64,000 nucleotides of DNA, from NCBI GenBank assembly GCA_964612415.1, contig CAZTCT010000001.1, positions 455 to 64,454 on the forward strand, given 5' to 3'. The first letter of the stretch is position 1, and the number at the start of each line of letters is the position of its first letter. Below the pieces are notes generated by a model, which made no database searches, was not told the DNA's origin, and worked only from the letters and a program-made list of their open reading frames with translations. The position numbers were made by a program, and so were the translations under genes. Shown here one piece after another: positions 1-64,000 of this stretch. Source of the stretch: an uncultured Candidatus Saccharibacteria bacterium (GTDB lineage: Bacteria; Patescibacteriota; Minisyncoccia; Phycocordibacterales; CAYRGE01).

Positions 1-2695
1 GAAGTTGACGAGTGTAGTTGTGGCTGAGCCAGAGAATACACCTGTTGCAACCTTCGTTCCGCTTGAGTTGTAAAGATCAACTGTACCGCTCTGAAGTACT
101 GCTGATGAGGTTGAAGCTGTAGGCCCCGTCAACTGAAGTGGGAGACGTCCGCTTCCTGAAAGGAAGGAGATATCTTCGTTCGTTGCGTGGATCTTCAATA
201 CACCGAGTGTTACGCCTGACTGACCACCTGCCGCAACAGCGTATGCTGGGCTTGAAGCGTCAAGAGTAATAGTGTAGCTACCACCGCTCTTAAGTGTCAT
301 GGTACCTGCTGTTCCAGAGGTGATTGCAAGCGTTACGCTTGAACCACTTGATACACCTGTACCAGTGAAGCTTGTACCTGTTGCCCATGCGATCGTGTGA
401 TCAGCGGTCAAGTTGGTCGGAATGTCACACTTTACTGCAACTGTCTTGACTGTTCCCTTAGGAATGACAAGTGCTGTGTTGAAGTTGAATGTGTAGTTTG
501 TATCCGATGTTGGGTTGACTGCGTTGTTCGTCAACTGTGTATCACCATCAAAGGCAAGACAGTTGGTTGGGTACGAAGTACCTGTCGGAGTAGTAATAGC
601 AAACGATGCTGAGTTCACGCGGACATCCTCGCCTGATGCGGTTGCATCAAACTGGTAGTTAGCCATCGTGAATCTCGCAACACCCATCACCACGTTCTGT
701 GAAGCTGGGGTGTTTGCAACTGTAACAGTTGTTGTAGCACCCTTAACAGTCATCGTGTTCATTGTCACGAGAGCTGATGGCACCGTGATTGAGTTGCCAG
801 TAACCTGACCTGTTATGTTTGTCCAGTCGTCATTTGGCGTTGTTGACGCAATGACTGTCTGGCCATTCGTAAAGTCAGTTCCAAGCTTACCCTTCAAGGT
901 GTAAGTGTGCATACCTGTACCAATAGTCACCGTGTCGGTGAAGGTAGCAGTTCCGACTGCACCTGTACCAGATCCATCAACTGGACCAGCTACGATAGCA
1001 CCGTTCTCATCATAGAGAGCGATGTTGGTGATGTCGTTTGCTGCACCACCTGTTCCTGAGACCAAGTAGTTGAATACCATCTGCTGGACAGAGACCGGCT
1101 CGCCCTTAAGGTCGATCGTGAAGCCACCGAGTGGTTGATCGTTGACGTTAATAGCGATGTTCTGAGCCGCAACAGAACCAGCCTTAGAGACTGTTGTTAC
1201 GTTACCAGAGTTGATGGTCTTCTGGATACCGTCATACCACGGAGTGGTTGCAGTGAGTTCCTGTGTGCTGTTTGAAGCAGCTGTGTTTCCTGCAGATGGA
1301 GTAACACCGTAGCCATAGATCTCACCTACGAGCACAACGTCAGTTGTCTTGTAGATGTCGAACTTGACTGTGCGGTTTGCTCCACCCAAGACGTCACCCT
1401 TTACAGTAACCTCTACAGAGTTTCCTTTGCCCATAACGATGCCTGTTCCGAAGTTTGACGTGAAGTACTTACCATCAGCAGAAACTACTGTTGGATAAGA
1501 TGTACCGTCAACTACAGTGACAACGTTTGAGAAGTCCCCTGCAGCAACTGAACCAGACTGGTACCACCTGACTGATGTCAAGCGGAGAGCCTCGTTTGAT
1601 CCAGCTGTAAGACGAACACCAGCAAATACATGGTCTGCCTCGCCGATGTCGACAGTGGTGTCAGCGTCGGTAAGTGATGAGACCTGTACGCTTACTGACC
1701 CGAGGGCAAGTGTAGCGTTGATGGTGTGAGCAGCACCCGTGATTGGGAGCGTACCTGTTACTGGGCTCGTTGAGTCGATTCCGACAACAGAGAGCGTAGC
1801 AACTTCACCAGGCTTTACGTTGCCTTGTGTGTTCATGTTACCCGCAACGGTAAGTGTGCGTGAGGTGCCTGCCTTGACGACGAATGTTCCACCGACTGTT
1901 GCCTGGTGGAGTGAGTTCAACGTCTTCTGGAGACCAACAAGGTTTCCGTTCTCATCCAAGAGGACGAGTCCAGAGAAGTTGATGTCCTGTGCAAGACCTG
2001 TGCGCTGTACTGTGATGCCGTTAACTGTTACGTCCTGTGATCCTGCTGTGAGGATGACACGTGTGAACGGAACATTTGAAGCATTGTACGGAGCAAGTGA
2101 GTTTGAAGGCTGTGCACCTGCGGTAACCAAAAGTTGGTTTGCGCCGGTAACAACTCCAGTTCCTGTACCTGTTCCGGTGCCAGTTCCTGTACCTGTACCT
2201 GTTGCTGTCAATTGATTCAACTTAGCACGTGTTGAAGCTCCTACGTAACCAGTGCCTGATGTAAGGCCAACTGGAGCGAGAACCTCAGACGCGTACATGT
2301 TCTGGAACTTCACAACAGCAGCCTTGGTCAAAGAACCAAAGTAGGTTGATTCACTTCCAGGTGATCCAGCTCCTGTTGAAGCAACTTGTGTGCCTGCATT
2401 GGAGTTGAGGACCTTCTGAAGCATCATGACATCGTCACCCGTCATACCTGTTGTAAGGTTACGTGTGAATGTGTACCCTGCAGGAACACCAGAAACTCCA
2501 GTGCCACCTGTGGTTGTACCACCTGTCAATCCAGCGATTTGCGCCTGCAATGCTGCAATTTGCGCCATCAATGTATTGATGATGTCTTGTGTTGTTTGTG
2601 CTGACGCAGTAGAAACGAAAGCTCCTGCTGCGAGGACGAGACCGGTGGTAACACCAGCGACCGCCTTTGTTGCACGTGATTTAAATATACTCATG
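1..2695 (-). CDS. Large secreted cell-surface protein, N-terminal ~900 aa; the C-terminus runs off the window start. Signal peptide, a peptidoglycan-binding-like domain, a (Thr-Gly)n linker, then repeated Thr/Gly/Val-rich beta-type domains.
   Basis: The reverse-strand frame looks open from ATG at 2695..2693 down to position 1. It is not in the ORF track because it has no in-window stop. The N-terminus MSIFKSRATKAVAGVTTGLVLAAGAFVSTASAQ looks like a signal peptide. GMTGDDVMMLQKVLNS...YFGSLTKAAVVKFQ resembles a PG_binding_1 domain. A TGTGTGTGTGTGTG linker follows. Translated by eye, so an overlooked stop is possible. Confidence 0.55.
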
Positions 2696-3308
2696 TTTTG
2701 TAATTGTGTTCGCCTACGCAATACTCATTAGTTGTAAAGATATCAATGTTTGCGTAAACGTGTGTGCACATGTTTTAGATGTGCGTACTTTCATTAACTT
2801 CACTTCCTTTGTGCGCTTTTTATTAAATGTGGTGCGCCCAAGAAGAAAGATTCGTTACCAATAATTTTGAATGACTCTTTTGCATGAAGCGCAAGAATCA
2901 ATCGGTCGACCATACCATTGTCGTATGACAACGACATGATACGACCGCAACGAGAAAGAAATTTGTGTTACCTCCCCGTTGTGGTCGGGCCATGCCCCAT
3001 CACAACAACAAACTTCACACTTAGGTTTTCTGTGCGATTTTACACGCACAGCTCACGCAACGCTCATCTCTATACAGAGAAAGAGCGCACGATACCCTCC
3101 CTCTATTATAGATGAGGGTGGGAGCGCCTCGCAAAAAGGCTAATGTGGATAACTGTATTGGAAATTCGAGGTTTTTCACGAAGTTGCTATATTCTACTTA
3201 AAAAAGACAAAAAGTCAATTTACATAAGGATTTTTGCGGGGGCTCAGTCTCTCATTTTATGTAAAAAATTTCCAAAAAAGTTACACCTGATTCCCTCTCT
3301 TTGAACTC

Positions 3309-4148
3309 CTACGCCCTTATGGAGTACCTACTCCAGCGCCTCTCTCCAGCTCGTACAACCAAATTGTCTTTTATAAGCGCAATCAGCTCTCTTTGCACCG
3401 TCTTCTCACTACATCCAGGGATCGCTTGAGCAATGTCTTTTATAGTAAGATCTGACTTTCTTTGCAGAAGTTTTATGATCGTCGTGCGTCGCTTGCCTTT
3501 CTCCTTGGGGACAAGTCCGGCAAGTGGTGCACTAAAAGATCTATAAGGGACATTTTTAAGGACATTATTGCTGTCCTTTAGTTGTCTTATAGAAGTACCT
3601 CCCTCCTCACCTCCAGATCCCTCTTTTTTATCTAGGGCAGACATTGCATTCCCTCTCCCAGAAAAAGACATCGTGTTGACCGGTGCTGGAGTAACTGATT
3701 CATCTACCTTTAAAAACTCCTGAGTAATTGGAATGTCCTTGGCTAAACCATTGGCGCTCGGATCCTTGCGGAGAAGCTCAATAAGGTGAAGGTATTCCTT
3801 CTTAAGGAGCGAGAAATTCATATCAGAAATGAGCCCCGAGAGACGTGCAATCTCAAGGACAGCAACAACGCCTTCGGCTAACTGAGCGCAGTGAAGTAAG
3901 GCATCAAAATGCCCGGCATGATTTTCTCCATGGAGCGCTCTCACGCCCTCCAAAAAGCGTAGGCTCTCCTGGCGAACATGCCACTTTAGTGGCTCATTGT
4001 CCGATAGTATGCCGCTGGTCATGTATACCGCAGCGGTAAGGCGCTCTGCCTTTTTTAGGACAAAATAAAAGATTCTGTCATTCTCAATATAAGACAAAGA
4101 TTGCTCTTTGCTTGTAAATTCAGGGTTTTTTGACTCTTGGGTGTCCAT
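3309..4148 (-). CDS. Hypothetical protein with a C-terminal winged-helix HTH; putative transcriptional regulator.
   Basis: 279 aa ORF. The C-terminal segment KGKRRTTIIKLLQRKSDLTIKDIAQAIPGCSEKTVQRELIALIKDNLVVRAGERRWSRY looks like a DeoR/MarR-type wHTH. The N-terminal ~200 aa has no recognisable motif. Confidence 0.45.
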   Translation of the reverse strand: MDTQESKNPEFTSKEQSLSYIENDRIFYFVLKKAERLTAAVYMTSGILSDNEPLKWHVRQESLRFLEGVRALHGENHAGHFDALLHCAQLAEGVVAVLEIARLSGLISDMNFSLLKKEYLHLIELLRKDPSANGLAKDIPITQEFLKVDESVTPAPVNTMSFSGRGNAMSALDKKEGSGGEEGGTSIRQLKDSNNVLKNVPYRSFSAPLAGLVPKEKGKRRTTIIKLLQRKSDLTIKDIAQAIPGCSEKTVQRELIALIKDNLVVRAGERRWSRYSIRA

Positions 4149-4479
4149 AAGAAATCCTTATTTAAGGACATATCACTTCTTATACACGCTCATCCTGCTG
4201 TCCTACTGTTGCCTTTTAGATTTTCGCCCATTGCCTACCTCGTACGAACCTGTCCTTTGGTTCATTCTGCCGTCTTATACAAAAGAAAGTACTAATGTGT
4301 CCATTATATACCCCCCGAAACAAATGTAAACCAGTCCTTTACTTCTTGTCTTTTTATCCGCTTATACAAGCTCCTTCAGGATCACTTCCTTGAGAAATTG
4401 TATCCGTCGTATAATTCACACTCTAAATGCAGCCCCTCCTCGTGGTATTATTAGCGACAAATAAAGCTTCGTTTATATT

Positions 4480-6705
4480 ATGGCGCGCAAGAGAAAAAAT
4501 GATGGTGAGGGTATCCTCTCTGGACTCAAAGATGAGACGCGACACAGCATACTCGCTGTGGTGTTTTTTGTTTTAGCAGGATTTTTTGTACTTGCTTCCT
4601 GGAGCATGGCTGGCAGTGGTGGAGAATATTTATTCCGATGGTTTCAGTATCTTCTAGGTACTGGGTATGTCATCCTCCCCCTTCTTTCATTACTTTTGTC
4701 TGTGTCTTTCTTTAAGGAGACGCGCCCAAACTTTGCTCTTCCTGCAACTATCGGAGGGGTGTTGTTTTTCATCTCCGCGCTCGGACTCATACATCTCATC
4801 GGAAGCGGCGAGGCAGCTGGCATTGCTGGAAAGATCATTGCAATTCCCTTACTAAAGCTTTTTGATACAGTAGTAACCACTCTCTTTTTGTCTGCGCTAC
4901 TCATAATTTCTCTGCTTGTAATGTTTAATGCACGACCCCGCCTTCCGAAAGAGTTTATTCTTTTTAGAAACCCTTTTGCTGGAAAAAAGAAGGAGAAGGA
5001 GCTTCACATAGAAATGGGCACGTCTGTTGATGAGGAAGAAGAGAATGATGAGGAGGAAGAAGATGATGAGGAAGAGGAGGGCGAAGATGACACTGACGAT
5101 GATGAGGATGAGAACGAGGAGGAGACCCCTCAAGTACATAAAGGCTCCAAAGAAGAGGTAGCAGGGTCAATCATGCTCTCTACGGCATCATTCGCCTCAA
5201 TACCATTTGTTCCTCCCCCCCTCTCACTTCTTGAGGGTGACAAAGGAAAACCAGGTTTTGGAGACGTAAAAGCAAATGCAAACGTTATACAAAGGACTCT
5301 GCGCAATTTCGGAATTGATGTAGAAATGGACGAGGTAGACATTGGACCTTCAGTTACCCGTTATTCATTCAAGCCAGCAGAGGGTGTACGCATATCTAAA
5401 ATATTGAGCCTCCAGAATAATCTTGAGCTTGCGCTTGCCGCACATCCTGTACGTATTGAAGCACCTATTCCGGGGAAATCGCTTGTTGGAATAGAAGTCC
5501 CTAATACCACCCGCACCGTAGTTGGGCTTCGCTCCTTGCTTGGAGCTCCAGAGTTTCAAAGCTCTGACAAACCGCTTATGTTCGCGCTTGGCCGCGGAGT
5601 AACTGGGAAACTTCACTTTGCTGATCTTGCAAAAATGCCCCACCTTTTGATCGCTGGAACAACAGGATCTGGAAAATCAGTCATGGTACACGCGCTTATT
5701 AACTCTCTCCTATTTAGAAATCCGCCAGAGAACATGCGTTTTATTATGGTAGATCCAAAGCGCGTTGAGCTTACCGTCTACAATAAGACGCCCCACATGC
5801 TCACACCGACAATAACAGACCCGAAGAAGGCCATCCTCGCACTCAAGTGGGCAGGAAAAGAAATGGAGCGACGCTACGACGTACTTGAGGCCGAAGGCGT
5901 CCGAAACATAGCCTCATATCACAAAACCATCGTTGAGCCCGCATACGCTAAGGCAAACAAGCACGGCGCAGGCGACCCAGAAGACTCAGAGACGCTCCCT
6001 GAGCAAATGCCATATATTGTCGTTATTATTGATGAACTCGCCGATATCATGGCAACGTACCCAAGAGAGCTTGAAGCTGCCATTGTTCGTCTCGCCCAAA
6101 TGAGTCGTGCGGTGGGAATACACCTCGTGCTCTCAACCCAAAGACCGTCTGTGAATGTCATCACTGGACTTATTAAGGCCAACATCCCTTCTCGAATTGC
6201 ATTCCAGGTGATCTCGCAGATTGACTCACGCACCATTCTTGACACAGGAGGTGCTGAGAAACTTTTGGGCGCAGGAGACATGCTCTACCTCTCTGGAGAT
6301 ATGTCTAAACCTACGCGCCTACAATCAGCATTCCTTTCAGAACAAGAAGTAAAGAAGGTGGTAGGCCACTTCAATAAACGCTACGGCGACAGCTACCAGC
6401 ACGAAGAAATGCTTCTCACATCCCCAGGAGAGACCACTGCTCAAAACGGAGGATCAATCTTTGAGCAAGATCTTGAGGGGGGCGATGATGATGATTTGTA
6501 CGAAGATGCACGCGCCTTGGTTATTGAAACAAAGAAAGCCTCTACCTCCTTCTTGCAAAGAAAGCTCCGGATCGGTTATTCACGCGCCGCTCGACTCATA
6601 GATCTCCTTGAGGAACGAGGTGTTATCGGTCCAAAAGATGGCTCAAAGGATCGGGAAATACTTGAGGGAGGGGGTGTGGAAGACGAAGAGGAAGAGGAGC
6701 GCTAA
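4480..6705 (+). CDS. ftsK: DNA translocase FtsK/SpoIIIE.
   Basis: N-terminal TM segments, then a ~60-aa poly-Asp/Glu linker. Walker A is LIAGTTGSGKSV and Walker B is IVVIIDELADIM. The C-terminal gamma domain reads TSFLQRKLRIGYSRAARLIDLLEERGVI. Confidence 0.95.
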   Translation: MARKRKNDGEGILSGLKDETRHSILAVVFFVLAGFFVLASWSMAGSGGEYLFRWFQYLLGTGYVILPLLSLLLSVSFFKETRPNFALPATIGGVLFFISALGLIHLIGSGEAAGIAGKIIAIPLLKLFDTVVTTLFLSALLIISLLVMFNARPRLPKEFILFRNPFAGKKKEKELHIEMGTSVDEEEENDEEEEDDEEEEGEDDTDDDEDENEEETPQVHKGSKEEVAGSIMLSTASFASIPFVPPPLSLLEGDKGKPGFGDVKANANVIQRTLRNFGIDVEMDEVDIGPSVTRYSFKPAEGVRISKILSLQNNLELALAAHPVRIEAPIPGKSLVGIEVPNTTRTVVGLRSLLGAPEFQSSDKPLMFALGRGVTGKLHFADLAKMPHLLIAGTTGSGKSVMVHALINSLLFRNPPENMRFIMVDPKRVELTVYNKTPHMLTPTITDPKKAILALKWAGKEMERRYDVLEAEGVRNIASYHKTIVEPAYAKANKHGAGDPEDSETLPEQMPYIVVIIDELADIMATYPRELEAAIVRLAQMSRAVGIHLVLSTQRPSVNVITGLIKANIPSRIAFQVISQIDSRTILDTGGAEKLLGAGDMLYLSGDMSKPTRLQSAFLSEQEVKKVVGHFNKRYGDSYQHEEMLLTSPGETTAQNGGSIFEQDLEGGDDDDLYEDARALVIETKKASTSFLQRKLRIGYSRAARLIDLLEERGVIGPKDGSKDREILEGGGVEDEEEEER

Positions 6706-6731
6706 ATTTGTTATAATTGTAAGTAATTATT

Positions 6732-7133
6732 ATGCGTAGAGTTACATCCATCCTAAAGATGTCTGCTGTCTTGAGTGTGATTATGATTGTAGGAGGATAC
6801 GCATATCTAACTTCTGAAAACTTCATTGAAGGACCAAGCATTGACGTAAAATCACTCTCAAGTGGCATGACTGTCACCGACCCCCTTCTCTCCATAAAAG
6901 GTAGTGCGTCACAGATCTCTTTTATAAATATGAATGATAGAAAAATTTTCACTGATGAGAATGGGGTCTTCAAGGAAGAAATACTGCTCTACCCTGGCTA
7001 CAACGCCATCACGATTACCGCACAAGACAGATTTAACCGCAAGATTGAAAAAACTCTTGAGGTTGTTTATAAAGAAAAAGATACTGGTCCTGCTACCGCA
7101 TTCACAAATACAGCATCACCGGTCACCAATTAA
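6732..7133 (+). CDS. Hypothetical membrane-anchored or secreted protein.
   Basis: 133 aa with an N-terminal hydrophobic anchor (SAVLSVIMIVGGYAYL). No recognisable motif. Confidence 0.4.
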   Translation: MRRVTSILKMSAVLSVIMIVGGYAYLTSENFIEGPSIDVKSLSSGMTVTDPLLSIKGSASQISFINMNDRKIFTDENGVFKEEILLYPGYNAITITAQDRFNRKIEKTLEVVYKEKDTGPATAFTNTASPVTN

Positions 7134-7155
7134 CCCGTAAGTATAAATCAGAAAT

Positions 7156-8187
7156 ATGCCTGTAAAGAAAAAGAAGGAGGTTGTATCTAAAGACACTACA
7201 TCCGTTGACGACGCAATCGCATCTATTAAGACACGCTTTGGAGAAGGAGCCATTATGCGCCTCGGGGAGCGCCCTAAGGTCAATATAGATGCCATCCGGA
7301 CAGGGTCCATGGGGCTTGATTACGCTCTTGGTGTAGGAGGATTGCCTCGTGGAAGGATTGTCGAGATATACGGCCCAGAATCTTCTGGAAAAACCACCCT
7401 CGCCCTTCATGCCATCGCAGAGGCCCAAAAAGGAGGTGGTATCTGTGCATTCGTTGATGCCGAACACGCCATGGACCCAGACTATGCAAAAAAACTAGGG
7501 GTCAACATTAACGAGCTTCTTATCTCACAACCTGACACAGGAGAGCAAGCACTTGAGATCACAGAGAGTCTCGTTCGCTCCGGAAAAATAGACTTGATCG
7601 TAGTCGACTCAGTGGCAGCACTGACCCCCAAAGATGAAATAGAGGGAGATATGGGAGCGCAGCATGTAGGAAAGCAGGCTCGCCTTATGTCTCAGGCGCT
7701 TCGCAAACTCACTGCTATCGTCGCAAAAAGTAAAACCATCGTAATTTTCATCAATCAAATCCGCATGCAAATCGGTGTTATGTTCGGAAACCCCGAAACA
7801 ACTCCGGGAGGTAAGGCGTTGAAATTCTATACATCAGTGCGTATTGATGTCCGCAGGATCGCGCAAATAAAAAAAGGAGAAGAGGTGATCGGCGGGAGGG
7901 TCCGGGCAAAGGTTGTTAAGAACAAAGTAGCTGCTCCATTCCGCGTTGCTGAGTTTGACCTCCTTTATAATGAGGGCATCTCAAGGGAAGGAGAGATACT
8001 TGCATTGGGCGAAAAATTCAATATTATCGATAAATCTGGATCTTCTTACGGGTTTGGAAATGTGAAGCTTGGTCGTGGGTATGATGCCACGCGCCAGTTT
8101 TTGAAGGAAAACCCGAAGATTACCCAAGAAATTATCAAGGAAATCAAGAAACGCTTCACAGAAACAAGCGCTTCAGAAAAGCAGTAA
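7156..8187 (+). CDS. recA: Recombinase RecA.
   Basis: Walker [14 protein letters not shown], the FVDAEHA motif and the L2 loop region. Typical length of 343 aa. Confidence 0.97.
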
Positions 8188-8199
8188 TACCCTACCCCT

Positions 8200-8769
8200 A
8201 TGCTTAATTACAATGAAGTACTTCCTAAAAAGTACATTGTTTTAGATGGTGAACCTTACATTGTGCTCTCAAGTCATGTATTCCGAAAGCAAATGCGCAA
8301 GCCGGTGAATCAAACAAAGCTCAAAAACCTCATCACAGGAAAGGTGGTTGAGCGCGCTTTTCACCAAGCCGAAACAATAGATGAAGCGGATATTGAGGAA
8401 CGCGACATGGCGTTTATTTATGCACGCAAGGGAGAATGTTGGTTTGCAAGCCCTGAGAACAAAGGTGAGCGCGTATCCCTCACAGAAGAGCTCGTCGGGG
8501 ACACCATCCGCTTCCTTAAAGAAGGCTCTGTCGTTCGAGCGCTTGTCTTTGATGAAGATGTTATCGGCATCCTCCCCCCGATAAAAGTAGACTTGGCAGT
8601 AACTGAGGCCCCGCCAAGCACCAAAGGCAATACTGCGCAGGGCGGAACAAAGCAAGTGACCCTTGAAACGGGCGCGCGGATAAACGTTCCTCTATTTATA
8701 AATGAAGGGGATGTCTTGCGTATCAACACAGAAACAGGAGAATACGTTGAGCGTGTAGGCAAAAAATAG
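8200..8769 (+). CDS. efp: Translation elongation factor P.
   Basis: 189 aa with an EF-P fold from end to end: DGEPYIVL...KLKNLITG...GDVLRINTETGEYVERV. It starts immediately downstream of recA. Confidence 0.9.
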   Translation: MLNYNEVLPKKYIVLDGEPYIVLSSHVFRKQMRKPVNQTKLKNLITGKVVERAFHQAETIDEADIEERDMAFIYARKGECWFASPENKGERVSLTEELVGDTIRFLKEGSVVRALVFDEDVIGILPPIKVDLAVTEAPPSTKGNTAQGGTKQVTLETGARINVPLFINEGDVLRINTETGEYVERVGKK

Positions 8770-8792
8770 AGTGAGAAAAAGAGGTTAAAGAT

Positions 8793-8822
8793 AAACGGCT
8801 CAACCGATCGGTTGAGCCGTTT
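8793..8822 (+). terminator. Rho-independent terminator after efp, copy 1 of a recurring palindromic element.
   Basis: Perfect palindrome AAACGGCTCAACC-GATC-GGTTGAGCCGTTT followed by ATTTTCTTTATTTT. Confidence 0.7.
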
Positions 8823-8852
8823 ATTTTCTTTATTTTAGAGGCTTTTTTAGAG

Positions 8853-8881
8853 AAACGGTTCAATCGTTGATTGAGCCGTTT
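8853..8881. repeat. Second, slightly diverged copy of the same palindromic element.
   Basis: AAACGGTTCAATC-GTTG-ATTGAGCCGTTT with one G-U-type mismatch. It lies between convergent efp and rpsR. Confidence 0.6.
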
Positions 8882-8893
8882 CTTCCCCTCAGC

Positions 8894-9091
8894 CTAGCGA
8901 GCAATATAAGGCAAAAGCCCAAGGAACCTTGCCCTCTTCACAGCTTGCGCAAGCTGCCGTTGATGTGTCGCGCATACCCCAGTACGACGACGTGGCATGA
9001 TACGCGCATGAGGATTAAGAAACTTTTTAATAGTTTCCGTGTCCTTGTAGTCAATCGCTTTTATGTTGTTGATGGAAAAATAGCACTGCAT
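8894..9091 (-). CDS. rpsR: 30S ribosomal protein S18.
   Basis: IDYKDTETIKKFLNPHARIMPRRRTGVCATHQRQLAQAVKRARFLGLLPY matches the conserved S18 core. Last gene of the rpsF-ssb-rpsR operon. Confidence 0.9.
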   Translation of the reverse strand: MQCYFSINNIKAIDYKDTETIKKFLNPHARIMPRRRTGVCATHQRQLAQAVKRARFLGLLPYIAR

Positions 9092-9096
9092 AATTC

Positions 9097-9552
9097 TTAA
9101 AATGGAATGTCGTCAGGATTAATTTCTTCGTCTGGATATTCAATGGTATCAATTTGTTCTTCTTTGGTTTTTGCTCCTTTCTTTGAACTTCCTTCAGAGA
9201 ATGATTTCTCTTCTGATGAAGCTCCCCTTTTTGGCCCAAACTGCACACGATCAGCAATGACCTCAGTACGGTACTTTTTGTTCCCGTCTTTATCATCCCA
9301 GCTGCGTGTCTGCATTCGCCCTTCGATCATGACCGAGTCTCCTTTATGGAGGTACTGAGCAGCAGTTTCTGCTTGCCTCCCAAACACCACGATATTGTGG
9401 TAGTCCGTCTCCTCCTTGCGATTGCCGCTTGAATCTTTCCAGACTCTATTGGTTGCCACACTAAAGGTAGTGACACTTGTCCCTGAAGGAAGGGCCTTGG
9501 TCTCAGGATCACGCGTCAAGTTGCCGATAAGAATGGCTTTGTTTAAGTACAT
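9097..9552 (-). CDS. ssb: Single-stranded DNA-binding protein.
   Basis: OB-fold N-terminus (KAILIGNLTRDPE...). Gly/Ser/acidic tail ending in DIPF. Confidence 0.92.
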   Translation of the reverse strand: MYLNKAILIGNLTRDPETKALPSGTSVTTFSVATNRVWKDSSGNRKEETDYHNIVVFGRQAETAAQYLHKGDSVMIEGRMQTRSWDDKDGNKKYRTEVIADRVQFGPKRGASSEEKSFSEGSSKKGAKTKEEQIDTIEYPDEEINPDDIPF

Positions 9553-9556
9553 ACGC

Positions 9557-10033
9557 TTAGCTTACAAGCTCTTTGATAGCCTCGTCAAGCTGTGCGTCAG
9601 AAACGGCTCCTCCTTGAGGAGATCCCCCCTCTTCCTCAGGAAGCTGCTGCTGCGTCGGACGAGAGACTCCTTCTTGAGTGTGCATAAGGAGAGATCGAAT
9701 GATAGTTTCTTTAGCACCGATCCTCTTGCCGATGGTATCTGCGGCTTGGGGAGTTGCTCGAAATTGCACCCAGCCGAAGTAGGCAGACTCATGTGTGGTC
9801 TTTTTATTCCCCACTTTGTGGTCAATGGAGTACGCAAGCTTGATGAGAGAGAGGCTACCTTCAGAGCCTATTTCCCCACCTTCCCCCTCAATAATAGCGT
9901 GTACATCCTCTACTTCCTTTGCGGTAGCGTCCTCGCCTACAAAAGGAGATACGAGAAAAGCTACCTCGTAGAGCGAGGCCTCTTTGGTATCTGCTTTTTG
10001 TGCTGTTTTTTTCTCAGCCATGGTATCGCCCAT
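9557..10033 (-). CDS. rpsF: 30S ribosomal protein S6 with an acidic/Gln-rich C-terminal extension.
   Basis: YEVAFLVSP...AYSIDHKVGNKKTTHESAYFGWVQF matches S6. The ORF track extends the start to 10156, but that overlaps the upstream tatD-like gene, so the internal start MGDTMAEKK at 10033 is preferred. The tail reads QQQLPEEEGGSPQGG... Confidence 0.85.
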   Translation of the reverse strand: MGDTMAEKKTAQKADTKEASLYEVAFLVSPFVGEDATAKEVEDVHAIIEGEGGEIGSEGSLSLIKLAYSIDHKVGNKKTTHESAYFGWVQFRATPQAADTIGKRIGAKETIIRSLLMHTQEGVSRPTQQQLPEEEGGSPQGGAVSDAQLDEAIKELVS

Positions 10034-10067
10034 ACTAACAAACGCCCTTTTAAAAGTCAAAGAGTGC

Positions 10068-10865
10068 CTAACCCTTGGGAAGACCGAATATCCTCTCGGC
10101 ATTTCCCAATAAAATCTGGGCCATTTGGTCAAAAGGGGTCTCCCGCACCTGGGCAATCCTTTTAATCACCTCAATGACTCGAGTTGGCTCATTGCGTGAC
10201 CCTCTATAAGGAGGAGGACTTGCGTAGGGAGAATCTGTTTCAGAAAGAATAAGCTCTTTGGGTGCTTCACGTATCACATCATCGTATTCATGAGCAAAAG
10301 TAATGACTCCCGAGAAAGATACTGAAAAACCTAATTCAAAATATGCCTGGGCGGCCTCAAGGGGTGCGGTAAAAAAATGAATATTCCCTTTCAGTTTTTC
10401 CCCGTAGGAACGCTTTTTTGACTTAATGATATCTAGCATATCTTCATGCGCTGCCCGGCAGTGGATCATGAGCGTCTTCCCTGTCCTTACCGCACACTCA
10501 ATGTGTCCTTCAAAGAGGTCTCGCTGTCTTGTTTTTTCAAATCCGGTATCAGCGTTCGTCCTGTAATAATCGAGGCCACACTCTCCTATTGCCACCACTT
10601 TGGGGTGTTGGGCCATTCTGGTAAATGTTTCGAGGTCAAAAGTTTTCACAATAGTATCAGTAGGATGCACTCCAACAGCGGAAAACAAAAAGGGTTGCTG
10701 TTCGGCCAGCATGATGCTCCGCTCCGATGTTTCCTTGTCCGTCCCGACAACAATGCCTCCTACTTGATCTCCCACCATGCGTGCGATGACTTCAGTACGA
10801 TCCTCGTTGTATTCTTCCCCTTGAATATGGCAATGTGCATCAAAATATTTGAATGCGTTGGTCAT
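10068..10865 (-). CDS. tatD: TatD-family metal-dependent DNase/hydrolase.
   Basis: N-terminal FDAHCHI motif. 265 aa with a TIM-barrel hydrolase pattern. 4-nt overlap with metG. Confidence 0.85.
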   Translation of the reverse strand: MTNAFKYFDAHCHIQGEEYNEDRTEVIARMVGDQVGGIVVGTDKETSERSIMLAEQQPFLFSAVGVHPTDTIVKTFDLETFTRMAQHPKVVAIGECGLDYYRTNADTGFEKTRQRDLFEGHIECAVRTGKTLMIHCRAAHEDMLDIIKSKKRSYGEKLKGNIHFFTAPLEAAQAYFELGFSVSFSGVITFAHEYDDVIREAPKELILSETDSPYASPPPYRGSRNEPTRVIEVIKRIAQVRETPFDQMAQILLGNAERIFGLPKG

Positions 10866-12430
10866 AAAGTCTTTTTCTCAATGCGAGGGAAAAGTGGTGC
10901 ATCCAATTTTTTCAGATGAAAAACATCCGGTGTCTCTGGTTTCCCTTTATTGATAGCAAAAAGCCCCCTTATCTTCTCGGCTGTTTCTGGAATAAAAGGG
11001 TCTGCCATGTAGCTGATATATGATATTCCCACACAAAGATTCCATAGAATGTTTTCTACCTTCTCTGGAGATTCTTTGAAAAGTTTATACGGCTCGTAAT
11101 CAGATATATACCCATCAAGCTCTTGAACTAGTTTCCATGTCACATTCGCCGCATGATGAATTTCAAACTTCTCCATAAACGCTCGGTATTCTGGAAGATA
11201 GGTATGCTCAATAAGGTAAAGCATGCTTGGTTCCTCGACTTTTTTAGAATCAGAAAACGTCTCCAGGGTTTTGCGTGGAGGAATATCTTGGATTAGTTTC
11301 CGCGTCACTGTCCCGCCAAAATACTTGTCGGCCATTGCAAGGGTACGTGAAACAAGATTCCCAATACCATTTGCAAGATTCGCATTATAGCTTTCAATAA
11401 AGCGCTCTTCTGAGAAATCCCCGTCTTCAAACGGCGAGATCTCCCGAGAGAAAAAATACCGCACTGCCTCTGCTCCATACTCCCTTACAAGATCGACGGG
11501 ATCAATCCCGTTGCCAAGACTTTTTGACATCTTTTTCCCATCGCGAGTTATAAATCCGTGGACAAGTATGTTTTTGGGAAGAGGGAGCCCGGCAGATAGG
11601 AGCATACCAATCCAGATAATGGCATGAAAGCGCAAGATGTCCTTACCAACCACATGCGCGTCTGCTGGCCAAAACGTTTTGAACTTCACATCATCCTCGG
11701 TGCCATAGCCTAGCGCCGAGATATAGTTTGCCAAAGCGTCACACCATACGTACATCATTTGCGTTGAGTCTCCAGGTACTGGTACGCCCCACGCAACGGC
11801 ATCCTCCAGACGAGAGAAGCTCACATCCTCTGCTTCGTCGTTAAGTAAAGAAAGCATTTCATTTTTACGTGCCTCAGGCACAATATTGACTTTGCCTGAT
11901 TGAATGATTTCCTTTACTTGATCTTTGTAGCGCGAAAGCTTAAAAAAATAGTTTTCCTCTTCAATGCTTTCAGGGACTTTGTTGTGAATAGAGCATTTCC
12001 CGTCTACAAGTTCTTTTTCCTGGAGAAATTGCTCGCACCCGACACAATAGAGGCCTTTATAGACTCCTTTGTAGATATCTCCCGATTGCTCTAACACCTT
12101 CCATAATGCTTGTGCGCTTGGCCAATGCTTATTCGCATCAGATGTGCGGACAAAGCCATCGTTTGAAACGAGGAGGTTCTTGTCGAGATCTTTAAATAAT
12201 TGTGCGATCTCATCAACAAAAACTTGAGGGCTGACCCCTTTCTCTTGCGCAGCCCTCAATATTTTTGTTCCATGCTCATCTGTCCCTGTAAGAAAAAAGG
12301 TGTCTTTGCCTTGATTGCGTTGGTATCTTGCGATCACATCCGCAAGAATAAACTCATAGGCATGCCCCATGTGCGGAGGGGCATTGGTATAAGCAATAGC
12401 GGTTGTAATATAAAACGTATTCCTGCTCAT
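10862..12430 (-). CDS. metG: Methionyl-tRNA synthetase.
   Basis: HIGH motif (PHMGHAYEF), KMSKS motif (KMSKSLGNG), and a CxxC zinc knuckle (CVGCEQF). Confidence 0.95.
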   Translation of the reverse strand: MSRNTFYITTAIAYTNAPPHMGHAYEFILADVIARYQRNQGKDTFFLTGTDEHGTKILRAAQEKGVSPQVFVDEIAQLFKDLDKNLLVSNDGFVRTSDANKHWPSAQALWKVLEQSGDIYKGVYKGLYCVGCEQFLQEKELVDGKCSIHNKVPESIEEENYFFKLSRYKDQVKEIIQSGKVNIVPEARKNEMLSLLNDEAEDVSFSRLEDAVAWGVPVPGDSTQMMYVWCDALANYISALGYGTEDDVKFKTFWPADAHVVGKDILRFHAIIWIGMLLSAGLPLPKNILVHGFITRDGKKMSKSLGNGIDPVDLVREYGAEAVRYFFSREISPFEDGDFSEERFIESYNANLANGIGNLVSRTLAMADKYFGGTVTRKLIQDIPPRKTLETFSDSKKVEEPSMLYLIEHTYLPEYRAFMEKFEIHHAANVTWKLVQELDGYISDYEPYKLFKESPEKVENILWNLCVGISYISYMADPFIPETAEKIRGLFAINKGKPETPDVFHLKKLDAPLFPRIEKKTL

Positions 12431-12444
12431 GCGGTAATAGACAG

Positions 12445-13548
12445 TTAGGCGGCCTCTTCTCTGTTCTGAAGATCTTTGGTGAATTCAATGACACCAGCAG
12501 CAACAGGAACCGCGAGCAAAATGCCCAAAAATCCTGCAACTTCCCATCCAATGATAAGTGAAAGAATCACAACTATCGGAGGCACCCCAACAACTTTTCG
12601 CACGACAAGTGGGTAGATGAGATGATTTTCAAATTGTTGGATCAATACATAAAAGAGGGTGACTGCGATCGCACTACTTAGTCCTGAGGTGTCAAAAAAT
12701 GCCGTGCCCTGTACAAAAGCAAGGACAACCGCAGGAATGGCAGAGAGCACTGGTCCGAATATTGGGATAAGCTCCATAATACCCGCCAAAAGTCCCAAGA
12801 GAAGCGCGTACGGCACCCCGAGAATAGTAAGCCCAAGATATACAAGCACGCCAATGAGTACGACAAGAAGGAGCTGTCCCTGAGCCCATTGCCCGATTTT
12901 CTCTTGTGTTCTCTGCCAAAGAGTAATTACATAACTTCGATATTTAACTGGCGTCACAAGACGAAGGAAGTTATTGATACCGTTCTCTTGCACGGCAAGA
13001 TAAAACGAGAGAACGACAATGAGCACGAAACTAAAGACACCACCGAAGATTGCAAGGACTGGTCCAACAATCCCAGAGAATCCACTCTGAAAAATATTTG
13101 AAAAGTTTTGTATGCCTGCGATGGTATCTTGCAAAGAAAACGCATCTGTAATTGATGTGGCAATTGGATTACTGCTGTTTGCAAAAGCTTGCGTCCCCTC
13201 TTGAAGTGGGTTCCACACGCTCAATGTATCTAAATACGCGGGCAGAGAGCCTAGAAACGCATTTATTTCGCCAAGAAGCGGCGGGATGAAAAGAGAGACC
13301 GTCCCAACCAGAAGCCCGATAAAAACAAGATAAACAATGAGCACTGCGGGTATTCGGGGAACTTTGTACCGTCTAAACCATTTTGCAGCCGGCTCAATAG
13401 CGGCAGCAAGAACAACAGAAGTAAGCACTATCAAAAGAAGTTCCCTTAAATGAAAGAGTAGGTACCCAAACAGAAGTACGAAAAGGGTTTTTACAATTGT
13501 CCCTGTTGTAATGTGTACACTAATATTCCTTTCTTCTCCTTGTCCCAT
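12445..13548 (-). CDS. AI-2E family transporter (PerM/UPF0118).
   Basis: 367 aa polytopic membrane protein with the characteristic C-terminal IPIFGPVLSAIPAVVLA segment. Confidence 0.75.
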   Translation of the reverse strand: MGQGEERNISVHITTGTIVKTLFVLLFGYLLFHLRELLLIVLTSVVLAAAIEPAAKWFRRYKVPRIPAVLIVYLVFIGLLVGTVSLFIPPLLGEINAFLGSLPAYLDTLSVWNPLQEGTQAFANSSNPIATSITDAFSLQDTIAGIQNFSNIFQSGFSGIVGPVLAIFGGVFSFVLIVVLSFYLAVQENGINNFLRLVTPVKYRSYVITLWQRTQEKIGQWAQGQLLLVVLIGVLVYLGLTILGVPYALLLGLLAGIMELIPIFGPVLSAIPAVVLAFVQGTAFFDTSGLSSAIAVTLFYVLIQQFENHLIYPLVVRKVVGVPPIVVILSLIIGWEVAGFLGILLAVPVAAGVIEFTKDLQNREEAA

Positions 13549-13592
13549 TGCTTTTATTTTAGCTTAGAGCAAAAAGAACGACAAGGATGTTG

Positions 13593-15524
13593 CTACGGCA
13601 TAACACGTTCGGTATTGGGAAGAGCCTGCGGGTCTCCGGTAAGACGGGTGGTGACAGCTCTAATGGCCTTTGATATTTGTGCCTTAGTGAAGAGGTCCTC
13701 GCCTATGAAGATAATATCTGAAGTTAGTTCAGGAACTGAGTCTATTTGACTGATACTTGGTGTAAAAGCAACTTGAAATGCAGCCTGCCTTGCTGGGCGC
13801 ACAAAACCTGTACCCGCTTTCACATCTCCCAAATCCCAAACCACTTGTCCTCCTACTGGATTAAATGAGATATTTTCGGTAAACCCTGACCCTGAGGTAC
13901 CGAGCCATTCTGCGTACACGGGGAGGGTTGCGGTAACCTTGCCATTCCGGACATCACTTGAGGAATTCGTTACAGTCCAAAGAACTGTGTATGTTGTTCT
14001 TTGTTCTGCGCGTGGAGGAATCGGGCCATTATTTAAAAATGGACCTGTGTAGTAAAGCGTTTGCCCAGCAAGAGATACTGTTGTCTGCAATTCAATCTTT
14101 CTTGTCCCTAATGTAACGGTAATGGGTTTCGGTGTACCGTCTGGGTCTACTGACCTGCCGGTAGCAACAACAGATAGATCAATGCTCGGATTTTGTGGCG
14201 GGACCCCGTCCGCTGACTGTTTCGATTCAAGGGTAAAACTCACAAGGCCTGACGCACCTGGCTCAATGGACCCAAGACTCTCTAGTGTCTGCTGGTTCCA
14301 CACAACGGTATTATCAACAGACCTATAGAACCCAGTCTTCCCAACAGTAACAGAAAAACGGTCCAATGAATCCCCTTCAAGCTTGAGTGAAATTTCAGCG
14401 TTCTGTATTTTTACTGGGAGTGTATTCTTCCACGCAACGTCAACCCGCACCCTCTCCCCACTTGTTGAAATATATTCATTTTTTTCAACACCATTAAAAA
14501 GAAGGTTGAGGGCGAGAGATGCGTTACGCAACGCAGTGCTTTCTGATACGGCAACATACACAGCGCCAGGACGATCCCCCGCATCACCCCTTCTCCCCAC
14601 AGAAGTAGTAATAAGCTTATCCTCCCCATCTTTTCCATTAAACACCCCTTTTATAAGAAATGAGCGTTCTGCCCCCGGCTGCAGATCCCCAATAACCCAA
14701 ATATCATTATTGGATGTCGGGGCTGGAGTCGCACTCCCAAATTGAAATCCAGAAGGATAGTCAACAGCAAGCACAAGGTCTTTGAGTACTTTGGACGAAT
14801 TCGAGCGAACAACAACTGAAACTTGTTCTTCCTGCCCAATAACAATCTCTTGATGTAAAGAAAGGTTTACATCAAGTGGTGACGATGAGATATCTACACT
14901 ATATGTTTCCTCTCGCGAAAGAGTCGCGCTTGACCCCTGGAATCTAAACTCCAAAACAAATTTGATTTCTTTTTTCTCTTCTTTTTCGCCAAAGAGAACA
15001 AATTGTGCTTCGTCATTTACTGTTTCAAATGATCTGACATCTCCAACTTCTTTTTGGGATCTTATAAGTGCCTTTGTCGCATCAGCTGTTTCGTAAGCCC
15101 CTGTCGGATATTCTATATACAATTGTGCATTCTCAATCGGTGTTTCATTATTATTTGCAATGCTGACCTGAAGATTAAGTGGGTCTCCCGCAGCAACCGC
15201 AATCGGCCCGCTAATATTTATTTGCACGTTATTTGCTGAAAAAGTACTCCCTGAAAGAATCCTCCAAACAGCAAAGCCTCCCGCAAGCACAAAGAAGACG
15301 ATTGCCCCAATGAGCATCTTCGCAAGAAGAGAATTCTTTTTGGGTGGAGTAATCGTTGCCCGGGGAGGCTTAGGCTCTTCCCTATTCCACTCCTGGGGAA
15401 CATCATACTGTTTCCCAGGGATAGGCTCTACTATCTTTGTGTCGCTGAAATCTTTTGCGTAGAGTGATTTTTTGATCTCTTCTATTCGATCTTGCTTGCT
15501 CTTTTTTGTATTGGAAGGTTCCAT
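13593..15524 (-). CDS. Large membrane-anchored extracellular protein, probably made of repeated beta-sandwich domains.
   Basis: 643 aa. A ~60-aa cytoplasmic N-terminus, one TM helix (LLAKMLIGAIVFFVLAGGFAVW), then a Ser/Thr/Val/Gly-rich ectodomain. No enzymatic motif. Confidence 0.6.
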   Translation of the reverse strand: MEPSNTKKSKQDRIEEIKKSLYAKDFSDTKIVEPIPGKQYDVPQEWNREEPKPPRATITPPKKNSLLAKMLIGAIVFFVLAGGFAVWRILSGSTFSANNVQINISGPIAVAAGDPLNLQVSIANNNETPIENAQLYIEYPTGAYETADATKALIRSQKEVGDVRSFETVNDEAQFVLFGEKEEKKEIKFVLEFRFQGSSATLSREETYSVDISSSPLDVNLSLHQEIVIGQEEQVSVVVRSNSSKVLKDLVLAVDYPSGFQFGSATPAPTSNNDIWVIGDLQPGAERSFLIKGVFNGKDGEDKLITTSVGRRGDAGDRPGAVYVAVSESTALRNASLALNLLFNGVEKNEYISTSGERVRVDVAWKNTLPVKIQNAEISLKLEGDSLDRFSVTVGKTGFYRSVDNTVVWNQQTLESLGSIEPGASGLVSFTLESKQSADGVPPQNPSIDLSVVATGRSVDPDGTPKPITVTLGTRKIELQTTVSLAGQTLYYTGPFLNNGPIPPRAEQRTTYTVLWTVTNSSSDVRNGKVTATLPVYAEWLGTSGSGFTENISFNPVGGQVVWDLGDVKAGTGFVRPARQAAFQVAFTPSISQIDSVPELTSDIIFIGEDLFTKAQISKAIRAVTTRLTGDPQALPNTERVMP

Positions 15525-15571
15525 AATGAGGCACGCTTTTTATAAAAATATCATACCACAAAGTCAGCTGA

Positions 15572-16162
15572 TTACATTTGGGCGGCAGAGAGCGCGCTAT
15601 TAATTTCAGCAACAACCTCCTTCTCTTTTGGGCCAATTGAACGGATGGTTTCCTGGTCCCAAACAGGTGACATAAGCACGTCGGCAAATATATCTCTGTC
15701 CCTTATATAACCAAGTTCTTTGAACAGCCTAAGATTCCATAGCTCTTCTATATACACTGCATCTCTTCCCTCGAGAATATATTCTGCTAAAAAATTAAGG
15801 GCTTGTTGCAATTCATAGAAAATTCCTGCGTGCACGCCTTCACCAACGACAAACTGATTGATGAGCTTGACCATACGCGCGTACAATGCCCTCTTTTGCG
15901 GATTTTTTAAAATCCCTTGATATTGCTCTCCGTTTGCAGCCCCGACAATTCTCCACATCTCTTTTCCACGAACGAGCTCCACGCGCGGCTGCCTATACGT
16001 TTGCAGCGCATATCGGAGCTTTGAAGACTCCTTGCGAACGCCTGAAGCAGTCGCGGCTACCGCCCCAAATTTGTCTGTAAAGAGAAAGAAGACCCGGCTT
16101 GCATCTCCATACTCTTTGCTCCCCAAGACAAAAGCTTCGGTTTGATACTTATGATAGGCCAT
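15572..16162 (-). CDS. recO: DNA repair protein RecO, short form with no zinc-finger cysteines.
   Basis: N-terminal OB-fold region AFVLGSKEYGDASRVFFLFTDKFGAVAATASGVRKESSKLRYALQ matches RecO_N. Start taken at MAYHKYQTEAF to avoid overlap with ileS. Confidence 0.6.
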   Translation of the reverse strand: MAYHKYQTEAFVLGSKEYGDASRVFFLFTDKFGAVAATASGVRKESSKLRYALQTYRQPRVELVRGKEMWRIVGAANGEQYQGILKNPQKRALYARMVKLINQFVVGEGVHAGIFYELQQALNFLAEYILEGRDAVYIEELWNLRLFKELGYIRDRDIFADVLMSPVWDQETIRSIGPKEKEVVAEINSALSAAQM

Positions 16163-16163
16163 C

Positions 16164-19100
16164 TCATCGCTCTTTAAACGCAACCTTAAACTCACTCCCG
16201 TCTACTTTAACAAGTACCCCGCCTTCAATCTTTCCAAAATCAATACCTGAAAGTGCGGCCACTCTTTGAAATTCGCTCTTATATTTTTCAAATATCTCTT
16301 TTTCGCCTACACCACCGTCAACTAAAAGCCCCACTTTTGCTGAAGGTGTAAGGCCCGCGTCTTTTCTTGCATCCTGTATCTGACGGAGGATATCTCTAAA
16401 TTTCCCTTCCTCTTTTAATTCGGGAGTAATGTGTATATCGAGCGCAGGTTGCGCTACTCCCTCAGCGAATAAAATTTCTTTAACATTCACCTCTTCTCGG
16501 ATAATGGTAAGTAATTGCTCATCTTTAGGAATACTGCCTTTCCCAACCATAAGACTGGCAAGAGGCTGCCGGACCTTTAGCCCAGCTTTCGCACGCGCTT
16601 CAAGCGCCTGTGAGACGATTGCTCGGACTGCGGCCATTTTTTTCACAAGAGCTTGATCTCCTCTCATGCCCTTCGGCCAGGCAGCAAGATGTACGCTTTT
16701 TTGATCTCCTTTCTTGTGTACACTTTGGTACACTTCCTCGGCAATAAATGGCATGAATGGAGCAATAGTCTTTGAAAGTTCAAGAAGTATGTACCTCAAA
16801 GTGGCTTGTACGGCCTTTCTGTCGCTCGTATCAAGCCCTTTGAAGCGCTCGCGAGACCGCCGCACATACCATGTTGAAAGGTCATCAACAAAAAGACCGA
16901 TCGGACGTGCCGCAGCGTCGATCTCGTATGCCTCAAGGCCTTTTTCAACTTCCCTGTGTGTTTGAGCGAGTCGTGAAAGAACCCAGCGGTCAAGGATATG
17001 CTTGCTCTTATTGTGTGGCGCCGTAGTGTCTTTATAGAGCTCATAAAATGAGAGGACATTTGAGAGGCGCAGGATTATTTTTTTATATACATCATCGAGG
17101 CCTGTCTCGGAAAAGCGCAAATCCTCTCCCCTCACAACAGGAGAAGAGACGAGATAATATCGGAGGGCATCTGCACCATATTTATTTATCATCGCTCCCG
17201 GCTCAGGGTAATTCTTCAGCTTCTTACTCATCTTGCGTCCGTCTTCTGCAAGCACAAGACCATTTACCACCACATTTTTGTAGGGAGCCTTCCCAAAAAG
17301 TCCTGTGGCAATTACAAGAAGAGTAAAGAACCACCCTCGTGTCTGATCAAGCCCCTCTGCAATAAACTCAGCAGGAAAATTTTTCTTAAAATCCGCTTTT
17401 CCCTTATATGGATAAGCAAACTGCGCAAATGGCATAGAGCCTGACTCAAACCAGCAATCAAAGACATCTGGGATACGCTTCATGTCTCCTCCGCACTTAC
17501 AACCAAGTTCTATCTCATCAATATATGGCCTGTGAAAATCCACCATATAGTCATCATCGTGTGGAATGGGCGCAAACTTAAGCGATAGAGCTTGTGCAAG
17601 CTCGGGGTATTCGTCATGAGTCTTTTTGAAGGCGGCCATTTCTGCAATGGTTTCTCCATTGCTACCTCTCATCATCATCCACCCAGAGTATTCATGGGTG
17701 ACAAAAAGAAGCGTCTCTCCTTTATGGGTACGTTCCATTTCGTACACAAAATCAAGCGCTCTTTTGCGTACATCAATGAGATGCTCTCCATCAGGAGGTC
17801 GCTTAGTAAACTTCTCCTGCAAATTCGCAAAGAAGTTATGATACTCCTCAACGCTCATTTCATTGAATTTCCCTGTGTTGATCTCGCGCAGACGTGCATC
17901 ATATATGATTGCCTCTTTGGGAATTCCTATCGTCTCCGCCACAAGTTCTGCTGTTTCCTTTGCGCGGGTGATATCAGACGCGTAGATTTTGGTAATGCCT
18001 GCTTTGGCGAGTTTCTTTGCGGTCTTCACTACATCCCTCTTCCCTTTTTCTGTCAGATGATGCGCGTTACGGTTGTAACTGACGATACGTTTTACATTAG
18101 TTTCTGACTGTCCGTGCCGCATCACAAAATATGTGTTGCCTGAGACTTTCGCACTCTTTCTTAATTCTGACAATGAGCTCACGACTTTGCGCTCATTACA
18201 AGTAGAGCACTCCCATACAGGAAACGGTGCTCCCCAAAATCTTGTGCGTGAGATAGACCAATCTCGTGCGCCAGAGAGCCAATTTTTGAAACGCCCGTCT
18301 TTTATATGTTTAGGAACCCAAGAGATCTTTTTATTTTCAGAGAGAAGTTTCTTTTTGAGCTCGGTCACCTTCACAAACCACGACGTGGTCGCATAGTTGA
18401 GCAGCGGCGTATCGCATCTCCAACAATGCGGATATGAGTGAACAATCTTCTCCTTTGAGAAAAGAGTTCCTTTGCCTGCCAAATATTTAATGACCTCAAT
18501 ATCTGTTTCTTGAGGATTTTCTTTTGGTTTTGCCAGCCGTCCTGGAAAATCTTTCACTTCTGACGTGAAATGCCCATCAAAAGATACATGTTGCACAAAA
18601 GGTAATGAGTGTTTCTTGCCCAACTCCATGTCATCTTCTCCAAACGCAGGTGCAATATGAACGACACCAGTACCACTTTCGGTCGTAACGAAATCACCAG
18701 AATATATCTTCCAGCCATTCTCTCTGTTCTCTATATTTGAATTGATGAAATAATCAAAAACTGGCTTGTAAGATTTTCCAACGAGTTCGCTGCTTTTGTA
18801 TTCCTTTTGGATAGTAAATCCTTCCTTGAAAACATGCTCTGCGCGGTCTTTAGCAACGATGTAAGTAGCTTCATCATTGGGAATGCGCGCCTTGATATAA
18901 GTGATGTGCTCACCCACTGCAAGCGCGACATTGCCTGGCAACGTCCATGGCGTAGTCGTCCATGCCAGCACATACGTACCCGGTTCATCTACGAGTTCAA
19001 ATTTTGCCGTTACAGAAATATCAGTGATGTCCTTATACCCATCGGCAACTTCCGTCGCGGAAAGCGTCGTCTCGTCTCGTGGACAGATGAGCATTGATTT

Positions 19101-19649
19101 ATACCCTTTGTAGATAAGCCCCTTTTTATACAACTCGGAGAATGCCCACCAGATAGACTCTGTGTATTCGGCATCCATGGTTTGATAATTATTTTCCATA
19201 TCAACCCACCGCCCCACGCGAGGGATAAATGCTTTCCATTCTTTGTCATAACGGAACACACTGTCTTTGGCAGCTTTATTAAATTTCTCAATCCCATAAT
19301 TCTCAATATCCTTTTTCCCTTTGAAGCCAAGCTCATTTTCTATGAGATTCTCAACTGGCATACCATGACAATCCCACCCCCAGACACGACGTACATACCT
19401 CCCTTTCATGGTCTGATAGCGAGGAATGATATCTTTCACCGTCCCCGGAACTGTGTGCCCATAGTGAGGCAAACCAGTGGCAAATGGAGGACCATCGTAG
19501 AAGACATACGGCTTTTTGCCGCGTGTTTTTGCAAGCGTCTTCTCAAAGATTTTGTTCTCTTCCCAAAAACGGAGGGTCTCTTCCTCCTTACGAGCTGTTT
19601 CAGAAATTTTCCTTCCTTCTTGATTTTTCTCATCAGCAGGGTTGCTCAT
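16164..19649 (-). CDS. ileS: Isoleucyl-tRNA synthetase (type 2) carrying an embedded histidine-phosphatase-like domain.
   Basis: HIGH motif (PHYGHTVPG), editing-domain TTTPWTLPGN, WVPKHIKDGRFKNWL, CWFESGSMPFAQ and KMSKKL. Start chosen at MSNPADEKNQ (19649) to avoid overlap with argS. Residues ~545-750 (nt ~17552..18167) carry RHGQSETN...LTEKGKRD...ASDITRAKETAE...THEYSG. Confidence 0.92.
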   Translation of the reverse strand: MSNPADEKNQEGRKISETARKEEETLRFWEENKIFEKTLAKTRGKKPYVFYDGPPFATGLPHYGHTVPGTVKDIIPRYQTMKGRYVRRVWGWDCHGMPVENLIENELGFKGKKDIENYGIEKFNKAAKDSVFRYDKEWKAFIPRVGRWVDMENNYQTMDAEYTESIWWAFSELYKKGLIYKGYKSMLICPRDETTLSATEVADGYKDITDISVTAKFELVDEPGTYVLAWTTTPWTLPGNVALAVGEHITYIKARIPNDEATYIVAKDRAEHVFKEGFTIQKEYKSSELVGKSYKPVFDYFINSNIENRENGWKIYSGDFVTTESGTGVVHIAPAFGEDDMELGKKHSLPFVQHVSFDGHFTSEVKDFPGRLAKPKENPQETDIEVIKYLAGKGTLFSKEKIVHSYPHCWRCDTPLLNYATTSWFVKVTELKKKLLSENKKISWVPKHIKDGRFKNWLSGARDWSISRTRFWGAPFPVWECSTCNERKVVSSLSELRKSAKVSGNTYFVMRHGQSETNVKRIVSYNRNAHHLTEKGKRDVVKTAKKLAKAGITKIYASDITRAKETAELVAETIGIPKEAIIYDARLREINTGKFNEMSVEEYHNFFANLQEKFTKRPPDGEHLIDVRKRALDFVYEMERTHKGETLLFVTHEYSGWMMMRGSNGETIAEMAAFKKTHDEYPELAQALSLKFAPIPHDDDYMVDFHRPYIDEIELGCKCGGDMKRIPDVFDCWFESGSMPFAQFAYPYKGKADFKKNFPAEFIAEGLDQTRGWFFTLLVIATGLFGKAPYKNVVVNGLVLAEDGRKMSKKLKNYPEPGAMINKYGADALRYYLVSSPVVRGEDLRFSETGLDDVYKKIILRLSNVLSFYELYKDTTAPHNKSKHILDRWVLSRLAQTHREVEKGLEAYEIDAAARPIGLFVDDLSTWYVRRSRERFKGLDTSDRKAVQATLRYILLELSKTIAPFMPFIAEEVYQSVHKKGDQKSVHLAAWPKGMRGDQALVKKMAAVRAIVSQALEARAKAGLKVRQPLASLMVGKGSIPKDEQLLTIIREEVNVKEILFAEGVAQPALDIHITPELKEEGKFRDILRQIQDARKDAGLTPSAKVGLLVDGGVGEKEIFEKYKSEFQRVAALSGIDFGKIEGGVLVKVDGSEFKVAFKER

Positions 19650-19704
19650 AAACAAGTGTTGAATGTATCTATAGTATCTATTTTCTTTTTGTGCGCAAAG
19701 GAGA

Positions 19705-21348
19705 CTACATTTTCTCTGGTGCTGAGATCCCGAGGAGACCGAGGGCTTTTGCGAGTGTATCGCGCGCAACAGAAGCAAGAAGAAGTGCTCCTTTTGCATA
19801 GGTCTCCCCTTCTATAACTCTCACATCTCTATAGAACTGGGAGAACTCGCTGGCAAGTTCATATGCATACGTCGTGAGTTTGTGTACATGATAATCTTTT
19901 GCAATCTCATCTACGACTTCCTTGAATTGCACAATCTTGAATGCGAGTGCGCGCGCAGTAGGTTCATCAAGAATGCTCTCTATAGTTGTTTCATTGGGAC
20001 TAAGCGCCATGGCCTGTTTTTCAATTGAACAAATACGGGCGTGCGCGTATTGCACATAGAATACTGGATTTTTCGCCGAAGTATCCCGGGCAAGGTCAGC
20101 GTCAAAATCCATATGAGTAGAAATCGCCTTCTCAGCAAAAAACCATCTCACCACATCATTGCCGTATTCATTGATAAGGTCTTCAAGTAAAATAACCGTC
20201 CCTGCCCGCTTAGACATTTTTTTGCGTTCTTCTCCATCTTTAAGTCCCACAAGTTGCACGACAAAAATAATCGGCTGGGGCGGATTGTCAGGCCATCCAA
20301 GAATCTTGCCTACCGCATGCATACGTTTTACATGCCCATGATGATCTGCCCCCCAAATATCAATCACTGTATCATCTCCTCGAGAGAACTTTTCCCGATG
20401 ATACGCAATATCAGAAAGAAAATATGTCGCTGTTTTGTCAGAGCGCACAAGGACCCTGTCTTCGTCATCGCCGTATTCGGATGTCTTAAGCCACACCGCA
20501 CCATCTTTCTCGTACACAACTCCTTTCTCTCTAAGATCGGTGAGTGTCTTCTCTGTCACATTTTTCTCCCTTATCTCTTTGTCCTCTGAATACCATCGGT
20601 CAAAATGCACGCCGGCTTTTTGCTCAATGAAATTTTTGTTGTATTCCTGAACCTTTTCTCCAAGAAGAAATCCTGCCTCTGACTCCGTAAGTCCTTCTGT
20701 GTTTACATCAGCCATCATTTCGCTTAGCCGCTCCGTCTTATATTGCTCCCCTTTCCCAAGCGCGGTTTTGCCGAGTTCAATGATCTGATTGCTTTCGCGA
20801 GAGTCATTTATGTAGTACTCGCGCGTAACATCTGCGCCCGTGTATTTGAAAATCCGCGCCAACATATCTCCGTAAAATGCACTGCGCCCATGTCCTATAT
20901 GCAAATCGCCTGTTGGATTCGCAGAAATAAATTCAATATTTATCTTCTCTCCTTCGCGCGAAGAGAGCCCTTCGTCTAGTCCCTCCCGCAAAGATGCGAG
21001 ATCCTGCTCAATCGCCTTTTTGGTAAGTTTAATATTTAAGAACCCAGGACCCGCAACTTCCACACCCTCCAGAAGGTCTTTGAGGTTTGGGTTGTGCTCA
21101 AGTTCACTCTTGAGGCTTTCGGCAAGCTCTTTTGGGCTCTTCCCTGCGTCTTTGGCGCAAGAGAGAGCAACTCCTGACGCATAGTCAGCATGAGGGGTTC
21201 GCGACAATACTTCTGCCTTAGGAGAAACCCCGTATTTTTCCTTTAAAATATGCTCTATTTGAGCGGAAATAGTCTCTTTCACAATAGCGCAATGATAGCA
21301 TGGAAAAGTGGACAAAAAGAAGCCGGCGCACAAGCGCCGGTTCTGCAA
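19705..21348 (-). CDS. argS: Arginyl-tRNA synthetase.
   Basis: HIGH region ANPTGDLHIGHGRSA. 547 aa with class-I architecture and an anticodon-binding C-terminus. The true start may be an alternative codon slightly downstream of 21348. Confidence 0.9.
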   Translation of the reverse strand: MQNRRLCAGFFLSTFPCYHCAIVKETISAQIEHILKEKYGVSPKAEVLSRTPHADYASGVALSCAKDAGKSPKELAESLKSELEHNPNLKDLLEGVEVAGPGFLNIKLTKKAIEQDLASLREGLDEGLSSREGEKINIEFISANPTGDLHIGHGRSAFYGDMLARIFKYTGADVTREYYINDSRESNQIIELGKTALGKGEQYKTERLSEMMADVNTEGLTESEAGFLLGEKVQEYNKNFIEQKAGVHFDRWYSEDKEIREKNVTEKTLTDLREKGVVYEKDGAVWLKTSEYGDDEDRVLVRSDKTATYFLSDIAYHREKFSRGDDTVIDIWGADHHGHVKRMHAVGKILGWPDNPPQPIIFVVQLVGLKDGEERKKMSKRAGTVILLEDLINEYGNDVVRWFFAEKAISTHMDFDADLARDTSAKNPVFYVQYAHARICSIEKQAMALSPNETTIESILDEPTARALAFKIVQFKEVVDEIAKDYHVHKLTTYAYELASEFSQFYRDVRVIEGETYAKGALLLASVARDTLAKALGLLGISAPEKM

Positions 21349-21352
21349 AACA

Positions 21353-22012
21353 CTACAGGCCTAATTCTTCTCGGAGAATTCTGAGGGCCTCTTCTAGCAC
21401 CTCTGCTTGCGAGTTCTCTGCGTTCAGATATCTTGCATTGAACACTTGAGCTGACTTTTTGTACCCTGCCGCAACCCTCTCATGGAAGGCAACGGCTCTC
21501 GCGTCAAAACGAGTGAGGTCTTCGTTTCTTCCTTTTGCTCTCTCCAAACACTTCTTACTGTCACCTGTTAGGAGAAACAGCAAATCCGGACTTACGACAA
21601 CTTTGTCATCCGTAGTACGGGCAATGTTATCAAGAGCCCAAAAAGTGTTCTCAAGATACTCTCTCTCTTCTCCCGCAATTTGATATGCATATGTTGAGGG
21701 CGAGAATCGATCACATAAAATGACCTTGCCACTTTTGACCCCTGGTACAATTACTTTGCGAATATGGTCTGCCCGAGATGCTTCGAACAGGAATATCTGC
21801 GTGAGTACGTCAGGGTCATCTCCTTCTGTCTTGCTGGAAAGCAAGAGGTCTCTAATCTTCTCCGCGGACGGTGTGCCACCAGGTTCTCGCGTAAATATTA
21901 CATCGTGACCCTTTTGTGTAAGTATTTTCCGCAGAGACATAATGAGACTCGTCTTGCCAGTCCCTTCGCCTCCTTCAAACACAATGAATTTGCCTTTTTG
22001 GGAATTCGTCAT
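21353..22012 (-). CDS. tmk: Thymidylate (dTMP) kinase.
   Basis: P-loop FIVFEGGEGTGKTS and the TREPGGT motif. Confidence 0.88.
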   Translation of the reverse strand: MTNSQKGKFIVFEGGEGTGKTSLIMSLRKILTQKGHDVIFTREPGGTPSAEKIRDLLLSSKTEGDDPDVLTQIFLFEASRADHIRKVIVPGVKSGKVILCDRFSPSTYAYQIAGEEREYLENTFWALDNIARTTDDKVVVSPDLLFLLTGDSKKCLERAKGRNEDLTRFDARAVAFHERVAAGYKKSAQVFNARYLNAENSQAEVLEEALRILREELGL

Positions 22013-22082
22013 GGAAGTCTCCTGTGTGAATTAAAGAAACATTGCTTGCCAAAAAGTACCACACTCCCCACAAAAGAAAAAG

Positions 22083-22106
22083 CCCCTCATCTGTACAGAT
22101 GAGGGG
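22083..22106 (-). terminator. Hairpin terminator after the dCTP-deaminase-like gene.
   Basis: Palindrome CCCCTCATCTGTACAGATGAGGGG. In minus-strand sense it is followed by CUUUUUCUUUU. Confidence 0.6.
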
Positions 22107-22132
22107 TGGGTTAGGAGGGGTTCAAATGCTAA

Positions 22133-23266
22133 TTACCCATCCCAAACACTTTCGCGGTCTCTAAAATGCTTTGAGAGTGAGGGCCCAGAGCCAACATAAT
22201 TGGACCCTGCGTCCGCCCCGTAAAGTTTCATGGGGATTTCAGTTGTATGCTCAAACGCCATACGACAGATCCTTTGTCCGTCATATAAACGCTGCGGAAT
22301 ATTGTGTGCTCTTACTTCCAAAACAACACTCGTTCCACGCTCTGCACCAAAACCATTGTCGAAAAACCCCGCGTAGTGTGTTCGATATTCTCCCGACGAT
22401 ACATCGTAGGGAATTATTTCTGCACAGCACGGTGGAGGGATCTTGACACGTTCTTTTGTTGTGAGTAGATAAAACCTTCCTGGCGTTAACACTAATTCCC
22501 CATTGCGAGGACGCTTGATGGGGATCCAAAAATCATCCACATCATAGTGGTCTTTTTTGGAAAGATCGAGCGTCTCTGTTGGGTTGGAACGTGACTCAAA
22601 ACCAACAATGTTTCTGTCGAGATCGATGTGTAAGAAGTAGCTCTTCTCGAAAATATCGATTTCATCCTGCGAGAGTGATTCCCCGCTGTTGTGATAAAGC
22701 ACTCCGTATTTTGAATGTAGCAGTGCCAAGCGATCATTGGGAATTGTGGCGTCCCCTGATCGTACTCGGAATTGTGTCAGGGTCAGCCCCGGTGTAACCG
22801 AAATATTAAAGGAAAGCGGTGTAACTTCAAGATAGAGTGGCCCTTTATATCCCGGGTCAATACGGTCATATTGTGTCTTTGAATCACACAACACACGCAC
22901 GAATGTGTCGGTACGCCCCGTCGAACTCTTGGGGGAAAATCCTGCACAGAATTGAGCGGCGAACTGAAGTCGCTCCTTGAGAGGAATCAGATAGCATGCC
23001 CCTTTCTCAAGAACAGATCCCTCTTCTCGAATGGCAAACTCATAGGATGAGAGTTTTTCGATGAGTTGGGATACGGATTCTCCGGGAGCTGGCATTGCAG
23101 CCGCCTTCATGCGATAGATACGCTCGCCAAGTGCACAGTCAATTGTCGCCATCTGAATGTGAGATTCTGGGATAGCCTCTTTTTCCCACGAGATCATTGG
23201 GCTTTCGCCATGCGTGATTTCTCTCAGATTTTGCATGGGCAAAATACCTAGGGTTAACGCTGACAT
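22133..23266 (-). CDS. Long-form dCTP deaminase family protein (DCD/PF06559-like, dUTPase fold).
   Basis: 377 aa. The C-terminal half reads TPGRFYLLTTKERVKIPPPCCAEIIPYDVSSGEYRTHYAGFFDNGFG...GTSVVLEVRAHN, which fits the dCTP-deaminase/dUTPase jelly-roll pattern. It sits next to tmk and dut. Confidence 0.55.
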   Translation of the reverse strand: MSALTLGILPMQNLREITHGESPMISWEKEAIPESHIQMATIDCALGERIYRMKAAAMPAPGESVSQLIEKLSSYEFAIREEGSVLEKGACYLIPLKERLQFAAQFCAGFSPKSSTGRTDTFVRVLCDSKTQYDRIDPGYKGPLYLEVTPLSFNISVTPGLTLTQFRVRSGDATIPNDRLALLHSKYGVLYHNSGESLSQDEIDIFEKSYFLHIDLDRNIVGFESRSNPTETLDLSKKDHYDVDDFWIPIKRPRNGELVLTPGRFYLLTTKERVKIPPPCCAEIIPYDVSSGEYRTHYAGFFDNGFGAERGTSVVLEVRAHNIPQRLYDGQRICRMAFEHTTEIPMKLYGADAGSNYVGSGPSLSKHFRDRESVWDG

Positions 23267-23348
23267 ATTGCACCTCCTCCTTGTAAAAGTTCAAAGTGAC
23301 TACCCAATTTTTACCATACTTTTTAGGAAAAAAGAAAACTCCCTGTCC

Positions 23349-23376
23349 TTGCCCCCTCTTGCAAAATACCTATAAT
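23349..23376 (+). promoter_or_regulatory. Sigma70-like promoter for the 23433 gene.
   Basis: TTGCCC, 16-nt spacer, then a perfect TATAAT at 23371..23376. A strong SD (AAAAAGGAGG) sits 5-14 nt before the ATG. Confidence 0.4.
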
Positions 23377-23432
23377 GGATCCAGTAATAACAGTTCTTAA
23401 AATCAGTTCAACCATGAAAAAGGAGGCTGGTT

Positions 23433-24806
23433 ATGTCTTTCAGGGCACTCAACCATGTAATACGCCCACTTTCTTATCCGCTCCCTCACAAGGGCATGAT
23501 ATTGGTTTTGGACACAGGGGCACAAATTACACCCGAGGCAGAGGCAATGCTTCAAGCATTGTATTCTCGTTCTATTGAAGAGGTACTCGTACATCTCGAT
23601 GAGATCCAGAAAAAGGGTCCTGAAAAATTCATGTCCACATTCTACGTTGGATACGGACATAAATCGATCGGTGATTGCGGCACTGGTACTATTTTTATCG
23701 AGGGTGTCTCAATGCTTGCTGCGAAAGCAATCCAGGATTGGGCACTTTATTCGGGGCAGGAAGCATCAACAAGGTACATTGATTTCTCAAAGCAGTATTT
23801 TCTAAATCCAATTGGTTCGCAGAAAGCAAATGCATTACTTGAAGACTGGCGCGTGTTTTATCTACATGCTCAAAAGCCACTTCAGACTTTCTTGTGTGAG
23901 CGATTCCCACGCGCTCCTGAAGAAAAGGAGTCTGTGTATGACAAGGCGATCAAGGCAAGGGCGTTCGATATCTTGCGAGGGTTCCTCCCTGCCGGGGCAA
24001 CAACAAAACTGGCTTGGCATACCAATCTTCGTCAAGCAGCTGATAAACTTGCGCTTCTGCGGCATCACCCCTTGGAAGAAGTGCGCATGATAGCTGACGC
24101 GATCGAAGATGCACTCAAGGAAATGTTCCCGAGTTCATTTGGACACAAGCGCTACCAAGAAACAGAAGATTATAATGCATTTTGGATGGGTGAAAAATAC
24201 TACTTTACTAATCCACGCCCGAGTGACTACAAGGTAACAAACTGTGGAATAAATCGCCGGCTCGTGGCGCAATACCAGGATATTTTGGAGCGTCGACCCC
24301 CAAAAACAGAGCTCCCCAAATTCCTGGCGGAATGCGGAACAATGCAACTTGAGTTTACTCTTGATTTTGCATCGTTCCGGGACATACAACGTCACAGAGC
24401 AGTGATACAACGCATGCCATTGGTTTGTCACGACCACGGATTTGAGCCATGGTATCTAAATGAACTTCCTTCAAGGCTTCGAACTGAAGCAGAGCAGTTA
24501 CTGCTTTCCCAAGAAAATGGTCTCCGAACAATGATTCTCCCTCAGAGTTCCAAGGAGGAGGCACAGTATTACACTGCTATGGGTTATCGATTGCCAAATC
24601 GTCTTACTGGCGACTTGCCAGCACTAGTCTATTTGGCGGAGTTGCGCGCAACAAGATTTGTCCATTCAACGCTCCGCAAAAGAGCAATTCAAATAGGGGA
24701 AACCCTTGAACAACTGTTCGGAAAACATGGATTGAAAATTCATTTCGACAAAGATCCTGACCGGTTTGACGTTAAGCGTGGAGAGCACGATATCGTCAAA
24801 GTATGA
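23433..24806 (+). CDS. Hypothetical protein, possibly a divergent flavin-dependent thymidylate synthase (ThyX-like) with a large insertion.
   Basis: 457 aa. The N-terminus MILVLDTGAQITPEAEAMLQALYSRS...GYGHKSIGDC loosely resembles the ThyX N-terminus and HxS motif. A later FRDIQRHRAVIQRM segment resembles the ThyX RHR motif, and LPNRLTGDLPALVYLAELRATRFVHS may match the ThyX C-terminal region. The gene lies inside a tmk/dcd/dut cluster. Confidence 0.3.
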   Translation: MSFRALNHVIRPLSYPLPHKGMILVLDTGAQITPEAEAMLQALYSRSIEEVLVHLDEIQKKGPEKFMSTFYVGYGHKSIGDCGTGTIFIEGVSMLAAKAIQDWALYSGQEASTRYIDFSKQYFLNPIGSQKANALLEDWRVFYLHAQKPLQTFLCERFPRAPEEKESVYDKAIKARAFDILRGFLPAGATTKLAWHTNLRQAADKLALLRHHPLEEVRMIADAIEDALKEMFPSSFGHKRYQETEDYNAFWMGEKYYFTNPRPSDYKVTNCGINRRLVAQYQDILERRPPKTELPKFLAECGTMQLEFTLDFASFRDIQRHRAVIQRMPLVCHDHGFEPWYLNELPSRLRTEAEQLLLSQENGLRTMILPQSSKEEAQYYTAMGYRLPNRLTGDLPALVYLAELRATRFVHSTLRKRAIQIGETLEQLFGKHGLKIHFDKDPDRFDVKRGEHDIVKV

Positions 24807-24818
24807 TCCTTTGAGAAT

Positions 24819-24848
24819 AGCCCTGCTCACAGTACTGTGAGCAGGGCT
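24819..24848. terminator. Bidirectional hairpin terminator between the convergent 23433 gene and dut.
   Basis: AGCCCTGCTCACAG-TACT-CTGTGAGCAGGGCT followed by ATCTTTTATTT. Confidence 0.65.
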
Positions 24849-24853
24849 ATCTT

Positions 24854-25282
24854 TTATTTCCCCGTACTCCCAAATCCCCCCTCTCCTCGCACTGTATTAT
24901 CTAACTCTGCTACTTCCTCAATTTCTGCATGCTCTACTTTTTGAATAAGTAGTTGTGCTACTTTGTGCCCCTTTTCTATCGTGTATTCCTCATTCGAAAT
25001 ATTGGCAATACCTACCATAATCTCTCCGCGATACCCAGAGTCAATCACCCCGCCGAGTGTCTTAAGTCCATTTCTCATAGAAAGCCCGCTCTTATCCCAC
25101 ACAAGCCCCACATACCCCTTGGGGATAGCCATAGCGATACCTGTGGGAACCATAACGCGAGCACCCGGCACAACTGTGACATCTTGTATTGCGTACAAAT
25201 CAAGCCCTGCGTCACCATCATGGGCATAGAAAGGCACTTCTGCGTCTTCAGCAAGCTTTTTAATTTTAAGAGTGATTTTCAT
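24854..25282 (-). CDS. dut: dUTP diphosphatase.
   Basis: MKITLKIKKLAEDAEVPFYAHDGDAGLDLYA...GVIDSGYRGEI...RGEGGFGSTG covers all five dUTPase motifs. Start taken at the internal MKITL codon. Confidence 0.93.
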   Translation of the reverse strand: MKITLKIKKLAEDAEVPFYAHDGDAGLDLYAIQDVTVVPGARVMVPTGIAMAIPKGYVGLVWDKSGLSMRNGLKTLGGVIDSGYRGEIMVGIANISNEEYTIEKGHKVAQLLIQKVEHAEIEEVAELDNTVRGEGGFGSTGK

Positions 25283-25302
25283 ACAGCAATTGTACCCCAA
25301 AC

Positions 25303-25338
25303 AAAAAACGGCTCAACCGTACGGTTGAGCCGTTTTTT
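25303..25338 (-). terminator. Rho-independent terminator after rplK, copy 3 of the AACGGCTCAACCG palindromic element.
   Basis: AAAAAACGGCTCAACCG-TA-CGGTTGAGCCGTTTTTT, perfectly symmetric with U/A runs on both sides. Confidence 0.75.
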
Positions 25339-25356
25339 ATGCCTTAAAATCGATAT

Positions 25357-25779
25357 TTAGACCACTTCCATTCCCATTGAGCGGGCGGTCCCCTCTACGA
25401 TTTTCATCGCTGCCTCAACGTCGTTTGCATTCAAGTCAGGCATCTTTTTCTCTGCAATTTCACGAACTTGCGCCTTTGTGACAGAGCCAGCTTTGCTTAC
25501 CAAATTCTTCCCAGAACCCTTCTCTTTCCCCGCAGCCTTAAGAAGAAGATTCGCTGTTGGAGAAATCTTGGTGATGAAGGTAAAGCTTCTGTCCTCGTAT
25601 ACAGAAATAATAACAGGGACGATATCCCCCATCTGCTCACGGGTCTGCTCGTTGAATCGAGTAACGAATTCGCCGATATTTACCCCAGCCTGTCCGAGCG
25701 CTGGTCCGAGAGTCCCTGCAGGAGTAGCCTTCCCCCCTGGAACCTGTACTTTTATTGTCTTAACTACCTTTTTTGCCAT
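25357..25779 (-). CDS. rplK: 50S ribosomal protein L11.
   Basis: [39 protein letters not shown]... is a canonical L11. Confidence 0.97.
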
Positions 25780-25796
25780 AGTAGCGGGATTATAGT

Positions 25797-26342
25797 TTAA
25801 ATTTTCTTAACCTGCAAGAAGTCCAGCTCAATAGGAGTCTCGCGTCCAAACATTGAAACAAGGACCTTGATGCGCCCACGTTCCTCATCTACCTCACTGA
25901 TTTTGCCCTCAAGCTCCTTAAATGGCCCGTCTACGATCTGGACAGGGTCACCAGCTTGGAAATCAATCTTGTGTTTAACAGTCTCGCTCTTCATTCGAGA
26001 GAAGAGCATGTCTACTTCTTCCTTTGCCAAAGGCACTGGATGAATACCAGAGCCAACAAATCCAGTAACACGAGGGGTATTGCGCACTACATACCATGAA
26101 TCGTCAGTAACGATCATATCTACAAGGACGTAGCCAGGGTAGATTTTCTCTTCTACTTCATTGCGCTTTCCTCCTTTGATACGAATCTTCTTTTCTGTTG
26201 GGACGATCACACTAAAGATTTTGTCTTCCATTCCAAGAGATTCAATGCGCTGCTTGAGGTTGCGAGCAACTGCATTTTCATATCCAACATATGTGTGAAT
26301 CGCGTACCAATTTCGCTCTGGTTTTAATTCTTGTTTTGCCAT
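25797..26342 (-). CDS. nusG: Transcription antitermination factor NusG.
   Basis: NGN domain ([14 protein letters not shown]) and a KOW domain ([18 protein letters not shown]). Confidence 0.95.
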
Positions 26343-26381
26343 AAATGTACTATTGTGAAAGGTAAATATTTTGCCTCACTT

Positions 26382-26561
26382 TTATGATGCAATGCTCTTG
26401 AGCGCTCCGCTAAAGAGTGCGTCAAAAACGCCAAGGAAAACAGCAACAACAATGGAGATTGCAATGACTGCAACCGTGAAAAGAATTGCCTGCTTTCTGG
26501 TCGGCCAGCTTACATGCTTCAATTCCCCTTTTGTATCCTTCAGATAGTGTATGAGTCCCAT
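26382..26561 (-). CDS. secE: Preprotein translocase subunit SecE, short ~60-aa form.
   Basis: GELKHVSWPTRKQAILFTVAVIAISIVVAVFLG is the SecE TM helix plus its conserved VSWP segment. The ORF track's longer version starts with TTG at 26633, which falls inside the predicted -35 box, so the internal ATG at 26561 is preferred. Confidence 0.75.
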   Translation of the reverse strand: MGLIHYLKDTKGELKHVSWPTRKQAILFTVAVIAISIVVAVFLGVFDALFSGALKSIAS

Positions 26562-26604
26562 AAAAGTTTTTCCTATTAAAAAACGCCCTTTCGGGCTTTT
26601 TTTT

Positions 26605-26633
26605 ATACTACTCTCCTTGGGGTAATTTGTCAA
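26605..26633 (-). promoter_or_regulatory. Sigma70-type promoter for secE-nusG-rplK.
   Basis: Minus-strand reading gives TTGACA (26633..26628), the 17-nt spacer AATTACCCCAAGGAGAG, then TAGTAT (26610..26605). A small hairpin GCCCGAAAGGGC followed by U6 sits at the very start of the predicted leader (26583..26596). Confidence 0.45.
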
Positions 26634-26640
26634 ATAAAAT

Positions 26641-26664
26641 GCCCCGCCAGCATGCTGGCGGGGC
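26641..26664 (-). terminator. Terminator after the Nudix-like gene.
   Basis: Palindrome GCCCCGCCAGCATGCTGGCGGGGC. In minus-strand sense it is followed by AUUUUAUUU. Confidence 0.65.
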
Positions 26665-26678
26665 TGAGAGATCTTCCC

Positions 26679-27176
26679 TCAAACCATGTGAACAGATGCC
26701 CGAGAGCCTTGTACCAAGACCCTACGCAAGAGCTTTTGGTAGTACCCCCATGCTCTTACAACGGCAGTTCGATGACTAGGATCGACTTCGGGCGCGTCCA
26801 CGATTTGCTGGATTGAAGCCCAGTACGGAATGCGATCGCCACGATAATTCCTACTCTGGAAAGAAAGCTTCACGGGGGCAACACAAGTAAAAAAGAAGTG
26901 TGTCCCACCTTCTCGCTTTGCTGGTATAGTGTAAGAAAGCTGCGTGAGAGTGTCTTCAGGAAGGATTAGTCCTGTCTTTCTGGCGAGATGCCGCACCGCG
27001 GCAGCTAGATAACTATCATTTCCCCCTCGGACACACCCCCCAGGGAGAACATCGGCTAATTCATACACACTAGTACGGGGGTGCATAACGATGACATAGT
27101 GTTCTTTGTCTCTCCGCTGTTGTGGTGAAAAAACAACAACGGAAACAGCGTCACTACGACTTGGTCTCTTTTCCAC
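26679..27176 (-). CDS. Nudix-like hydrolase with a degenerate Nudix box.
   Basis: 165 aa. PGGCVRGGNDSYLAAAVRHLARKTGL occupies the Nudix-box position, but the Glu residues are replaced. The start is GTG, preceded by AAGGAG. Confidence 0.4.
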   Translation of the reverse strand: MEKRPSRSDAVSVVVFSPQQRRDKEHYVIVMHPRTSVYELADVLPGGCVRGGNDSYLAAAVRHLARKTGLILPEDTLTQLSYTIPAKREGGTHFFFTCVAPVKLSFQSRNYRGDRIPYWASIQQIVDAPEVDPSHRTAVVRAWGYYQKLLRRVLVQGSRASVHMV

Positions 27177-27271
27177 CTGTGATCTCCTTTTATATTTGTT
27201 GGTGCCTGAGAAAAGTTAGTAAAAATCAATATATTCTTTTTTAATTATAACACATTATTAGACAATGCGCA

Positions 27272-27295
27272 ACAAAGGCCGCTTTCGCGGCCTTT
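27272..27295 (-). terminator. Hairpin after the SIMPL-domain gene; overlaps a candidate promoter for the Nudix-like gene.
   Basis: CAAAGGCCGC-TTTC-GCGGCCTTTG. Downstream in minus-strand sense is TTGCGC, a 17-nt spacer, then a perfect TATAAT (27249..27244). Confidence 0.4.
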
Positions 27296-27298
27296 GTG

Positions 27299-28132
27299 TT
27301 AGTTAATTTCGTAGATAATCGTCACTGATGAGGATATTGTTGTTTCCCCTGTGGGTATTTCTGGAGATGCTTTCCCTCCTGTCGCAGAATCAAGTGCTGC
27401 GTACATTACTGGGTATGGAGTGTATGACCCACCCTCTTGGAAGCTAACAACCCTTACCAAGTCGACTCCCAGATCGCGAGCAAGCACTTTCGCCTTTTCA
27501 CGGGCCTTATCGATTGCTTCCGCTCGTGCCTCGGCAAGCAAGTCGTCTTCTTCATCTATTGAGAAGGTGACTCCGCCAAGATTTGTGATACCAAGTTCCC
27601 CAAGCCCACCGAGAAGCGTGCCTGTCTCTTCTATATCACGGACTTTGATGGTAAATGATTGCGCGACATCATATCCGGCTAATACACGCGTTTGGCCTGA
27701 AGGACATCCGAATTCAGTGCACAGCACTTGGCTTGCTGCTCTATATTCATACCGTGGGTAGATAGAGTAATTTGTAGTCTTGATGTCTTTATCTTCAACT
27801 CCATTTTTGTTAAGAAAATCCTTTGCCTTTGCGGTAAGGTCAGTAACTGTGGTTTGTGCTTTTTGCACAGTACTTGCCTCACTCTCAACAGTAAATGAAA
27901 ACTCTGCAATATCAGGCTTTGCAAATTTCTCTCCCATTCCCGTAACTTGAATGGTCGCAGACGGCGTCTTCCCTGATCCGACAAACGGCAATCCTTTTAT
28001 TTCTGCAAACGCTTTTGCTCCCACAAAAATCACAAGCATTATTAAAAGGGCGGAAACGAGCCCACTATGCCTCCCGCTCCAGGAATAACACTTCCCCGCA
28101 CACGTATAGTTTTCGTTGTTTTTTCCTTCCAT
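27299..28132 (-). CDS. SIMPL/DUF541-family secreted protein (BP26/OMP28-like).
   Basis: 277 aa with an N-terminal TM or signal segment, followed by a SIMPL-like repeat architecture (GMGEKFAKPDIAEFSFTVESEAST...VTFSIDEED...AIDKAREKAKVLA). Confidence 0.55.
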   Translation of the reverse strand: MEGKNNENYTCAGKCYSWSGRHSGLVSALLIMLVIFVGAKAFAEIKGLPFVGSGKTPSATIQVTGMGEKFAKPDIAEFSFTVESEASTVQKAQTTVTDLTAKAKDFLNKNGVEDKDIKTTNYSIYPRYEYRAASQVLCTEFGCPSGQTRVLAGYDVAQSFTIKVRDIEETGTLLGGLGELGITNLGGVTFSIDEEDDLLAEARAEAIDKAREKAKVLARDLGVDLVRVVSFQEGGSYTPYPVMYAALDSATGGKASPEIPTGETTISSSVTIIYEIN

Positions 28133-28155
28133 ATGAAATAACCCAGAAGAATCTC

Positions 28156-28560
28156 TTAGGAGGCGTTTTTGCCAGCTTCCTGACTAACAGATCCTTCTTC
28201 AAGGGTATGTTTTATTTGATTAATAATCTCCGCTAAAGATTGCTCTGACTTGATAATGTATCCTCTCACCCCAAACGTTACAACTTCGCTCATCTCTTTC
28301 ATTCCTGAGAGCTGTGTACTTACAATAACAGGGGTGTTGGAGAGTCCCTCTTTTTTCTGTAACTCTTTAAGAAATTCTGGCCCTGTTAGTTTAGGCATCA
28401 TAATGTCTAGCACAATAAGATCTGGCCTTTCTCTTTCCAAAGCCACCATACCCTCTTGTCCGTCAACGGCAACGGCAGTCTCAAACCCAGCGGACACTAG
28501 CCCATCTTTAAGTATCTTCCCGAATATCTTGTCGTCATCTACAATGAGAATCTTTTTCAT
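28156..28560 (-). CDS. Stand-alone response regulator receiver domain (CheY-like).
   Basis: MKKILIVDDDKIF...DLIVLDIMMPKLTG...PVIVST has the phospho-acceptor Asp and conserved Thr/Lys positions. There is no output domain. Confidence 0.9.
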   Translation of the reverse strand: MKKILIVDDDKIFGKILKDGLVSAGFETAVAVDGQEGMVALERERPDLIVLDIMMPKLTGPEFLKELQKKEGLSNTPVIVSTQLSGMKEMSEVVTFGVRGYIIKSEQSLAEIINQIKHTLEEGSVSQEAGKNAS

Positions 28561-28578
28561 GCCTCAAATAGTACACCA

Positions 28579-30348
28579 TTAGAGTTTGATAGTGAAGTAA
28601 AACGTACTCCCTACCCCCTCTTCAGAAGCAACGCCCAAAACTCCTCCATGCGCCTCTACAATACCCTTGGCAATAACAAGGCCAAGTCCCGTACCCTTTT
28701 TCTCTTTACTGCGCGCTCCCGCTTCAAGCTGTTTAAACTTGTTAAACAAAGAGCCGATATCTTCTTTTTTGATACCAATTCCTGTATCGGTAACGCTTAC
28801 TACCAGCGCATCTGGATATCGCACAAATAATTTCTCCTTGTCGGTAATGCGGGACTGAATCCCTGCTTTCTTTATCTCGTCCTCAATATGATTTCCTTTC
28901 CTGTGCACAAATACATCTACATTGACCTTCCCCCCTTCTGGAGTAAATTTGATGGCATTGGCAAGAAGATTCGTCACCACTTGTGAGACCCGCCTTCCAT
29001 CAAACTGTGCCTTTTCTGGAGTATCTGGTGCAACAACGGAAGCAAGCACGAGTTTCGCCGCATGAGCAGATGACTCAAAAAGAGCAAGTCGATCTGAGAT
29101 CGTACTTCGTATATCCATGCTCTCTGGTCTTATCTCAAATTTGCCAGCCTCAATTTTTGCCACATCGAGGAGGTCCCCCACAAGTTCAAGCATCTCCCCT
29201 GCGCTATCGCGCATAAGGTCAATGTATTGAAGAAATGTTTTCTGATCCTGTCTGATGGTGTCATCTGTCTGCATCATTTCTCCCATTTTTTTGATCCCAT
29301 CAAGGGGGCTTCTTAATTCGTGCACCATCATGGATGTAAAATCTTCCCTCATTCGCTCTAGTTCCTTGTCGTGTGTAATGTCATGAAGAATAACCACTCC
29401 TCCCATTATTTCCTTTTGTCCCCCTTCACGATCATCTTTCACGGGAGAAACAAATATTTGAAAGACTCTATCTTGAATAAGGATGTCTGAGACAGTAATG
29501 ACTTTATCCAGCTTAACGCTTTCTTCTAATTTCCCACGAATATCAAACTTCCCACCAAGCTTATCTATAAGATCAAAAATTGAGGGGTCTTGGTCTTGGA
29601 GTTTAAGGGCTCTTCTCGCAGCAGGATTTACCACGAGCACTCGATATTCTTGGTCTGTCATGATTACGCCTTCGGCCATGCTCTCCACCATGGCATTGAG
29701 CTTTTTCTGCTCCGTGTGTACTACATCCTGCAATCTTGTGATCTCTTGGGAAGCCTGGTTGACCACTTTATAAAGAAGGGTCATTTCATCTTCCTTGTAG
29801 AGCCCGTCTCTCGTGTGAGCAACGGTAAGAATTCCCACGATTTTCTCACCGATCACCAAAGGAATATTGAAATAGGAGTTGACCGTTGTCGCGGCCGACT
29901 CAACCATAATAGACCCCGTGATTGTCTCTTCAATCTTGTAATTATCAAAGGTTTGATTGAGTAGGGCCGAAAGTGAGTGCAGCATCCGCGCCTTCACATC
30001 ATTTACAAAATCTTTTGACACAGGCCTGTCCAAATCAGCTTTAAAAAGGAGCCTGTCTTGATCAAACAACATGTAAGACGCAACACTGTACTCAATAAAC
30101 TGGTGCAGTGAGCCCACAATTATGTCCACAACTTTTTGGATATCGAGGGAATACCCCGCTCGTTCACCAATCTCCTTAAGGATAGCAAGCTCGTATACTC
30201 TTTTTTTAAGCTCTTTTTCGTGGACTGACTGCTTCTGTTCATGAGATTTACTTTTCCAATAAAAAAACCCTCCTAGGCAAAGTGATATGAGGGTGATGGC
30301 AATCAGGAGAAAATCCATTGTGTAGCAAAAGGTTAGTTCGCCCGCCAA
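28579..30348 (-). CDS. Sensor histidine kinase: N-terminal TM anchor, GAF/PAS-like sensor region, HisKA and HATPase_c.
   Basis: H-box MVHELRSPLDGI. N box and G boxes are present (NLLANAIKFT, DTGIGI, GTGLGLVIAKGIVEAHGG). Confidence 0.92.
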   Translation of the reverse strand: MAGELTFCYTMDFLLIAITLISLCLGGFFYWKSKSHEQKQSVHEKELKKRVYELAILKEIGERAGYSLDIQKVVDIIVGSLHQFIEYSVASYMLFDQDRLLFKADLDRPVSKDFVNDVKARMLHSLSALLNQTFDNYKIEETITGSIMVESAATTVNSYFNIPLVIGEKIVGILTVAHTRDGLYKEDEMTLLYKVVNQASQEITRLQDVVHTEQKKLNAMVESMAEGVIMTDQEYRVLVVNPAARRALKLQDQDPSIFDLIDKLGGKFDIRGKLEESVKLDKVITVSDILIQDRVFQIFVSPVKDDREGGQKEIMGGVVILHDITHDKELERMREDFTSMMVHELRSPLDGIKKMGEMMQTDDTIRQDQKTFLQYIDLMRDSAGEMLELVGDLLDVAKIEAGKFEIRPESMDIRSTISDRLALFESSAHAAKLVLASVVAPDTPEKAQFDGRRVSQVVTNLLANAIKFTPEGGKVNVDVFVHRKGNHIEDEIKKAGIQSRITDKEKLFVRYPDALVVSVTDTGIGIKKEDIGSLFNKFKQLEAGARSKEKKGTGLGLVIAKGIVEAHGGVLGVASEEGVGSTFYFTIKL

Positions 30349-30356
30349 GATGCACG

Positions 30357-30632
30357 TTATGTACGCAAGTTATGTTTTACAGAAGGATATTTTGTAAATA
30401 TAGGGCCAAGCGCATTCTTTACGATCTGTCCAGAAAGTTCAACATACTGATCAATTAATTTTTGCAGCGCAACTTGCGGGTCTCCTTTTATGTCAGTTAC
30501 AACACCATTTGAAGACACCTCAAGCTCAGGGACATTCTTGGCTTTAAGCACCGCAATCTCAGGCCCAAGTATTACTACCTGCTTTGCAATAACTTCTGAG
30601 ATAACTGCTTTGTATTGTTCTTTTTCAGGCAT
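30357..30632 (-). CDS. Hypothetical small cytoplasmic protein, first in the operon with the histidine kinase.
   Basis: 91 aa ORF starting 9 nt upstream of the kinase start. No recognisable motif. Confidence 0.45.
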   Translation of the reverse strand: MPEKEQYKAVISEVIAKQVVILGPEIAVLKAKNVPELEVSSNGVVTDIKGDPQVALQKLIDQYVELSGQIVKNALGPIFTKYPSVKHNLRT

Positions 30633-30634
30633 AC

Positions 30635-31051
30635 CTATTTACCATTAAGTGCTTTGAAAATGTGATTTCCTCCAATTGCCATTAACACATACCCTGCCAT
30701 AAAGAAGAAGTCGTGGGCCAATTTAAAATTTGTGGCGGTAACTGTCCCTGATACAAACGATACCGAACCAATAGTGAACGCAAGGAGCGCGAAAAACATG
30801 CCGCACGCCAAATAAAGAAAGGCTTTCCCAAACACTCCGCCTCTCATTTTGCGCGCATTCCAATACACAAGCCCGCTTGTGATAAACCCAAGCAAAAGCG
30901 CGCTCGCAACAGAATAGGAATTGAGAATGATAATTGTCTGGGAATCAACAACTATATCATTGAGAAACGCCCCCATCGCAGCAAAGGCAGGGACAGGAAT
31001 AAGAGCGAGCAAGACGAGTAGATATTTCATAGAAAGTTTATTCTCTTTCAT
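30635..31051 (-). CDS. Hypothetical 4-TM membrane protein, upstream in the same operon.
   Basis: 138 aa with four hydrophobic helices. Directly abuts the 91-aa gene. Confidence 0.5.
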   Translation of the reverse strand: MKENKLSMKYLLVLLALIPVPAFAAMGAFLNDIVVDSQTIIILNSYSVASALLLGFITSGLVYWNARKMRGGVFGKAFLYLACGMFFALLAFTIGSVSFVSGTVTATNFKLAHDFFFMAGYVLMAIGGNHIFKALNGK

Positions 31052-31103
31052 TTTATCACAGGTGTCATTTGAGGGTGTTCGTTATCCACACGAACACTCC
31101 CTT

Positions 31104-32426
31104 TTAGGGCGCAGGGTTTTGAAGTATTTCTTTTGTGATTTTCTTATACCCTTCAACGTCTGGCTGATCAAAAGCGTCAATATTCCAGAGATGACCAAGA
31201 TACATAACCTCTAGAATTTTTGTTTCCATATATGCACCTATTGAATACGCATCCGTTGCCGATAGGCCTGTTTCAGAGAAAGGTAGCCCCTCGTTTCGAT
31301 ATGTAGTAACCACTGCCCTATAGATCGCATTCATAATTTCTTTAAAAGACTTCCCGTTGATATTGGCGATCGGAATATTAAGGAAAGGTTCTTCTGGGAC
31401 ATGTACAGTGCCGGTGCTTTCGGCGTAAATAAACGAGGTGAACTTATCTTTAGGTCCTCCAATATAGAGCTGGCCAACAGAATGTAAGTCTGTAGACCCG
31501 ACAGAAACAATAGGCGTAATTCCTTCTCTTGTTTCTTCTCCGTTTTTATTCCGCCTCTTCCCAAGGCTCTCTCCGATAAGCTGCCTTTGCCATTTCCCAA
31601 CAGACTCAAGCTCCGAATTAAAGAAAAAAGCGTTGAGTATACTTGCCCCTTTGCTACGAGCAAGGGCGATCATGCTCGCATGTAACACTGTTGGATCATT
31701 TCTTGTATCTTCCCTAAAATAGGCTGCTTGTGTCTCCCGAGCACCGAGCAAAAGCTTAGGGACATCAACGCCGGCAAGCAAAAGGGGGAAAATACCAACC
31801 GCAGAAAATACAGAGTACCTCCCCCCAACTTGTTTTGGGATATACAAAACGCTGCATCCATGGGCGCGCGCCCTTCCATCTAAAGTGGAGCCTTCATCAG
31901 TCGTAACAACGATGCGATACTTTGCATCATCCTCAAAACGATCTTTGAGGTATCCATAGAGTGCCTCAAAACAAGCGATGGTTTCTGTAGTAAGCCCGGA
32001 CTTACTCACAATATTAACGAGAATCTCTTCGGGTGATGTAACAGACTCAATGTGCTTAATAATGCTTGCAAAAGATGTTTCATTCACTGTTTCCAAGAAG
32101 AGAAGTTCGGGGGTACGCTTTTTTAAGTGGAGTCGCTCAGCCAAAACCGCTTCATAAATTGCCTTTGTTCCAAGATTTGACCCCCCTATCCCAACTACAA
32201 TGACGTATTTAAGCTGCGAGCTTTGGTATGCGTAGGCAATACTCCGCACATGTTCAAAGTAAGAATCATCGTGCGGGAGAATAATCGCTGCCTCTTTTGC
32301 GCTATAATCTTTTGCAGCTACCACATGCCGCAAATGTTCCCTATATTCGTGGAGCTTCTCTGCTGTCGTACTTATTTCTTCCTGAGAAAAACCAGTGGCT
32401 CCGTCTTTATTAAAACGAAGTGACAT
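31104..32426 (-). CDS. pgi: Glucose-6-phosphate isomerase.
   Basis: PGI signatures VVGIGGSNLGTKAIYEA, GGRYSVFSAVGIFPLLLAG, and the SIS-domain C-terminus. Confidence 0.9.
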   Translation of the reverse strand: MSLRFNKDGATGFSQEEISTTAEKLHEYREHLRHVVAAKDYSAKEAAIILPHDDSYFEHVRSIAYAYQSSQLKYVIVVGIGGSNLGTKAIYEAVLAERLHLKKRTPELLFLETVNETSFASIIKHIESVTSPEEILVNIVSKSGLTTETIACFEALYGYLKDRFEDDAKYRIVVTTDEGSTLDGRARAHGCSVLYIPKQVGGRYSVFSAVGIFPLLLAGVDVPKLLLGARETQAAYFREDTRNDPTVLHASMIALARSKGASILNAFFFNSELESVGKWQRQLIGESLGKRRNKNGEETREGITPIVSVGSTDLHSVGQLYIGGPKDKFTSFIYAESTGTVHVPEEPFLNIPIANINGKSFKEIMNAIYRAVVTTYRNEGLPFSETGLSATDAYSIGAYMETKILEVMYLGHLWNIDAFDQPDVEGYKKITKEILQNPAP

Positions 32427-32462
32427 ATAAATATTTATCCTTAGTGTATCACGAAGACATGT

Positions 32463-32921
32463 TTAATACAGTGTAATGTCCTCAAACACAGGCGCTCCAG
32501 AAATACTCAAAGCTGGCATATCTCGTGAAATAGCAAATTTCCTATTGCCATCATCGGCGTAGATGATTAACCTAACGCTTTGACCTTTAAAAGGTTGGCT
32601 ATCCAGAGCAATAGAAATATTATTATGCGCTCCCGCTGACAGATAGTCACTCACCCCCAAAACTTCCCCGGGAATACCTTTTTCAATTTCCATTACAACA
32701 ACAAAACCAGGGCGCACAAGGGATGCGTGCAGAACAGACACATTCTCTCCCGCCCCCTGTACTCCCGCAAAAATAGTATTCGCTTCCGTTTCCGCTTCAC
32801 CCACAGAGCTGTTGTCAAAAATAAAGGTGTGCCTTTCTGTCTTCCCAAAAACCAACCATCCCCCCAGAGAAACAGCAGCTACCACGACCAGAGACATAAG
32901 AATCTTCCGTTTCATCTTCAA
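32463..32921 (-). CDS. Hypothetical secreted protein.
   Basis: 152 aa with an N-terminal signal/TM segment (ILMSLVVVAAVSLGGWLVFG). No recognisable motif. Confidence 0.45.
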   Translation of the reverse strand: MKMKRKILMSLVVVAAVSLGGWLVFGKTERHTFIFDNSSVGEAETEANTIFAGVQGAGENVSVLHASLVRPGFVVVMEIEKGIPGEVLGVSDYLSAGAHNNISIALDSQPFKGQSVRLIIYADDGNRKFAISRDMPALSISGAPVFEDITLY

Positions 32922-33913
32922 TGTTTAAGCTTAAGCATGCGTAGAATGTGGTCCGCTACTCGTATCGGCATAGCGAGCATATTTTGCGCGAAATTTTTAA
33001 GTGGTGACATACTAGTGGGAGACGAGTCTTGCAACAAGTCGTCAACGGAAATCATCCCATTTTCACTAAGGGCTTCCAAGACGCAACTTTCTACCGCGGT
33101 ACGGAGTTCATCCGTAGAAATTATCCCTTCAACAACGTCCTCTTCTGCTCTCTCGCCAAGTCGCTCTTTCAAACAGAGAGCTGTCTCCTCTGGAAAACTT
33201 GCAAAATGAAATACCTCTGGCGCCACAACCGCATCAGGTGGAAGAGCACTTTCCCCAGCACCACCGCCAGCCTCAGGGACAGGAATTGTTTCAGAGATCG
33301 TGTCGCTTACCTGTAGCTCTTCGCCAGTTTTTTTGATTGACTCATTCATGTCTGCGGTAGTGGTCGCCTCAATATTTTCATTTAGCACATTTGCCACTGT
33401 GCCACGAGAAATCATCGCGAAGCCAACACACTCACTTACATGCTCGGGCATAAGACAATACGACAGACAAGAATCTTTTGAGGAGCAACCTCCTGGGAGC
33501 TCCCCGCCTGTCTTAAGGTAGCCGAGGACTCTTTTTGCTGCATCAACAATCTGAGTGTTTAGATTAAGCTCTGCAGCAAAAGAAAGGCATTCTTCTATAT
33601 GACCTATATTGTCGCAATACAAGATGCATTCTTTGGTACTTGCGCACGCTCCAGGCGTTTCACTTGAGAGTATCGCTTGAGAAAACTGCTTCGCCACCAC
33701 CACACTCTTGTCGGTAATAATTCCTTGCTTCTCTGCAAAGTCAGCACACGCCGGAATATTAACAGGTAGGTCACAGTACACACGACACTCTTCTTTATTT
33801 GTACACCCACCAAGCTCTTGTATAGGAAAAGAAAAATGCTCTTGCGCAGAAACAAAAAGAGGAAAGAAGGAGATGGCAAAAAAGAGGGCTATTTTAAAGA
33901 AATCGGTTCTCAT
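32918..33913 (-). CDS. Secreted protein with three tandem Cys-rich repeats (C-x5-C-x3-C-x8-C) and an acidic C-terminal region.
   Basis: Signal peptide MRTDFFKIALFFAISFFPLFVSAQE. Repeats are GGCTNKEECRVYCDLPVNIPACADFA, GACASTKECILYCDNIGHIEECLSFA and GGCSSKDSCLSYCLMPEHVSECVGFA. Confidence 0.6.
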   Translation of the reverse strand: MRTDFFKIALFFAISFFPLFVSAQEHFSFPIQELGGCTNKEECRVYCDLPVNIPACADFAEKQGIITDKSVVVAKQFSQAILSSETPGACASTKECILYCDNIGHIEECLSFAAELNLNTQIVDAAKRVLGYLKTGGELPGGCSSKDSCLSYCLMPEHVSECVGFAMISRGTVANVLNENIEATTTADMNESIKKTGEELQVSDTISETIPVPEAGGGAGESALPPDAVVAPEVFHFASFPEETALCLKERLGERAEEDVVEGIISTDELRTAVESCVLEALSENGMISVDDLLQDSSPTSMSPLKNFAQNMLAMPIRVADHILRMLKLKH

Positions 33914-33915
33914 GA

Positions 33916-34233
33916 TTATTCAAATGGGTTTGTGTAAACCCCAGAAAGAGGATTGATCGTCGGGGTTAAAAAGGACGCTACCTCCTCTTTGCTATCCTTC
34001 ATACTAGGAGACTCTTCTTCTTTGGGAGAAACCTCTTCACTTTGAATAGTATCTGTGGGGGTATTCTCTTCTTGAGTTTTGGTTGCCACAGAAAGTACTG
34101 GATCAGGCTCATCATACTCAACCGAAAGTGGTGTCACGTCAGAGAGAAACCACATCACTGCCGCGCAAAGCGCGATGAATAAAATAGAGACAAGAAAAAC
34201 GAGCAGTGTATTGCCTTTTGAATGTACGTTCAT
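33916..34233 (-). CDS. Hypothetical membrane-anchored protein with an acidic ectodomain.
   Basis: 105 aa. TM helix LLVFLVSILFIALCAAVMWFL followed by a Glu/Ser/Pro-rich tail. Confidence 0.45.
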   Translation of the reverse strand: MNVHSKGNTLLVFLVSILFIALCAAVMWFLSDVTPLSVEYDEPDPVLSVATKTQEENTPTDTIQSEEVSPKEEESPSMKDSKEEVASFLTPTINPLSGVYTNPFE

Positions 34234-34294
34234 AAGGTACTTGTTCTCTAATTATAGTAGAAAAATATTTTGTTGTCCTGTCTGCCTTCTACTT

Positions 34295-34732
34295 TTACAC
34301 AAAAAGAATTGCTCCAACCACGACAAGGAGCGCTCCCAGCCCGGTTTTCCACGTTAATGATTCTCCTAAAAAAAGGATGGATAAGGCCAAAATAAACATT
34401 ATGCTCGTTTTATCAACAGCAGCAACGGCTGACGCATTTCCTACTTTAAGAGCAGCAAAATAAAATGCCCATGACAATGCCCCTGAAATACCGGCAAGTA
34501 CAATAAAAAGGAATGGTTTACCTGATAAAGCGGCAGGATCGTAAATCCGAAACGCAAAACAAGCACCTATTAAAACAATGGTGATGATGACGGAGCGAAC
34601 CATTGCCGCAAAAGTACTATCAATACCAGACACTCCAATCTTGCCAAAAACAGCAACGAGGGCTGCAAAAAACGCAGAACAAATAGCATATATAATCCAG
34701 GTGCTCATTTTATTGATGTTTCTTGAAAGCAA
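34295..34732 (-). CDS. EamA-like (DMT superfamily) small transporter.
   Basis: 145 aa, 4-5 TM helices, EamA-like pattern (...AALSGKPFLFIVLAGISGALSWAFYFAALKVGNASAVAAVDKTSIMF...). Confidence 0.55.
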   Translation of the reverse strand: MLSRNINKMSTWIIYAICSAFFAALVAVFGKIGVSGIDSTFAAMVRSVIITIVLIGACFAFRIYDPAALSGKPFLFIVLAGISGALSWAFYFAALKVGNASAVAAVDKTSIMFILALSILFLGESLTWKTGLGALLVVVGAILFV

Positions 34733-35135
34733 ACGAAAGGCTTGTGTATCCTAGGAATGTGGTAACAATTACTCCTAATATATTGAGCCAATATGGAATA
34801 GCAAATCCCCCAACAGAAAAGGAGAGTCCAAATAATACACGCAGAAGGTGCATGGCTGCTACAAGAAAAAACACACAACCAGCGATTATGAAAAAAGTGT
34901 GCTGTGGGTGTTTAAGAGGAAGAGATATTTTCCATCCATAATGAATAAGAAATACAAAAAGTATAAAATCAACGGTCAACCACGCATACACTGGCGGAGG
35001 AGTAAAAACTATTCCTAGAAACGGGAAAGCGTAGACGCCTTGAGTGAGCACCCAGAATCCCACGATTATGTCTGCAGCAATAACGCCTGCAAAAAATTTT
35101 GAAAGTTCGCGAAGTACATAGTGGTCTTTTTTCAT
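34710..35135 (-). CDS. Hypothetical polytopic membrane protein.
   Basis: About 140 aa. Start taken at MKKDHYVL to avoid overlapping the MazG-like gene. Confidence 0.4.
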   Translation of the reverse strand: MKKDHYVLRELSKFFAGVIAADIIVGFWVLTQGVYAFPFLGIVFTPPPVYAWLTVDFILFVFLIHYGWKISLPLKHPQHTFFIIAGCVFFLVAAMHLLRVLFGLSFSVGGFAIPYWLNILGVIVTTFLGYTSLSFAFKKHQ

Positions 35136-35143
35136 ACCATTTA

Positions 35144-35455
35144 TTAGTCTTTTTTCTCCCATCGATCCTTGTCACGCCCATAACATTTGTCCATTGTTCG
35201 CTCAAAACCCTTATCAAGGTCTAAGTCCAACGAGTTCGCGAGGCAACACAGCGTGAAAACAATATCCGCCATTTCATCCTCAAGATCTTTTGTGTCTTCA
35301 CTGTCTTTCTTTTTCTTGGGACCAAATCGATGATTGAGTTCTCGAGCAAGTTCGCCCGTCTCCTCTGTGAGGCGAGCTAATATTTCGAGGGGTTTCCAAT
35401 ACCCCATTTTATACTGTTTAACCCATTCATCTACTTCTCTCTGACGTTCCTTCAT
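35144..35455 (-). CDS. MazG-like nucleoside triphosphate pyrophosphohydrolase.
   Basis: EILARLTEETGELARE...LEDEMADIVFTLCCLANSLDLDLDKGFERTMDKCYGRDKDRW is a MazG/NTP-PPase helix bundle with the EExxE motif. Confidence 0.75.
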   Translation of the reverse strand: MKERQREVDEWVKQYKMGYWKPLEILARLTEETGELARELNHRFGPKKKKDSEDTKDLEDEMADIVFTLCCLANSLDLDLDKGFERTMDKCYGRDKDRWEKKD

Positions 35456-35462
35456 GGCACTT

Positions 35463-35954
35463 TTATTGTACTCCTTGAGGCAAATATTGTCTTCCTAGAG
35501 GAAACTCTGTGTCAGAGGCTGTCAAAAGCCATTGTTTAAAATCACCATCCTCACTTTTCCAGCGAGAGGCAAAGTCAATGAGCGTCATTTTGAATTGCGG
35601 ACCGTTCCAAGGATCATTGAGAACTACGTGCTCATCTCCCACATCTACCACGACAGCATAATGCCCCTCATCCGATGAGGGTTCAATAAAGTGCACAATT
35701 GCGGGATACCCGAGCGCGACAAAATATCGAAGCTCATCTGTTGTTGACTCTGTATTCACATACACATATAGCCCATTCTCACGGATTGTATCAATAATTG
35801 GTCCATGCTTTGTGCCTGTGCTCTTTCTTGTATGAAGAATTTGAATGAGATCCTCTTCGCTAAGTATCTTGCCATAAAACCGCAATATCATTTGGACAAC
35901 AGAAGGTCCGCATGAGTACCCTGTATCTTGTTTAAAAAAAGGAACATTGATCAT
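35463..35954 (-). CDS. Stand-alone peptidase C39-like domain protein (papain-like Cys/His/Asp), paralog 1.
   Basis: N-terminal PFFKQDTGYSCGPSVVQMIL has the C39 catalytic Cys context. GHYAVVVDVGDEHVVLNDPW has the His and Asp. No signal peptide and no ABC transporter domain. Confidence 0.7.
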   Translation of the reverse strand: MINVPFFKQDTGYSCGPSVVQMILRFYGKILSEEDLIQILHTRKSTGTKHGPIIDTIRENGLYVYVNTESTTDELRYFVALGYPAIVHFIEPSSDEGHYAVVVDVGDEHVVLNDPWNGPQFKMTLIDFASRWKSEDGDFKQWLLTASDTEFPLGRQYLPQGVQ

Positions 35955-35955
35955 G

Positions 35956-36522
35956 TTAGTGTCCTCCTCCTGAAAAAATTATCGAGCTCGGCCCGGCTTC
36001 AAAATTATAGTCTGCATTATGCATGTTTTGATCCCCTCCCATGCATGTTGCTTTTGTAAGTTGTGGCTGTGGAGTTTCAAACTTATTTATTGAAAGAACA
36101 GCTCTGTACTGATTTTCATTATTCACATCACACGTGGGAGTAGCCTGACACACAGATGTATTCATACAGTGCTCAGGATCATATGCATAAAAATACGTTA
36201 CTCCATCATACAATGGATCCTTCGGGACACGCGGCAAATATGGAGCGAGCGCCGCATCAATATTTCCGCCAACTCCTATTTTTTCTCCATACCCAGGAAC
36301 TCCTCCATATGGGGCAGGAGCCGGCACTTCTCCATCATGATCACTTTGAAAGAGCGCGATAGCAGTTGCAATGGCCTTAATATCAGAGAGCCTTTGCGCA
36401 TCTCGTGCTTTGGCGCGAGCAGCGTTCAGTGACCCAACAATAACGGTTGCCAATACACCGATAATCGCGATGACAATAAGAAGTTCAATAAGCGTAAACC
36501 CTTTTCCTTTTTTTGTATTCAT
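35956..36522 (-). CDS. Type IV pilin/pseudopilin.
   Basis: Class III prepilin signal MNTKKGKG|FTLIELLIVIAIIGVLA, with Gly at -1, Phe at +1 and Glu at +5. Globular C-terminal domain with Cys pairs. Confidence 0.9.
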   Translation of the reverse strand: MNTKKGKGFTLIELLIVIAIIGVLATVIVGSLNAARAKARDAQRLSDIKAIATAIALFQSDHDGEVPAPAPYGGVPGYGEKIGVGGNIDAALAPYLPRVPKDPLYDGVTYFYAYDPEHCMNTSVCQATPTCDVNNENQYRAVLSINKFETPQPQLTKATCMGGDQNMHNADYNFEAGPSSIIFSGGGH

Positions 36523-36563
36523 TTTCCTGCCAGTAAACCGTTAAAATAAGTGTACAGGATATT

Positions 36564-37049
36564 TTACTTCTCATCCACATCAAAAAGTTCACCCTCTATT
36601 GGTTTATTAGAAATGGCCAAAAGCCACTGTTTATGGGGCATGTATTTACTCTGCCATCGCCTCACAAACTCATCCAGTGGAAGTGTAAAGCCGGGACCAA
36701 ACCAAGGATCTTGAAGAACAATCTTGCCAGCGCTTATGTCTACAGCAACAGCGTAGTGTCCCTCATCCTCTTCTGGTTCAAGATAATCAATTATGACTGG
36801 AACTCCTTGTTTAATAAATTTTTTAATCTCCCTTGTTGTAGTATTCTCATTCACATATGTGAAGAAACCATGATGTTGCGCTGTTGTCACAAGCTCATGG
36901 TTAGCAGCGCCTGTTTCCTTGCTTACACTTAACACATGTGAGATCTCCTCTTCTGTAAGCTCGACTCCATAAAATTCAAGTACCATCCTGATAGACGCAA
37001 GGGCACAGGTGTGATCTTTCTCTTGTTTCCGAAATGGTACTGTAATCAT
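36564..37049 (-). CDS. Stand-alone peptidase C39-like domain protein, paralog 2.
   Basis: PFRKQEKDHTCALASIRMVLEFYG...GHYAVAVDISAGKIVLQDPW has the same Cys/His/Asp layout as the 35463 gene, with roughly 40% identity judged by eye. Confidence 0.7.
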   Translation of the reverse strand: MITVPFRKQEKDHTCALASIRMVLEFYGVELTEEEISHVLSVSKETGAANHELVTTAQHHGFFTYVNENTTTREIKKFIKQGVPVIIDYLEPEEDEGHYAVAVDISAGKIVLQDPWFGPGFTLPLDEFVRRWQSKYMPHKQWLLAISNKPIEGELFDVDEK

Positions 37050-37067
37050 ATATATAACGAGGGTGTC

Positions 37068-37976
37068 CTAAAAAATAGACGGGGTGTTGGCTGGCCCAAA
37101 AGACACCAAGAGACTGAATATCATCAAAACAAGGATAGAAAAAAGAAACATTCTTCGTGCCCACTGCCGTTCTTCTGAACCGTTAACCTTTTTAAGGGAA
37201 AGATAAAGCCACCCCACCACAAGCGGAATAATAATGGAAAAATATAGTGTCCCCACATAACCTACAGCAAACAAGAGTGTTGCAAGGGCAGCAAACACAA
37301 TAATGTATAGGCGAATGTGTACTTTTGTATGTGCAATTCCTTTCACGACGGGGAGCACTGGCACCCCAGCCGCTTGGTAATCTCCGAGGCGATAGATGGC
37401 AATGGCATAAGAATGCGGCATCTGCCAAACACATAAAATAAGAAAAAGAAGCAGTGCGCCAAGATCAAAATACCCAGTAACCGCACAGTACCCCGCCACG
37501 GGCGGCACCGCACCAGATACACTCCCAATGAGTGTCCCATAGACTGTCTGTCTCTTCCCCCACATGCTATACACGATCACATAAAAGAATGCTCCGACTG
37601 CGGCGATAAACACTGCGAGCATATTTGTAAAAAAGAAAAGGAGAGAAAACCCGAGCACCCCAAGAACGCCGCCATATACAAGGGCGTGCCGAGGAGGTAT
37701 AAGCCCCGATACAAGTACGCGAGATTTTGTTCTCTCCATGAGCGCATCAATGTCCCTGTCGATGTAATTATTGAAGACACACCCAGCTGCCATTACAAAA
37801 GATACTCCAAAGACTGTGGCAACAAGAAGCCGCAGATCAATGCGCCCTCCCGCAGCAAGCAAGAACCCCGCAAGAATAGTGACGACGTTCCCGTAAATAA
37901 TCCCCGGTTTTACAAGTGAGTAATAATGCTTAAGCAAGATAGTTCTTAATTTAAAATCCGCCTGCCTGATTTTCAA
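37068..37976 (-). CDS. cyoE: Protoheme IX farnesyltransferase (heme O synthase).
   Basis: UbiA-family motifs NNYIDRDIDALMERTKSRVLV, plus 8-9 TM helices. Confidence 0.9.
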   Translation of the reverse strand: MKIRQADFKLRTILLKHYYSLVKPGIIYGNVVTILAGFLLAAGGRIDLRLLVATVFGVSFVMAAGCVFNNYIDRDIDALMERTKSRVLVSGLIPPRHALVYGGVLGVLGFSLLFFFTNMLAVFIAAVGAFFYVIVYSMWGKRQTVYGTLIGSVSGAVPPVAGYCAVTGYFDLGALLLFLILCVWQMPHSYAIAIYRLGDYQAAGVPVLPVVKGIAHTKVHIRLYIIVFAALATLLFAVGYVGTLYFSIIIPLVVGWLYLSLKKVNGSEERQWARRMFLFSILVLMIFSLLVSFGPANTPSIF

Positions 37977-38349
37977 ACTTCATGCTCTCCATGATCGTAT
38001 TCATTTCTTCCTGCGTCATCATCATATTATTGTTGAGGTTATTCATGATCCAGAGAGAGCCCACAACCACCACCCCCACAATAAACACCGTAAAAGAAAA
38101 AACAAGAAGGTTCCATCTTGGTCGAGACTCAGACCTAAGATGCAGGAAAAATATAAGTTGCACAACAAGCTGTGCTAAAGCAAACCCTAATACAGTGACC
38201 AAAAGAACATCTCGAGCTGCAATAGACTTCACCACAAGAAAATACGGTATGAGAGTGAACGCAAGAGAAAGAACGTACCCCCAAACATAGGACCGAAGTG
38301 TTCCCTGTCGTGCTCCATAATTTGTCTGTAAAACTTCAAAATCATTCAT
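37951..38349 (-). CDS. cyoD: Cytochrome o ubiquinol oxidase subunit IV.
   Basis: GSLWIMNNLNNNMMMT closely matches the E. coli CyoD C-terminus. Three TM helices. Confidence 0.85.
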   Translation of the reverse strand: MNDFEVLQTNYGARQGTLRSYVWGYVLSLAFTLIPYFLVVKSIAARDVLLVTVLGFALAQLVVQLIFFLHLRSESRPRWNLLVFSFTVFIVGVVVVGSLWIMNNLNNNMMMTQEEMNTIMESMKFENQAGGF

Positions 38350-38355
38350 ACGTCT

Positions 38356-38958
38356 TTATCCAATAGCGCCCATAAGATACACGATAGTAAAGATGAAGAT
38401 CCACACAATATCCAAAAAATGCCAGAAGAGCCCCCAGCATGTAAGCCTCCTCATCATCGCCGCAGCAAGATCACGCCCCCAGATTTGAATCATAAGAACG
38501 ATCATCCAAATTGACCCAAGTGTCACGTGTAGTCCGTGCGTGCCGACTAAAGTGAAAAAAGCTGACAAAAATCCGCTTCGAGACCACCCGTTCCCTTCGG
38601 AAAAGAAGTGCATGAATTCACTGATCTCAAGCGAGATGAATGAGATCCCAAGCACAAGCGTAGCGGCAAGCCATCCTAATACTTGCCGCTTCTTGTTGTG
38701 GTGTGCTGCAAGAAGAGCAAGGCCTGCCGTAAAGCTACTTGTTAAAAGAATGAGTGTTTCTGTAAGCGCGAAGGGCAAATCAAACAACTCCATTCCTGAA
38801 GGGCCGCCAAATGTATTGTTGCGGAGAACGGCATAAGTTGCAAAAAGGCTCGCGAACAAGACGCAGTCACTCATGATGTACACCCAAAAACCAAAGATGG
38901 TTTTTGAATCTTTTTCTCGTTGTACCGCAAGTTCCTCTTGATGGTTTTCTGTTGCCAT
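38356..38958 (-). CDS. cyoC: Cytochrome o ubiquinol oxidase subunit III.
   Basis: [23 protein letters not shown] matches CyoC. Start taken at MATENHQ, 4 nt after the cyoB stop. Confidence 0.88.
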
Positions 38959-38962
38959 ATAT

Positions 38963-40924
38963 TTATTGTGTAGCAAGCCGAGCTTCTGTGCGCGCAACCT
39001 CTTCTGCGGTAACCACATGTTCTGTGTGTTCATCAAACGATCGTATTACAAAACATACAATAGCAGCCAAAAGTCCAAAGATGGAGAGCCAGGTAATGTG
39101 CCATATCAACCCAAAGCAAAACAGAAAGCCGTAAAAAGCAATGTAAAATCCGACTGGTGTATTTTTGGGAAGATGAATGTCCTCATATTTTGAATGTGGC
39201 GGAATAGGCGTATCCGCATACTTCATGTGCCAAAAGGCATCTCGACTGTACACTCGAGGTATATGTGCGAAGTTATAGTGAGGAGGAGGAGAAGAAATAG
39301 ACCACTCAAGGGTGCGACCATCCCACGGATCTCCAGTTTTGTCTCGATTTCTTCCTCTATTTTTTATACTCACAATCAATTGGGCTAGCTGCACCAACGC
39401 ACCTCCTGCAAGAATGGCCGCGCCGACCGCAGCAACGATTAAAAGCGGGTTCCACGCAAAAGTATCATAATGATCAAGTCGTCGTGTCATGCCCATAAGA
39501 CCAAGTGCGTACAAAGGCATAAACGCAACAAAAAATCCGATGATCCAATGCCAGAAAGCGATGATGCCAAGCCGCTCGTTTAATTTAAATCCAAAGATTT
39601 TCGGAAACCAATAAGTAAGGCCTGCAAAATACCCAAAAAGAACACCTCCGATGATCATATTGTGAAAGTGCGCAACTAAGAATAAGCTGTTGTGAAGTTG
39701 GAAATCGGCTCCTGGTACCGAAAGAAGCACCCCTGTCATACCGCCCAAAGTAAACGTTGCAACAAACCCCAAGAACCAGTGCATTGGTGATGTAAAAGAT
39801 ACACGTCCCCTAAACATGGTAAAAAGCCAATTGAAAATCTTCACTCCCGTCGGAATAGCAATTACCATTGTAGCTATCGCGAAGAACGCATTCACATTCG
39901 GACCTGCCCCCATCGTGTAGAAGTGATGGAGCCACACAATAAAAGAGAGCACCGTTATCGCCATAGTTGCAACGACCATGGAAGTATACCCAAACAATCT
40001 CTTCTTTGAGAAAGTAGCCACTACTTCAGAAAAGACCCCAAACGCAGGAAGGATAAGAATATATACCTCTGGATGCCCCCACGCCCAAATAAGATTGACA
40101 TACATCATAAGATTCCCGCCAAACCCAGCCGTAAAGAAATGCATATCCATGAAGCGGTCAAGGAAAAGCATGGCGAGCGTCGCAGTAAGGATAGGAAACG
40201 CAAAGATAACAAGCGCCATGCTTCCGAGCACAGTCCACGCGAACACAGGCATGCGCATGAGCGTCATTCCTGGGGCACGCATTTTAAAAATCGTGACAAG
40301 AAAGTTTATTCCTGAGAAAAGTGAGCCGAGACCAGCTATCTGCAAACTCCAAATATAATAATCAACCCCTACCCCAGGACTGTACGCGATTTCAGAGAGT
40401 GGTGGGTATGCAAGCCACCCTGTTGCGGCAAATTCTCCCGCGACCAAAGAAAGGTTGAGTAGTACCGCTCCCATAGCAAAGAGCCAAAACGATAAAGAGT
40501 TTAGGAATGGAAATGCAACATCGCGTGCCCCAAGTTGCAGGGGCAATACCCAATTGATAAGTCCAAACATAATGGGCATCGCAACAAAAAATATCATGAT
40601 GACCCCATGCGCGGTGATCACCTGGTCGAAGTGGTCAGCAGAGAGAAAGCCTTGTGCGTCCCCTACTGCCATTGCCTGCTGAGCCCGCATCATCGCCGCA
40701 TCAACAAACCCACGCGCGAGCATGATCACCGCGACAACGATGTACATGACACCGATTTTTTTATGATCAAGAGAAGTCACCCACTCATTCCAGAACCACT
40801 TCCACCGCTTAAAGTAAGTGAGGAGTCCCGCGAACAAAAGCGCTCCAAAGACTACAGTGAGCTGTGCCATTGTTTCTACTACCCCATGGTGGATAAATGC
40901 ATCGATTGTTAGGTTGCCAAACAT
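38963..40924 (-). CDS. cyoB: Cytochrome o ubiquinol oxidase subunit I (heme-copper oxidase catalytic subunit).
   Basis: 653 aa, 12+ TM helices, with the conserved His ligands ([14 protein letters not shown]...HHFYTMG...[11 protein letters not shown]). Confidence 0.95.
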
Positions 40925-40956
40925 GTGTCTCTTTTGTTTAACTCATTATACAGAAA

Positions 40957-41880
40957 TTAGCGCACAGAGATGTGCTCACCCATGTCCATATTCATGTCCT
41001 CCATTGATCTTTGTTCCATCCCAGGCATCATAAACTTCAGCATGATCCGCTCAAAAAGATTACCTTCAACAGAGGAATAGAAAGTGACGGGATGATTTAT
41101 CGTTCGTTTCGCAAGCTCCGTATAAGTATCCCAGTCAAGCTTAAGACCAGAACTTTTCACATCATCAATCCATGAACGAAAACCTTCTTGGGTAACAACT
41201 CGCGTGAGAAAATTCATCCCAGAAAATCCCGCCCCGCTAAAGTTTGCCGAATTGCCCCAGTACGACCCAAGCTCGTCAGCAATAATATGAAGCTTTGTTT
41301 CCATCCCTGGCATTGCGTAAATCTGCCCGGAGAGTTGTGGCACCCAAAAGGAATTCATCGGCGCGTCTGCAGAAAGTTCAAAATTTATTGCTGTATCAAC
41401 AGGGATCTCAAGATAATTTACTGAGGCGATGCCTTGCTCTGGATAGATGAACAGCCACTTCCAATCAAGTGCTACGACCTGCACAGTGATTGGCTTTCCT
41501 TCTTCATGTAGGGGCCTGTATGGATCTAGCTCATGGGTTGTTCTCCAAGTAACAACCGCAAGTATAGAGATAAGGACAAAAGGAACAGCCCACCAGATAA
41601 GCTCATCTATCTTGCTGTGCTCCCAGTCAGGAGAATATTTTGCTTTTTCATTGCTGGCCCGATATGTCCACGCAAAAAAACCAGTAATCAAAAATACCGG
41701 GATTACTACGGTGAGCATCAAGAATGTTGCAAAAACGATGAGGTTTCGCTCCTCATCTGCAATAAGGCCCTTTGGGTCAAGAACAGAAATCCCCGCAACG
41801 CTTGAGAGAAAAAGAAAAAGGCCAATGGCACCAAAGAAAAGCAGAGCCACACGCAATACGGTCTTGTGATTTTGCTTCAT
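40957..41880 (-). CDS. cyoA: Cytochrome o ubiquinol oxidase subunit II, quinol-oxidase type with no CuA site.
   Basis: ALDWKWLFIYPEQGIASVN...MNSFWVPQLSGQIYAMPGMETKLH...FSGAGFSGMNF aligns with E. coli CyoA. No CxxxC...H CuA motif. Confidence 0.9.
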   Translation of the reverse strand: MKQNHKTVLRVALLFFGAIGLFLFLSSVAGISVLDPKGLIADEERNLIVFATFLMLTVVIPVFLITGFFAWTYRASNEKAKYSPDWEHSKIDELIWWAVPFVLISILAVVTWRTTHELDPYRPLHEEGKPITVQVVALDWKWLFIYPEQGIASVNYLEIPVDTAINFELSADAPMNSFWVPQLSGQIYAMPGMETKLHIIADELGSYWGNSANFSGAGFSGMNFLTRVVTQEGFRSWIDDVKSSGLKLDWDTYTELAKRTINHPVTFYSSVEGNLFERIMLKFMMPGMEQRSMEDMNMDMGEHISVR

Positions 41881-41889
41881 CGCGCATTA

Positions 41890-42894
41890 TTATACCATCC
41901 CTGCATGGATATGTTTCTTGAGATTTCTTTGAGATGACCAGAAGGACAGAAGAATAAAACATAGTCCAATTCCTCCAATGAGTACCCCGGGGACATGTAT
42001 CACAAGAGAAGCAAGCATCGCCCCAGAAAGGCCGAGTATTGCCCAGTGTGCGCCATGCTCAAGATAAATGAATGCTTCCAAGATATGCTTGCGCACAAGA
42101 TAGATTGTGATCGTTCGTACAAAGAACGCTCCAATACCAAGACCTGTCGCAATAACAAAAATATTTGATGAAAGTGCGAATGCTCCTACCACGCCATCCA
42201 AAGAAAAAGCAGTATCAAGGACATTAAGATACAAAAAGAGAAAAAGCCCTGTTTGTTCCATGAGCTTTGCTGATGCACCAAGAGCCTGCGTAACTCCCTC
42301 CATAAGAATAAAGAGTACGATACCGAATATTCCTGCGGTAAGGATATCTGCCACATGCTCCCCTGTTGCGACATAAGAGATGCCAAGAAGCACACATAGT
42401 GCAAGGGCTATCTCTACTGCTTCAACACGGCCCCATCGGGTAAGTCTCTCTTCAACAATTTCTATCCAGTGCACATCTTTTCCCTTATTAAAGAAATACT
42501 TCAATGAAACCATGAGGAGAAATGCCCCTCCGAAAGCGCTGATAATGTGGTGCGACCCTAGAAGTAACTCCCCGTACGCAACGGGGTCTTTTACTGCAAG
42601 CATGGTGATAATGACAGGAGACACCCATGCGGCAAGCGCGACTATAAAAATTGGCAACACCACACGCGTACCAAATACGGCAACCCATATACCCCATGTG
42701 AGAAAGCGGTTTTGCCATTTCTCGTCCATCCTTTTGAGAACGCGGGCATTGATAACCGCGTTATCAAAAGAAAGCGTCACCTCAAGTACGGAGAGCATGG
42801 CTGCAAGCACGAATGCATGGAGCCCAAGATAGTAGTAGATGGCCCCAAGCGCCAAAACAGCAATTATTATTGGGAAAATGAAGATGCTCTTCAT
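41890..42894 (-). CDS. TerC/DUF475-family integral membrane protein.
   Basis: 334 aa polytopic protein with the LSFDNAVINA motif. Confidence 0.5.
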   Translation of the reverse strand: MKSIFIFPIIIAVLALGAIYYYLGLHAFVLAAMLSVLEVTLSFDNAVINARVLKRMDEKWQNRFLTWGIWVAVFGTRVVLPIFIVALAAWVSPVIITMLAVKDPVAYGELLLGSHHIISAFGGAFLLMVSLKYFFNKGKDVHWIEIVEERLTRWGRVEAVEIALALCVLLGISYVATGEHVADILTAGIFGIVLFILMEGVTQALGASAKLMEQTGLFLFLYLNVLDTAFSLDGVVGAFALSSNIFVIATGLGIGAFFVRTITIYLVRKHILEAFIYLEHGAHWAILGLSGAMLASLVIHVPGVLIGGIGLCFILLSFWSSQRNLKKHIHAGMV

Positions 42895-42937
42895 GATTCC
42901 CTAAAGTATACCAAAGAGGACCCTTAAAAATTCCAAT

Positions 42938-43013
42938 TGGGGTGCCTATCCGGATTTGAACCGGAACTGAGGGCTCCACAAACCCTAGTGCTAACCATTA
43001 CACCATAGGCACC
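42938..43013 (-). tRNA. tRNA-His (GTG) with an encoded G-1 and CCA.
   Basis: Reverse complement is gGTGCCTATGGTGTAATGGTTAGCACTAGGGTTTGTGGAGCCCTCAGTTCCGGTTCAAATCCGGATAGGCACCCCA. Anticodon loop is UUGUGGA. Confidence 0.85.
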
Positions 43014-43029
43014 ATATTGTTCGCACCAA

Positions 43030-43578
43030 TTAATATTGGGGCGGTTGCTCCGTTATACCAGATTTATGGTTCGCAAGTCTAGCCAGAGCGTACAAAAGAC
43101 TTGAGAGCCGATTGAGATACCGCAATGTCTGCTCTTCCAACTTCACCACACCTTCATCCGAAACCGCCACAACTCGCCGCTCGGCACGCCGCGCAAGAGT
43201 GCGCGCAACATCAAGATACGCACCAAACTCACTGCCCCCGGGGAGGAAAAAGCTCTTGATTGGGGGTAATTCTTTTTCTACTGCATTTACCATTTCCTCC
43301 ACAGTCTCAACTTTCTCTTTCTGGATAATTTTATCAGCACCGGCAACCTGCGCTTGAATGATAAAGAGATTTTGCTGTACTCCGATCAAAATATCTTTGT
43401 AGAATTGTCCATTAGCTTTATACTCATGCGCATTTTTTTGATTGCGACAAAGGCCCAAATAGGAGTTGAGTTCATCGAGCGTACCAAGCGCCTCAGCGGT
43501 AGAAGAACTCTTTGAAATTCGCTGATTGCATCCAAATGTTCCTGTATCACCCTTGTCTCCTTTTCCGGTAAATAACAT
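43030..43578 (-). CDS. ATP:cob(I)alamin adenosyltransferase, PduO/MMAB type.
   Basis: N-terminal MLFTGKGDKGDTG and a helical-bundle body (LDELNSYLGLCR...DVARTLARRAERRVV). Confidence 0.7.
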   Translation of the reverse strand: MLFTGKGDKGDTGTFGCNQRISKSSSTAEALGTLDELNSYLGLCRNQKNAHEYKANGQFYKDILIGVQQNLFIIQAQVAGADKIIQKEKVETVEEMVNAVEKELPPIKSFFLPGGSEFGAYLDVARTLARRAERRVVAVSDEGVVKLEEQTLRYLNRLSSLLYALARLANHKSGITEQPPQY

Positions 43579-43612
43579 GCAAAAAGTATAGCATGGTAAA
43601 AATTACCTAAAG

Positions 43613-43640
43613 AAAAAGCGGCCGATGTGCGTGGCCGCTT
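43613..43640 (-). terminator. Terminator after the glycine-zipper gene.
   Basis: AAAAAGCGGCC-GATGTGCGT-GGCCGCTT. In minus-strand sense the hairpin is followed by UUUUUCUUU. Confidence 0.55.
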
Positions 43641-43661
43641 CCTGAATAGGAAAATGAAAAA

Positions 43662-43988
43662 CTATCGTATGTGGATTTGGATATTAATCCGGGGGCGAGA
43701 ATGTTGCCGATAGTAGTATCTCGGCGGGGATGTGTAGTGGTAACGGACAGAATATCCGGGGGCGTAATACCGTGCTCTTGCAGAGTAACGATAGCGAGCA
43801 TTCCGCTCGGCCTCAACTCCAGCAAGCGCTCCGATTGCCGCGCCCGTGATCGCTGCGTTACGATCGTGTCCGATGGCTTTGCCCACAATGGCTCCGCCAA
43901 TCACCCACTTTGCGATATCGCTCGCAGAAGCAGTGCCTGCTGCTGTGAGGGCAAAAAATCCTAGGCAAAACACCAATATCTTTTTCAT
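43662..43988 (-). CDS. Secreted glycine-zipper (Gly-zipper/17-kDa-antigen-like) protein with a Tyr/Arg-rich tail.
   Basis: Signal peptide MKKILVFCLGFFALTAAGTASA, then GGAIVGKAIG...GAAIGALAGV, then RYRYSARARYYAPGYSVRYHY. Confidence 0.55.
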   Translation of the reverse strand: MKKILVFCLGFFALTAAGTASASDIAKWVIGGAIVGKAIGHDRNAAITGAAIGALAGVEAERNARYRYSARARYYAPGYSVRYHYTSPPRYYYRQHSRPRINIQIHIR

Positions 43989-44151
43989 CTTCAGGTCCTC
44001 CCTGTTGTAATGAACGAATGACTATACCCTTTTTCAATTATATACGAAAATGAGGGTTTTGTCAATCTGGCAATATGGCAATCGCAAAATACAGGCTTGT
44101 CCCACATAAACCATCAATATCCTTGTGGCCAGGGATAATATCTTCGCCGCC

Positions 44152-44172
44152 GTTCAAGTCCTCTCCTGCGCA
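44152..44172 (+). repeat. Inverted copy of the last 21 nt of tRNA-Leu (T-loop plus 3' acceptor strand).
   Basis: GTTCAAGTCCTCTCCTGCGCA on the plus strand is the exact reverse complement of 44221..44241. The 48-nt spacer carries a GCCGG...CCGGC hairpin with U-rich flanks. Confidence 0.8.
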
Positions 44173-44220
44173 AAAATAAAAGTCGCCGGACACATCCGTG
44201 CCCGGCTTCTTAATTTTGTG

Positions 44221-44304
44221 TGCGCAGGAGAGGACTTGAACCTCCATTCCCTTGCGGGAGCTACCACCTCAAGGTAGTGCGTCTACCAGTTTCGCCACCT
44301 GCGC
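44221..44304 (-). tRNA. tRNA-Leu (GAG), long variable arm, CCA not encoded.
   Basis: Reverse complement is GCGCAGGTGGCGAAACTGGTAGACGCACTACCTTGAGGTGGTAGCTCCCGCAAGGGAATGGAGGTTCAAGTCCTCTCCTGCGCA. Anticodon loop is UUGAGGU. Confidence 0.8.
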
Positions 44305-44382
44305 GTAAAGACTACTCTATTATAAAACACTCCTTTCTACAAGATAGCCCACGAGAAAACCCGCCTTCTGGCGGGTTTGTCT

Positions 44383-44874
44383 TTATGCTTTCTGCTCCTC
44401 TGTTTCTGTTGCTTCAGGAGTATCGTTTGTGGGTTCCGTAGCTTCTGCTGGGGCCTCTGCTGCTTCAGCCTCTTTCTCAATTTCTGCCGTAGAAGAGAAC
44501 CCTGCCTTTGAGATGAGCTTGCTTGTCTTGCTTCGGATCTCTTTGGTAGCCTTATCGCGAATGTAGTAGAGCTTCGCGCGGCGAACTTTCGCGCGGCGAA
44601 CGATCTCAATCTTATCAATCACAGGAGAATAGAGCGGGAAGATGCGCTCTACCCCTACTCCACTTGTTACCTTGCGGACAGTGAAGGTAGCGCCAGCTTC
44701 TGAGCCATGCTTCACAGAAAGCACCATACCCTCAAATATCTGAAGGCGGGTCTTATCCTTTTCTTGAATCTTCTGAAACACGCGCACAGTATCACCCGCT
44801 CGGAGCTGAAGCTTTTTGCGAGCGTCGGTATTTACTGGGGTGAATTTAATTGCTGTTGCTGGCATAGTTTTCAC
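44383..44874 (-). CDS. rplS: 50S ribosomal protein L19 with an Ala/Glu-rich C-terminal extension.
   Basis: [60 protein letters not shown] matches L19. The ~45-aa tail reads [19 protein letters not shown]... Confidence 0.9.
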
Positions 44875-44920
44875 TAAAACAGTAGCACTCTAACATAAAG
44901 GCCTTGGCACGGCAAGGCCT

Positions 44921-45652
44921 TTATTTTTCGCCCATTTTGGCGACCGCCTCCTCCATGTCATCTGGGAGAGGAGCCTCAAGTACAAGCTTGTGCCCATCGG
45001 GGTGCACAATGGCAAGGCGCCACGCATGAAGAGCTAGCCGGTGAAGCCCGAGAAGGGGTTCCTTACTTGGTGCGTAGAGACTATCACATACCACTGGGTG
45101 CTCTATTGCTTTCATGTGCACTCGTATCTGGTGTGTTCTGCCGGTCTTTGGATACACCTCTATATATGTACACTCTTCTCCTCTTAAGAGTACCTTGTAT
45201 TCTGTATGCGCTTCTCGTAGGACTCCTCGCGCATGCGAGCCAGCAAGCCTCTTCCGAAAATCGCTTTTACTTCTCCCAATGGGAAGATCGATGGTACCCG
45301 CATCATCTTTTATAACTCCATATACAATCGCCCGATACACTTTCTCGGTGGCTCTCTCTTTAAATGCATTTTTGAGGTGCATGAAGGTATCTTGATCTTT
45401 CGCAATGACGAGTACACCTGATGTGTCTTTATCAAGTCTATGGACAATCCCAGGGCGAAAGATTTTCTCTCCTGAAGTAAGCACTATGGGCTCCCCAACT
45501 TCCTTAATAGATGGATATCGCTCTAGCACCCAGTCAGTAAGTGTCGGCTCGTCTGTTTTTCCATCAGGATGCACCACAAGACCTGCGGGCTTATTGATCG
45601 CAACCAGATTGTTGTCCTCATAAATGACGCCGATTTCCATATGTGCGGTCAT
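44921..45652 (-). CDS. RluA-family pseudouridine synthase.
   Basis: Catalytic motif GIVHRLDKDTSGVLVIA. 243 aa with no S4 domain. Confidence 0.88.
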   Translation of the reverse strand: MTAHMEIGVIYEDNNLVAINKPAGLVVHPDGKTDEPTLTDWVLERYPSIKEVGEPIVLTSGEKIFRPGIVHRLDKDTSGVLVIAKDQDTFMHLKNAFKERATEKVYRAIVYGVIKDDAGTIDLPIGRSKSDFRKRLAGSHARGVLREAHTEYKVLLRGEECTYIEVYPKTGRTHQIRVHMKAIEHPVVCDSLYAPSKEPLLGLHRLALHAWRLAIVHPDGHKLVLEAPLPDDMEEAVAKMGEK

Positions 45653-45692
45653 TATACAGGATTTTATTTGACCAAAAGAAAGGTGTGGGGTT

Positions 45693-45962
45693 ATGATGGC
45701 AAAAGAAGGACATTACATTCATTTTTTGGAGGGTGTTATGTTAGAGAAACAAGACTCCATGCACAGAAATTCATCCCCTGGTCAGATACTTGCTCCGGTT
45801 ATTTTAAGAGCAATACAGACCGGTAGGCCCCAGCGACTTGCGGGTCACCAGAACAAACAATTTCATAGTGCATTTATTGCTCTGTATGGCGCAGAGATCG
45901 AAAAGAGGCGGACAGAAAAACATCGCTCGTTGGAAAAGCTCAGAAATCTACTTGTAGATTAA
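45693..45962 (+). CDS. Hypothetical small protein.
   Basis: 89 aa ORF preceded by an SD-like AAAGGTGTGGGG. No recognisable motif. Confidence 0.35.
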   Translation: MMAKEGHYIHFLEGVMLEKQDSMHRNSSPGQILAPVILRAIQTGRPQRLAGHQNKQFHSAFIALYGAEIEKRRTEKHRSLEKLRNLLVD

Positions 45963-45967
45963 TCTAA

Positions 45968-46177
45968 GTGCAACTGGAGGGACGCGTGATGTCAAAAGAA
46001 GAGATCATTCGAGGGCCTCGCAGTGAACGCGAGATGCTTCAGGGAGGTGGTCGCCCGAAGAGGTACGACCCTGTCACTGGGTTACCACTTCCTGACAACG
46101 CTCAATTGAAATATTTGAAGGCTTCAAAAGCGAACGCAGGCTCCTTGGGCAAAGAAACGCTCATCCAGGAGGACTAA
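45968..46177 (+). CDS. Hypothetical small protein.
   Basis: 69 aa, 5 nt after the previous ORF. No recognisable motif. Confidence 0.35.
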   Translation: MQLEGRVMSKEEIIRGPRSEREMLQGGGRPKRYDPVTGLPLPDNAQLKYLKASKANAGSLGKETLIQED

Positions 46178-46260
46178 AGGCGCTCATCCGAGAAGGTGAG
46201 CTCCGTCGCGATACAAAATCTTCAACAGATTGAATTTAAAAACAATCAAGGGGGATTAAA

Positions 46261-46428
46261 TGTCTTCAAGACAACGTAAGCAATACAGCTTCGGAAGGAG
46301 AAGGAAAATCCGTGACGATCTTTCTACAGACACAGCTCTACTTCTTCTCAGGAACACTCCTGCAGGTGTGGCTGGAGCAATAAATCGCCTTATGGCACGT
46401 TGTCAGCACAGGCATCACAGGCAGTAAC
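46261..46428 (+). CDS. Possible small basic protein (55 aa), not in the ORF track.
   Basis: ATG preceded by the SD CAAGGGGGATTAA. Translation is MSSRQRKQYSFGRRRKIRDDLSTDTALLLLRNTPAGVAGAINRLMARCQHRHHRQ. It overlaps the start of the next ORF in another frame. Confidence 0.25.
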
Positions 46429-46666
46429 ATATCTTGCAACTACAACAAAGAAGGAGCAGTGCAGCATGACAAGTAAAAACTACAGGGACCTTGGTCTGGT
46501 AGAACCAATTGACCATTCTGAAAACACTCTTTCCGGGTCTTCGTACGAAGATGAGCCCCCCCTCAAACAGCCACCCGTTCACAGTGGGACTCTTCATTGC
46601 ACCGACGAAGGACAAGCACGAAGATTTGGGGTAGAAATGTATCCCATAACAATCCCTTTCATATAA
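46400..46666 (+). CDS. Hypothetical small protein.
   Basis: 88 aa ORF followed 25 nt later by a clean intrinsic terminator. Confidence 0.35.
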   Translation: MSAQASQAVTYLATTTKKEQCSMTSKNYRDLGLVEPIDHSENTLSGSSYEDEPPLKQPPVHSGTLHCTDEGQARRFGVEMYPITIPFI

Positions 46667-46691
46667 AAATGAACCCCTTTTAATTACGAAA

Positions 46692-46714
46692 GCCCCGCAT
46701 TGCGGGGCTTTTTG
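46692..46714 (+). terminator. Rho-independent terminator after the small-ORF cluster.
   Basis: GCCCCGC-ATT-GCGGGGC followed by TTTTTG. Confidence 0.65.
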
Positions 46715-46716
46715 TT

Positions 46717-46737
46717 TAGTGGGCGGTACAGGACTTG
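46717..46737 (-). repeat. Direct repeat of the tRNA-Val 3' end, located 150 nt downstream of the tRNA gene.
   Basis: Plus-strand TAGTGGGCGGTACAGGACTTG is identical to 46887..46907, which is the 3' end of tRNA-Val. Confidence 0.8.
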
Positions 46738-46888
46738 GTCACAACTCTGCCTTGCCTTAAGCGGCAGGTCGCTACCCCGCCTCGCGCACGGCCTTCGGCC
46801 GGCTTCGCGCGCTCCGGCTTTCAAGTCCTCCACGCCGCACAAAATAAAAGTCGCCGAATGCTCTCGCATCCGGCTCCTTTATTTTTAG
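46738..46888. other. GC-rich structured non-coding segment between the tRNA-Val 3'-end direct repeats.
   Basis: Contains GGCCTTCGGCC (a UUCG-tetraloop hairpin), GCGCGC runs, a degenerate inverted copy of the tRNA-Val 3' end (GGCTTTCAAGTCCTCCACGCCGCAC), and the AAAATAAAAGTCGCCG...CCGGC spacer that is also seen next to tRNA-Leu. Confidence 0.5.
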
Positions 46889-46961
46889 TGGGCGGTACAG
46901 GACTTGAACCTGTGACCTTCTCGGTGTAAACGAGTTGCTCTACCAACTGAGCTAACCGCCC
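46889..46961 (-). tRNA. tRNA-Val (TAC), CCA not encoded.
   Basis: Reverse complement is GGGCGGTTAGCTCAGTTGGTAGAGCAACTCGTTTACACCGAGAAGGTCACAGGTTCAAGTCCTGTACCGCCCA. Anticodon loop is UUUACAC. Confidence 0.85.
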
Positions 46962-47087
46962 GTGTGATGCTTGTTTCTTATGGTCACGAGAGCTGCGAGG
47001 ACGCTTCGCTATCTCACTCCTCGGAAACCTACATCCCCTATCACCTGCTCGCTTCGCTTGCATCGGTGATTTTGCTTTGCAAATCGG

Positions 47088-47116
47088 ATGAAACACAAAG
47101 CAGTTTGTGTTTCATT
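47088..47116. terminator. Hairpin downstream of tRNA-Arg, a candidate terminator.
   Basis: TGAAACACAAAG-CAGT-TTGTGTTTCA perfect stem with T/A-rich flanks. Confidence 0.4.
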
Positions 47117-47177
47117 TCTACTCCGGACTTCGTCCTGCCTTCCTCCCCGGGAAACTTCCATTTCCCGACCCCTTCCC

Positions 47178-47199
47178 TGTTCGATTCCTCGCGAGGGAA
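47178..47199 (+). repeat. Inverted copy of the tRNA-Arg(TCT) 3' end.
   Basis: Plus-strand GTTCGATTCCTCGCGAGGGAAG matches the sense 3' end GGTTCGATTCCTCGCGAGGGCA of the minus-strand tRNA, 25 nt away. Confidence 0.7.
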
Positions 47200-47224
47200 G
47201 AAAATATACTCCGTTATTTTCTTA

Positions 47225-47296
47225 TGCCCTCGCGAGGAATCGAACCTCGATTAACGGCTTAGAAGTCCGCAGTTCTATCCATTGAACTACGAGGGC
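47225..47296 (-). tRNA. tRNA-Arg (TCT).
   Basis: Reverse complement is GCCCTCGTAGTTCAATGGATAGAACTGCGGACTTCTAAGCCGTTAATCGAGGTTCGATTCCTCGCGAGGGCA. Anticodon loop is CUUCUAA. Confidence 0.8.
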
Positions 47297-47332
47297 GAGG
47301 TTGCCTCACTATACGAGAAAACACACTTAGGG

Positions 47333-47632
47333 TCAATTGCCTGCCTCAAGTAATGCCTGCATGCGAGCAGCCTTCTGCCCGTAATGATCCATTACTTTAT
47401 TGAGCAGATCCACTTTAAGCGTCGTTTCAGTGACAGATTCTGTAGGAGATTCCTGAAAGATAGTCCCGGCATTTACCTGCAAGAAAACATAGACATGCAG
47501 TGCGATCGCACAGAGGAGTGCCGCAGCGAATACTGAAAAAATAATTCTCCAGTCTCGATAGGGCTTAATTGCAAGTCGAGAGGGATCGTCCTGCTCCTCC
47601 TGTTTTTTAATTTTAAACTTTGGGAATTTCAT
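47333..47632 (-). CDS. Hypothetical small membrane-anchored protein at the distal end of the pilMNO operon, a possible PilP analogue.
   Basis: 99 aa. Basic N-terminus, then a TM helix IIFSVFAAALLCAIALHVYVFL. It starts 7 nt after pilO. Confidence 0.45.
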   Translation of the reverse strand: MKFPKFKIKKQEEQDDPSRLAIKPYRDWRIIFSVFAAALLCAIALHVYVFLQVNAGTIFQESPTESVTETTLKVDLLNKVMDHYGQKAARMQALLEAGN

Positions 47633-47638
47633 ACAACT

Positions 47639-48184
47639 TTATTCTTCTTGAGTAGGAGCAACGTAGCTATCCACGCGGACAGAAAAAGTTCCTCTCCAAC
47701 TTGACCCACTCTTACTATCTCCACCTCCTTGGTTAACAAGATTTACACTATTGATATGCGCGTCATAAGGAATATTCTCCAGTAATTCTATGAAGTTCAT
47801 GACCCTCTCAAAGGTGCCTTCTGCCTGCACAGAAAATGAGAGGCTCTTTCCTCCTTCTTCCCTCAGCCCAGATAGGGTTGTCTTTACCCCAATAGCGGTT
47901 CCCCATCCTTCAATGTTCCCAATGAAATCAATTACATCCTCTGGCGTAAGAAATAATGCATCGAGTTCAGACCGTTTGTTTGCTGTTTCTTCGAGGGTTT
48001 TTTTGAATGTCTGAAGGTTCGCACGACGCATGTCTGCTTGAGCCGATTGTTCAAGAATAAGAGAAGATTGTCCAACCTCCTTTTTCACAAAATAGAATGC
48101 CGCCGCGTAGACCCCTCCAAAGAGCACGAAGAGTACTCCCGCGACAATGGTGACATTTTGTATTTTTGTTGGGTGTTTTGCCAT
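47639..48184 (-). CDS. pilO: Type IV pilus assembly protein PilO-like.
   Basis: 181 aa. N-terminal TM helix, then a coiled-coil and ferredoxin-like periplasmic domain. Position after pilN. Confidence 0.5.
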   Translation of the reverse strand: MAKHPTKIQNVTIVAGVLFVLFGGVYAAAFYFVKKEVGQSSLILEQSAQADMRRANLQTFKKTLEETANKRSELDALFLTPEDVIDFIGNIEGWGTAIGVKTTLSGLREEGGKSLSFSVQAEGTFERVMNFIELLENIPYDAHINSVNLVNQGGGDSKSGSSWRGTFSVRVDSYVAPTQEE

Positions 48185-48189
48185 AATAA

Positions 48190-48765
48190 TTATCCCTCTT
48201 GTGTATCTGCCTTAGCGCTGCCAGTGATTCGCATTGTCATGGAGAACTTAATGTCTTGTTCTGAAATGAGAGTATCTAGGGGATAATTCACATCTTCAAA
48301 CAAAGCATCGTTCTCAAGTGCAGTTGCAAAATTCCCAAGCGCTTTTCTGTCCTTGGCGACACCCTGCAAGGAGATCTGCGCCCCCTCTTTCCCACTTGCG
48401 CTATAAATGAAAACAAGGAGTGTGATGTTCCCATTTGGAATTCGTGCAAGCACCTCATTCACCAAGTGGATCGGTGATGGGTCAGGATTTTGGATGCTTA
48501 TCTCCAGCCTCCCCAGCTTCACGTTTGTATCATCTATGACATCGCTTGGGACCACGCCGATCTCCTGAGAGATCATGTCTTCCACCATCTTAAGATCAGC
48601 CGCGGAGATACGTGCTTGTCTTGCTGAAAGTAGATATGGAGGAGCAAGAAGAAGCGTTGAAATAATAAAAAGCAACGCCCCTAGAAAAAGAATTGTCGTC
48701 CACCTCCTGAGGTGGTAGTTTTTAATAATCGCTTGCTTTGTTTTTACTGGAATGAGATTGCTCAT
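48190..48765 (-). CDS. pilN: Type IV pilus assembly protein PilN-like.
   Basis: 191 aa. Short cytoplasmic N-terminus (NLIPVKTKQAIIKNYHLRR) that would bind PilM, then a TM helix and periplasmic domain. Confidence 0.55.
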   Translation of the reverse strand: MSNLIPVKTKQAIIKNYHLRRWTTILFLGALLFIISTLLLAPPYLLSARQARISAADLKMVEDMISQEIGVVPSDVIDDTNVKLGRLEISIQNPDPSPIHLVNEVLARIPNGNITLLVFIYSASGKEGAQISLQGVAKDRKALGNFATALENDALFEDVNYPLDTLISEQDIKFSMTMRITGSAKADTQEG

Positions 48766-48771
48766 GTTGTA

Positions 48772-49887
48772 TTAACACGTCCTTGGAAGCGCCAGCCCTA
48801 TTGCGGTACCATAGCGAAACAAATCTTCATAATAGAGCTCCGGCACGTACCTGTCATCCGGATTGATGCAGTGCAAAATATCAGCCATAGCAGTATCAGC
48901 ACGAAGCCCCATCGCAAGATAGTCCGTGAGCCCAGGCACAACTGCATATTCTCCACAGAGGATTATTTGCTCTACCTTAGGGAATTTAATTCCACTTTCG
49001 TTCTCGTGCGTATTCCAGAAAAGATATCTTTTATTAAGCTCATCTCGGAGCGAAGAGAGTGCAGGGACAAGTGCATTGAAAAGCTCAGACTCTGCGGGGG
49101 GAATGCCATCTTTTTTGAGCTTGGCGATTGCCTCTGCTTGTCCAAACTGTAAGGCTCCCATGGCTGCCTTCACCAATTGGTCCCCACCCATAGCAAGAGA
49201 TGAGGTCATGCGAATAGCTCCCCCAGACACAACATAGGTGCTTGTTTTCCCAAATTGGATATCAACCACAAGAAAAGTGCCCATGTCTCCTTTGGGTATT
49301 GTAATGCGCGATACAGCCTCAGCCTCCACTTCAAGCGCGAGAGGCATAATGCTTGTATCCTTAAATACTTCGAGATATTTGTCTGCGATCTCCCGCGGAA
49401 GTGCCGAGAGCATCACATGCATGATATCCCCTTTCACGCTCACCACTTTATAATCAAACACCGCCTCAGAGAGTGGGATAGGGACCTGTTCTTCAAACTG
49501 GAGCTCAAGATTTCCGCGGATTTCCTTTGGCGCCATCTTGGGGAGATCAAGGTGGACAATATATGCCTTCTCTTCTGGAATAGAAACGCGGGCGAAGGAG
49601 ATATTGTGTTCCTGCGCGAGTTCGGCAAGAGCTTTGCTCACTACATCTGGTTTTTTGATATCCCCTAGGTCAATCGCACCAGGTGAGAGTGCGCGTTCAC
49701 CATACACATCAACCTCCAACCCATGCGCTGTTTCTTTGAGTCCGGCAATGCGTACCGCATCATCAGATACATCAATGCCTACAAATGGCATTTGAAGAAA
49801 TTTGGGGGGTGGAAATATGCGATCAAAGACACTGCGCGTTTTCATAAAACTTTTCTCTATTATATGAGAAATCCCCTCTTGGCACAA
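48772..49887 (-). CDS. pilM: Type IV pilus assembly ATPase-like protein PilM (actin/FtsA fold).
   Basis: FVGIDVSDDAVRIAGLKETAHGLEV... has an actin-like nucleotide-binding N-terminus. 371 aa. Confidence 0.65.
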   Translation of the reverse strand: MCQEGISHIIEKSFMKTRSVFDRIFPPPKFLQMPFVGIDVSDDAVRIAGLKETAHGLEVDVYGERALSPGAIDLGDIKKPDVVSKALAELAQEHNISFARVSIPEEKAYIVHLDLPKMAPKEIRGNLELQFEEQVPIPLSEAVFDYKVVSVKGDIMHVMLSALPREIADKYLEVFKDTSIMPLALEVEAEAVSRITIPKGDMGTFLVVDIQFGKTSTYVVSGGAIRMTSSLAMGGDQLVKAAMGALQFGQAEAIAKLKKDGIPPAESELFNALVPALSSLRDELNKRYLFWNTHENESGIKFPKVEQIILCGEYAVVPGLTDYLAMGLRADTAMADILHCINPDDRYVPELYYEDLFRYGTAIGLALPRTC

Positions 49888-49893
49888 AAGAAA

Positions 49894-50490
49894 CTAGAGG
49901 AAAATAACGAGAATGAATATTGCCGCGACAGCAACCAGAGTGAGAATGTTGAAATATTTGTAGATAATGCCACTAATCCCCCGTCCAAAGTGGTGCATTA
50001 CATACGCGACGATAAAGAAACGAAGTCCTCTTCCTAGAAGAGATGCGAGTACAAAGAGCAAAATATCAGCGGAAAACAGCCCTCCTGCGATCGTAAATAC
50101 TTTGTATGGGATAGGCGAGAACGCAGCAGCAAACATCGCAAAGAATGTATGTGAGTTAAATATTGCTTCCGCTTGAGAAAATGCATCGGAAAGATGATAC
50201 CACTCAACTATCTTCGTCCCGATAACGTCGAAAAACACCGCACCGATCAAGTATCCAAAGAGGCCCCCAAAGACCGACATGATTGTCGTAAGGGCTGCAT
50301 ACCACGCCCACCTGCCCCGCTCTCCTGCAACCACAATAGGAGCGAGTAAGATATCGGGCGGGATTGGGAAAAATGATGATTCGGAAAACGATACAGCCGA
50401 GAGCCACGTCAGAGCATGCTTGCTCTTTGCTTTCTGTACTGTCCAAGCAGCGAGCTTGTCTCGGAGAGAATGAAGTGCGCGGAAAATCAT
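49894..50490 (-). CDS. DedA/TVP38-family membrane protein.
   Basis: DedA core FFPIPPDILLAPIVVAG...FFAMFAAAFSPIPYKVFTIAGGLF. Start taken at the internal Met to avoid overlap. Confidence 0.7.
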   Translation of the reverse strand: MIFRALHSLRDKLAAWTVQKAKSKHALTWLSAVSFSESSFFPIPPDILLAPIVVAGERGRWAWYAALTTIMSVFGGLFGYLIGAVFFDVIGTKIVEWYHLSDAFSQAEAIFNSHTFFAMFAAAFSPIPYKVFTIAGGLFSADILLFVLASLLGRGLRFFIVAYVMHHFGRGISGIIYKYFNILTLVAVAAIFILVIFL

Positions 50491-50491
50491 A

Positions 50492-50821
50492 CTAGCGCAC
50501 AGTGCTTCCTGGCGGGAGTGGTCTGTCAGGATGGAAGAGTGCGAGCTCTTCACCGCTACTTCCTGCAAGTATCATCCCATGACTCTCTACCCCACGGATG
50601 GTGCGCGGCTTGATATTAGCAAGCACGGGCACCTGCTTACCCACAAGCGCACTTGGATTGGGTACGTGCATAGCAATCCCTGCAACAATAGTACGCGGCT
50701 GTGCTTCTCCAAGATCTATAGAGAGAAGCAGGAGTCTGTCAGCGTCCACGATGCGCTCTGCTTCAAGTATCGTCCCGAGGCGAATATCCATTTCCAAAAA
50801 CTGCTCGTATGTGATTTCCAT
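50492..50821 (-). CDS. tRNA-binding protein (CsaA/YgjH/Trbp111 EMAP-like domain).
   Basis: EITYEQFLEMDIRLGTILEAE...LLLLSIDLGE...RTIVAGIA...LVGKQVPVLANIKPRTIRGVESHGMIL is the Myf-type OB-fold tRNA-binding domain. Confidence 0.75.
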   Translation of the reverse strand: MEITYEQFLEMDIRLGTILEAERIVDADRLLLLSIDLGEAQPRTIVAGIAMHVPNPSALVGKQVPVLANIKPRTIRGVESHGMILAGSSGEELALFHPDRPLPPGSTVR

Positions 50822-50822
50822 A

Positions 50823-51233
50823 TTATTGAGTCGTGTTATCAAGCACGCTTGTCTTGTTCTTTCTATCTAAAAAGGTTTGTAGTATGAGCGCCGCGGCGGA
50901 TGCGTCTATCATATCATGAGACCCCTGCCCTTTTCGCGCCTGCGCGGAGGTCATAAATTCTGGCTCCCAGCAGGTAGTGATGCCTGTCGCCTTGGCAAGT
51001 TCTTCAGAGAATTCCTGGCTTGCTTTGAATACTTTATTTTCCTTCCCTTTAAAATCTCGCGACTCCCCCATCACAATATGCTCAATGTGCTCCTGCTTAA
51101 TAATACTTGTGATGGTTGGTATGACATCTTTGCTATTTGATATCACCGACCGCGGGAAAGCCAAGGTGCCATCGTCATTTGAGATGGCAATACCGATCTT
51201 CTTGCTTCCATAATCAATGCCGAGGTACTTCAC
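50823..51233 (-). CDS. yqgF: YqgF/RuvC-like Holliday-junction resolvase, the putative pre-16S rRNA nuclease.
   Basis: MKYLGIDYGSKKIGIAISNDDGTLAFP is the RNase H-like fold N-terminus. 136 aa. Confidence 0.85.
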   Translation of the reverse strand: MKYLGIDYGSKKIGIAISNDDGTLAFPRSVISNSKDVIPTITSIIKQEHIEHIVMGESRDFKGKENKVFKASQEFSEELAKATGITTCWEPEFMTSAQARKGQGSHDMIDASAAALILQTFLDRKNKTSVLDNTTQ

Positions 51234-51324
51234 ATTGTAACGATACTACGGCGCAGAAGAAACGCAAATTGCGAATACGCAATTTTCTGGTAGTATCTTA
51301 GACACTAGCAAGAAACCTTGCTTT

Positions 51325-51411
51325 GGAGGGGTGGCTGAGTGGTTGAAGGCGCCGGTCTTGAAAACCGGAGTGCACGCAAGTGTACCGAGAGTTCGAATCT
51401 CTCCCCCTCCG
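51325..51411 (+). tRNA. tRNA-Ser (TGA).
   Basis: GGAGGGGTGGCTGAGTGGTTGAAGGCGCCGGTCTTGAAAACCGGAGTGCACGCAAGTGTACCGAGAGTTCGAATCTCTCCCCCTCCG. Long variable arm, anticodon loop CUUGAAA, discriminator G73. Confidence 0.85.
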
Positions 51412-51435
51412 CAAAAGATTCGGTGCCCAAAAACA

Positions 51436-51462
51436 AAAGCCGCTCGGATGAGCGGCTTTCTT
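51436..51462. terminator. Bidirectional terminator between tRNA-Ser and the convergent SixA-like gene.
   Basis: AAAGCCGCTC-GGAT-GAGCGGCTTT, flanked by A-runs on the 5' side and T-runs on the 3' side. Confidence 0.7.
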
Positions 51463-51474
51463 GTAAATGAACAA

Positions 51475-51927
51475 CTACAAACGTTCAGCATTGATGGGTA
51501 TATATTCCCCTGTTTCAAGATCAACAACATGAGCTCCCCACTCAATGTGCTCTTTCATAGAAAGCTCCGGCCAGCGTGGCGAAACAATCTCTTTGAAAAG
51601 CGGTTTGATATTCGGCTTATGTGTCACCACCACAACGCAGTGCGTATCCCTTCTGAAAGAGCCTCGAATGATTGAGCTCATCTTTTCAACATTCCTTTGC
51701 AAGCCAAAGTAGTCGCGCTCAACTACGTTCCCTCCGAGTGCATTGTGGAATATGTGAGCCGTCTGCTTTGCTCGCGTGGCGGGAGAAGAGATGATAATTG
51801 GGATTTCCTCTTCGGAGATTATCTCTCGTAGCTTTTCTGCGAGCATCTCCATCTCATCTTCACCTTTTTTGGTAAGCAAATCGTCAAAAGGTGATGCCTT
51901 CCCATGTCGTGCAAGAATGAGTTGCAT
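51475..51927 (-). CDS. Histidine phosphatase, SixA-like (phosphoglycerate-mutase family).
   Basis: MQLILARHGKA has the RHG motif. VVVVTHKPNIKPL has the second catalytic His. 150 aa. Confidence 0.8.
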   Translation of the reverse strand: MQLILARHGKASPFDDLLTKKGEDEMEMLAEKLREIISEEEIPIIISSPATRAKQTAHIFHNALGGNVVERDYFGLQRNVEKMSSIIRGSFRRDTHCVVVVTHKPNIKPLFKEIVSPRWPELSMKEHIEWGAHVVDLETGEYIPINAERL

Positions 51928-51944
51928 CCTGTTCTCCTTGGCTT

Positions 51945-52133
51945 TTAGGGTTTCTTGTTAGTCTGAGCGGCGTGTCGTTTGCTCCCGATTGGATAGCGGT
52001 ACGCCCCGCTTAGCACCCGACTGGAAATGTTTGCAAGATTACTCGCTTCTGCAAGAATGTCGTCGAGATCATCTCGAATCTGGTCGGGCGTCCTTTTCGT
52101 CTGTTTGGGGAAGATAACGATATTATTTTCCAT
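51945..52133 (-). CDS. Hypothetical small protein.
   Basis: About 62 aa from MENNIVIFPKQ. No recognisable motif. Confidence 0.3.
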   Translation of the reverse strand: MENNIVIFPKQTKRTPDQIRDDLDDILAEASNLANISSRVLSGAYRYPIGSKRHAAQTNKKP

Positions 52134-52188
52134 TTTTGGTCTATGCTCCTTGTTGAGGTTGTATCTTTTTTTAATTATAGCATAAAAA

Positions 52189-53229
52189 TTGCTCTTTTGC
52201 AAGTCTCCCTCCTCCCTGTTGTTCCTTTATAATAATGAGATGGATCAGCAAGCACCTCAGAGCAGCGCCAGTGGGATTTTTATATTCGCTCTTCTTGTCA
52301 TCGCTACAGTGTGTATGTTTTTCTATTTCACGCTTTTTGCTGCGCCCTCTAAAGCGACACAAAGCGACACCACTTTTATCATCAATGAAAACGAGAGTGC
52401 ACAGAGCATAACGCAATCCCTTAAAGAAAAGGGGCTCATCAAAAGTGAAGCCGGGCTACGCATTGCGCTTGCGTTCAAGCAGGTAATGCTCTCTCCTGGC
52501 GGGTTTAAAATCCTTGCAGGAATGAACGCGTGGGAGATCGCAGAAACATTTAGTAGAGAACCGTATCTGCGTTGGGTCACCCTCCCCGAAGGAAAGCGCA
52601 AAGAGGAACTCGCTGATATCCTTGCGAAAAAACTAGGGTGGACTGACATACAAAAGCAGTCCTGGATAGAGATTGATACTGCTCCCGATTTTGATCATAC
52701 AGAGGGAGTCTACTTCCCTGATACATACCTCATCCCCAAAGACGAAACCCCCGCGCAGGTTGCAACGCGATTGCGTGCACACTTTGAAGAAATGTTTGCT
52801 CCTTATGCTAAGGAAGCAGCCGAGCAAAATATAAAATGGACTACCGTACTTAAAATTGCATCACTTCTTGAACGTGAAGCAGCAGGCCCAAGTGATATGC
52901 CCCTTGTCTCCGGGATCATATGGAATCGTCTCCTCATCGGCATGAAACTTGATATTGACGCGACACTGCAATACATAAAAGGAAAGCCAGGTAGTTGGTG
53001 GCCAGCAGTGGCATCTGCCGATAAAAATCTTGATTCTCCTTACAACACCTACAAAAATGCGGGACTCCCTCCCCACCCTATTGATAATCCAGGAATAAAT
53101 GCCATTGAGGCGGCCCTCGCTCCGAAAGAAACCGATTGTCTATTCTATCTGCACGACCTCTTCGGCACCACACACTGCTCTGCAACATACGAAGAGCATT
53201 TGGATAACATTGAGCTTTTCCTCAAATAA
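52189..53229 (+). CDS. mltG: Endolytic murein transglycosylase MltG (YceG family).
   Basis: N-terminal TM helix, LPEGKRKEELADIL, and YNTYKNAGLPPHPIDNPGINAIEAAL, which are the YceG signature regions. Confidence 0.8.
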   Translation: MLFCKSPSSLLFLYNNEMDQQAPQSSASGIFIFALLVIATVCMFFYFTLFAAPSKATQSDTTFIINENESAQSITQSLKEKGLIKSEAGLRIALAFKQVMLSPGGFKILAGMNAWEIAETFSREPYLRWVTLPEGKRKEELADILAKKLGWTDIQKQSWIEIDTAPDFDHTEGVYFPDTYLIPKDETPAQVATRLRAHFEEMFAPYAKEAAEQNIKWTTVLKIASLLEREAAGPSDMPLVSGIIWNRLLIGMKLDIDATLQYIKGKPGSWWPAVASADKNLDSPYNTYKNAGLPPHPIDNPGINAIEAALAPKETDCLFYLHDLFGTTHCSATYEEHLDNIELFLK

Positions 53230-54012
53230 CTATACTTTGCGATTGAACGCGCGCACCGCAGCAAATACCATCACAGCGCTAAATCCTACCAAGAAGAGCG
53301 CGTCCACTCCGATAGAATGAAGCGAGAGGCTAGAGAGCATTCCTGCGTCTACTTGCCCTGCAAGAATGATTTGACGCAATGCATCTACTCCATATGAGAG
53401 CGGATTGACCTGAGTGATGATGGAAAGCCATGATGGGATAGAAGTAAGTGGGAAAAATGCTCCTGACAAGAAAAACATGGGCATGATGAGCAATTGCATG
53501 ATGAGCCCGAAGCTTTCCATTGATTGCATTCGTGAGGCGATCCATAAACCAAGCCCTGATATAGCAAACGCAAGGAGAAGAAGGATGCCCAAGAACTCTG
53601 GGAGCGCTAGCACATTGAGCTTCACACCAAGAAATGGTGCGAGTATCAAAAATATGAAGGCTTGAAGTGACGCAATGCTTGTAGCACTTATAGTTTTCCC
53701 GAGCGCGATCGCCGTACGGGAGACAGGCGCAACAAGCATTTCTTTAAGAAACCCAAACTCTCTATCCCAAACAGTGGATACGGTAGAGAAAAACGCGACA
53801 CCCATTACTCCCATGGCAATGATGCCTGGGTACATGAAGTGCACAAAGTCTACGCCAAAATTTTGCGCAGAGAGCACACGGCTAAATCCGGCTCCAAAGA
53901 TGCCGAGAAAGAGAAGCGGCTGAAGAAGCGATGATATGATGCGCGCCCTATCACGCCAATAGCGGATGAGTTCCCGATGCCAAATAATATTGATCGCTCG
54001 TAAGTAATACAT
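53230..54012 (-). CDS. ABC-2 type transporter permease.
   Basis: 260 aa with 6 TM helices in an ABC-2 pattern. Downstream of an ABC ATPase. Confidence 0.75.
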   Translation of the reverse strand: MYYLRAINIIWHRELIRYWRDRARIISSLLQPLLFLGIFGAGFSRVLSAQNFGVDFVHFMYPGIIAMGVMGVAFFSTVSTVWDREFGFLKEMLVAPVSRTAIALGKTISATSIASLQAFIFLILAPFLGVKLNVLALPEFLGILLLLAFAISGLGLWIASRMQSMESFGLIMQLLIMPMFFLSGAFFPLTSIPSWLSIITQVNPLSYGVDALRQIILAGQVDAGMLSSLSLHSIGVDALFLVGFSAVMVFAAVRAFNRKV

Positions 54013-54022
54013 AGATTTGAAA

Positions 54023-54997
54023 TTATCCTGGTCTCCTCAGTTTCATGTGCTGTCGCATCGTGTCCTTTGAAGAAGCTTCCTCTTCGCGAATCGTACGACC
54101 AGTAAGATGCAAGAACACATCATCAAGCGTCGGTTTGCGGAGCTCAACAGTGTCAATATTGGTTGAGATCTTTTTGAGCAATTGTGGCAAGAACGAACCG
54201 CCATCAGCGACTTCTATATGGAGTGTGCCCTCCTCCTCTTTTATAGACATGTCGTTCTTGTCTCCAATCTCTGCCTTTATTGCCTTTGTGTCCTTGGCTT
54301 TAATCGTTATCACGTCACCACCTACTCGCTTTTTGAGATTTGCTGGTGTATCAAGCGCGACGATTTTCCCATGATCAATAACCGCGATGCGATCACAATA
54401 CTCCGCCTCATTCATATAATGAGTGGTCATGAAGATGGTCATACCCTTCTCTTTCTTGAGTTTAAGAATGTAATCCCAGAGGTGTGCGCGTGTTTGCGGA
54501 TCAAGGCCAATGGTTGGCTCATCAAGGAAGAGCACCGCTGGATGATGGATCAAACCGCGTGCAATCTCAAGGCGCCTCTTCATTCCCCCAGAAAAAGTCT
54601 TGATGATGTTGTCCTTCCTCTCCCAAAGATCTACGAGCTTGAGCACCTCTTCTGTGCGGGATTCATATTCTTCTTCTGGCACTCCATAGAGTCGCGCGTG
54701 AAATTTGAGATTCTCTTTTGCAGTGAGCCTGTCATCAAGTGACGGGTCTTGGAAGACAATCCCGATAGAACGCCTTACATCATTTCTTCCCTCAACAATA
54801 CTGTATTCGTTGATGGTTGCTTCCCCTTCTGAAGGGCTCAGTATAGTAGAGAGCATATTGATGGTGGTTGATTTCCCTGCTCCATTGGGGCCAAGAAAGC
54901 CAAAAATTTCTCCTTTGTTTACGGAGAAACTTACATGGTCAACAGCCGTGAAGTCTTTGAAGACTTTGGTAAGATTGTTTACTTCAATGATGTTCAT
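54023..54997 (-). CDS. ABC transporter ATP-binding protein.
   Basis: Walker A GPNGAGKSTTINML, signature LSGGMKRRLEIA, and Walker B VLFLDEPT. Confidence 0.92.
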   Translation of the reverse strand: MNIIEVNNLTKVFKDFTAVDHVSFSVNKGEIFGFLGPNGAGKSTTINMLSTILSPSEGEATINEYSIVEGRNDVRRSIGIVFQDPSLDDRLTAKENLKFHARLYGVPEEEYESRTEEVLKLVDLWERKDNIIKTFSGGMKRRLEIARGLIHHPAVLFLDEPTIGLDPQTRAHLWDYILKLKKEKGMTIFMTTHYMNEAEYCDRIAVIDHGKIVALDTPANLKKRVGGDVITIKAKDTKAIKAEIGDKNDMSIKEEEGTLHIEVADGGSFLPQLLKKISTNIDTVELRKPTLDDVFLHLTGRTIREEEASSKDTMRQHMKLRRPG

Positions 54998-55260
54998 GCT
55001 TTTTTCTTTTTTGCGTTTTTGACGACCTTGTCTATCATCTTTAGTTTGTGTGCAAGGTGAGCTGCAATGCGTTCGACATGCTCAATCTTAACGAAGGCGA
55101 CCATACCCTCCCCTGTCCCAAAAACAAGAAGCTGCTCCCCTTTCTCAAGCTTGAGATCTTTTCTCGCTTTAATGGGCATTACCACCTGCCCTTTCTCTCC
55201 CATGGTCGTAGCCCCATAGAATGTTTTGCCTTTCTCTTCCTTTTTCCCATGAAATTTCAT
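54994..55260 (-). CDS. AbrB/MazE/SpoVT-type swapped-hairpin DNA-binding protein.
   Basis: TTMGEKGQVVMPIKARKDLKLEKGEQLLVF is the SpoVT_AbrB motif. There is an ATGA overlap with the ABC ATPase. Confidence 0.65.
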   Translation of the reverse strand: MKFHGKKEEKGKTFYGATTMGEKGQVVMPIKARKDLKLEKGEQLLVFGTGEGMVAFVKIEHVERIAAHLAHKLKMIDKVVKNAKKKKA

Positions 55261-55347
55261 ATAAGTATGGAAAGTATGAAATCATTGTATACCTCCCAAA
55301 AACACCGTCAAGGTACAAAAATGGTTTTGTTGGCGTATAATAGAGGT

Positions 55348-56004
55348 ATGATAAACACTAAGCGCACGTACGTTGTTCTCTTTCTTCTTTTTGCCCTTTC
55401 TCTTGGGGTTGGGCTTTTTGTGCTTCCTCAATTGCCCGAGCAGATCGTGAGTCATTGGAATGTTTCGGGAGAGCCAGACGGATATATGACCAAAACTGAA
55501 GGGGTGCTTTTCTTTCCGCTCATAATCGGAATACTCATCGCTTTCTATGCAGCTATCCCCTACATTGACCCCTTAAGAAGCAATATTGAACGCTTCCGCT
55601 CTGCGTACAATCTTTTATGGATACTTTTTTCAGTATTTTTCTTCTATATCTTTTGCATTTCTTTGGCGTGGAATCTTGGTTATGTATTTAACTTTACATT
55701 TCTTATAGTCCCCGCGTTCTCGTTTCTCCTCTATGGTCTTGGCGTCCTCCTTGGCAAAGCAAAGCGCAATTGGTTCGTAGGAATACGTACTCCTTGGACC
55801 CTTTCAAGTGATGTGGTCTGGGACAAAACTCATGTCTTAATGGGACGCTTGTTCAAAATTGCAGCATTTGTGTCTTTGTTTGGCATGTTCACAACAGAGC
55901 GTAGATGGGCACTTGCTTTTACAGTCATTCCCTTAATAGCCATTGTTCTCTTTGGCGTCATATATTCATTTATTGAATTCAAAAAGAAGGAGCGTGGTGA
56001 ATAG
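55348..56004 (+). CDS. SdpI/YhfL-family membrane protein (DUF1648 plus SdpI domain).
   Basis: Four TM helices and the WFVGIRTPWTLSSDVVW motif. Start taken at MINTKRTY, because the ORF track's extension overlaps the opposite-strand AbrB-like gene. Confidence 0.6.
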   Translation: MINTKRTYVVLFLLFALSLGVGLFVLPQLPEQIVSHWNVSGEPDGYMTKTEGVLFFPLIIGILIAFYAAIPYIDPLRSNIERFRSAYNLLWILFSVFFFYIFCISLAWNLGYVFNFTFLIVPAFSFLLYGLGVLLGKAKRNWFVGIRTPWTLSSDVVWDKTHVLMGRLFKIAAFVSLFGMFTTERRWALAFTVIPLIAIVLFGVIYSFIEFKKKERGE

Positions 56005-56061
56005 TAGTTTTGTTCTGCTGAACTCCGAGATATAATAGAGGTATTATAGGTGTTATATTGA

Positions 56062-56475
56062 TTGAATATGAAAACAAAACTTGAGATGTACGCACCAGCC
56101 CTGGGGCGAATACTTATCGGCGTTCTTTTCCTTATGGCAAGCTTTGGAAAGTTCCCTTGGGGAGACGGGTTTGCAGGATCGGTAGCATACGCACAATCTG
56201 TCGGAATTCCAGTGGTTAATCTTGCTATTGTACTTGCTTTCATCATTGAGTTCTTTGGTGGGCTCATGCTTATCTTCGGATATAAGACAAAGATTGCCTC
56301 CTGGACACTTGCTCTCTTCACGGTCATTGTGACCCTCTATTTCCACATGGACTTTGGCGATCAGACACAACTGACCATGTTCTTGAAGAATGTTGCGATT
56401 CTTGGCGGTCTCTTGCTTCTTGCCACATACGGCGCAGGAAAATGCAGTTTGGACAACCGTAAGAAAATGGCGTAG
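56062..56475 (+). CDS. DoxX-family membrane protein.
   Basis: ALGRILIGVLFLMASFGKF...TLYFHMDF...LKNVAILGGLLLL is a DoxX pattern with 4 TM helices. Confidence 0.8.
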   Translation: MNMKTKLEMYAPALGRILIGVLFLMASFGKFPWGDGFAGSVAYAQSVGIPVVNLAIVLAFIIEFFGGLMLIFGYKTKIASWTLALFTVIVTLYFHMDFGDQTQLTMFLKNVAILGGLLLLATYGAGKCSLDNRKKMA

Positions 56476-56495
56476 GAACGATTCGTTTCTTAAAA

Positions 56496-56527
56496 CAAAA
56501 AGCGCACATGTGTGCGCTTTTTGTTTT
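56496..56527 (+). terminator. Rho-independent terminator after the DoxX gene.
   Basis: AAAAAGCGCACA-TG-TGTGCGCTTTTTGTTTT. Confidence 0.75.
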
Positions 56528-56559
56528 GGAACAAGCGCAATTCTTGTTAAAATACCCGC

Positions 56560-57045
56560 ATGGATACGGAAAGCCCCAACCAACAACAAGAAGCCTCCCT
56601 GTTTGAATGGGAAACTCTTGAATATGAATACCGTAAGAAAGCCCTAGACTGGTATTGGGCGGTTGGGATCATTGTGCTTTCCTTCACTGTTGCTGCATAT
56701 CTTTTGGACAGTTTCTTTTTTGCGGCCCTAGTCGCTGTATCGGGCTTTGTCCTTCTCCTGTATGGAGCTAAGAAACCTGGTGTATTAGTTTGCAGAATCC
56801 TCCCAAGAGGAATTCAGGTGGACCGCCGCCTCTACCCCTTCATCTCTCTGGAATCTTTCGGCATAGACGAGACAGGTGCTCCAAAGCTTGTGATTAAGTC
56901 AAAAAAGGTTCTTGCCCCCTTCCTTGTCTTGCCCCTTGGGGACACTCCAGTAGAAAACGTGCGTGAAGCACTTCTCCCACATCTTACAGAAGAAGAGCAC
57001 CAAGAACCTCTCCCACAAAAAATACTTGAGCGCTTGGGCTTCTAG
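56560..57045 (+). CDS. Hypothetical membrane protein with 2 TM helices.
   Basis: 161 aa with two adjacent hydrophobic helices. No recognisable motif. Confidence 0.45.
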   Translation: MDTESPNQQQEASLFEWETLEYEYRKKALDWYWAVGIIVLSFTVAAYLLDSFFFAALVAVSGFVLLLYGAKKPGVLVCRILPRGIQVDRRLYPFISLESFGIDETGAPKLVIKSKKVLAPFLVLPLGDTPVENVREALLPHLTEEEHQEPLPQKILERLGF

Positions 57046-57075
57046 CCCTTTCATGTTAGAGTTCTCTCCACATAA

Positions 57076-57147
57076 GCCCTCGTCGTTCAACGGATAGGAC
57101 GCAAGCTTGCGGAGCTTGTAATTGAGGTTCGATTCCTCACGAGGGCA
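57076..57147 (+). tRNA. tRNA-Arg with anticodon read as GCG.
   Basis: GCCCTCGTCGTTCAACGGATAGGACGCAAGCTTGCGGAGCTTGTAATTGAGGTTCGATTCCTCACGAGGGCA. Anticodon stem CAAGC/GCTTG, loop UUGCGGA. Paralogous to the Arg(TCT) gene at 47225. Confidence 0.7.
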
Positions 57148-57154
57148 TAAGGCA

Positions 57155-57180
57155 GAAAAAGTGAACTGCTTCACTTTTTC
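57155..57180 (+). terminator. Terminator after tRNA-Arg(GCG).
   Basis: GAAAAAGTGAA-CTGC-TTCACTTTTTC. Confidence 0.7.
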
Positions 57181-57295
57181 GGGCGCTTATGCCAAGCGGA
57201 GCCATGTTTTGCAAGCTTGCAAAACAGGCGAGCTGGGGTCGAGGAATTTCAATCGCGACGGCGATTGGAATATCCGTGACCACAAAAGACACAGC

Positions 57296-57333
57296 AAAAA
57301 AAACAGCTCATCCGATCGGATGAGCTGTTTTTT
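57296..57333 (-). terminator. Terminator after rpsT; the palindrome is symmetric.
   Basis: AAAAAAAACAGCTCATCCGATCGGATGAGCTGTTTTTT. Confidence 0.75.
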
Positions 57334-57353
57334 AATCCCCTATGTTTACAGAG

Positions 57354-57620
57354 TTAGGCGCTTGCCTTATTGAGCATCTTGGTAAGGCGAGACTTTTTGC
57401 GAGACGCCGTGTTGGGCTCTATAACCCCGCGCTTGGCAGCCTTATCAATTGCTTTATAAGCAGAGGAGAGCATTTCTTTTGCCTTTCCCATCTCTTTTGC
57501 GCTTACAAGTTTCTTGATTTCTTTGACCGTATCGCGCATAGTCTTGCGGCGGCGGTCATTGAAGACACGCTTCCTGAGGGAAACGCGAAGTGCCTTTTTT
57601 GCTGATGAAGTATTCGGCAT
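57354..57620 (-). CDS. rpsT: 30S ribosomal protein S20.
   Basis: MPNTSSAKKALRVSLRKRVFNDRRRKTMRDTVKEIKK...KRGVIEPNTASRKKSRLTKMLNK is a canonical S20. Confidence 0.92.
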   Translation of the reverse strand: MPNTSSAKKALRVSLRKRVFNDRRRKTMRDTVKEIKKLVSAKEMGKAKEMLSSAYKAIDKAAKRGVIEPNTASRKKSRLTKMLNKASA

Positions 57621-57695
57621 ACCCGCATACTATATAGGAATCCTCTAAATTTGCAAGGAAATGCTCCCTCCCCTTTTTTGGTGTATAGTAATGCC

Positions 57696-58274
57696 ATGAT
57701 TTCTCGTATTTCTGGTATTGCCGTTTCAAAAACCCTTCGCTCAGTGGTTATAGATACTGGAGGAGTGGGATACAAGGTATTTGTTACTCCAGACACTCTC
57801 GCTCAGATCTCCCTTGATGCACCTTTTTCCCTTTGGACACATCTTGCTGTCAGAGAAGACGCCCTTGATTTATATGGATTCCCTACAGAGGGAGAGGTCT
57901 CTTTTTTCGAGATGCTCATTGGTGTTTCTGGGGTGGGCCCAAGAACCGCTCTTGGCATCATGGGGGTGGCGTCAGTAGAAACACTACGCACTGCAATCGC
58001 TTCTGGAGATACCGCCTATCTCACAAAAGTATCGGGTGTTGGGAAAAAAAGCGCCGAGAAGATCGCACTTGAACTCCGTGACAAGCTAGGTGCATATCAA
58101 ACAGAGGGAGCAGAGGCTGGACTCAGACAAGACTCGGAAGCGCTTGATGCACTAATGGCTTTGGGGTATTCGGCCAAAGAAGCCCGCGACGCCCTCAAAG
58201 AAATCCCCCCGGACACAAAAGGATCTGCCGAGCGCGTCCGCGAGGCACTCCGTACTTTGGGTGGATCAAAATAA
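57696..58274 (+). CDS. ruvA: Holliday junction branch-migration protein RuvA.
   Basis: MISRISGIAVSK...GGVGYKVFVTP (OB domain), the HhH pairs GVSGVGPRTALGIM and VSGVGKKSAEKIALEL, and a C-terminal domain III. Start taken at the internal Met. Confidence 0.9.
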   Translation: MISRISGIAVSKTLRSVVIDTGGVGYKVFVTPDTLAQISLDAPFSLWTHLAVREDALDLYGFPTEGEVSFFEMLIGVSGVGPRTALGIMGVASVETLRTAIASGDTAYLTKVSGVGKKSAEKIALELRDKLGAYQTEGAEAGLRQDSEALDALMALGYSAKEARDALKEIPPDTKGSAERVREALRTLGGSK

Positions 58275-58280
58275 CATGGT

Positions 58281-59558
58281 ATGGATAAGATCCTTCGCGC
58301 AATAAAACGTCTTATTCCTCGCTCCCTCTTCCGCGCGCTCCAGCCTTTTTATCATTTTTCTCTTGCCCTCACCGGCGCCCTCCTCTACAGATTCCCTTCT
58401 CGACACATAGCTCTCATCGCTATTACTGGAACAAAGGGGAAAACTACTACGGTAGAGCTTGTGAACGCTATTTTAGAGAAAGCGGGATACAAAACAGCGG
58501 TAGCAAGCACACTGCGCTTCAAGATCGGTGACTCATCAGAGCGCAATCTGTTTAAGATGACTATGCCCGGACGCTTCTTTTTGCAGAAATTCCTCCGCAA
58601 CGCAGTAAGTGCCGGGTGTCAGTACGCAGTAGTAGAGATGACATCCGAAGGAGCCAAACAATTCCGTCACCGCTTCTTGGCGCTTGATGCACTTATTTTC
58701 ACCAACCTCTCGCCTGAACATATAGAGTCACATGGTTCGTACGAAAACTACAAGCAGGCAAAGCTTTCCATAGCCCGTGCGCTTGCTACATCAGACAAGC
58801 CTCGCCGTATCATGGTGGTAAACGGTGACGATAAAGAATCCCCTGACTTCCTTTCTGCTGGTGCATCAGAGAATATTTCGGTAAAGCTCTCCGATGTCGC
58901 CCCTTACCAAACAAGTGATCACACAGCTTCTTTCACTTGGAACACTGCGCCTGTTTCACTAAAACTCCCTGGGCTTTTTAATATCACCAACGCCGCACTT
59001 GCAGCTGGCTTCGCAAAGACTCAGGGGATTTCTGACGAAATCATAGTCTCAGCACTTTCTGAATTCTCTGGAGTTCGCGGACGAATGGAATTTGTAGAGG
59101 AGGGTCAACCATTTTCGGTCGTGGTTGATTACGCTCACACCACAGACTCTTTGCAAAAAGTTTATGAGGTATTTTCGGATAAATCCCGCATTTGTGTTTT
59201 GGGAGGAACGGGTGGTGGACGCGACACATGGAAAAGAAAGGAGATGGGAGCAATCGCCGCAAAATACTGTGAAAGTATTATTCTCACAAACGAAGATCCT
59301 TATGATGAAGACCCGGAAAAAATAATTCGTGACGTTGCTGAAGGAATACCGCAAGGTAAATACGAAATTGTAATTGACCGCCGCGCCGCTATTGCACGCG
59401 CGTTCTCAATCGCACAAAAGGACAATGTAGTGCTTCTCACCGCAAAAGGTACGGACCCCTACATCATGGGACCACGCGGAAGCAAGATCCCTTGGGATGA
59501 CGCAAGTGTCGCAAGAGAAGAGCTTGCGAAACTTGGTTATCGATCAAGCGCACGGTAA
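58281..59558 (+). CDS. Mur ligase family protein (MurE-like, lacking the usual N-terminal domain).
   Basis: P-loop ITGTKGKTTTVELV and the DYAHTTDSLQKV motif. 425 aa. Confidence 0.65.
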   Translation: MDKILRAIKRLIPRSLFRALQPFYHFSLALTGALLYRFPSRHIALIAITGTKGKTTTVELVNAILEKAGYKTAVASTLRFKIGDSSERNLFKMTMPGRFFLQKFLRNAVSAGCQYAVVEMTSEGAKQFRHRFLALDALIFTNLSPEHIESHGSYENYKQAKLSIARALATSDKPRRIMVVNGDDKESPDFLSAGASENISVKLSDVAPYQTSDHTASFTWNTAPVSLKLPGLFNITNAALAAGFAKTQGISDEIIVSALSEFSGVRGRMEFVEEGQPFSVVVDYAHTTDSLQKVYEVFSDKSRICVLGGTGGGRDTWKRKEMGAIAAKYCESIILTNEDPYDEDPEKIIRDVAEGIPQGKYEIVIDRRAAIARAFSIAQKDNVVLLTAKGTDPYIMGPRGSKIPWDDASVAREELAKLGYRSSAR

Positions 59559-60019
59559 AGAACAACTCCCGCTGCAACAGAAACGTTGAGAGATTCCTTC
59601 TCCCCTTTCATCGGGATTTCTATTACTTCTTCACAATATTTAAAAATTGATTGTGCCAACCCATCAACCTCGTTCCCAAAGATAAATGCTGTTTTGTTCC
59701 TAGTTCTAAATTTTTTATAATCTTTCGCTCGCTTATGTTGTTCAACTGCAATAATGACATACCCTGCTTTCTTTAGCTTTTTTAAAATTGGCGGAAGTGT
59801 ATTGTAATGTTCCCATGCAACAAACTTTTCTGCACCAAGAGAAGCTTTTGCAACATCCTTACGATCTACCCCAAATCGATCTACTGGTGTGGGTGTGTAC
59901 CCTGTCAAAATAATTTTTTGCACCCCAGCACCGTCAGCGGTACGGAATATAGCACCGACGTTTTGAGCACTTCTTATGTTGTGTAAGATAACGATGTTTT
60001 CTTTTCTCATCGCCGCCAT
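59537..60019 (-). CDS. TrmH/SpoU-family RNA 2'-O-methyltransferase.
   Basis: HNIRSAQNVGAIFRTADGAG...FIFGNEVDGL...LNVSVAAGVVLY are the SPOUT motifs. Confidence 0.88.
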   Translation of the reverse strand: MAAMRKENIVILHNIRSAQNVGAIFRTADGAGVQKIILTGYTPTPVDRFGVDRKDVAKASLGAEKFVAWEHYNTLPPILKKLKKAGYVIIAVEQHKRAKDYKKFRTRNKTAFIFGNEVDGLAQSIFKYCEEVIEIPMKGEKESLNVSVAAGVVLYRALDR

Positions 60020-60045
60020 TATGGCACATTTCTTGGGTTAAGTGC

Positions 60046-60465
60046 ATGTGCTACAATCAACCCATGCTTGCGACATTCCCCCATCTTTTTGACTACTTGT
60101 TGATAGCGCCAACACTGCTTCGCATTATTGTTGGAATTATCTTACTTTCTTTCGCGTACAAAATGTACATGCGCAAGGAGTGGGGACAAAAGACCATTTC
60201 GCGAATTGGAGTTGCTCCTGTTTTTTTCTTTTGGGTGCTCTTTATTTTCGCCGGCCTGCTCGGAGGACTTTTTCTTATCGTAGGACTTTTCACTCAAATA
60301 GTTTCGTTGGCACTCGCACTTTTTTATGGAGCTGCATTTTTTATCTCTTTGCGCGAACCAGAGGTGTTTGAAAATCGTCCAGAGTTTTTTATCCTCATGG
60401 CTGTCGTGTGCCTCTCACTCGTATTTCTCTACCCTGGTCTTTGGACGATCGATATCCCTGTGTAA
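60046..60465 (+). CDS. Hypothetical 4-TM membrane protein.
   Basis: 139 aa with four hydrophobic helices. Confidence 0.45.
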   Translation: MCYNQPMLATFPHLFDYLLIAPTLLRIIVGIILLSFAYKMYMRKEWGQKTISRIGVAPVFFFWVLFIFAGLLGGLFLIVGLFTQIVSLALALFYGAAFFISLREPEVFENRPEFFILMAVVCLSLVFLYPGLWTIDIPV

Positions 60466-60587
60466 TGACATATTGAGATTCGTGTGGTAGTATGGCGCCC
60501 AAGGTTTCCCGAGGAATATAGTCTGCCCATGAGTAGATTGAGAGTCTCCCGAAAACATAAGTGGTAAGATAATTCTGCTGGTACATA

Positions 60588-60660
60588 TCCGCCCATAGCT
60601 CAGTCGGTAGAGCAGTTGCCTTTTAAGCAAACGGTCGTAGGTTCGATTCCTACTGGGCGG
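60588..60660 (+). tRNA. tRNA-Lys (TTT).
   Basis: CCGCCCATAGCTCAGTCGGTAGAGCAGTTGCCTTTTAAGCAAACGGTCGTAGGTTCGATTCCTACTGGGCGGA. Anticodon loop CUUUUAA. First acceptor pair is C1-G72. Confidence 0.8.
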
Positions 60661-60667
60661 ACAAATG

Positions 60668-60700
60668 ACAAAAAATCTCCCTTAGGGGAGATTTTTATTT
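60668..60700 (+). terminator. Terminator after tRNA-Lys.
   Basis: AAAAAATCTCCC-TTAG-GGGAGATTTTTATTTT. Confidence 0.75.
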
Positions 60701-60978
60701 TGCCCGAAGAGTAGCTCGCCGCCCCTATAGAAACTTTACTTATCCACAACCGTCCCATTGTCGGTATTTATGGCAGAGATATAATTACTTCAGATTTGAG
60801 TGGCAGTGCGCAAAATCGGACCGGGTCTGGTTGCCCATAAAAACCAATTAAAAAGTCCGCTCGCGCACGAGCTTCACATACCGTTCATTCACAACCCAAA
60901 AGTTTTTTCTCCCCATCTGTTCTTTATCTCCTATTTTTTAAAAGCCTCGCTCATGCGAGGCTTTTTCTTTTCTATTAT

Positions 60979-61701
60979 TTATATGGTGAGAGCAATACGC
61001 TCCAGTGCGTGAGCGAACTCCGTCTCTCCTTGATGTGCGCGATGATATGTATCAACAAGGTCTTGGGATAGCTTTGTCAGTTCTTCGTTTGTGAAATTCT
61101 TTGCATACCTTGTAGCATTTTTTAAAACGAATGGATTTAGTCCCGTATTAGATTCTTTTCCTTCCGCAGCATCTTTTGCAAGTGACATTGCTTTCACCTG
61201 CCAAAAAAGCGTTCCATGAATTTCTTCAGGTGCAATACCTTTTTCAAGTGCGTTCATAAGAAGCAGCCACATCCTCTTTTTGTCACGTTCGCCAAGAGCA
61301 TTGGCAAGCGTAAAAATATTAAAGTCCTGTTTTTTGTTGTATGGGTCCTCTTCGCACGCATGCGTAGATATCGCTACTTTCCCGATTTTTTTCGCAAGAC
61401 GTGCATCAAACGCATTCTCCAAAACTATAAAAAATTTACTGGATGCAGAAAGTGATTCGAGGTTTGCCAGAAGAAATTCTTTTGCATCAGCGTCCTTACA
61501 CCACTCGGAAAGCACGATCATTTGTTTTTGAGAAAAAAGATCTGTCTCTTCTGTGAGCGTAGTAAGTGTATCATTCCCCGCCTCATCACCAGACACAACA
61601 ACAATCACAGCACTAGGACTTTCTTTTAGAAATTTCTTTTTTTCTTCTTCAAGAGCCTTCCTTGTCCCTTGTCTGTCTGTGCCGTAAATGAGCGTAAGCA
61701 T
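60979..61701 (-). CDS. holA: DNA polymerase III delta subunit (HolA-like), short form.
   Basis: 240 aa with a delta-subunit-like N-terminus (LTLIYGTD...LFSQKQMIVLSE...). Ends 2 nt before the polA stop. Confidence 0.5.
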   Translation of the reverse strand: MLTLIYGTDRQGTRKALEEEKKKFLKESPSAVIVVVSGDEAGNDTLTTLTEETDLFSQKQMIVLSEWCKDADAKEFLLANLESLSASSKFFIVLENAFDARLAKKIGKVAISTHACEEDPYNKKQDFNIFTLANALGERDKKRMWLLLMNALEKGIAPEEIHGTLFWQVKAMSLAKDAAEGKESNTGLNPFVLKNATRYAKNFTNEELTKLSQDLVDTYHRAHQGETEFAHALERIALTI

Positions 61702-61702
61702 A

Positions 61703-64000
61703 TTATCTTTCGTAAGATTTTAACTCTCCCCAACTTGGTCCGACAGAGACATTCACCACAAGCGGCACAGTGACTTTCTCCACTTTTTCCATAGCATTTT
61801 TTATAAGCTTAACCGCTACTTCAATAGAGTTATTTTCTACTTCGTAGATAAGTTCGTCGTGTACCGACAAAAGCAAGTGGGTATTTTCTCCAAGCCTCCC
61901 GTCTTCAATAGCTTTGTCCGCTTGGATTGTTGCTATCTTCATAATATCAGCTGCCGTTCCTTGCAGTGGTGCGTTCATTGCCATACGCTCCGCTTGCGCG
62001 CGTACATAGGGGATGCGTGACTTGATGCCAGAAAACATTCGCCTTCTCCCAAATAATGTTTTCGTGTACCCAAACTTTTTTGCTTCTGCTTTTACTTTTT
62101 CAAAGTATGAAGATATGGCAGGAAAAGTTTCGAAATATTGATTGTAGAAACTCTGTGCCTCTTCCCTTGTTGAGCCGAGGTTTTCCCGAAGCGCATTCAC
62201 CCCCATGCCATAGATGATCCCAAAGTTGATCACTTTCGCTTGCCTTCTCATGTTTTTAGTAACCTCATCCTCTGATACTCCAAAGACCCGCGCTGCAACA
62301 TTGGCATGAATATCTTTCCCTTCTTTAAAAATATTAACGAGGGTCTCGTCTCCGGAGAGCTCGGCAAGCACCCGGATTTCTATCTGAGAGTAGTCAAAGG
62401 CAACAAGCGAGTGCCCTTTCTCGGCAATGAACCCATTTCTTATTAACATCCCAGCCCCCTCTTTGACCGGTATGTTTTGTAGATTTGGATTGGACGAGGA
62501 CATTCTTCCTGTTGTCGTACCAGTCTGATTGAGATTTGTATGCAAGCGCCCGTCCGCCCCAACCATTTTTGGAATCACATCTATATATGTAGAGAGAAGC
62601 TTCTGGAGCTCTCTGTAACTTAAAATATGCCCGATGATTTTGTGCTCCCCAGAGAGCTTGAGTAGCTCAGACTCTCTAGTAGAGCGCGCACCTCCAGATG
62701 TCTTCTTTAGGCCTTTGGCAGTCAGTTTGAGCTTATCAAAAAGCACTTCGCCAAGCTGTTTTGGTGAATTAATGTTAAATTGCACTCCTGCTTCATCCCA
62801 TATTTTCTTCTCGATAGCCGAGAGCTCCTTATGATAAGTGCCCGAGAGCGTATTGAGATAGTCTGTGTCGATAAGAATGCCTTTTTGCTCTGCCTTCCTA
62901 ATAATAGGAATGAGCGGCTTCTCTATATGTTCAAAAATGTAAGTAAGTTCCCTTTTTTTAAGTTCGCCCTCAAGAACATGCTGCGCGGAGGACAAATTTT
63001 CTGTGTGGGTAAACCCAAGGATGTCATCGGGCGAGGGGTGGGCAAGGTCAGAGTTGATAAGCCACATCATTACTTTCATCTCTTCGAGCTTTTCGGGAGA
63101 TACTGATGTGTCTTGTATCTCCTCTCCTCCATCTTCGCTCTCAGTAGTCTCCAGAGCTCCTCCCGCAAGATCTCGCAGGCGCTCTCGTAATGCGCGAAAT
63201 TCAAGCTCGGAAAAAAGCGCCTCTGCTTTTTTGAGATCAAATGTCTCTTCCCACGTCTTTTGGGGTATAGCAAATTTGATCGGGGCATCTCTTCTGATCG
63301 TGGCAAGGGTCTTCGAAAAAAGTGCCTCTTCCTCTCCCTCGCGAAGCAAATTCACAATTCGCGGTTTCATTCCTATATCAAGGATTTTCTTCTCGTCTTT
63401 TTTAAGCACTTTGTAGAGATTTTCAATTGAACCAAACTCTGTTACTAGCGCCGTGGCTGTCTTCTCTCCAATGCCAGAAATGCCAATGATATTGTCTGAT
63501 GGATCGCCTGCAAGCCCTTTGTAATCAGGGAGTGCCTCCGGCGGGAAACCATATCGCCCCTTTACCGCTTTTTCGTCGTAGAGCACTGTATCTTTGATCC
63601 CTTTTCGAAGAGTATATACTTGAACCCTTTTATCATCTACCAACTGCAGGGTATCCATATCTCCTGAGGCAATGATTGTCTGTAGTCCTTTTTCCTTTTT
63701 TGTAAGCTCAGTAATGGTGCCCAAAATATCATCTGCCTCAAACCCCGGTTCCTCATATATCGGTATATTGAGCGCCGCAAAAATATCTCGGGATCTTTTG
63801 ATTTGAGCAACGAGCGCTTCGTCAGCCTTGGGACGCTTCGCTTTGTAGTCTTCATACGCCTCGTGTCTAAACGTAGGGCCAGGTAGGTCATAACATGCAG
63901 CAACATAATCGGGCTTGAGCTCTTTGATGATCTTCATGAGCATTGCAGCGATACCATAGAGTGCGCCTGTGGGCTCACCCTTGCTTGAAGTGAACTCTGG
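61703..64000 (-). CDS. polA: DNA polymerase I; the N-terminus runs off the window end.
   Basis: 5'-3' exonuclease region (…TSSKGEPTGALYGIAAMLMKII...), then pol motifs A, B and C (DYSQIEIRVLA, RRQAKVINFGIIYG, VHDE). The frame stays open past 63943 to 64000. Confidence 0.95.
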   Translation of the reverse strand, partial: PEFTSSKGEPTGALYGIAAMLMKIIKELKPDYVAACYDLPGPTFRHEAYEDYKAKRPKADEALVAQIKRSRDIFAALNIPIYEEPGFEADDILGTITELTKKEKGLQTIIASGDMDTLQLVDDKRVQVYTLRKGIKDTVLYDEKAVKGRYGFPPEALPDYKGLAGDPSDNIIGISGIGEKTATALVTEFGSIENLYKVLKKDEKKILDIGMKPRIVNLLREGEEEALFSKTLATIRRDAPIKFAIPQKTWEETFDLKKAEALFSELEFRALRERLRDLAGGALETTESEDGGEEIQDTSVSPEKLEEMKVMMWLINSDLAHPSPDDILGFTHTENLSSAQHVLEGELKKRELTYIFEHIEKPLIPIIRKAEQKGILIDTDYLNTLSGTYHKELSAIEKKIWDEAGVQFNINSPKQLGEVLFDKLKLTAKGLKKTSGGARSTRESELLKLSGEHKIIGHILSYRELQKLLSTYIDVIPKMVGADGRLHTNLNQTGTTTGRMSSSNPNLQNIPVKEGAGMLIRNGFIAEKGHSLVAFDYSQIEIRVLAELSGDETLVNIFKEGKDIHANVAARVFGVSEDEVTKNMRRQAKVINFGIIYGMGVNALRENLGSTREEAQSFYNQYFETFPAISSYFEKVKAEAKKFGYTKTLFGRRRMFSGIKSRIPYVRAQAERMAMNAPLQGTAADIMKIATIQADKAIEDGRLGENTHLLLSVHDELIYEVENNSIEVAVKLIKNAMEKVEKVTVPLVVNVSVGPSWGELKSYER

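What the first reader, a model, noticed from the sequence alone, without database searches (positions are those of the whole stretch)
17552..18167. Isoleucyl-tRNA synthetase with an embedded, apparently intact histidine-phosphatase (PGAM/SixA-type) domain
A ~190-aa module is inserted between the post-editing zinc-knuckle region (WECSTCNERKVVSSLSEL) and the conserved DFHRPYIDE...CWFESGSMPFAQ block that precedes KMSKS. The module carries all hallmarks of the RHG histidine-phosphatase fold: VMRHGQSETN (catalytic His), LTEKGKRDVVKTAKKL, IYASDITRAKETAE, REINTGKFNEMSVEEY, PDGEHLIDVRKRAL and LLFVTHEYSG (second His). The IleS catalytic motifs (HYGH, KMSKK), editing-domain signature and anticodon-binding region are all present in one continuous frame. 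A separate stand-alone SixA-like gene with a different sequence sits at 51475..51927, so this is not an assembly duplication. I am not aware of any described aminoacyl-tRNA synthetase fused to a phosphatase domain. It could be a moonlighting or regulatory activity, for example hydrolysis of a phosphorylated intermediate or nucleotide.
Basis: seen in the sequence. Interest (0 to 1): 0.75.

Follow-up and report, generated by a model that had tools for sequence, protein, structure and literature searches.

The report
Phosphatase nested inside isoleucyl-tRNA synthetase
The enzyme that loads isoleucine onto tRNA in this candidate-phyla-radiation bacterium has a complete, apparently active histidine-phosphatase domain built into its catalytic core; hundreds of related species share this, and their cousins keep the same phosphatase as a separate gene directly in front of ileS, which points to an undescribed phosphatase partner of tRNA charging.

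Summary
Window 16164..19649 (-) encodes one 1161-aa type-2 IleRS. Residues 501-698 (nt 17556..18149) form a full PhoE-type histidine phosphatase (Pfam His_Phos_1, E=1e-32; AF2 pLDDT 93.5; Foldseek TM 0.80 to PhoE 1H2E). The domain replaces a 3-4 residue loop inside the second zinc knuckle.

It is not a misassembly. All 120 best full-length homologues carry it. A scan of GTDB species representatives found 488 candidate loci, and in 77 of the best 80 the three parts lie in one ORF. All are Patescibacteria/Parcubacteria lineages. The catalytic residues R, H, N, R, E, H are invariant down to 29% identity.

New finding: the closest stand-alone relatives (187-193 aa) lie between argS and an insert-free ileS. 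IleS is downstream in 31 of 33 loci, and the median stop-to-start distance is 1 nt. Nested and separate forms never co-occur (0/160 loci). A distant IleRS lineage has the domain at two other sites, one organism fuses it to ArgRS, and one contig fuses it to TsaC.

The domain is therefore a dedicated, probably active phosphohydrolase partner of IleRS. Its substrate is unknown. I found no publication describing it. I rate it a new variant of a known kind, interest 0.65.

The parts
16164..19649 (-). Complete ileS gene (1161 aa plus stop), type-2 IleRS with nested phosphatase domain
   Evidence: ORF; TIGR00392 874 bits; best PDB matches are type-2 and T. thermophilus IleRS 8C8U/1ILE, E=1e-234/1e-215; AF2 full-length pLDDT 85.7, pTM 0.78
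18150..19649 (-). IleRS N-terminal part (res 1-500): first Rossmann half with HYGH (19455..19466), CP1 editing domain (WTTTPWTLPGN, GTGxVHxAPxFGxxD invariant) and the first Cys pair of the second Zn knuckle
18198..18209 (-). CSTC (C481, C484), first half of the zinc knuckle that hosts the insert
   Evidence: at least 90% conserved in 56 sequences; coordinates checked
17556..18149 (-). Nested PhoE-type histidine phosphatase domain (res 501-698)
   Evidence: PF00300 E=2e-33 on the excised segment; PhoE 1EBB/1H2E E=5e-17; AF2 pLDDT 93.5, pTM 0.91; Foldseek 1H2E TM 0.80, rmsd 2.1
18111..18119 (-). RHG motif (R511, nucleophile H512, G513)
   Evidence: R and H in 121/121 full-length sequences and 29/29 divergent inserts
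18096..18098 (-). N518, phosphate-pocket Asn
   Evidence: 121/121; invariant in A2
17964..17966 (-). R562, second phosphate-pocket Arg
   Evidence: 121/121; invariant in A2
17883..17885 (-). E589, general acid
   Evidence: 121/121; invariant in A2; E or D in stand-alone relatives
17694..17696 (-). H652, second catalytic His
   Evidence: 120/121; invariant in A2 and A4
17556..17564 (-). C-terminal junction motif P-H-D (consensus PxPHN) found only in nested forms
   Evidence: P696 invariant, H697 and N698 at least 90%; absent from stand-alone proteins, which end at ...GEFRKLN
17493..17501 (-). CKC (C717, C719), second half of the zinc knuckle
   Evidence: at least 90% conserved; coordinates checked
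16164..17555 (-). IleRS C-terminal part (res 699-1161): second Rossmann half with KMSKK (17220..17234), Anticodon_1, DUF5915
19705..21348 (-). argS directly upstream (conserved neighbour; in relatives the stand-alone phosphatase gene lies between argS and ileS)
   Evidence: Pfam Arg_tRNA_synt_N, tRNA-synt_1d, DALR_1; synteny
15572..16195 (-). recO-like gene directly downstream (conserved neighbour)
   Evidence: RecO_N; synteny

Best explanation
This is a genuine, ancient domain insertion. A whole PhoE-type histidine phosphatase of about 195 aa is nested in the loop of the second zinc knuckle of a type-2 IleRS, between the editing/CP region and the second half of the Rossmann fold. IleRS keeps all of its own catalytic and editing motifs, and the phosphatase keeps its full phosphohistidine catalytic set. 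The protein should therefore be bifunctional: isoleucyl-tRNA synthesis plus phosphoryl hydrolysis through a phospho-His512 intermediate. The domain is the covalent version of a phosphatase that related Patescibacteria encode as a separate gene, translationally coupled to ileS in an argS-X-ileS operon. The phosphatase is thus a dedicated partner of IleRS, and IleRS acts as its targeting platform. SHOWN: the architecture, the insertion site, the fold, conservation of the catalytic residues, the clade-wide distribution, the stand-alone operon counterpart, mutual exclusivity of the two forms, and independent insertions elsewhere in IleRS. INFERRED: that the domain is enzymatically active, and that the stand-alone form binds IleRS. 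GUESS (about 0.3 of the probability mass): the substrate is a phosphate carried by IleRS's own macromolecular ligand, most likely a 2'/3'-phosphate or cyclic phosphate at the acceptor end of tRNA(Ile) that blocks charging. On that reading it is a tRNA-end healing step tethered to the synthetase. The stated confidence refers to the general statement (an active phosphatase functionally coupled to IleRS), not to the substrate.
For: Architecture and site. Fold: the full-length AF2 model has the insert at pLDDT about 87-96 in most 10-residue blocks, with one block at 68 for residues 671-680; the domain alone has pLDDT 93.5; the top Foldseek hit is PhoE 1H2E at TM 0.80. Purifying selection on catalysis: R511, H512, N518, R562 and E589 are present in 121/121 sequences and H652 in 120/121. 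The same residues are invariant in 29 inserts that are only 29-46% identical, although the insert is less conserved overall than the core (mean top-residue frequency 0.63 vs 0.70-0.77). Not an artefact: all 120 best homologues carry PF00300; 488 candidate loci were found in GTDB species representatives, and 77 of the best 80 have the N-part, insert and C-part in one ORF. Partnership with IleRS: stand-alone relatives P0306, P0328 and P0344 lie directly upstream of insert-free ileS with argS further upstream. Among 36 stand-alone metagenome loci, 31 of the 33 with room have IleS downstream and 26 of 30 have ArgS upstream. The stop-to-start distance has a median of 1 nt, and 32 of 37 lie within -11..+17 nt. 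None of 160 loci has both forms. Independent unions: the P0310/P0392 IleRS (35% identical, 6 cluster members, contigs up to 1.06 Mb) has two His_Phos domains at two other sites; P0246 has at least 4 tandem copies after the IleRS N-part; there is one ArgRS C-terminal fusion and one TsaC fusion. Of the 150 closest cluster representatives among 1.84 billion, 96 are IleRS-embedded.
Against: There is no biochemical evidence, and no computation here identifies the substrate. The position of the domain relative to the synthetase active site is not conserved across the fusions: a zinc-knuckle loop, a site after CWFESG, a site after KMSKS, and the ArgRS C-terminus next to the anticodon-binding domain. 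This argues against precise substrate channelling. Gene order in streamlined Patescibacteria genomes is generally conserved, so adjacency alone is weak evidence of function. The ArgRS and TsaC fusions are each known from a single organism or contig. The domain tree is star-like and unresolved. I could not obtain model coordinates to measure the distance from H512 to the acceptor-end or KMSKS site. PhoE-type enzymes are characterised as small-molecule phosphatases (PMC3866925), not RNA phosphatases, which weighs against my substrate guess.
Confidence: 0.75

Rival explanations
1. Small-molecule product or by-product clearance. The domain hydrolyses a diffusible phosphorylated compound tied to adenylate chemistry, such as AMP or other NMPs, PPi, or another nucleotide. 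Tethering simply matches its dosage to that of the synthetase.
For: The three fusion partners (IleRS, ArgRS, TsaC) share only ATP -> X-AMP + PPi chemistry. The variable insertion sites fit a diffusible substrate. Tandem 2x and 4x copies suggest that activity dosage matters. The closest characterised relative, PhoE, is a broad-specificity small-molecule phosphatase (PMC3866925). A NUDIX gene sits in the same operon in L090.
Against: A diffusible substrate gives no obvious reason for specific, repeated physical union with IleRS out of roughly 20 synthetases. I found no precedent for PPi hydrolysis by a branch-1 His_Phos enzyme. The MutT1 precedent I had in mind turned out to be a protein phosphohistidine phosphatase. 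Dephosphorylating AMP would waste nucleotides in organisms that are thought, from my own knowledge, to depend on salvage.
Confidence: 0.25
2. No mechanistic link. An unrelated housekeeping phosphatase happened to lie in the argS-ileS operon and became fused or nested by near-neutral rearrangement in a genome prone to fusions. It does its own metabolic job, and the fusion only guarantees co-expression.
For: The ArgRS fusion can be explained by simple stop-codon loss between neighbouring genes. Synteny of the whole block Tmk-ArgS-IleS-RecO-large protein-class II aaRS is conserved. The insert evolves faster than the IleRS core.
Against: Nesting inside a catalytic-core loop is not a simple neighbour fusion. 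It is retained in hundreds of species. A distant IleRS lineage acquired the domain independently at two other sites. The nested and stand-alone forms are strictly exclusive and always adjacent to ileS.
Confidence: 0.2
3. Protein phosphatase guarding the synthetase. The domain removes an inhibitory phosphate from IleRS itself, for example the KMSKS-loop serine that HipA-type kinase toxins target in other class I synthetases (my own knowledge), or a phosphohistidine.
For: Small RHG domains act on phosphoproteins: SixA on ArcB and Ndk, and the MutT1 C-terminal domain on sensor kinases (PMC12407098 and PMC12934123). In the P0310 lineage the two inserts flank the KMSKS-bearing segment. ArgRS in the window also has a KMSKR motif.
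Against: The domain is PhoE-like, not SixA-like (TIGR00249 34 bits vs cutoff 74.5). I did not look for or find a cognate kinase. TsaC has no KMSKS motif.
Confidence: 0.1
4. Catalytically dead structural or regulatory module (pseudo-enzyme) that only binds a phosphorylated ligand.
For: None specific. In principle a domain inserted next to the active site could act as a sensor.
Against: All six catalytic residues are invariant across at least 150 sequences, a pattern typical of active enzymes.
Confidence: 0.03
5. Assembly chimera, intein or mobile-element insertion.
For: The consensus junction ends in ...PHN, which superficially resembles an intein C-terminal HN.
Against: The same in-frame architecture occurs in hundreds of independent assemblies. 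The composition is identical to that of the host gene. Pfam reports only His_Phos_1 in the segment, with no Hint or intein domain. The fold is a full phosphatase. The residue after the junction is variable, not Cys/Ser/Thr.
Confidence: 0.01

Closest known systems
PhoE / YhfR of Geobacillus (Bacillus) stearothermophilus, broad-specificity histidine phosphatase (PDB 1EBB, 1H2E)
   Same: Best sequence match among solved structures (E=5e-17, about 30-37% identity) and best fold match (TM 0.80, rmsd 2.1 A). It has the same catalytic residues and about the same size (roughly 200 aa).
   Different: PhoE is a free-standing enzyme with no link to a synthetase. The insert clade has its own signature (N-x-Y-F-x-x-RHG start, frequent HH before LTEKG), and nearly all of its nearest relatives are IleRS-embedded or ileS-adjacent.
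Type-2 IleRS (Priestia megaterium IleRS2 8C8U; Thermus thermophilus 1ILE)
   Same: The same enzyme on both sides of the insert (E=1e-234 and 1e-215). HIGH, KMSKS, editing motifs and both zinc knuckles are present.
   Different: The solved enzymes have a 3-4 residue loop (8C8U residues 478-483) where the window protein has 198 residues.
NCBIfam NF040702 'isoleucine--tRNA ligase, N-acetyltransferase domain-containing'
   Same: The only curated model I saw for an IleRS carrying an extra enzymatic domain, which shows that IleRS tolerates such additions.
   Different: A different added domain (GNAT). The window protein scores 331 bits against a cutoff of 1999, so it is not a member. I found no paper on that family; SbzA in PMC6331615 is an IleRS-like enzyme whose GNAT partners are separate proteins.
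Mycobacterial MutT1 (Nudix + RHG C-terminal domain) and Rv2228c-type RNase H/acid phosphatase (NF005567)
   Same: Branch-1 His_Phos domains fused to an enzyme of nucleotide or nucleic-acid metabolism. The insert gives weak hits to both models. The RHG motif is required for MutT1 C-terminal domain activity (PMC12407098).
   Different: Those are end-to-end fusions, not nested ones. The partners differ, and the MutT1 C-terminal domain is SixA-like and acts on phosphohistidine proteins.
Idiosyncratic insertion modules of class Ia synthetases (e.g. the leucine-specific domain of LeuRS, CP-domain zinc knuckles)
   Same: A lineage-specific module inserted into the catalytic core shortly before the KMSKS-bearing half of the Rossmann fold (my own knowledge of LeuRS; insertion site).
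   Different: Those modules are not independent enzymes and have no free-standing homologues encoded next to the synthetase gene.

Membership tests
Histidine phosphatase superfamily, branch 1 (Pfam PF00300 His_Phos_1) | Profile match above the curated gathering score | tested here: met
   113.6-116.1 bits vs cutoff 21.7; profile positions 2-170 of 194
Histidine phosphatase superfamily, branch 1 (Pfam PF00300 His_Phos_1) | RHG motif with nucleophilic His, plus the second Arg, Asn, acidic residue and second His of the phosphate pocket | tested here: met
   R511, H512, N518, R562, E589 and H652 are present and invariant across the family
Histidine phosphatase superfamily, branch 1 (Pfam PF00300 His_Phos_1) | Alpha/beta fold of the superfamily | tested here: met
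   AF2 pLDDT 93.5; 292 PDB matches at E<=1e-3, and all 50 listed are His_Phos enzymes
Histidine phosphatase superfamily, branch 1 (Pfam PF00300 His_Phos_1) | Phosphoryl-transfer activity via a phosphohistidine intermediate | not testable with these tools
   Needs an enzyme assay
Cofactor-dependent phosphoglycerate mutase (NF038349 dPGM_arch, TIGR01258) | Score above the NCBIfam cutoff for the equivalog | tested here: not met
   91.6 bits vs 225; TIGR01258 24.1 vs 81.7. The ExxxG context is PhoE-like (REINTG), not the ERxYG of mutases (sequence plus my own knowledge).
SixA phosphohistidine phosphatase (TIGR00249) | Score above the NCBIfam cutoff; short domain of about 155 aa | tested here: not met
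   34 bits vs 74.5, and only the N-terminal 70 residues align; the domain is about 195 aa
Isoleucine--tRNA ligase (TIGR00392) | Equivalog score above the cutoff | tested here: met
   874 bits vs 621.4
Isoleucine--tRNA ligase (TIGR00392) | Class I signature motifs HIGH and KMSKS, and the CP1 editing motifs | tested here: met
   HYGH res 62-65 and KMSKK res 806-810; WTTTPWTLPGN and GTGxxHxAPxFGExD invariant in 56 sequences
Type-2 (eukaryote-like) IleRS as opposed to type-1 | Closer to type-2 and T. thermophilus enzymes than to type-1 (S. aureus, E. coli type) | tested here: met
   8C8U 784 bits and 1ILE 719 bits, against S. aureus 1FFY 326 bits; the C-terminal DUF5915 is present
Mupirocin-resistance IleRS MupA/MupB (NF000257/NF000258) | Score above the exception-model cutoff | tested here: not met
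   757-770 bits vs cutoff 1900
Intein / Hint-domain insertion | Hint fold with N-terminal Cys/Ser and C-terminal HN followed by Cys/Ser/Thr | tested here: not met
   No Hint/intein Pfam hit; the insert starts at K-V-S-G-N; the residue after PHN is variable; the fold is His_Phos

The most novel reading that the evidence does not exclude
The phosphatase is a dedicated repair or counter-defence enzyme of the isoleucine-charging step. Using IleRS as its tRNA- or self-targeting platform, it removes a blocking phosphate from the 3' end of tRNA(Ile) or from the synthetase's own KMSKS loop, as would be left by ribotoxins, 3'-end (pyro)phosphorylating toxins or HipA-like kinases. This would be a previously unknown, phosphatase-based layer of translation maintenance that is built into a synthetase in one clade and operon-encoded in its relatives.
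Probability: 0.3. Interest if true: 0.85.

Novelty: new variant of a known kind. Interest (0 to 1): 0.65.

Why it matters
Aminoacyl-tRNA synthetases are among the most conserved enzymes known. Extra catalytic domains inside the bacterial catalytic core are rare, and I found no described phosphatase among them. Three genomic signals point the same way here: nesting in hundreds of species, a translationally coupled stand-alone gene in their relatives, and independent insertions at other IleRS sites. Together they indicate that a phosphohydrolase works with IleRS in a major branch of the candidate phyla radiation. If the substrate is tRNA or the synthetase itself, this would reveal a new maintenance or anti-toxin step in translation. 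If it is a nucleotide or PPi, it would show how ultra-small cells handle the products of adenylation. Either way it gives a directly testable handle (H512A, the excised domain, the stand-alone orthologue) on the biology of organisms that cannot yet be grown alone. It also provides a natural example of a whole enzyme tolerated inside a zinc-knuckle loop, which is useful for protein engineering.

Tried and rejected
(1) Misassembly or chimera: rejected from the distribution data and composition.

(2) Duplication of the window's other His_Phos gene at 51475..51927: rejected.

(3) Natural 'split IleRS'. Short IleS fragments on long contigs (P0038, P0012, P0046) looked like splits. L001 is a 1-nt indel in an A5 run. 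L002 and L003 are multiply fragmented assemblies.

(4) MutT1 as precedent for phosphoanhydride hydrolysis by a His_Phos domain: my recollection was wrong. The paper assigns protein phosphohistidine phosphatase activity to that domain.

(5) A link through the HD phosphatase domain of CCA-adding enzymes in Patescibacteria: the only paper found says nothing about it.

(6) Pyrophosphatase absence in Parcubacteria: the literature search was uninformative.

(7) SbzA as an IleRS-GNAT fusion precedent: the GNATs there are separate proteins.

(8) Defence-system membership: no meaningful PADLOC hit.

(9) Domain phylogeny to decide between single and multiple origins: the NJ tree is star-like and unresolved.

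(10) The search for related loci with the diverse alignments A2 and A4 failed for lack of conserved stretches; the narrower alignments A3 and A5 worked.

(11) The word-indexed search with the insert alone found only three Geobacillus PhoE proteins; the exhaustive HMMER scan was needed to find the stand-alone relatives.

(12) The first ArgS neighbour count was void because of a scripting bug (the TTG start was translated as L). It was redone.
Full report
OBSERVATION. The minus strand carries one uninterrupted ORF at 16164..19799. The upstream argS ORF ends at 19705, and homologues begin at the equivalent of MSNPADEK, so I take the start as the ATG at 19649 (1161 aa). Cluster P0121 is a 99% identical protein of exactly 1161 aa. 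Pfam finds tRNA-synt_1 split into two stretches, with His_Phos_1 between them (E=1.2e-32), followed by Anticodon_1 and DUF5915. NCBIfam calls the protein ileS (TIGR00392, 874 bits vs cutoff 621).

WHERE THE INSERT SITS. Against solved structures, residues 17-500 align to residues 8-478 of the type-2 IleRS 8C8U, and residues 700-1082 align to 483-869. About 198 residues (501-698; nt 17556..18149) therefore replace a 3-4 residue loop. The flanking CSTC (481-484) and CKC (717-719) are at least 90% conserved in the family. From my own recollection of the T. thermophilus IleRS structure, they correspond to the second zinc knuckle (Cys461/464/502/504). I did not check that correspondence residue by residue. 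The site lies after the CP1 editing domain and about 90 residues before KMSKK. The IleRS signature motifs (HYGH, KMSKK, the threonine-rich and GTG editing motifs) are all intact and invariant.

WHAT THE INSERT IS. On its own the segment matches His_Phos_1 at E=2e-33. It falls below the NCBIfam cutoffs for phosphoglycerate mutase, SixA, CobC and PspA. Its closest solved relative is the broad-specificity phosphatase PhoE/YhfR (E=5e-17). AlphaFold2 gives pLDDT 93.5 and pTM 0.91 for the domain alone. In the full-length model (pLDDT 85.7, pTM 0.78) most 10-residue blocks of the insert score about 87-96, with one block at 68 for residues 671-680. Foldseek ranks PhoE 1H2E first (TM 0.80, rmsd 2.1 A), followed by other branch-1 phosphatases and mutases. 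It is a complete PhoE-type domain.

REAL AND WIDESPREAD. All 120 best full-length homologues (54-59% identity, about 1150-1250 aa) carry PF00300. Source names include Yonathbacteria, Lloydbacteria, Paceibacterota, Minisyncoccota and Parcubacteria. Partial sequences extend this to Nomurabacteria, Kaiserbacteria and Pacebacteria. In 77 of the best 80 loci the IleRS N-part, insert and C-part lie in one frame and one ORF with the same junctions. One of the three exceptions (L071) runs off the contig end. In L005 and L034 the N-part was not recovered in that frame, and I did not pursue the reason. The insert's base composition equals that of its host gene. Misassembly is excluded.

UNDER SELECTION AS AN ENZYME. 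In 121 full-length sequences, R511, H512, N518, R562 and E589 are present in 121/121 and H652 in 120/121. In 29 inserts only 29-46% identical to the window's, the invariant columns are R11, H12, N18, T33, G36, S58, R62, E89, E122, R130, H152 and P196, which include the full catalytic set. Overall the insert is less conserved than the IleRS core (0.63 vs 0.70-0.77 mean top-residue frequency), which makes the invariance of the catalytic residues more telling.

THE KEY NEW RESULT: A STAND-ALONE COUNTERPART NEXT TO ileS. An exhaustive HMMER scan of 1.84 billion cluster representatives with the insert gave 10,182 hits at E<=1e-3 and 734 at E<=1e-10. Of the best 150, 96 have IleRS flanks. Many of the rest are free-standing proteins of about 190-205 aa. 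I looked up three of these on long contigs. P0306 and P0344 lie directly between argS and ileS. In L090, P0328 lies immediately upstream of ileS, and two further genes (a NUDIX hydrolase and an unknown 205-aa protein) separate it from argS. In all three the IleRS (931-968 aa) has no insert. A metagenome scan seeded with stand-alone sequences returned 80 loci, 44 nested and 36 stand-alone. Among the stand-alone loci, 31 of the 33 with room have IleS downstream (29 within 300 bp), and in those IleS genes the N- and C-parts abut, so there is no insert. After I fixed a script bug, 26 of 30 have ArgS upstream. The distance from the phosphatase stop codon to the IleS start has a median of 1 nt, and 32 of 37 lie within -11..+17 nt, many as 4-nt overlaps. 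One caveat: I chose the in-frame start codon nearest the stop, which biases these distances low. None of 160 loci contains two His_Phos regions, so the nested and separate forms are mutually exclusive. The stand-alone protein aligns with the insert from its N-x-Y-F-x-x-RHG start to its ...GE-x-R-x-L end, so essentially a whole gene product is nested. Only the PxPHN junction motif is specific to nested forms.

OTHER UNIONS. P0310/P0392 is a 1419-aa IleRS only 35% identical to the window's. Its cluster has six members on contigs up to 1.06 Mb. It has two His_Phos domains at two different sites, one after CWFESGSMPYA and one after KMSKS before the helical domain. P0246 has an IleRS N-part followed by at least four tandem copies, but on a 3.9-kb contig. 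P0323 is a complete ArgRS with a C-terminal His_Phos. Its locus is the usual neighbourhood without IleS. It was found in two samples with the same sequence and no other locus. P0385 is TsaC/Sua5-YrdC plus His_Phos, a singleton on a 3.7-kb contig. I did not establish how common the ArgRS and TsaC fusions are.

EVOLUTION. An NJ tree of the domains is star-like and does not resolve origins. An NJ tree of the IleRS core with the insert removed (125 sequences, 860 columns) places insert-free lineages in several blocks among nested ones. Fitch parsimony needs 5-7 changes in 60 of 60 bootstraps, against a mean of 22 for shuffled labels. The state is thus clade-structured but appears to have switched several times. 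Re-insertion at the same site seems implausible. NJ artefacts, intragenic recombination or repeated gain and loss are all possible. I leave this unexplained.

HOW IT PROBABLY WORKS. Shown: a bifunctional polypeptide in which neither enzyme has lost its catalytic residues, and an exclusive, translationally coupled or covalent association of this phosphatase clade with IleRS. Inferred: the domain is an active phosphohydrolase that works with IleRS, and in the separate-gene lineages it probably binds IleRS. The substrate is not determined. The association is specific to IleRS among roughly 20 synthetases, and the other two partners (ArgRS, TsaC) are also tRNA-related. I therefore favour, weakly (about 0.3), a macromolecular substrate presented by the synthetase, most simply a blocking phosphate on the acceptor end of tRNA(Ile). 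Clearance of a small phosphorylated product (AMP or other nucleotide, PPi) is nearly as likely (0.25). It fits PhoE's known small-molecule character (PMC3866925) and the variable insertion geometry. A neutral fusion of an unrelated housekeeping phosphatase (0.2) and a protein-phosphatase role (0.1; precedents SixA and the MutT1 C-terminal domain, PMC12407098, PMC12934123) remain open. I could not obtain model coordinates, so I could not test the orientation of the phosphatase active site relative to the synthetic site, the KMSKS loop or the tRNA path.

COMPARISON WITH WHAT IS KNOWN, AND NOVELTY. The two parts are members of well-known families (see the membership table). The combination is not described in any paper I could find. 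Searches combining IleRS or aaRS with histidine phosphatase, His_Phos_1, phosphoglycerate mutase, Patescibacteria or CPR gave nothing relevant. The sequences are public but annotated only as 'class I tRNA ligase family protein', 'isoleucine--tRNA ligase' or 'hypothetical protein'. NCBIfam has a special model for IleRS with a GNAT domain but none for this architecture. I classify it as a new variant of a known kind (a synthetase with an accessory domain).

VERDICT. The finding is real and clade-wide, the domain is probably enzymatically active, and it is functionally tied to IleRS. The substrate is unknown. Interest 0.65.

Noticed in passing
L087 (ENA ERZ25074184 contig_3, 1.06 Mb), gene 6001-10260; proteins P0310/P0392: A distant IleRS (35% identical, 1419 aa) carries two His_Phos domains at two sites different from the window's: one after CWFESGSMPYA and one after KMSKS. 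Neighbouring genes include an SLH-domain protein, DAHP synthase and adenylosuccinate synthase, so this is probably a different lineage.
   Followed up: partly
P0246 (1161 aa, ENA, 3.9-kb contig): A very divergent IleRS N-terminal part is followed by at least four tandem His_Phos_1 domains. The contig ends before any C-terminal IleRS part.
   Followed up: partly
L084/L085, gene 5001-7070 (P0323): A complete ArgRS with a C-terminal His_Phos domain and no linker. IleS is absent from its usual slot between argS and recO. It is unknown where that genome's IleS lies or whether it has an insert.
   Followed up: partly
L086, gene 977-2140 (P0385): A TsaC/Sua5-YrdC domain fused to a His_Phos domain of the same clade. 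The upstream gene is a HAD-family hydrolase. Singleton on a 3.7-kb contig.
   Followed up: partly
L090, 4915-6004: In one stand-alone lineage, a NUDIX hydrolase gene and an unknown 205-aa gene (no Pfam hit) lie between argS and the phosphatase gene. This may be relevant to a nucleotide substrate.
   Followed up: no
L001 around 4985; L002 3745-7243; L003 3337-6857: IleS appears as 2-4 adjacent ORFs. In L001 this is a 1-nt indel in an A5 run inside the phosphatase domain. L002 and L003 look like indel-rich assemblies. These are not natural split synthetases.
   Followed up: yes
IleRS core tree of loci L004-L173: The nested and insert-free states need 5-7 parsimony changes on bootstrapped NJ trees, which suggests repeated switching between a nested domain and a separate upstream gene. 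No mechanism is apparent.
   Followed up: partly
window 17556..17564 (res 696-698) and homologues: A conserved PxPHN motif marks the C-terminal junction of nested inserts and is absent from stand-alone proteins. It may be a docking or hinge element.
   Followed up: no
window 51475..51927 (-) and 51325..51412 (+): A second, short (150 aa) SixA-like His_Phos_1 protein that is not significantly similar to the insert lies next to a tRNA-Ser(UGA) gene.
   Followed up: partly
window 15572..16195 (-) and 16164..16195: The recO-like ORF overlaps the 3' end of ileS by 32 nt if its GTG start is used. Only the RecO_N domain is detected, whereas some relatives have both RecO_N and RecO_C.
   Followed up: no
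window 19650..19799 (-): The ileS ORF extends 50 codons upstream of the likely start and overlaps the 3' end of argS (19705..). Automatic callers could over-extend the gene to 1211 aa.
   Followed up: partly
window 13593..15524 (-): A 643-aa DUF11/CLIPPER-like protein with an N-terminal hydrophobic segment is a conserved downstream neighbour of ileS-recO across these genomes. Its function is unknown.
   Followed up: no
window 42938..60662: ARAGORN finds seven tRNA genes (His, Leu, Val, Arg-UCU, Ser, Arg-GCG, Lys). None is tRNA-Ile.
   Followed up: no

What the first reader, a model, noticed from the sequence alone, without database searches (positions are those of the whole stretch)
21353..25282. 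dTTP-synthesis island with a long-form dCTP-deaminase-like gene and a divergent 457-aa candidate ThyX
tmk, a 377-aa dCTP-deaminase-family protein (the C-terminal half has the dUTPase/dCTP-deaminase jelly-roll signature) and dut are clustered. Between them, on the opposite strand, sits a 457-aa protein with no obvious family. It does carry a QRHR segment and an N-terminal GH-S segment reminiscent of the ThyX RHR and HxS motifs, but the two are separated by ~240 aa. If this is ThyX, it has a large insertion. If not, the cluster lacks a visible thymidylate synthase, and this protein is the best candidate for the missing step or for a new dUMP-modifying enzyme. It has a promoter with a perfect TATAAT at 23371 and a strong SD.
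Basis: partly seen in the sequence, partly recalled or inferred. Interest (0 to 1): 0.55.

Follow-up and report, generated by a model that had tools for sequence, protein, structure and literature searches.

The report
Tandem-duplicated ThyX in dTTP gene cluster
The unassigned 457-aa protein is a flavin-dependent thymidylate synthase (ThyX) made of two fused ThyX domains that split the catalytic motif between them, so this is an ordinary, complete dTTP-synthesis gene cluster built around an already annotated but biochemically untested long form of ThyX.

Summary
The 457-aa protein does have a family. Residues 40-234 match Pfam Thy1 at 66.9 bits (cutoff 24.8). It has more than 4,000 homologues of about 450 aa, mostly in Patescibacteria/CPR, that databases already name "FAD-dependent thymidylate synthase". 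There is no large insertion. The C-terminal half is a second ThyX fold that sequence profiles barely detect; its AlphaFold model alone gives 143 Foldseek matches (E ≤ 0.001), and all 50 listed are ThyX structures. The ThyX motif is split between the halves. The N-domain keeps the His53, Ser88, Arg90 and Tyr91 equivalents but has D-W-A in place of RHR. The C-domain keeps the Arg74, RHR and Arg174 equivalents but has no Ser loop. This pattern holds in 94 relatives at 32-53% identity. I infer a homodimer that acts as a pseudo-tetramer with two active sites instead of four. The gene sits near tmk, dut or dcd in 45 of 80 related loci, and the window holds no thyA. A domain-duplicated, uncharacterised ThyX was noted in the literature in 2009. 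Verdict: a new member of a known kind, of modest interest.

The parts
21353..22012 (-). tmk, dTMP kinase (219 aa)
   Evidence: PF02223 E 9.8e-35; TIGR00041 at 127.7 bits, cutoff 83.25.
21323..21340 (-). Terminator-like GC hairpin just after the tmk stop codon
   Evidence: 7 GC pairs followed by a T-rich tail. It lies between the tmk stop and the argS start as called on L001.
22083..22106 (-). Terminator-like hairpin after the dcd stop codon
   Evidence: 10-pair stem followed by a T run.
22133..23266 (-). Long-form dCTP deaminase (377 aa, DCD_N plus DCD_C)
   Evidence: NF005734 at 336.8 bits, cutoff 283. PF06559, PF22569 and PF22769 match, the last in 2 stretches. PDB 2R9Q matches at E 1.7e-74.
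23349..23376 (+). Promoter-like site for thyX: TTGCCC, 16-nt spacer, TATAAT
   Evidence: 10 of 12 consensus matches; sequence read. This is a consensus match only; function is not shown.
23420..23426 (+). Shine-Dalgarno AAGGAGG, 6 nt before the ATG
   Evidence: Read directly from the sequence.
23433..24152 (+). thyX N-terminal ThyX domain (residues 1-240). It carries S45 (Tm S30), H76 (H53), S107/Q109/E110/S112/R114/Y115 (S83/N85/E86/S88/R90/Y91), R182 (R147) and N198/R200 (N163/R165). D102-W103-A104 stands where RHR should be.
   Evidence: Pfam Thy1 at 66.9 bits over residues 40-234. hhalign against canonical ThyX gives 84% probability, E 7e-6, 200 columns. Conservation is shown.
24153..24806 (+). 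thyX C-terminal cryptic ThyX domain (residues 241-457 plus stop codon). It carries R316 (Tm R74), R320-H321-R322 (R78-H79-R80), R405 (R174), H411 and the tail residues R449-G450. It has P295 in place of His53 and no Ser88/Arg90/Tyr91 loop.
   Evidence: An AlphaFold model of this half alone (pLDDT 81.8) gives 143 Foldseek PDB matches at E <= 1e-3; all 50 listed are ThyX, with TM-scores of about 0.5-0.6. hhalign against canonical ThyX aligns 159 columns in register at E 1.2e-3. R316, R320, R405 and H411 are kept in 95/95 diverse sequences and R322 in 94/95.
24817..24850 (.). Palindromic hairpin (15-pair stem) between the convergent thyX and dut genes; a likely bidirectional terminator
   Evidence: It was reported on the + strand with a T-rich tail. 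Its use by dut on the - strand is inferred from the palindrome.
24854..25300 (-). dut, trimeric-type dUTPase (148 aa from the TTG; 142 aa if it starts at the ATG at 25282)
   Evidence: PF00692 E 2.2e-35; TIGR00576 at 161 bits, cutoff 102.55.

Best explanation
The 3.9-kb region encodes the complete route from dCTP to dTDP. The long Dcd converts dCTP to dUTP, Dut converts dUTP to dUMP, ThyX converts dUMP to dTMP, and Tmk converts dTMP to dTDP. The 457-aa protein is the thymidylate synthase. It is a flavin-dependent (ThyX-type) enzyme whose chain holds two ThyX folds derived from an ancient tandem duplication, and each fold has lost a complementary part of the active site. The N-domain supplies the active-site loop (S112, R114, Y115), the folate/flavin-stacking His (H76), S45, R182 and N198/R200. 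The C-domain supplies the RHR helix (R316, R320, H321, R322) and the dUMP-activating Arg (R405). In canonical homotetrameric ThyX each site is built from three subunits, with the RHR helix and Arg174 coming from one subunit and the Ser88 loop from another. I therefore infer that two chains assemble into a pseudo-tetramer with two complete active sites rather than four, each formed by one C-domain and N-domain residues. The chemistry is expected to be the standard ThyX one: FAD is reduced by NAD(P)H, methylene passes from CH2H4folate through the flavin to C5 of dUMP, and the flavin then reduces the product. Shown here: family membership, the two ThyX folds, the family-wide split of the motif, and the gene neighbourhood. 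Inferred: the quaternary structure, the number of active sites, and the activity.
For: Pfam Thy1 scores above its cutoff on residues 40-234. More than 4,393 homologues exist, and NCBI and JGI name them FAD-dependent thymidylate synthase / ThyX. The full-length model (pLDDT 85.4, pTM 0.87) has only ThyX structures among the 50 listed Foldseek PDB matches. So does the model of the C-half alone. Residues were mapped by profile alignment to T. maritima ThyX. The split is constant in 94 cluster representatives at 32-53% identity. S112, R114, R316, R320, R405 and H411 are kept in 95/95, R322 in 94/95 and H76 in 91/95, and no Arg appears among the residues listed at position 102. Pfam finds two Thy1 stretches in 4 of 10 divergent members. 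In PBCV-1 ThyX, Gln75 and Arg182 come from monomer A and Ser88/Gln89 from monomer B (PMC3498832). His53 comes from a third monomer (PMC11940539). Arg174 activates dUMP, and S88/R90/Y91 are kinetically important (PMC8316439). In 80 species-level loci, tmk lies within 6 kb in 27, dut in 31 and the long dcd in 14, and 45 loci have at least one of them. No thyA or second thyX was found in the window. In L076 a remnant of the ThyA C-terminus sits directly after a long thyX, which fits replacement of thyA by this gene.
Against: No member of this long family has, to my knowledge, been tested biochemically; the one paper I found calls the duplicated form uncharacterised (PMC3224940). The protein fails the NCBIfam thyX equivalog cutoff (24.2 against 87.9 bits), and neither domain has a contiguous RHRx7S motif. 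Sequence evidence that the C-half is homologous to ThyX is weak: hhalign gives 19% probability (E 1.2e-3), and N against C gives E 0.03. That claim therefore rests mainly on a predicted structure. I could not inspect model coordinates or predict the dimer, so the two-site assembly is inference. Only 64 kb of the genome was searched for thyA or thyX.
Confidence: 0.8

Rival explanations
1. It is a single ThyX domain interrupted by an insertion of about 240 aa between the HxS and RHR motifs.
For: GHKS and QRHR are 244 residues apart. Pfam reports only one Thy1 stretch in this protein.
Against: The single Pfam stretch covers profile positions 17-191 of 191 continuously within residues 40-234. That span includes the position where RHR belongs, which reads D-W-A. 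The QRHR lies in a separately folding region of 217 aa, and all 50 listed Foldseek PDB matches to that region are ThyX chains. Secondary-structure order repeats between the two halves.
Confidence: 0.03
2. It is a ThyX-derived enzyme with a different reaction or substrate, for example methylation of UMP or dCMP, or a hydroxymethylating dUMP modifier, and the true thymidylate synthase is elsewhere in the genome.
For: It falls below the thyX equivalog cutoff and its motif architecture is rearranged. ThyX-like enzymes with other substrates exist (PolB of polyoxin biosynthesis; from my own knowledge, not tested here). Most of the genome was not available to search.
Against: All mapped canonical dUMP, flavin and folate contact residues are present once per chain and are nearly invariant. 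The family is very widely distributed: 386 species-level genomes with Patescibacteria-type loci, in a phylum of small genomes (from my own knowledge). It is linked to tmk, dut and dcd, the suppliers and consumer of dUMP and dTMP. No secondary-metabolite or phage DNA-modification genes are nearby. The ThyA remnant next to a long thyX in L076 points to functional replacement.
Confidence: 0.1
3. It is a catalytically dead or regulatory ThyX-like pseudoenzyme.
For: Each domain on its own lacks part of the signature motif.
Against: The losses are exactly complementary, and the retained catalytic residues are invariant across 32-53% identity. That is the pattern of purifying selection on a composite active site, not of decay.
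Confidence: 0.03

Closest known systems
Canonical homotetrameric ThyX / FDTS (Thermotoga maritima TM0449, PDB 1O26; PBCV-1 A674R, 2CFA/4FZB; M. tuberculosis, 2AF6)
   Same: Both halves have the same fold. The N-half matches Pfam Thy1. The same catalytic residues are present: equivalents of H53, R74, R78-H79-R80, E86, S88, R90, Y91, R147, R165 and R174. The same role in the dUMP-to-dTMP step is expected.
   Different: There are two domains per chain, about 450 aa rather than about 220. The RHRx7S motif is split between the domains. It scores below the TIGR02170 cutoff. It is predicted to be a dimer with two active sites rather than a tetramer with four (inferred).
Domain-duplicated ThyX of Chloroflexi (noted by Valas and Bourne 2009, PMC3224940)
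   Same: [quoted passage not shown] That is the same architecture as found here.
   Different: The paper gives no sequences or motif analysis, so I could not test whether the Chloroflexi proteins belong to the same split-motif family. The named relatives I retrieved are from Patescibacteria, Alphaproteobacteria (Asticcacaulis, Magnetovibrio) and Thermoleophilia.
[quoted passage not shown] 2004 PNAS, cited; paper not held)
   Same: The principle is the same: different subunits contribute different active-site residues, so complementary defects can still give one working site.
   Different: That was an in vitro mixing experiment with mutants. Here the complementary arrangement is fixed by evolution within one polypeptide. 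My description of that paper rests on its title and on my own knowledge.
Thermus thermophilus Thy1 with an extra C-terminal domain (PDB 6J61)
   Same: It is a ThyX with additional C-terminal sequence, and it appears among the Foldseek matches.
   Different: Its chain is only about 240 residues in the match list, far shorter than this 457-aa protein, so it cannot hold two full ThyX folds. What its extra domain is was not examined here.
Long-form dCTP deaminase (Agrobacterium 2R9Q; NCBIfam NF005734)
   Same: The 377-aa neighbour is a full-length member of this family (E 1.7e-74; 336.8 bits against a cutoff of 283).
   Different: Nothing notable. It is an ordinary member.

Membership tests
ThyX / Thy1 (PF02511), flavin-dependent thymidylate synthase | Match to the Pfam Thy1 profile above its gathering score | tested here: met
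   66.9 bits against a cutoff of 24.8; residues 40-234 cover profile positions 17-191 of 191. Ten divergent relatives also pass.
ThyX / Thy1 (PF02511), flavin-dependent thymidylate synthase | ThyX three-dimensional fold | tested here: met
   This is a predicted structure only. All 50 listed Foldseek PDB matches to the full-length model and to the C-half model are ThyX.
ThyX / Thy1 (PF02511), flavin-dependent thymidylate synthase | Contiguous ThyX signature RHRx7S (RHRxxSxxxxSxR) within one domain | tested here: not met
   The N-domain has D102-W103-A104 followed by S107..S112.R114. The C-domain has R320-H321-R322 followed by AVIQRMPL, with no Ser loop. The motif is present only as a composite of the two domains.
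ThyX / Thy1 (PF02511), flavin-dependent thymidylate synthase | NCBIfam TIGR02170 thyX equivalog cutoff | tested here: not met
   24.2 bits against a cutoff of 87.9.
ThyX / Thy1 (PF02511), flavin-dependent thymidylate synthase | A full set of catalytic and ligand-binding residues (Tm H53, R74, R78, H79, R80, E86, S88, R90, Y91, R147, R165, R174) | tested here: met
   Each is present once per chain and is conserved in the family: H76, E110, S112, R114, Y115, R182 and R200 in the N-domain; R316, R320, H321, R322 and R405 in the C-domain.
ThyX / Thy1 (PF02511), flavin-dependent thymidylate synthase | [quoted passage not shown] | not testable with these tools
   No multimer prediction or model coordinates were available. 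The pseudo-tetramer made of two chains is inferred.
ThyX / Thy1 (PF02511), flavin-dependent thymidylate synthase | FAD binding and NAD(P)H- and CH2H4folate-dependent conversion of dUMP to dTMP | not testable with these tools
   This needs biochemistry or genetic complementation.
ThyA (PF00303) thymidylate synthase | Sequence match to ThyA | tested here: not met
   tblastn with E. coli ThyA finds nothing in the window. No PF00303 match appears for the 457-aa protein or for any scanned ORF of 150 aa or more.
Long-form dCTP deaminase (NF005734 / PRK07559) | Full-length match above the equivalog cutoff, with DCD_N plus DCD_C architecture | tested here: met
   336.8 bits against 283; PF06559 plus PF22569; PDB 2R9Q at E 1.7e-74.
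Trimeric dUTPase (PF00692 / TIGR00576) and dTMP kinase (TIGR00041) | Match above the curated cutoffs | tested here: met
   dut scores 161 bits against 102.55; tmk scores 127.7 bits against 83.25.

The most novel reading that the evidence does not exclude
The long ThyX family is a naturally fixed single-chain hetero-pseudodimer. After a tandem duplication, the two ThyX domains lost complementary halves of the active site, so the enzyme works as a dimer with exactly two composite sites, half the number per ThyX domain seen in canonical ThyX. The second domain has diverged so far that sequence profiles, including Pfam on this protein, do not detect it. I found no description of this split in the papers available here.
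Probability: 0.6. Interest if true: 0.45.

Novelty: new member of a known kind. Interest (0 to 1): 0.3.

Why it matters
For genome annotation, this settles that the cluster has its thymidylate synthase and nothing in dTTP synthesis is missing. It also explains why the thyX equivalog model and the classical RHRx7S motif filter miss a family present in hundreds of Patescibacteria species and some Alphaproteobacteria and Actinobacteria. Surveys that use those criteria will wrongly score such genomes as lacking thymidylate synthase. For enzymology, a natural single-chain ThyX in which the RHR helix and Arg174 sit on one domain and the Ser88/Tyr91 loop and His53 on the other would be a ready-made asymmetric system. 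It could be used to dissect the three-subunit active site of a recognised antibacterial target. None of this is a new kind of system.

Tried and rejected
- **PDB sequence searches.** phmmer with the single protein found nothing relevant. A full-length profile found only C. glutamicum ThyX, weakly (E 0.003), through the N-half. The C-half profile found no ThyX.
- **hhalign with the narrow alignment (60-66% identity).** N against C aligned only 11 columns. C against canonical ThyX gave a spurious 16-column match. The comparison became informative only with the 94 diverse representatives.
- **Home-made canonical ThyX HMM against C-halves.** It gave only weak hits, the best at i-E 0.03. All but one of the 14 were in the same register.
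- **Finding the source genome.** An exact-DNA search of genome contigs found nothing. The organism is therefore known only as a Parcubacteria/Paceibacteria-like bacterium, with nusG 83% and dcd 63% identical to a Yonathbacteria MAG (L022). A genome-wide thyA/thyX check was not possible.
- **Chlamydia ThyX.** Literature searches did not tell me whether Chlamydia ThyX (about 529 aa, from memory) has the same architecture. I make no claim about it.
- **Other checks.** By eye, the dcd-thyX intergenic region shows no NrdR-box-like palindrome. No Rfam family falls inside the finding's region.
- **Rejected readings.** The large-insertion reading and the pseudoenzyme reading were considered and rejected, for the reasons given under the rival explanations.


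Full report
**Observation.** The region holds four ORFs exactly as described.
- tmk: 21353-22012(-), 219 aa.
- A 377-aa dCTP-deaminase-family gene: 22133-23266(-).
- A 457-aa gene on the opposite strand: 23433-24806(+).
- dut: 24854-25300(-), or 25282 if translation starts at the ATG.

tmk, dcd and dut pass curated thresholds: TIGR00041 at 127.7 bits against 83.25, NF005734 at 336.8 against 283, and TIGR00576 at 161 against 102.55. The long Dcd has a solved relative, 2R9Q (E 1.7e-74). The promoter-like TTGCCC-16-TATAAT (23349-23376) and AAGGAGG 6 nt before the ATG are present. Promoter-like matches are not clearly enriched in the region (9 against 5.1 +/- 2.2). Hairpins with T-rich tails follow tmk and dcd. 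A 15-pair palindrome (24817-24850) lies between the convergent thyX and dut genes.

**The 457-aa protein has a family.** Pfam Thy1 matches residues 40-234 at 66.9 bits (cutoff 24.8) and covers profile positions 17-191 of 191 without interruption. The stricter NCBIfam thyX equivalog is not reached (24.2 against 87.9 bits). A database search returns more than 4,393 homologues. The best 120 are 428-501 aa long and 59-66% identical. They come from Uhrbacteria, Nomurabacteria, Yonathbacteria, Colwellbacteria and other Parcubacteria, and NCBI and JGI already name many of them "FAD-dependent thymidylate synthase" or "thymidylate synthase ThyX". 386 stretches of the species-representative genome collection (one genome per species) encode a relative. 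More divergent members occur in Asticcacaulis, Magnetovibrio and Thermoleophilia.

**It is a duplication, not an insertion.**
- The full-length AlphaFold model is confident (pLDDT 85.4, pTM 0.87), and its secondary-structure order repeats between residues ~20-235 and ~262-435. All 50 listed Foldseek PDB matches are ThyX structures.
- I modelled residues 241-457 alone from an alignment of C-halves (pLDDT 81.8). Foldseek returned 143 PDB matches at E <= 1e-3. All 50 listed are ThyX chains, with TM-scores of about 0.5-0.6.
- Sequence methods barely see this second domain. A profile search of the PDB finds nothing, and narrow-profile hhalign fails.
- With 94 diverse relatives, hhalign aligns the C-half to canonical ThyX over 159 columns (E 1.2e-3, probability 19%) in the expected register. 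The N-half aligns over 200 columns (E 7e-6, probability 84%).
- Pfam reports two Thy1 stretches in 4 of 10 divergent members.
- A C-half profile searched against 1.84 billion cluster representatives finds 998 proteins. In those of about 430-550 aa the matched region lies in the C-terminal half, and the shorter hits look like fragments.

**The motif is split between the domains.** Residues were mapped onto T. maritima ThyX numbering.
- The N-domain keeps S45 (S30), H76 (H53), S107/Q109/E110/S112/R114/Y115 (S83/N85/E86/S88/R90/Y91), R182 (R147) and N198/R200 (N163/R165). It has K98 and D102-W103-A104 in place of R74 and R78-H79-R80.
- The C-domain keeps R316 (R74), R320-H321-R322 (RHR) and R405 (R174). 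It has P295 in place of His53, Y379 in place of R147, and AVIQRMPL where the Ser88/Arg90/Tyr91 loop should be.
- The pattern holds in 94 cluster representatives that are only 32-53% identical to the window protein, counted with the window protein as 95 sequences. S112, R114, R316, R320, R405 and H411 are kept in 95/95, R322 in 94/95 and H76 in 91/95. No Arg appears among the residues listed at position 102. The N-domain's R174 equivalent (R210) is kept in only 37/95.

- In PBCV-1 ThyX, Gln75 and Arg182 (the Tm R174 equivalent) come from monomer A, and Ser88/Gln89 come from monomer B.
- In T. maritima ThyX, His53 comes from a third monomer and R78 faces flavin N1/C2=O. R174 activates dUMP, and S88, R90 and Y91 assist methylene transfer.

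The residues kept by the C-domain are the "monomer A" set. Those kept by the N-domain are the "monomer B" and third-monomer sets. I therefore infer that two chains form a pseudo-tetramer in which only the C(A-role) + N + N' sites are complete, giving two sites instead of four. The reciprocal sites are doubly degenerate. Two of the most conserved segments, YGHKSIGDCG (72-82) and the R449-G450 tail, have pLDDT below 50 in the apo monomer model. They are candidates for ligand- or partner-induced ordering (inference).

**Context.** In the 80 related loci, tmk lies within 6 kb of the long thyX in 27, dut in 31 and the long dcd in 14. 45 loci have at least one of them and 20 have two. The nusG-rplK block is nearby in 44-48. 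With the gene products assigned above, the window cluster encodes dCTP -> dUTP -> dUMP -> dTMP -> dTDP. No ThyA or canonical ThyX is detectable in the window by tblastn or by Pfam scans of the ORFs of 150 aa or more. In a Dojkabacteria locus (L076), a 92-aa ORF matching only the C-terminal ~60 residues of ThyA lies immediately after the long thyX. This suggests a thyA displaced in place.

**Comparison with what is known, and novelty.** The gene is a member of an already annotated family. [quoted passage not shown] I found no paper describing the complementary motif split or any biochemistry for the long form, though the library is incomplete. The appropriate label is "new member of a known kind". 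The most novel defensible reading is the fixed half-of-sites pseudo-heterodimer.

Noticed in passing
window 16164-19799 (-): The isoleucyl-tRNA synthetase carries a complete histidine-phosphatase (PGAM-like, PF00300) domain at residues 558-725, between two parts of the catalytic tRNA-synt_1 domain (E 1.2e-32). The same architecture was called independently on contig L001.
   Followed up: partly
window 37068-41880 (-): A heme-copper oxidase operon sits in a Patescibacteria-like genome: subunit II with a COX_ARM motif, subunit I (COX1, E 9e-146), subunit III, and a UbiA-family gene that is probably heme O synthase. Members of this group are usually described as fermentative (the last point is from my own knowledge).
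   Followed up: no
window 22133-23266 (-): Like the ThyX next to it, the long Dcd is a two-domain form (DCD_N plus DCD_C; Pfam DCD matches two stretches). Its motifs also look divided. A KSSTGR segment (the canonical Ser/Arg motif, from my own knowledge) is in the N-half, and the FFDNGFG...VLEV segment with the catalytic-Glu position is in the C-half.
   Followed up: partly
L076 7309-7587 (+), and 8531-9052 (+): In a Dojkabacteria MAG, a 92-aa ORF matches only the last ~60 residues of ThyA (43% identity to E. coli ThyA) and lies 10 nt after the stop of a long thyX. It looks like a remnant of a displaced thyA. About 1 kb downstream, a 173-aa ORF resembles a RibD_C/DHFR-like reductase by eye.
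   Followed up: partly
window 51475-51927 (-): A 150-aa ORF matches only the first ~74 positions of the histidine-phosphatase profile (PF00300, E 1e-7). It may be a truncated or divergent paralogue of the domain inserted in IleRS.
   Followed up: no
window 35463-37049 (-): Two small Peptidase_C39-like ORFs (35463-35954 and 36564-37049) flank a gene with a type IV pilin N-terminal methylation motif (35956-36522). A PilM-like gene lies at 48772-49887.
   Followed up: no
loci L011, L013, L018, L028, L029, L064, L073: Several species-representative MAGs labelled Gammaproteobacteria, Bdellovibrionales, Burkholderiales or Nanoarchaeia carry the Patescibacteria-type long thyX at 56-64% identity. Three of them (L028, L064, L073) also have the nusG-rplK neighbourhood. 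These taxonomic labels, or the binning behind them, are probably wrong.
   Followed up: no
window 23646-23678 and 24777-24803 (thyX residues 72-82 and 449-457): Two of the most conserved segments of the long ThyX (YGHKSIGDCG and the RG..DI tail) are the only internal or terminal stretches with pLDDT below 50 in an otherwise confident model. The tail resembles the canonical ThyX C-terminal K-G-D-I-L motif.
   Followed up: partly

What the first reader, a model, noticed from the sequence alone, without database searches (positions are those of the whole stretch)
32463..34233. A secreted protein built from three tandem C-x5-C-x3-C-x8-C repeats, flanked by two other secreted unknowns
The 331-aa protein at 32918..33913 has a signal peptide and three ~35-aa repeats with identical cysteine spacing: GGCTNKEECRVYCDLPVNIPACADFA, GACASTKECILYCDNIGHIEECLSFA and GGCSSKDSCLSYCLMPEHVSECVGFA. 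That gives 12 Cys and a conserved K-E/D-x-C...YC...EC...FA skeleton, followed by an acidic tail. I cannot match this spacing to a named domain. It suggests a disulfide-knotted or metal-binding extracellular module. The two neighbours (32463..32921 and 33916..34233) are also exported, so the three genes may form an extracellular system.
Basis: seen in the sequence. Interest (0 to 1): 0.55.

Follow-up and report, generated by a model that had tools for sequence, protein, structure and literature searches.

The report
Unnamed cysteine-repeat surface protein with partner
The flagged gene encodes a short member of a large, unnamed family of secreted proteins found almost only in ultra-small Patescibacteria, built from helical modules with four invariant cysteines each, and it nearly always follows a tiny membrane-protein gene whose outward-facing tail carries Asn-Pro-Phe motifs, which suggests a two-part cell-surface structure nobody has described.

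Summary
The minus-strand ORF 33913..32918 encodes a 331-aa protein with a Sec-type signal peptide and three C-x5-C-x3-C-x8-C units. The true period is 53 aa, not about 35.

The units match no Pfam, NCBIfam, PHROGs or PDB entry. They do define a large family: 1,886 representative clusters, every named member a "hypothetical protein", almost all from Patescibacteria/CPR genomes. Members carry 3-13 repeats.

AlphaFold models the repeat array confidently (pLDDT 91) as three helices per unit. Foldseek finds no neighbour in the PDB or BFVD. The four cysteines are invariant in 1,862 of 1,908 aligned units. Cysteines outside the repeats come in even numbers in 112 of 117 proteins, which favours disulfides over metal sites.

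The main new result concerns the upstream 105-aa gene. It is a conserved partner: a small membrane-anchored protein whose tail ends in NP[FLIY] motifs. It sits directly upstream in at least 75 of 96 scanned loci and in 8 of 8 targeted look-ups, a median of about 4 nt away.

The downstream DUF7282 gene is not conserved beside the cassette. This is a two-gene cassette, not a three-gene system.

My best reading, largely inferred, is a disulfide-stapled helical rod tethered or organised by the NPF-tail anchor.

The parts
34251..34279 (-). Promoter-like site (AGGACA-17 nt-TATAAT) in the 61-nt gap upstream of the 105-aa gene
   Evidence: 10 of 12 consensus matches, the best site in the region. This is a consensus match only, not evidence of function.
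33916..34233 (-). Gene for the small partner protein (105 aa): short basic N-terminus, one transmembrane helix, acidic external linker and a C-terminal NP[FL] tail
   Evidence: It has no Pfam, NCBIfam or PHROGs family. Equivalent genes lie directly upstream of the repeat gene in at least 75 of 96 loci and in 8 of 8 targeted look-ups.
34144..34206 (-). Transmembrane anchor of the partner protein (aa 10-30, LLVFLVSILFIALCAAVMWFL)
   Evidence: Read from the sequence. In 73 of 75 homologous partner proteins the N-terminal segment has mean hydropathy above 1.6.
33919..33966 (-). C-terminal tail TPTINPLSGVYTNPFE with two NPx motifs, ending in the family signature [YK]-x-N-P-F-[EKQ]-COOH
   Evidence: Alignment A6: the final N, P and F are conserved in at least 90% of partner proteins. 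Only 21 of about 16,300 other ORFs in the same loci have such a tail.
32918..33913 (-). Gene for the 331-aa cysteine-repeat protein. Its ATG lies 3 nt after the partner gene's stop codon.
33845..33913 (-). Sec-type signal peptide (aa 1-23, predicted cleavage VSA|QE)
   Evidence: Read from the sequence. 146 of 158 family representatives have an N-terminal hydrophobic segment, usually ending A-x-A|Q.
33662..33820 (-). Repeat unit 1 (aa 32-84; Cys 37, 43, 47, 56), preceded by the family's N-terminal cap FPIxELGG
   Evidence: Leave-out HMM i-E 4e-19. Modelled as three helices with pLDDT above 90.
33503..33661 (-). Repeat unit 2 (aa 85-137; Cys 90, 96, 100, 109)
   Evidence: Leave-out HMM i-E 2.5e-16.
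33404..33502 (-). Repeat unit 3, truncated (aa 138-170; Cys 143, 149, 153, 162). It lacks the third helix.
   Evidence: Leave-out HMM i-E 2.6e-14, covering profile positions 2-30 only.
33194..33403 (-). Acidic linker (aa 171-240), modelled with low confidence
   Evidence: pLDDT 28-37; composition.
33074..33193 (-). Probable diverged copy of the family's second module, P-x-E-x3-C-L-x3-L-G...C (aa 241-280; Cys 247 and 277)
   Evidence: The module is found in 34 of 160 family members. The window protein matches it only weakly (7.1 bits, E 0.05), but both Cys align. pLDDT is about 60.
32921..33073 (-). C-terminal tail (aa 281-331). The segment SPLKNFAQNMLAM resembles the PQSLFDxxKNFLA end motif seen in some relatives.
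   Evidence: The resemblance is visual only. The motif HMM finds 16 of 160 family members and does not include this protein.
32463..32921 (-). Downstream 152-aa gene: N-terminal anchor plus a DUF7282 domain. It overlaps the repeat gene's stop codon, so it is probably co-transcribed here, but it is not part of the conserved cassette.
   Evidence: Pfam DUF7282, 59.1 bits against a cut-off of 27. No homologue beside the cassette in 122 loci or in the nearest homologues.

Best explanation
Genes 34233..33916 and 33913..32918 form a conserved two-gene cassette typical of Patescibacteria (CPR bacteria).

The second gene encodes a Sec-exported protein whose core is an array of tandem modules of about 53 aa. 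Each module has three helices. This copy has three modules; relatives have up to 13. I propose that each module is locked by two disulfides formed by its four invariant cysteines, and that the array makes a stiff, protease- and stress-resistant rod outside the cell.

The first gene encodes a small membrane protein with its N-terminus inside and a disordered acidic tail outside. The tail ends in two to five Asn-Pro-Phe-type short motifs.

I further propose that these motifs dock onto the repeat array. One repeated ligand would meet one repeated receptor. The rod would then be held at, or organised on, the cell membrane as part of the envelope or attachment surface of these very small, host-dependent cells.

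Shown: the repeat family, its helical model, cysteine invariance, export signals, and the conserved tight gene pair.
Inferred: disulfide bonding rather than metal binding, the tail-to-repeat contact, and the structural or tethering role.
For: Repeat family:
- Three units in the window protein.
- 1,886 representative clusters at E<=0.001 and 1,063 at E<=1e-30, with 6-13 units in the best hits.
- At least 1,815 further 90%-identity clusters, all named "hypothetical protein" from Parcubacteria or Patescibacteria.
- At least 120 genome loci, nearly all CPR MAGs.

Structure:
- The AlphaFold2 model of the three-repeat region has pLDDT 91 and pTM 0.75, with three helices per unit. C2 and C3 lie on helix 1 and C4 on helix 2.

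Cysteines:
- All four are present in 1,862 of 1,908 aligned units. Almost all other rows are truncated alignments; only 2 show a substitution.
- Mature proteins have an even Cys count in 153 of 158 cases.
- Cysteines outside the repeats are even in number in 112 of 117 proteins, p=2e-27. That count includes 47 proteins with 2, 6, 10 or 14 extra Cys.
- VKOR homologues lie beside the cassette in three loci, so these lineages can make extracytoplasmic disulfides.

Export:
- Signal peptides in 146 of 158 representatives.
- Pro/Gly-rich spacers follow the repeats in longer members (P 13%, G 12%), and 5 of 59 carry a ConA-like lectin domain. Both features are typical of surface proteins.

Partner gene:
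- An NPF-tail gene lies directly upstream in at least 75 of 96 assessable loci, against 21 of about 16,300 other ORFs.
- It is present in 8 of 8 targeted look-ups.
- The median intergenic distance is about 4 nt.
- No other conserved neighbour exists.
- 18 of 158 repeat proteins themselves begin their mature chain with NPF, immediately before the first repeat. This places the same tripeptide next to a repeat within one molecule.

Analogy from the literature: Helicobacter cysteine-rich proteins are secreted helical-repeat proteins cross-linked by disulfides, and they share TPR-like peptide-binding sites (PMC3851747, read).
Against: - No coordinates were available, so Cys-Cys distances and disulfide connectivity in the model could not be checked.
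- No complex prediction could be run, so the tail-to-repeat contact rests on gene linkage and logic alone.
- The number of NPx motifs does not track the number of repeats (Spearman rho 0.20, p=0.12).
- Proteins that carry their own N-terminal NPF still keep the partner gene, so there is no sign of cis/trans substitution.
- No VKOR or DsbA gene lies in this 64-kb window, and VKOR adjacency is rare, 3 of 122 loci.
- Many CPR bacteria live in anoxic water, where extracellular disulfides are less expected.
- The window protein is an atypically short member. It lacks the Pro/Gly-rich spacer, and its C-terminal motifs are only weakly recognisable.
- There are no expression or localisation data.
Confidence: 0.5

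Rival explanations
1. The four cysteines of each unit form a metal site, for example tetrahedral Zn, a Cu(I) thiolate site as in copper storage proteins, or an Fe-S cluster. The protein would then be an extracellular metal-binding, metal-storage or redox array.
For: - Four invariant Cys per unit of about 30 aa.
- A CxxxC pair on one helix face, as seen in Cu(I)-binding helical proteins (my own knowledge of Csp1/Csp3 and Sco proteins).
- Conserved acidic residues and a His/Asn position near the cysteines.
- Short 35-aa units without the third helix still keep all four Cys.
- Anoxic habitats disfavour disulfides.
Against: - The protein is exported through Sec in an unfolded state, which excludes preassembled Fe-S clusters.
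- The would-be His ligand is Asn in 45% of units.
- There are no CxxC knuckles typical of Zn sites.
- Cysteines outside the repeats are paired in number in 112 of 117 proteins. That is the signature of an oxidising folding compartment.
- No PDB sequence or fold match to copper storage or other metal proteins.
Confidence: 0.15
2. All three genes (105 aa, 331 aa and the 152-aa DUF7282 protein) form one extracellular system.
For: In this genome the three ORFs are packed on one strand, with a 3-nt gap and a 4-nt overlap. There is one promoter-like site upstream and no terminator-like site between them. All three have N-terminal export or anchor segments.
Against: - No homologue of the 152-aa protein was found among all ORFs of 122 related loci.
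- The five nearest homologues checked have unrelated downstream genes: Mrr-like, RecQ, unknown, or genes on the opposite strand.
- All-against-all clustering finds no conserved neighbour other than the NPF-tail gene.
Confidence: 0.07
3. The repeat protein is a freely secreted effector aimed at the host or at competitors. It could be a polyprotein of defensin-like or toxin-like cysteine-stabilised peptides, or a protease inhibitor. On this view the small upstream protein is unrelated to its localisation and might be, for example, an immunity or export helper.
For: - Weak Pfam matches of some family members to defensin-like, late-nodulin, gamma-thionin and Kazal models.
- The signal peptide.
- The episymbiotic lifestyle of many CPR bacteria (my own knowledge).
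Against: - The matches are at or near the cut-offs and rest on the signal peptide plus cysteine spacing. For the window protein, Nodulin_late scores 13.5 bits against a cut-off of 30.4.
- The model is all-helical with a confident inter-repeat arrangement (pTM 0.75). It is not beads of alpha/beta knottins.
- No processing sites lie between units.
- Pro/Gly-rich spacers and lectin-domain fusions look like surface anchoring.
- No viral or PHROGs relatives.
Confidence: 0.08

Closest known systems
Helicobacter cysteine-rich proteins (HcpB, HcpC), Sel1-like repeat family
   Same: Both are Sec-secreted bacterial proteins made of tandem alpha-helical repeats stabilised by cysteines, and both form an elongated array. 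HcpC shows TPR-like peptide-binding sites and tail-in-groove crystal contacts (PMC3851747). That is the type of interaction I propose for the NPF tail.
   Different: There is no sequence relationship, with no Sel1 or TPR Pfam hit even at E<=1. Hcp structures do not appear among the Foldseek matches. The units here are 53 aa with three helices and four Cys, against about 36 aa with two helices and two Cys. Hcp proteins have no dedicated partner gene with a motif-bearing tail.
CHCH domains (twin Cx9C) and alpha-hairpinins or CS-alpha/alpha toxins (Cx3C...Cx3C)
   Same: These are small helix-turn-helix units whose two helices are pinned by two disulfides, with one CxxxC on a helix. A CHCH protein (NDUFB7) was among the weak, non-significant PDB profile hits.
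   Different: The spacing is C-x5-C-x3-C-x8-C. Only one CxxxC is present, and C1 lies in a Gly-rich loop before helix 1. The hit is not significant (E about 0.07) and aligns only part of the cysteines. CHCH proteins are mitochondrial single domains, not secreted tandem arrays.
Eukaryotic EH domain / NPF-motif recognition, and TPR / C-terminal peptide recognition (Hop-EEVD)
   Same: A short linear motif, literally Asn-Pro-Phe, is repeated in a disordered tail. It is presumed to be read by a helical domain. Multivalency exists on both sides.
   Different: The resemblance is a lead from memory, not a test. No EH (EF-hand) or TPR domain is present. The one Pfam 'NPF' repeat hit among the partner proteins is marginal: 1 of 29, E 0.009. 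Binding is untested. The compartment is extracytoplasmic in a bacterium.
Gram-positive surface proteins with Pro-rich wall-spanning regions and C-terminal sorting signals (LPXTG, or the -CTERM families in NCBIfam)
   Same: The layout in longer family members is the same: signal peptide, repeated ectodomain, Pro/Gly-rich spacer, then a short hydrophobic or amphipathic C-terminal motif.
   Different: There is no LPXTG or NCBIfam CTERM sorting-domain match. Only 7 of 158 C-termini are hydrophobic enough for a membrane helix. Anchoring, if any, would be through a separate small protein.

Membership tests
Unnamed GPGGC four-cysteine helical repeat family (defined here) | Units matching x-G-P-G-G-C-x5-C-x2-[YF]-C-x8-C-x2-F-A, with a period of 48-56 aa, in tandem after a signal peptide | tested here: met
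   Three units with i-E-values of 4e-19 to 2.6e-14 against a profile built without this protein. Consensus from 1,908 units. Period distribution.
Unnamed GPGGC four-cysteine helical repeat family (defined here) | A small gene directly upstream on the same strand encoding a TM anchor plus a C-terminal NP[FLIY] tail ending ...NPF[EKQ] | tested here: met
   The window's 105-aa protein ends ...TINPLSGVYTNPFE, and its stop codon lies 3 nt before the repeat gene's ATG. The same arrangement is found in at least 75 of 96 loci.
Sel1-like repeat / Helicobacter cysteine-rich proteins | A match to the Sel1 (or TPR) profile, and repeats of about 36-44 aa with two helices | tested here: not met
   No Sel1 or TPR hit at E<=1. 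The model has three helices per 53-aa unit. No Hcp structure appears among the Foldseek hits, where the best is E 2.3 with TM<=0.25.
CHCH (twin Cx9C) domain | Two Cx9C motifs on antiparallel helices | tested here: not met
   The spacing is C-x5-C-x3-C-x8-C in 1,044 of 1,199 units, and no Cx9C pair is present. The NDUFB7 hit has E about 0.07 and only a partial Cys alignment.
Plant defensin-like / late nodulin / gamma-thionin (cysteine-stabilised alpha-beta) | A Pfam profile match above the gathering score, and a beta-sheet pinned to a helix by CxxxC...CxC | tested here: not met
   Nodulin_late scores 13.5 bits against a cut-off of 30.4 for the window protein. The AtDEF-like hits in relatives cover the signal peptide plus the first unit. 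The model is all-helical.
Copper storage proteins (Csp) and other Cys4 metal sites | A four-helix bundle with a Cys-lined core, or CxxC zinc knuckles, and bound metal | tested here: inconclusive
   No sequence or fold match to such proteins, and no CxxC knuckles. Metal content cannot be tested with these tools.
Disulfide-bonded extracytoplasmic protein (general class) | Cysteines paired as disulfides in the mature protein | not testable with these tools
   The evidence is indirect only: even Cys counts in 153 of 158 proteins, and in 112 of 117 for the extra cysteines.
NCBIfam C-terminal sorting domains (LPXTG, PEP-CTERM and similar) | A profile match to a sorting-signal model at the C-terminus | tested here: not met
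   No NCBIfam family at E<=1 for the window protein. Nothing above the cut-offs for 10 typical members.
DUF7282 (Pfam PF23951), for the 152-aa neighbour only | A Pfam profile match above the gathering score | tested here: met
   59.1 bits against a cut-off of 27, covering aa 53-148.

The most novel reading that the evidence does not exclude
The cassette is a two-component envelope or attachment device specific to ultra-small, host-dependent prokaryotes. A membrane anchor displays multivalent Asn-Pro-Phe short linear motifs. A disulfide-stapled helical-repeat rod of a previously unseen fold reads those motifs. This would be a bacterial counterpart of eukaryotic motif/repeat-domain recognition. 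The rod, with variable length and occasional lectin heads, would set envelope spacing or mediate contact with host cells. The same four-cysteine module occurs at the C-termini of proteins in Aenigmatarchaeota (DPANN) MAGs, which hints at sharing between the two episymbiont radiations.
Probability: 0.2. Interest if true: 0.8.

Novelty: categorically new. Interest (0 to 1): 0.58.

Why it matters
CPR/Patescibacteria make up a large share of bacterial diversity. They have tiny genomes and mostly live attached to other cells, yet most of their surface proteins are unannotated.

This cassette is one of the few such items that is all of the following:
- widespread, with thousands of sequence clusters across many Parcubacteria lineages and some Microgenomates;
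- structurally well defined, with a confident model;
- accompanied by a built-in hypothesis that can be tested directly, because a conserved partner carries a simple peptide motif.

If the NPF tail does bind the repeat array, that would define a new protein-peptide recognition module and a new way of anchoring surface proteins in bacteria that lack classical sorting machinery. It would also give a handle, as an antibody or tag target, for imaging the CPR cell surface.

At minimum, two new domain families can be defined for the annotation databases: the four-cysteine repeat and the NPF-tail anchor.

Tried and rejected
- A word-indexed homologue search with the 53-aa unit profile gave one useless hit.
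I used a degenerate DNA pattern instead.
- The first three-repeat alignment (A3) was out of register and was not used.
- I tried to infer disulfide partners from joint cysteine loss. It was uninformative, because the cysteines are practically never lost.
- I tested whether the number of NPx motifs scales with the number of repeats. It does not (rho 0.20, p 0.12).
- I tested whether repeat proteins with their own N-terminal NPF lack the partner gene. They keep it in 3 of 3 cases.
- I tested for VKOR linkage. It holds in only 3 of 122 loci, and there is none in the window.
- An HMM for the C-terminal amphipathic motif recovers only 16 of 160 members and not the window protein.
- I considered and dismissed, as sub-threshold or compositional, the following matches: defensin-like, nodulin, Kazal, SPP1_GP23-1, DUF2680 and AcrIC5 in Pfam; HepT in NCBIfam; and HPt and NDUFB7 in the PDB.
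- There are no viral contig matches and no PHROGs matches.
- Literature searches for the Cys spacing, for CPR cysteine-rich proteins, for VKOR in Patescibacteria and for DUF7282 found nothing relevant.
Full report
**What is in the window**

On the minus strand, three ORFs are packed head to tail:
- 34233..33916 (105 aa);
- 33913..32918 (331 aa), whose ATG lies 3 nt after the previous stop;
- 32921..32463 (152 aa), whose start overlaps the previous stop.

A promoter-like site (AGGACA-17-TATAAT) lies in the 61-nt gap upstream of the first gene. No terminator-like site separates the genes.

The surroundings look like a Patescibacteria/CPR genome. They include a histidine kinase, phosphoglucose isomerase, a half-size EamA transporter, MazG, two stand-alone C39-like peptidases, a type IV pilin-like protein and scattered tRNAs, at about 45% GC. 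The exact protein is recorded only from an NCBI contig of 205.7 kb and two Logan assemblies, and it has no name.

**Checking the observation**

The 331-aa protein has a classical Sec signal (MRTDFFKIALFFAISFFPLFVSA|QE). It has three exact C-x5-C-x3-C-x8-C units, with cysteines at 37/43/47/56, 90/96/100/109 and 143/149/153/162.

A unit profile built only from other proteins finds the three units with i-E-values of 4e-19, 2.5e-16 and 2.6e-14. None of 100,000 shuffles of the mature sequence contains two such motifs.

The period is 53 aa rather than about 35, and the third unit is cut short. Two further cysteines (247 and 277) lie in the acidic C-terminal half (pI 4.3), most of which is modelled as disordered.

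The flanking proteins have N-terminal hydrophobic anchors but no obvious cleavage site.

**No named family matches**

The window protein gave:
- only noise in Pfam at E<=1 (DUF5805 at 15 bits, Nodulin_late at 13.5 bits against cut-offs of 28.5 and 30.4);
- nothing in NCBIfam or PHROGs;
- nothing meaningful in PDB sequences.

Profiles of one unit or of three units against the PDB gave only non-significant hits: an HPt protein at E 0.009 and the CHCH protein NDUFB7 at E about 0.07.

Relatives give scattered matches at or near the cut-offs to defensin-like, Kazal, SPP1_GP23-1, DUF2680 or AcrIC5 models. These rest on the signal peptide, the Cys spacing or Glu/Lys-rich helices. NCBIfam gives nothing above its cut-offs for ten typical members.

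**It is nevertheless a large family**

The first search found seven homologues at 35-41% identity carrying 5-11 units.

A 53-position unit profile (alignment A2) was searched against 1.84 billion representative proteins. It found 1,886 proteins at E<=0.001 and 1,063 at E<=1e-30. The best hits have 6-13 units and lengths of 400-1,555 aa.

A typical member as query finds at least 1,815 further clusters. Every name supplied by a source is "hypothetical protein", from Parcubacteria, Paceibacterales, Nealsonbacteria or the Patescibacteria group.

Nearly all are Patescibacteria MAGs: Harrison-, Nealson-, Jorgensen-, Wolfe-, Colwell-, Ryan-, Azam-, Yanofsky-, Uhr-, Nomura-, Terry-, Lloyd-, Wildermuth-, Sungii- and Daviesbacteria. 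There was no hit in viral contigs.

Across 1,908 aligned units the consensus is x-G-P-G-G-C-[KR]-[SG]-x-[ED]-[EA]-C-x-x-[YF]-C-x-[DN]-P-x-[HN]-x-[ED]-E-C-h-x-F-A-x-x-x-G-[LF]-[IM]-[SP]-x-E-E-A-x-x-A-[KR]-K.

With three units, the window protein is at the short end of the family.

**Structure**

With an alignment of 53 first-three-repeat segments kept in register (A4), AlphaFold2 models aa 28-176 with mean pLDDT 91 and pTM 0.75. Each unit has a Gly-rich loop carrying C1, a short helix carrying C2 and C3 (one CxxxC face), a tight turn, a second helix carrying C4, and a third longer helix that links to the next unit.

The full-length model agrees for the repeats. It shows aa 171-241 and 291-331 as low-confidence.

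**Disulfides or metal?**

The four cysteines are present in 1,862 of 1,908 aligned units. Almost all other rows are truncated alignments; only 2 show a substitution. Joint cysteine loss therefore cannot reveal the pairing.

Parity is informative:
- mature family members have an even number of cysteines in 153 of 158 cases;
- among the 117 with cysteines outside the recognised units, 112 have an even number of extras (p=2e-27);
- that includes 47 proteins with 2, 6, 10 or 14 extras, which cannot be hidden four-Cys units.

This is the expected signature of proteins that fold in an oxidising compartment. In addition, the His-like position between C3 and C4 is Asn in 45% of units, there are no CxxC knuckles, and export is by Sec. 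VKOR homologues lie next to the cassette in three loci.

I therefore favour two disulfides per unit, at about 70%. The connectivity is undetermined, although C2-C4 plus C1-C3 is geometrically plausible. A metal site remains a live rival.

**The conserved partner**

In the first two homologue contigs examined, a small gene ended 8-12 nt before the repeat gene. Its product ended ...TNPFEANTNPFQEAGYQNPFRQ or ...TNPFDTSVNPFDSYQNPFKD. The window's 105-aa protein ends ...TINPLSGVYTNPFE.

I then scanned all fetched loci. Of 96 repeat genes with enough upstream sequence, 75 have an ORF on the same strand ending within -60 to +200 nt that carries at least two NP[FYWLIM] motifs in its last 35 residues and ends with NP[FYW]. 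Only 21 of about 16,300 other ORFs in these loci have such a tail.

Most of the 21 "misses" are repeat genes with long N-terminal extensions, whose starts my script misjudged.

The distance from stop to start has a median of about 4 nt, with many overlaps. Eight of eight targeted look-ups of homologues show the same arrangement.

The partner proteins are 65-118 aa long (median 90). They have a short basic N-terminus, one strongly hydrophobic helix (73 of 75), a variable polar linker and the motif tail. No Pfam family matches them. By the positive-inside rule the tail is outside the membrane, in the same compartment as the repeat protein.

**The third gene and other neighbours**

The 152-aa protein is a clear DUF7282 member (59 bits). 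It has no homologue anywhere in the 122 related loci. The five nearest homologues checked have unrelated downstream genes.

All-against-all clustering of 3,219 ORFs from the loci gives only four large clusters: the repeat proteins, two sets of antisense shadow ORFs that lie entirely within the repeat genes, and the NPF-tail proteins.

The conserved unit is therefore two genes. The DUF7282 gene is a local passenger, probably co-transcribed in this genome.

**Other family features that bear on function**
- After the repeats, longer members have Pro/Gly-rich low-complexity regions (P 13%, G 12%).
- Some longer members end in a short amphipathic motif such as PQSLFDxxKNFLAxxxxF. The HMM finds it in 16 of 160. 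The window protein's SPLKNFAQNMLAM looks similar but is not significant.
- 34 of 160 members carry one to four copies of a second, two-cysteine module (APPEVxxCLxxxLG...C). The window protein's aa 241-277 align to it weakly, with both Cys in place.
- 5 of 59 long members end in a ConA-like lectin domain (Laminin_G_3).
- 18 of 158 begin their mature chain with NPF, just before the FPIxELGNC cap of repeat 1.

These features fit a surface-exposed scaffold better than an enzyme or a diffusible toxin.

**Proposed mechanism**

Shown:
- a secreted array of rigid helical modules with four invariant cysteines each;
- a co-encoded, probably translationally coupled, membrane-anchored protein that displays repeated NPF-type motifs outside the cell.

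Inferred:
- each module is stapled by two disulfides;
- the disordered NPF tail binds the repeat array, as one multivalent ligand meeting one multivalent receptor;
- the complex tethers or organises the rod at the envelope.

Evidence against the binding idea is that motif number does not track repeat number and that a cis NPF does not replace the partner.

The nearest precedent in principle is the Helicobacter cysteine-rich protein family. These are secreted Sel1-like helical repeats cross-linked by disulfides, with TPR-like peptide-binding sites (PMC3851747). Every membership test for Sel1/TPR, CHCH, alpha-hairpinin, defensin-like, copper-storage and sorting-signal families failed or was inconclusive. 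I do not file the protein under any of them.

**Novelty and verdict**

I found no paper describing this repeat, the NPF-tail proteins or their pairing in the searchable library.

At the level of family, fold (as far as tested) and gene pairing, this is new. The general principle of cysteine-stabilised extracellular helical repeats is not new.

Interest is moderate to good. The function is unknown and the mechanism is inferred. However, the cassette is widespread in a poorly understood part of the tree, and it comes with a sharp, cheap test: does the peptide bind the repeats, and are the cysteines oxidised?

Noticed in passing
L093 (aa 271-303 of its ORF), L116 (aa 810-838), L108 (aa 651-677); L114: The same four-cysteine module (GPGGCxSxExCxEYCxxxEHTEEC) occurs as a single copy at the C-terminus of large proteins in Aenigmatarchaeota (DPANN) MAGs. 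Two or three short units occur in an Elusimicrobiota MAG. The module is therefore not strictly confined to CPR bacteria, although the multi-repeat-plus-partner cassette essentially is.
   Followed up: partly
Family members P0157, P0121, P0141 and others; window 33074..33193: A second conserved module of about 43 aa with two cysteines, (Q/N)APPEVxxCLxxxLGxE...P...G...CFE, follows the repeats in 34 of 160 family members and can itself be repeated up to four times. No Pfam match was seen for proteins that contain it.
   Followed up: partly
C-termini of P0002, P0010, P0011, P0017, P0018, P0048 and others; window 32921..33010: Some family members end in a short amphipathic motif (PQSLFDxxKNFLAxxxxF, often followed by R) after a Pro-rich spacer. 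It could be a new C-terminal anchoring or sorting signal. No NCBIfam sorting-domain model matches it.
   Followed up: partly
P0013, P0017, P0022, P0030, P0034-36, P0048, P0049, P0079 and others (18 of 158): The mature N-terminus of some repeat proteins begins with NPF immediately before the FPIxELGNC cap of repeat 1. This is the same tripeptide that marks the partner protein's tail. These proteins still keep the partner gene.
   Followed up: yes
L014, L021, L025, L029, L057, L061: A subfamily of repeat proteins has an N-terminal extension of about 130-190 aa (...VIDCKNNKTELEIPPPVDG... followed by a poly-Pro stretch) before the first repeat. The extension matched nothing that I checked.
   Followed up: no
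L121 3582-4037 (-), L038 1131-1992 (+), L086 3752-4754 (+): VKOR homologues lie within a few kb of the cassette in three loci, and two of them are long enough to be fusions. In L121 the VKOR gene is next to a BacA (undecaprenyl-diphosphatase) gene.
   Followed up: partly
window 35463..37049 (-): Two stand-alone proteins of about 160 aa with a C39-like or papain-like peptidase domain (35463..35954 and 36564..37049) flank a type IV pilin-like gene with an N-terminal methylation motif and several cysteines (35956..36522). This looks like a small pilin-processing or bacteriocin-type cluster without the usual ABC transporter fusion.
   Followed up: no
window 30357..31051 (-): Two small ORFs without any Pfam family lie between the GAF/PAS histidine kinase (28579..30348) and phosphoglucose isomerase. 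One is 91 aa and soluble. The other is 138 aa with several hydrophobic segments. They are tightly packed with the kinase gene.
   Followed up: no
L127 187-627 and L128 270-773: In two unrelated contigs, a Gmad2 (immunoglobulin-like) domain gene lies two genes upstream of the cassette. This may be a lineage-specific association.
   Followed up: no
window 34295..35162 (-): A half-size EamA transporter gene (145 aa, a single EamA domain) overlaps the end of a 150-aa multi-pass membrane protein gene that has no family match. It sits immediately upstream of the cassette's promoter-like site.
   Followed up: no
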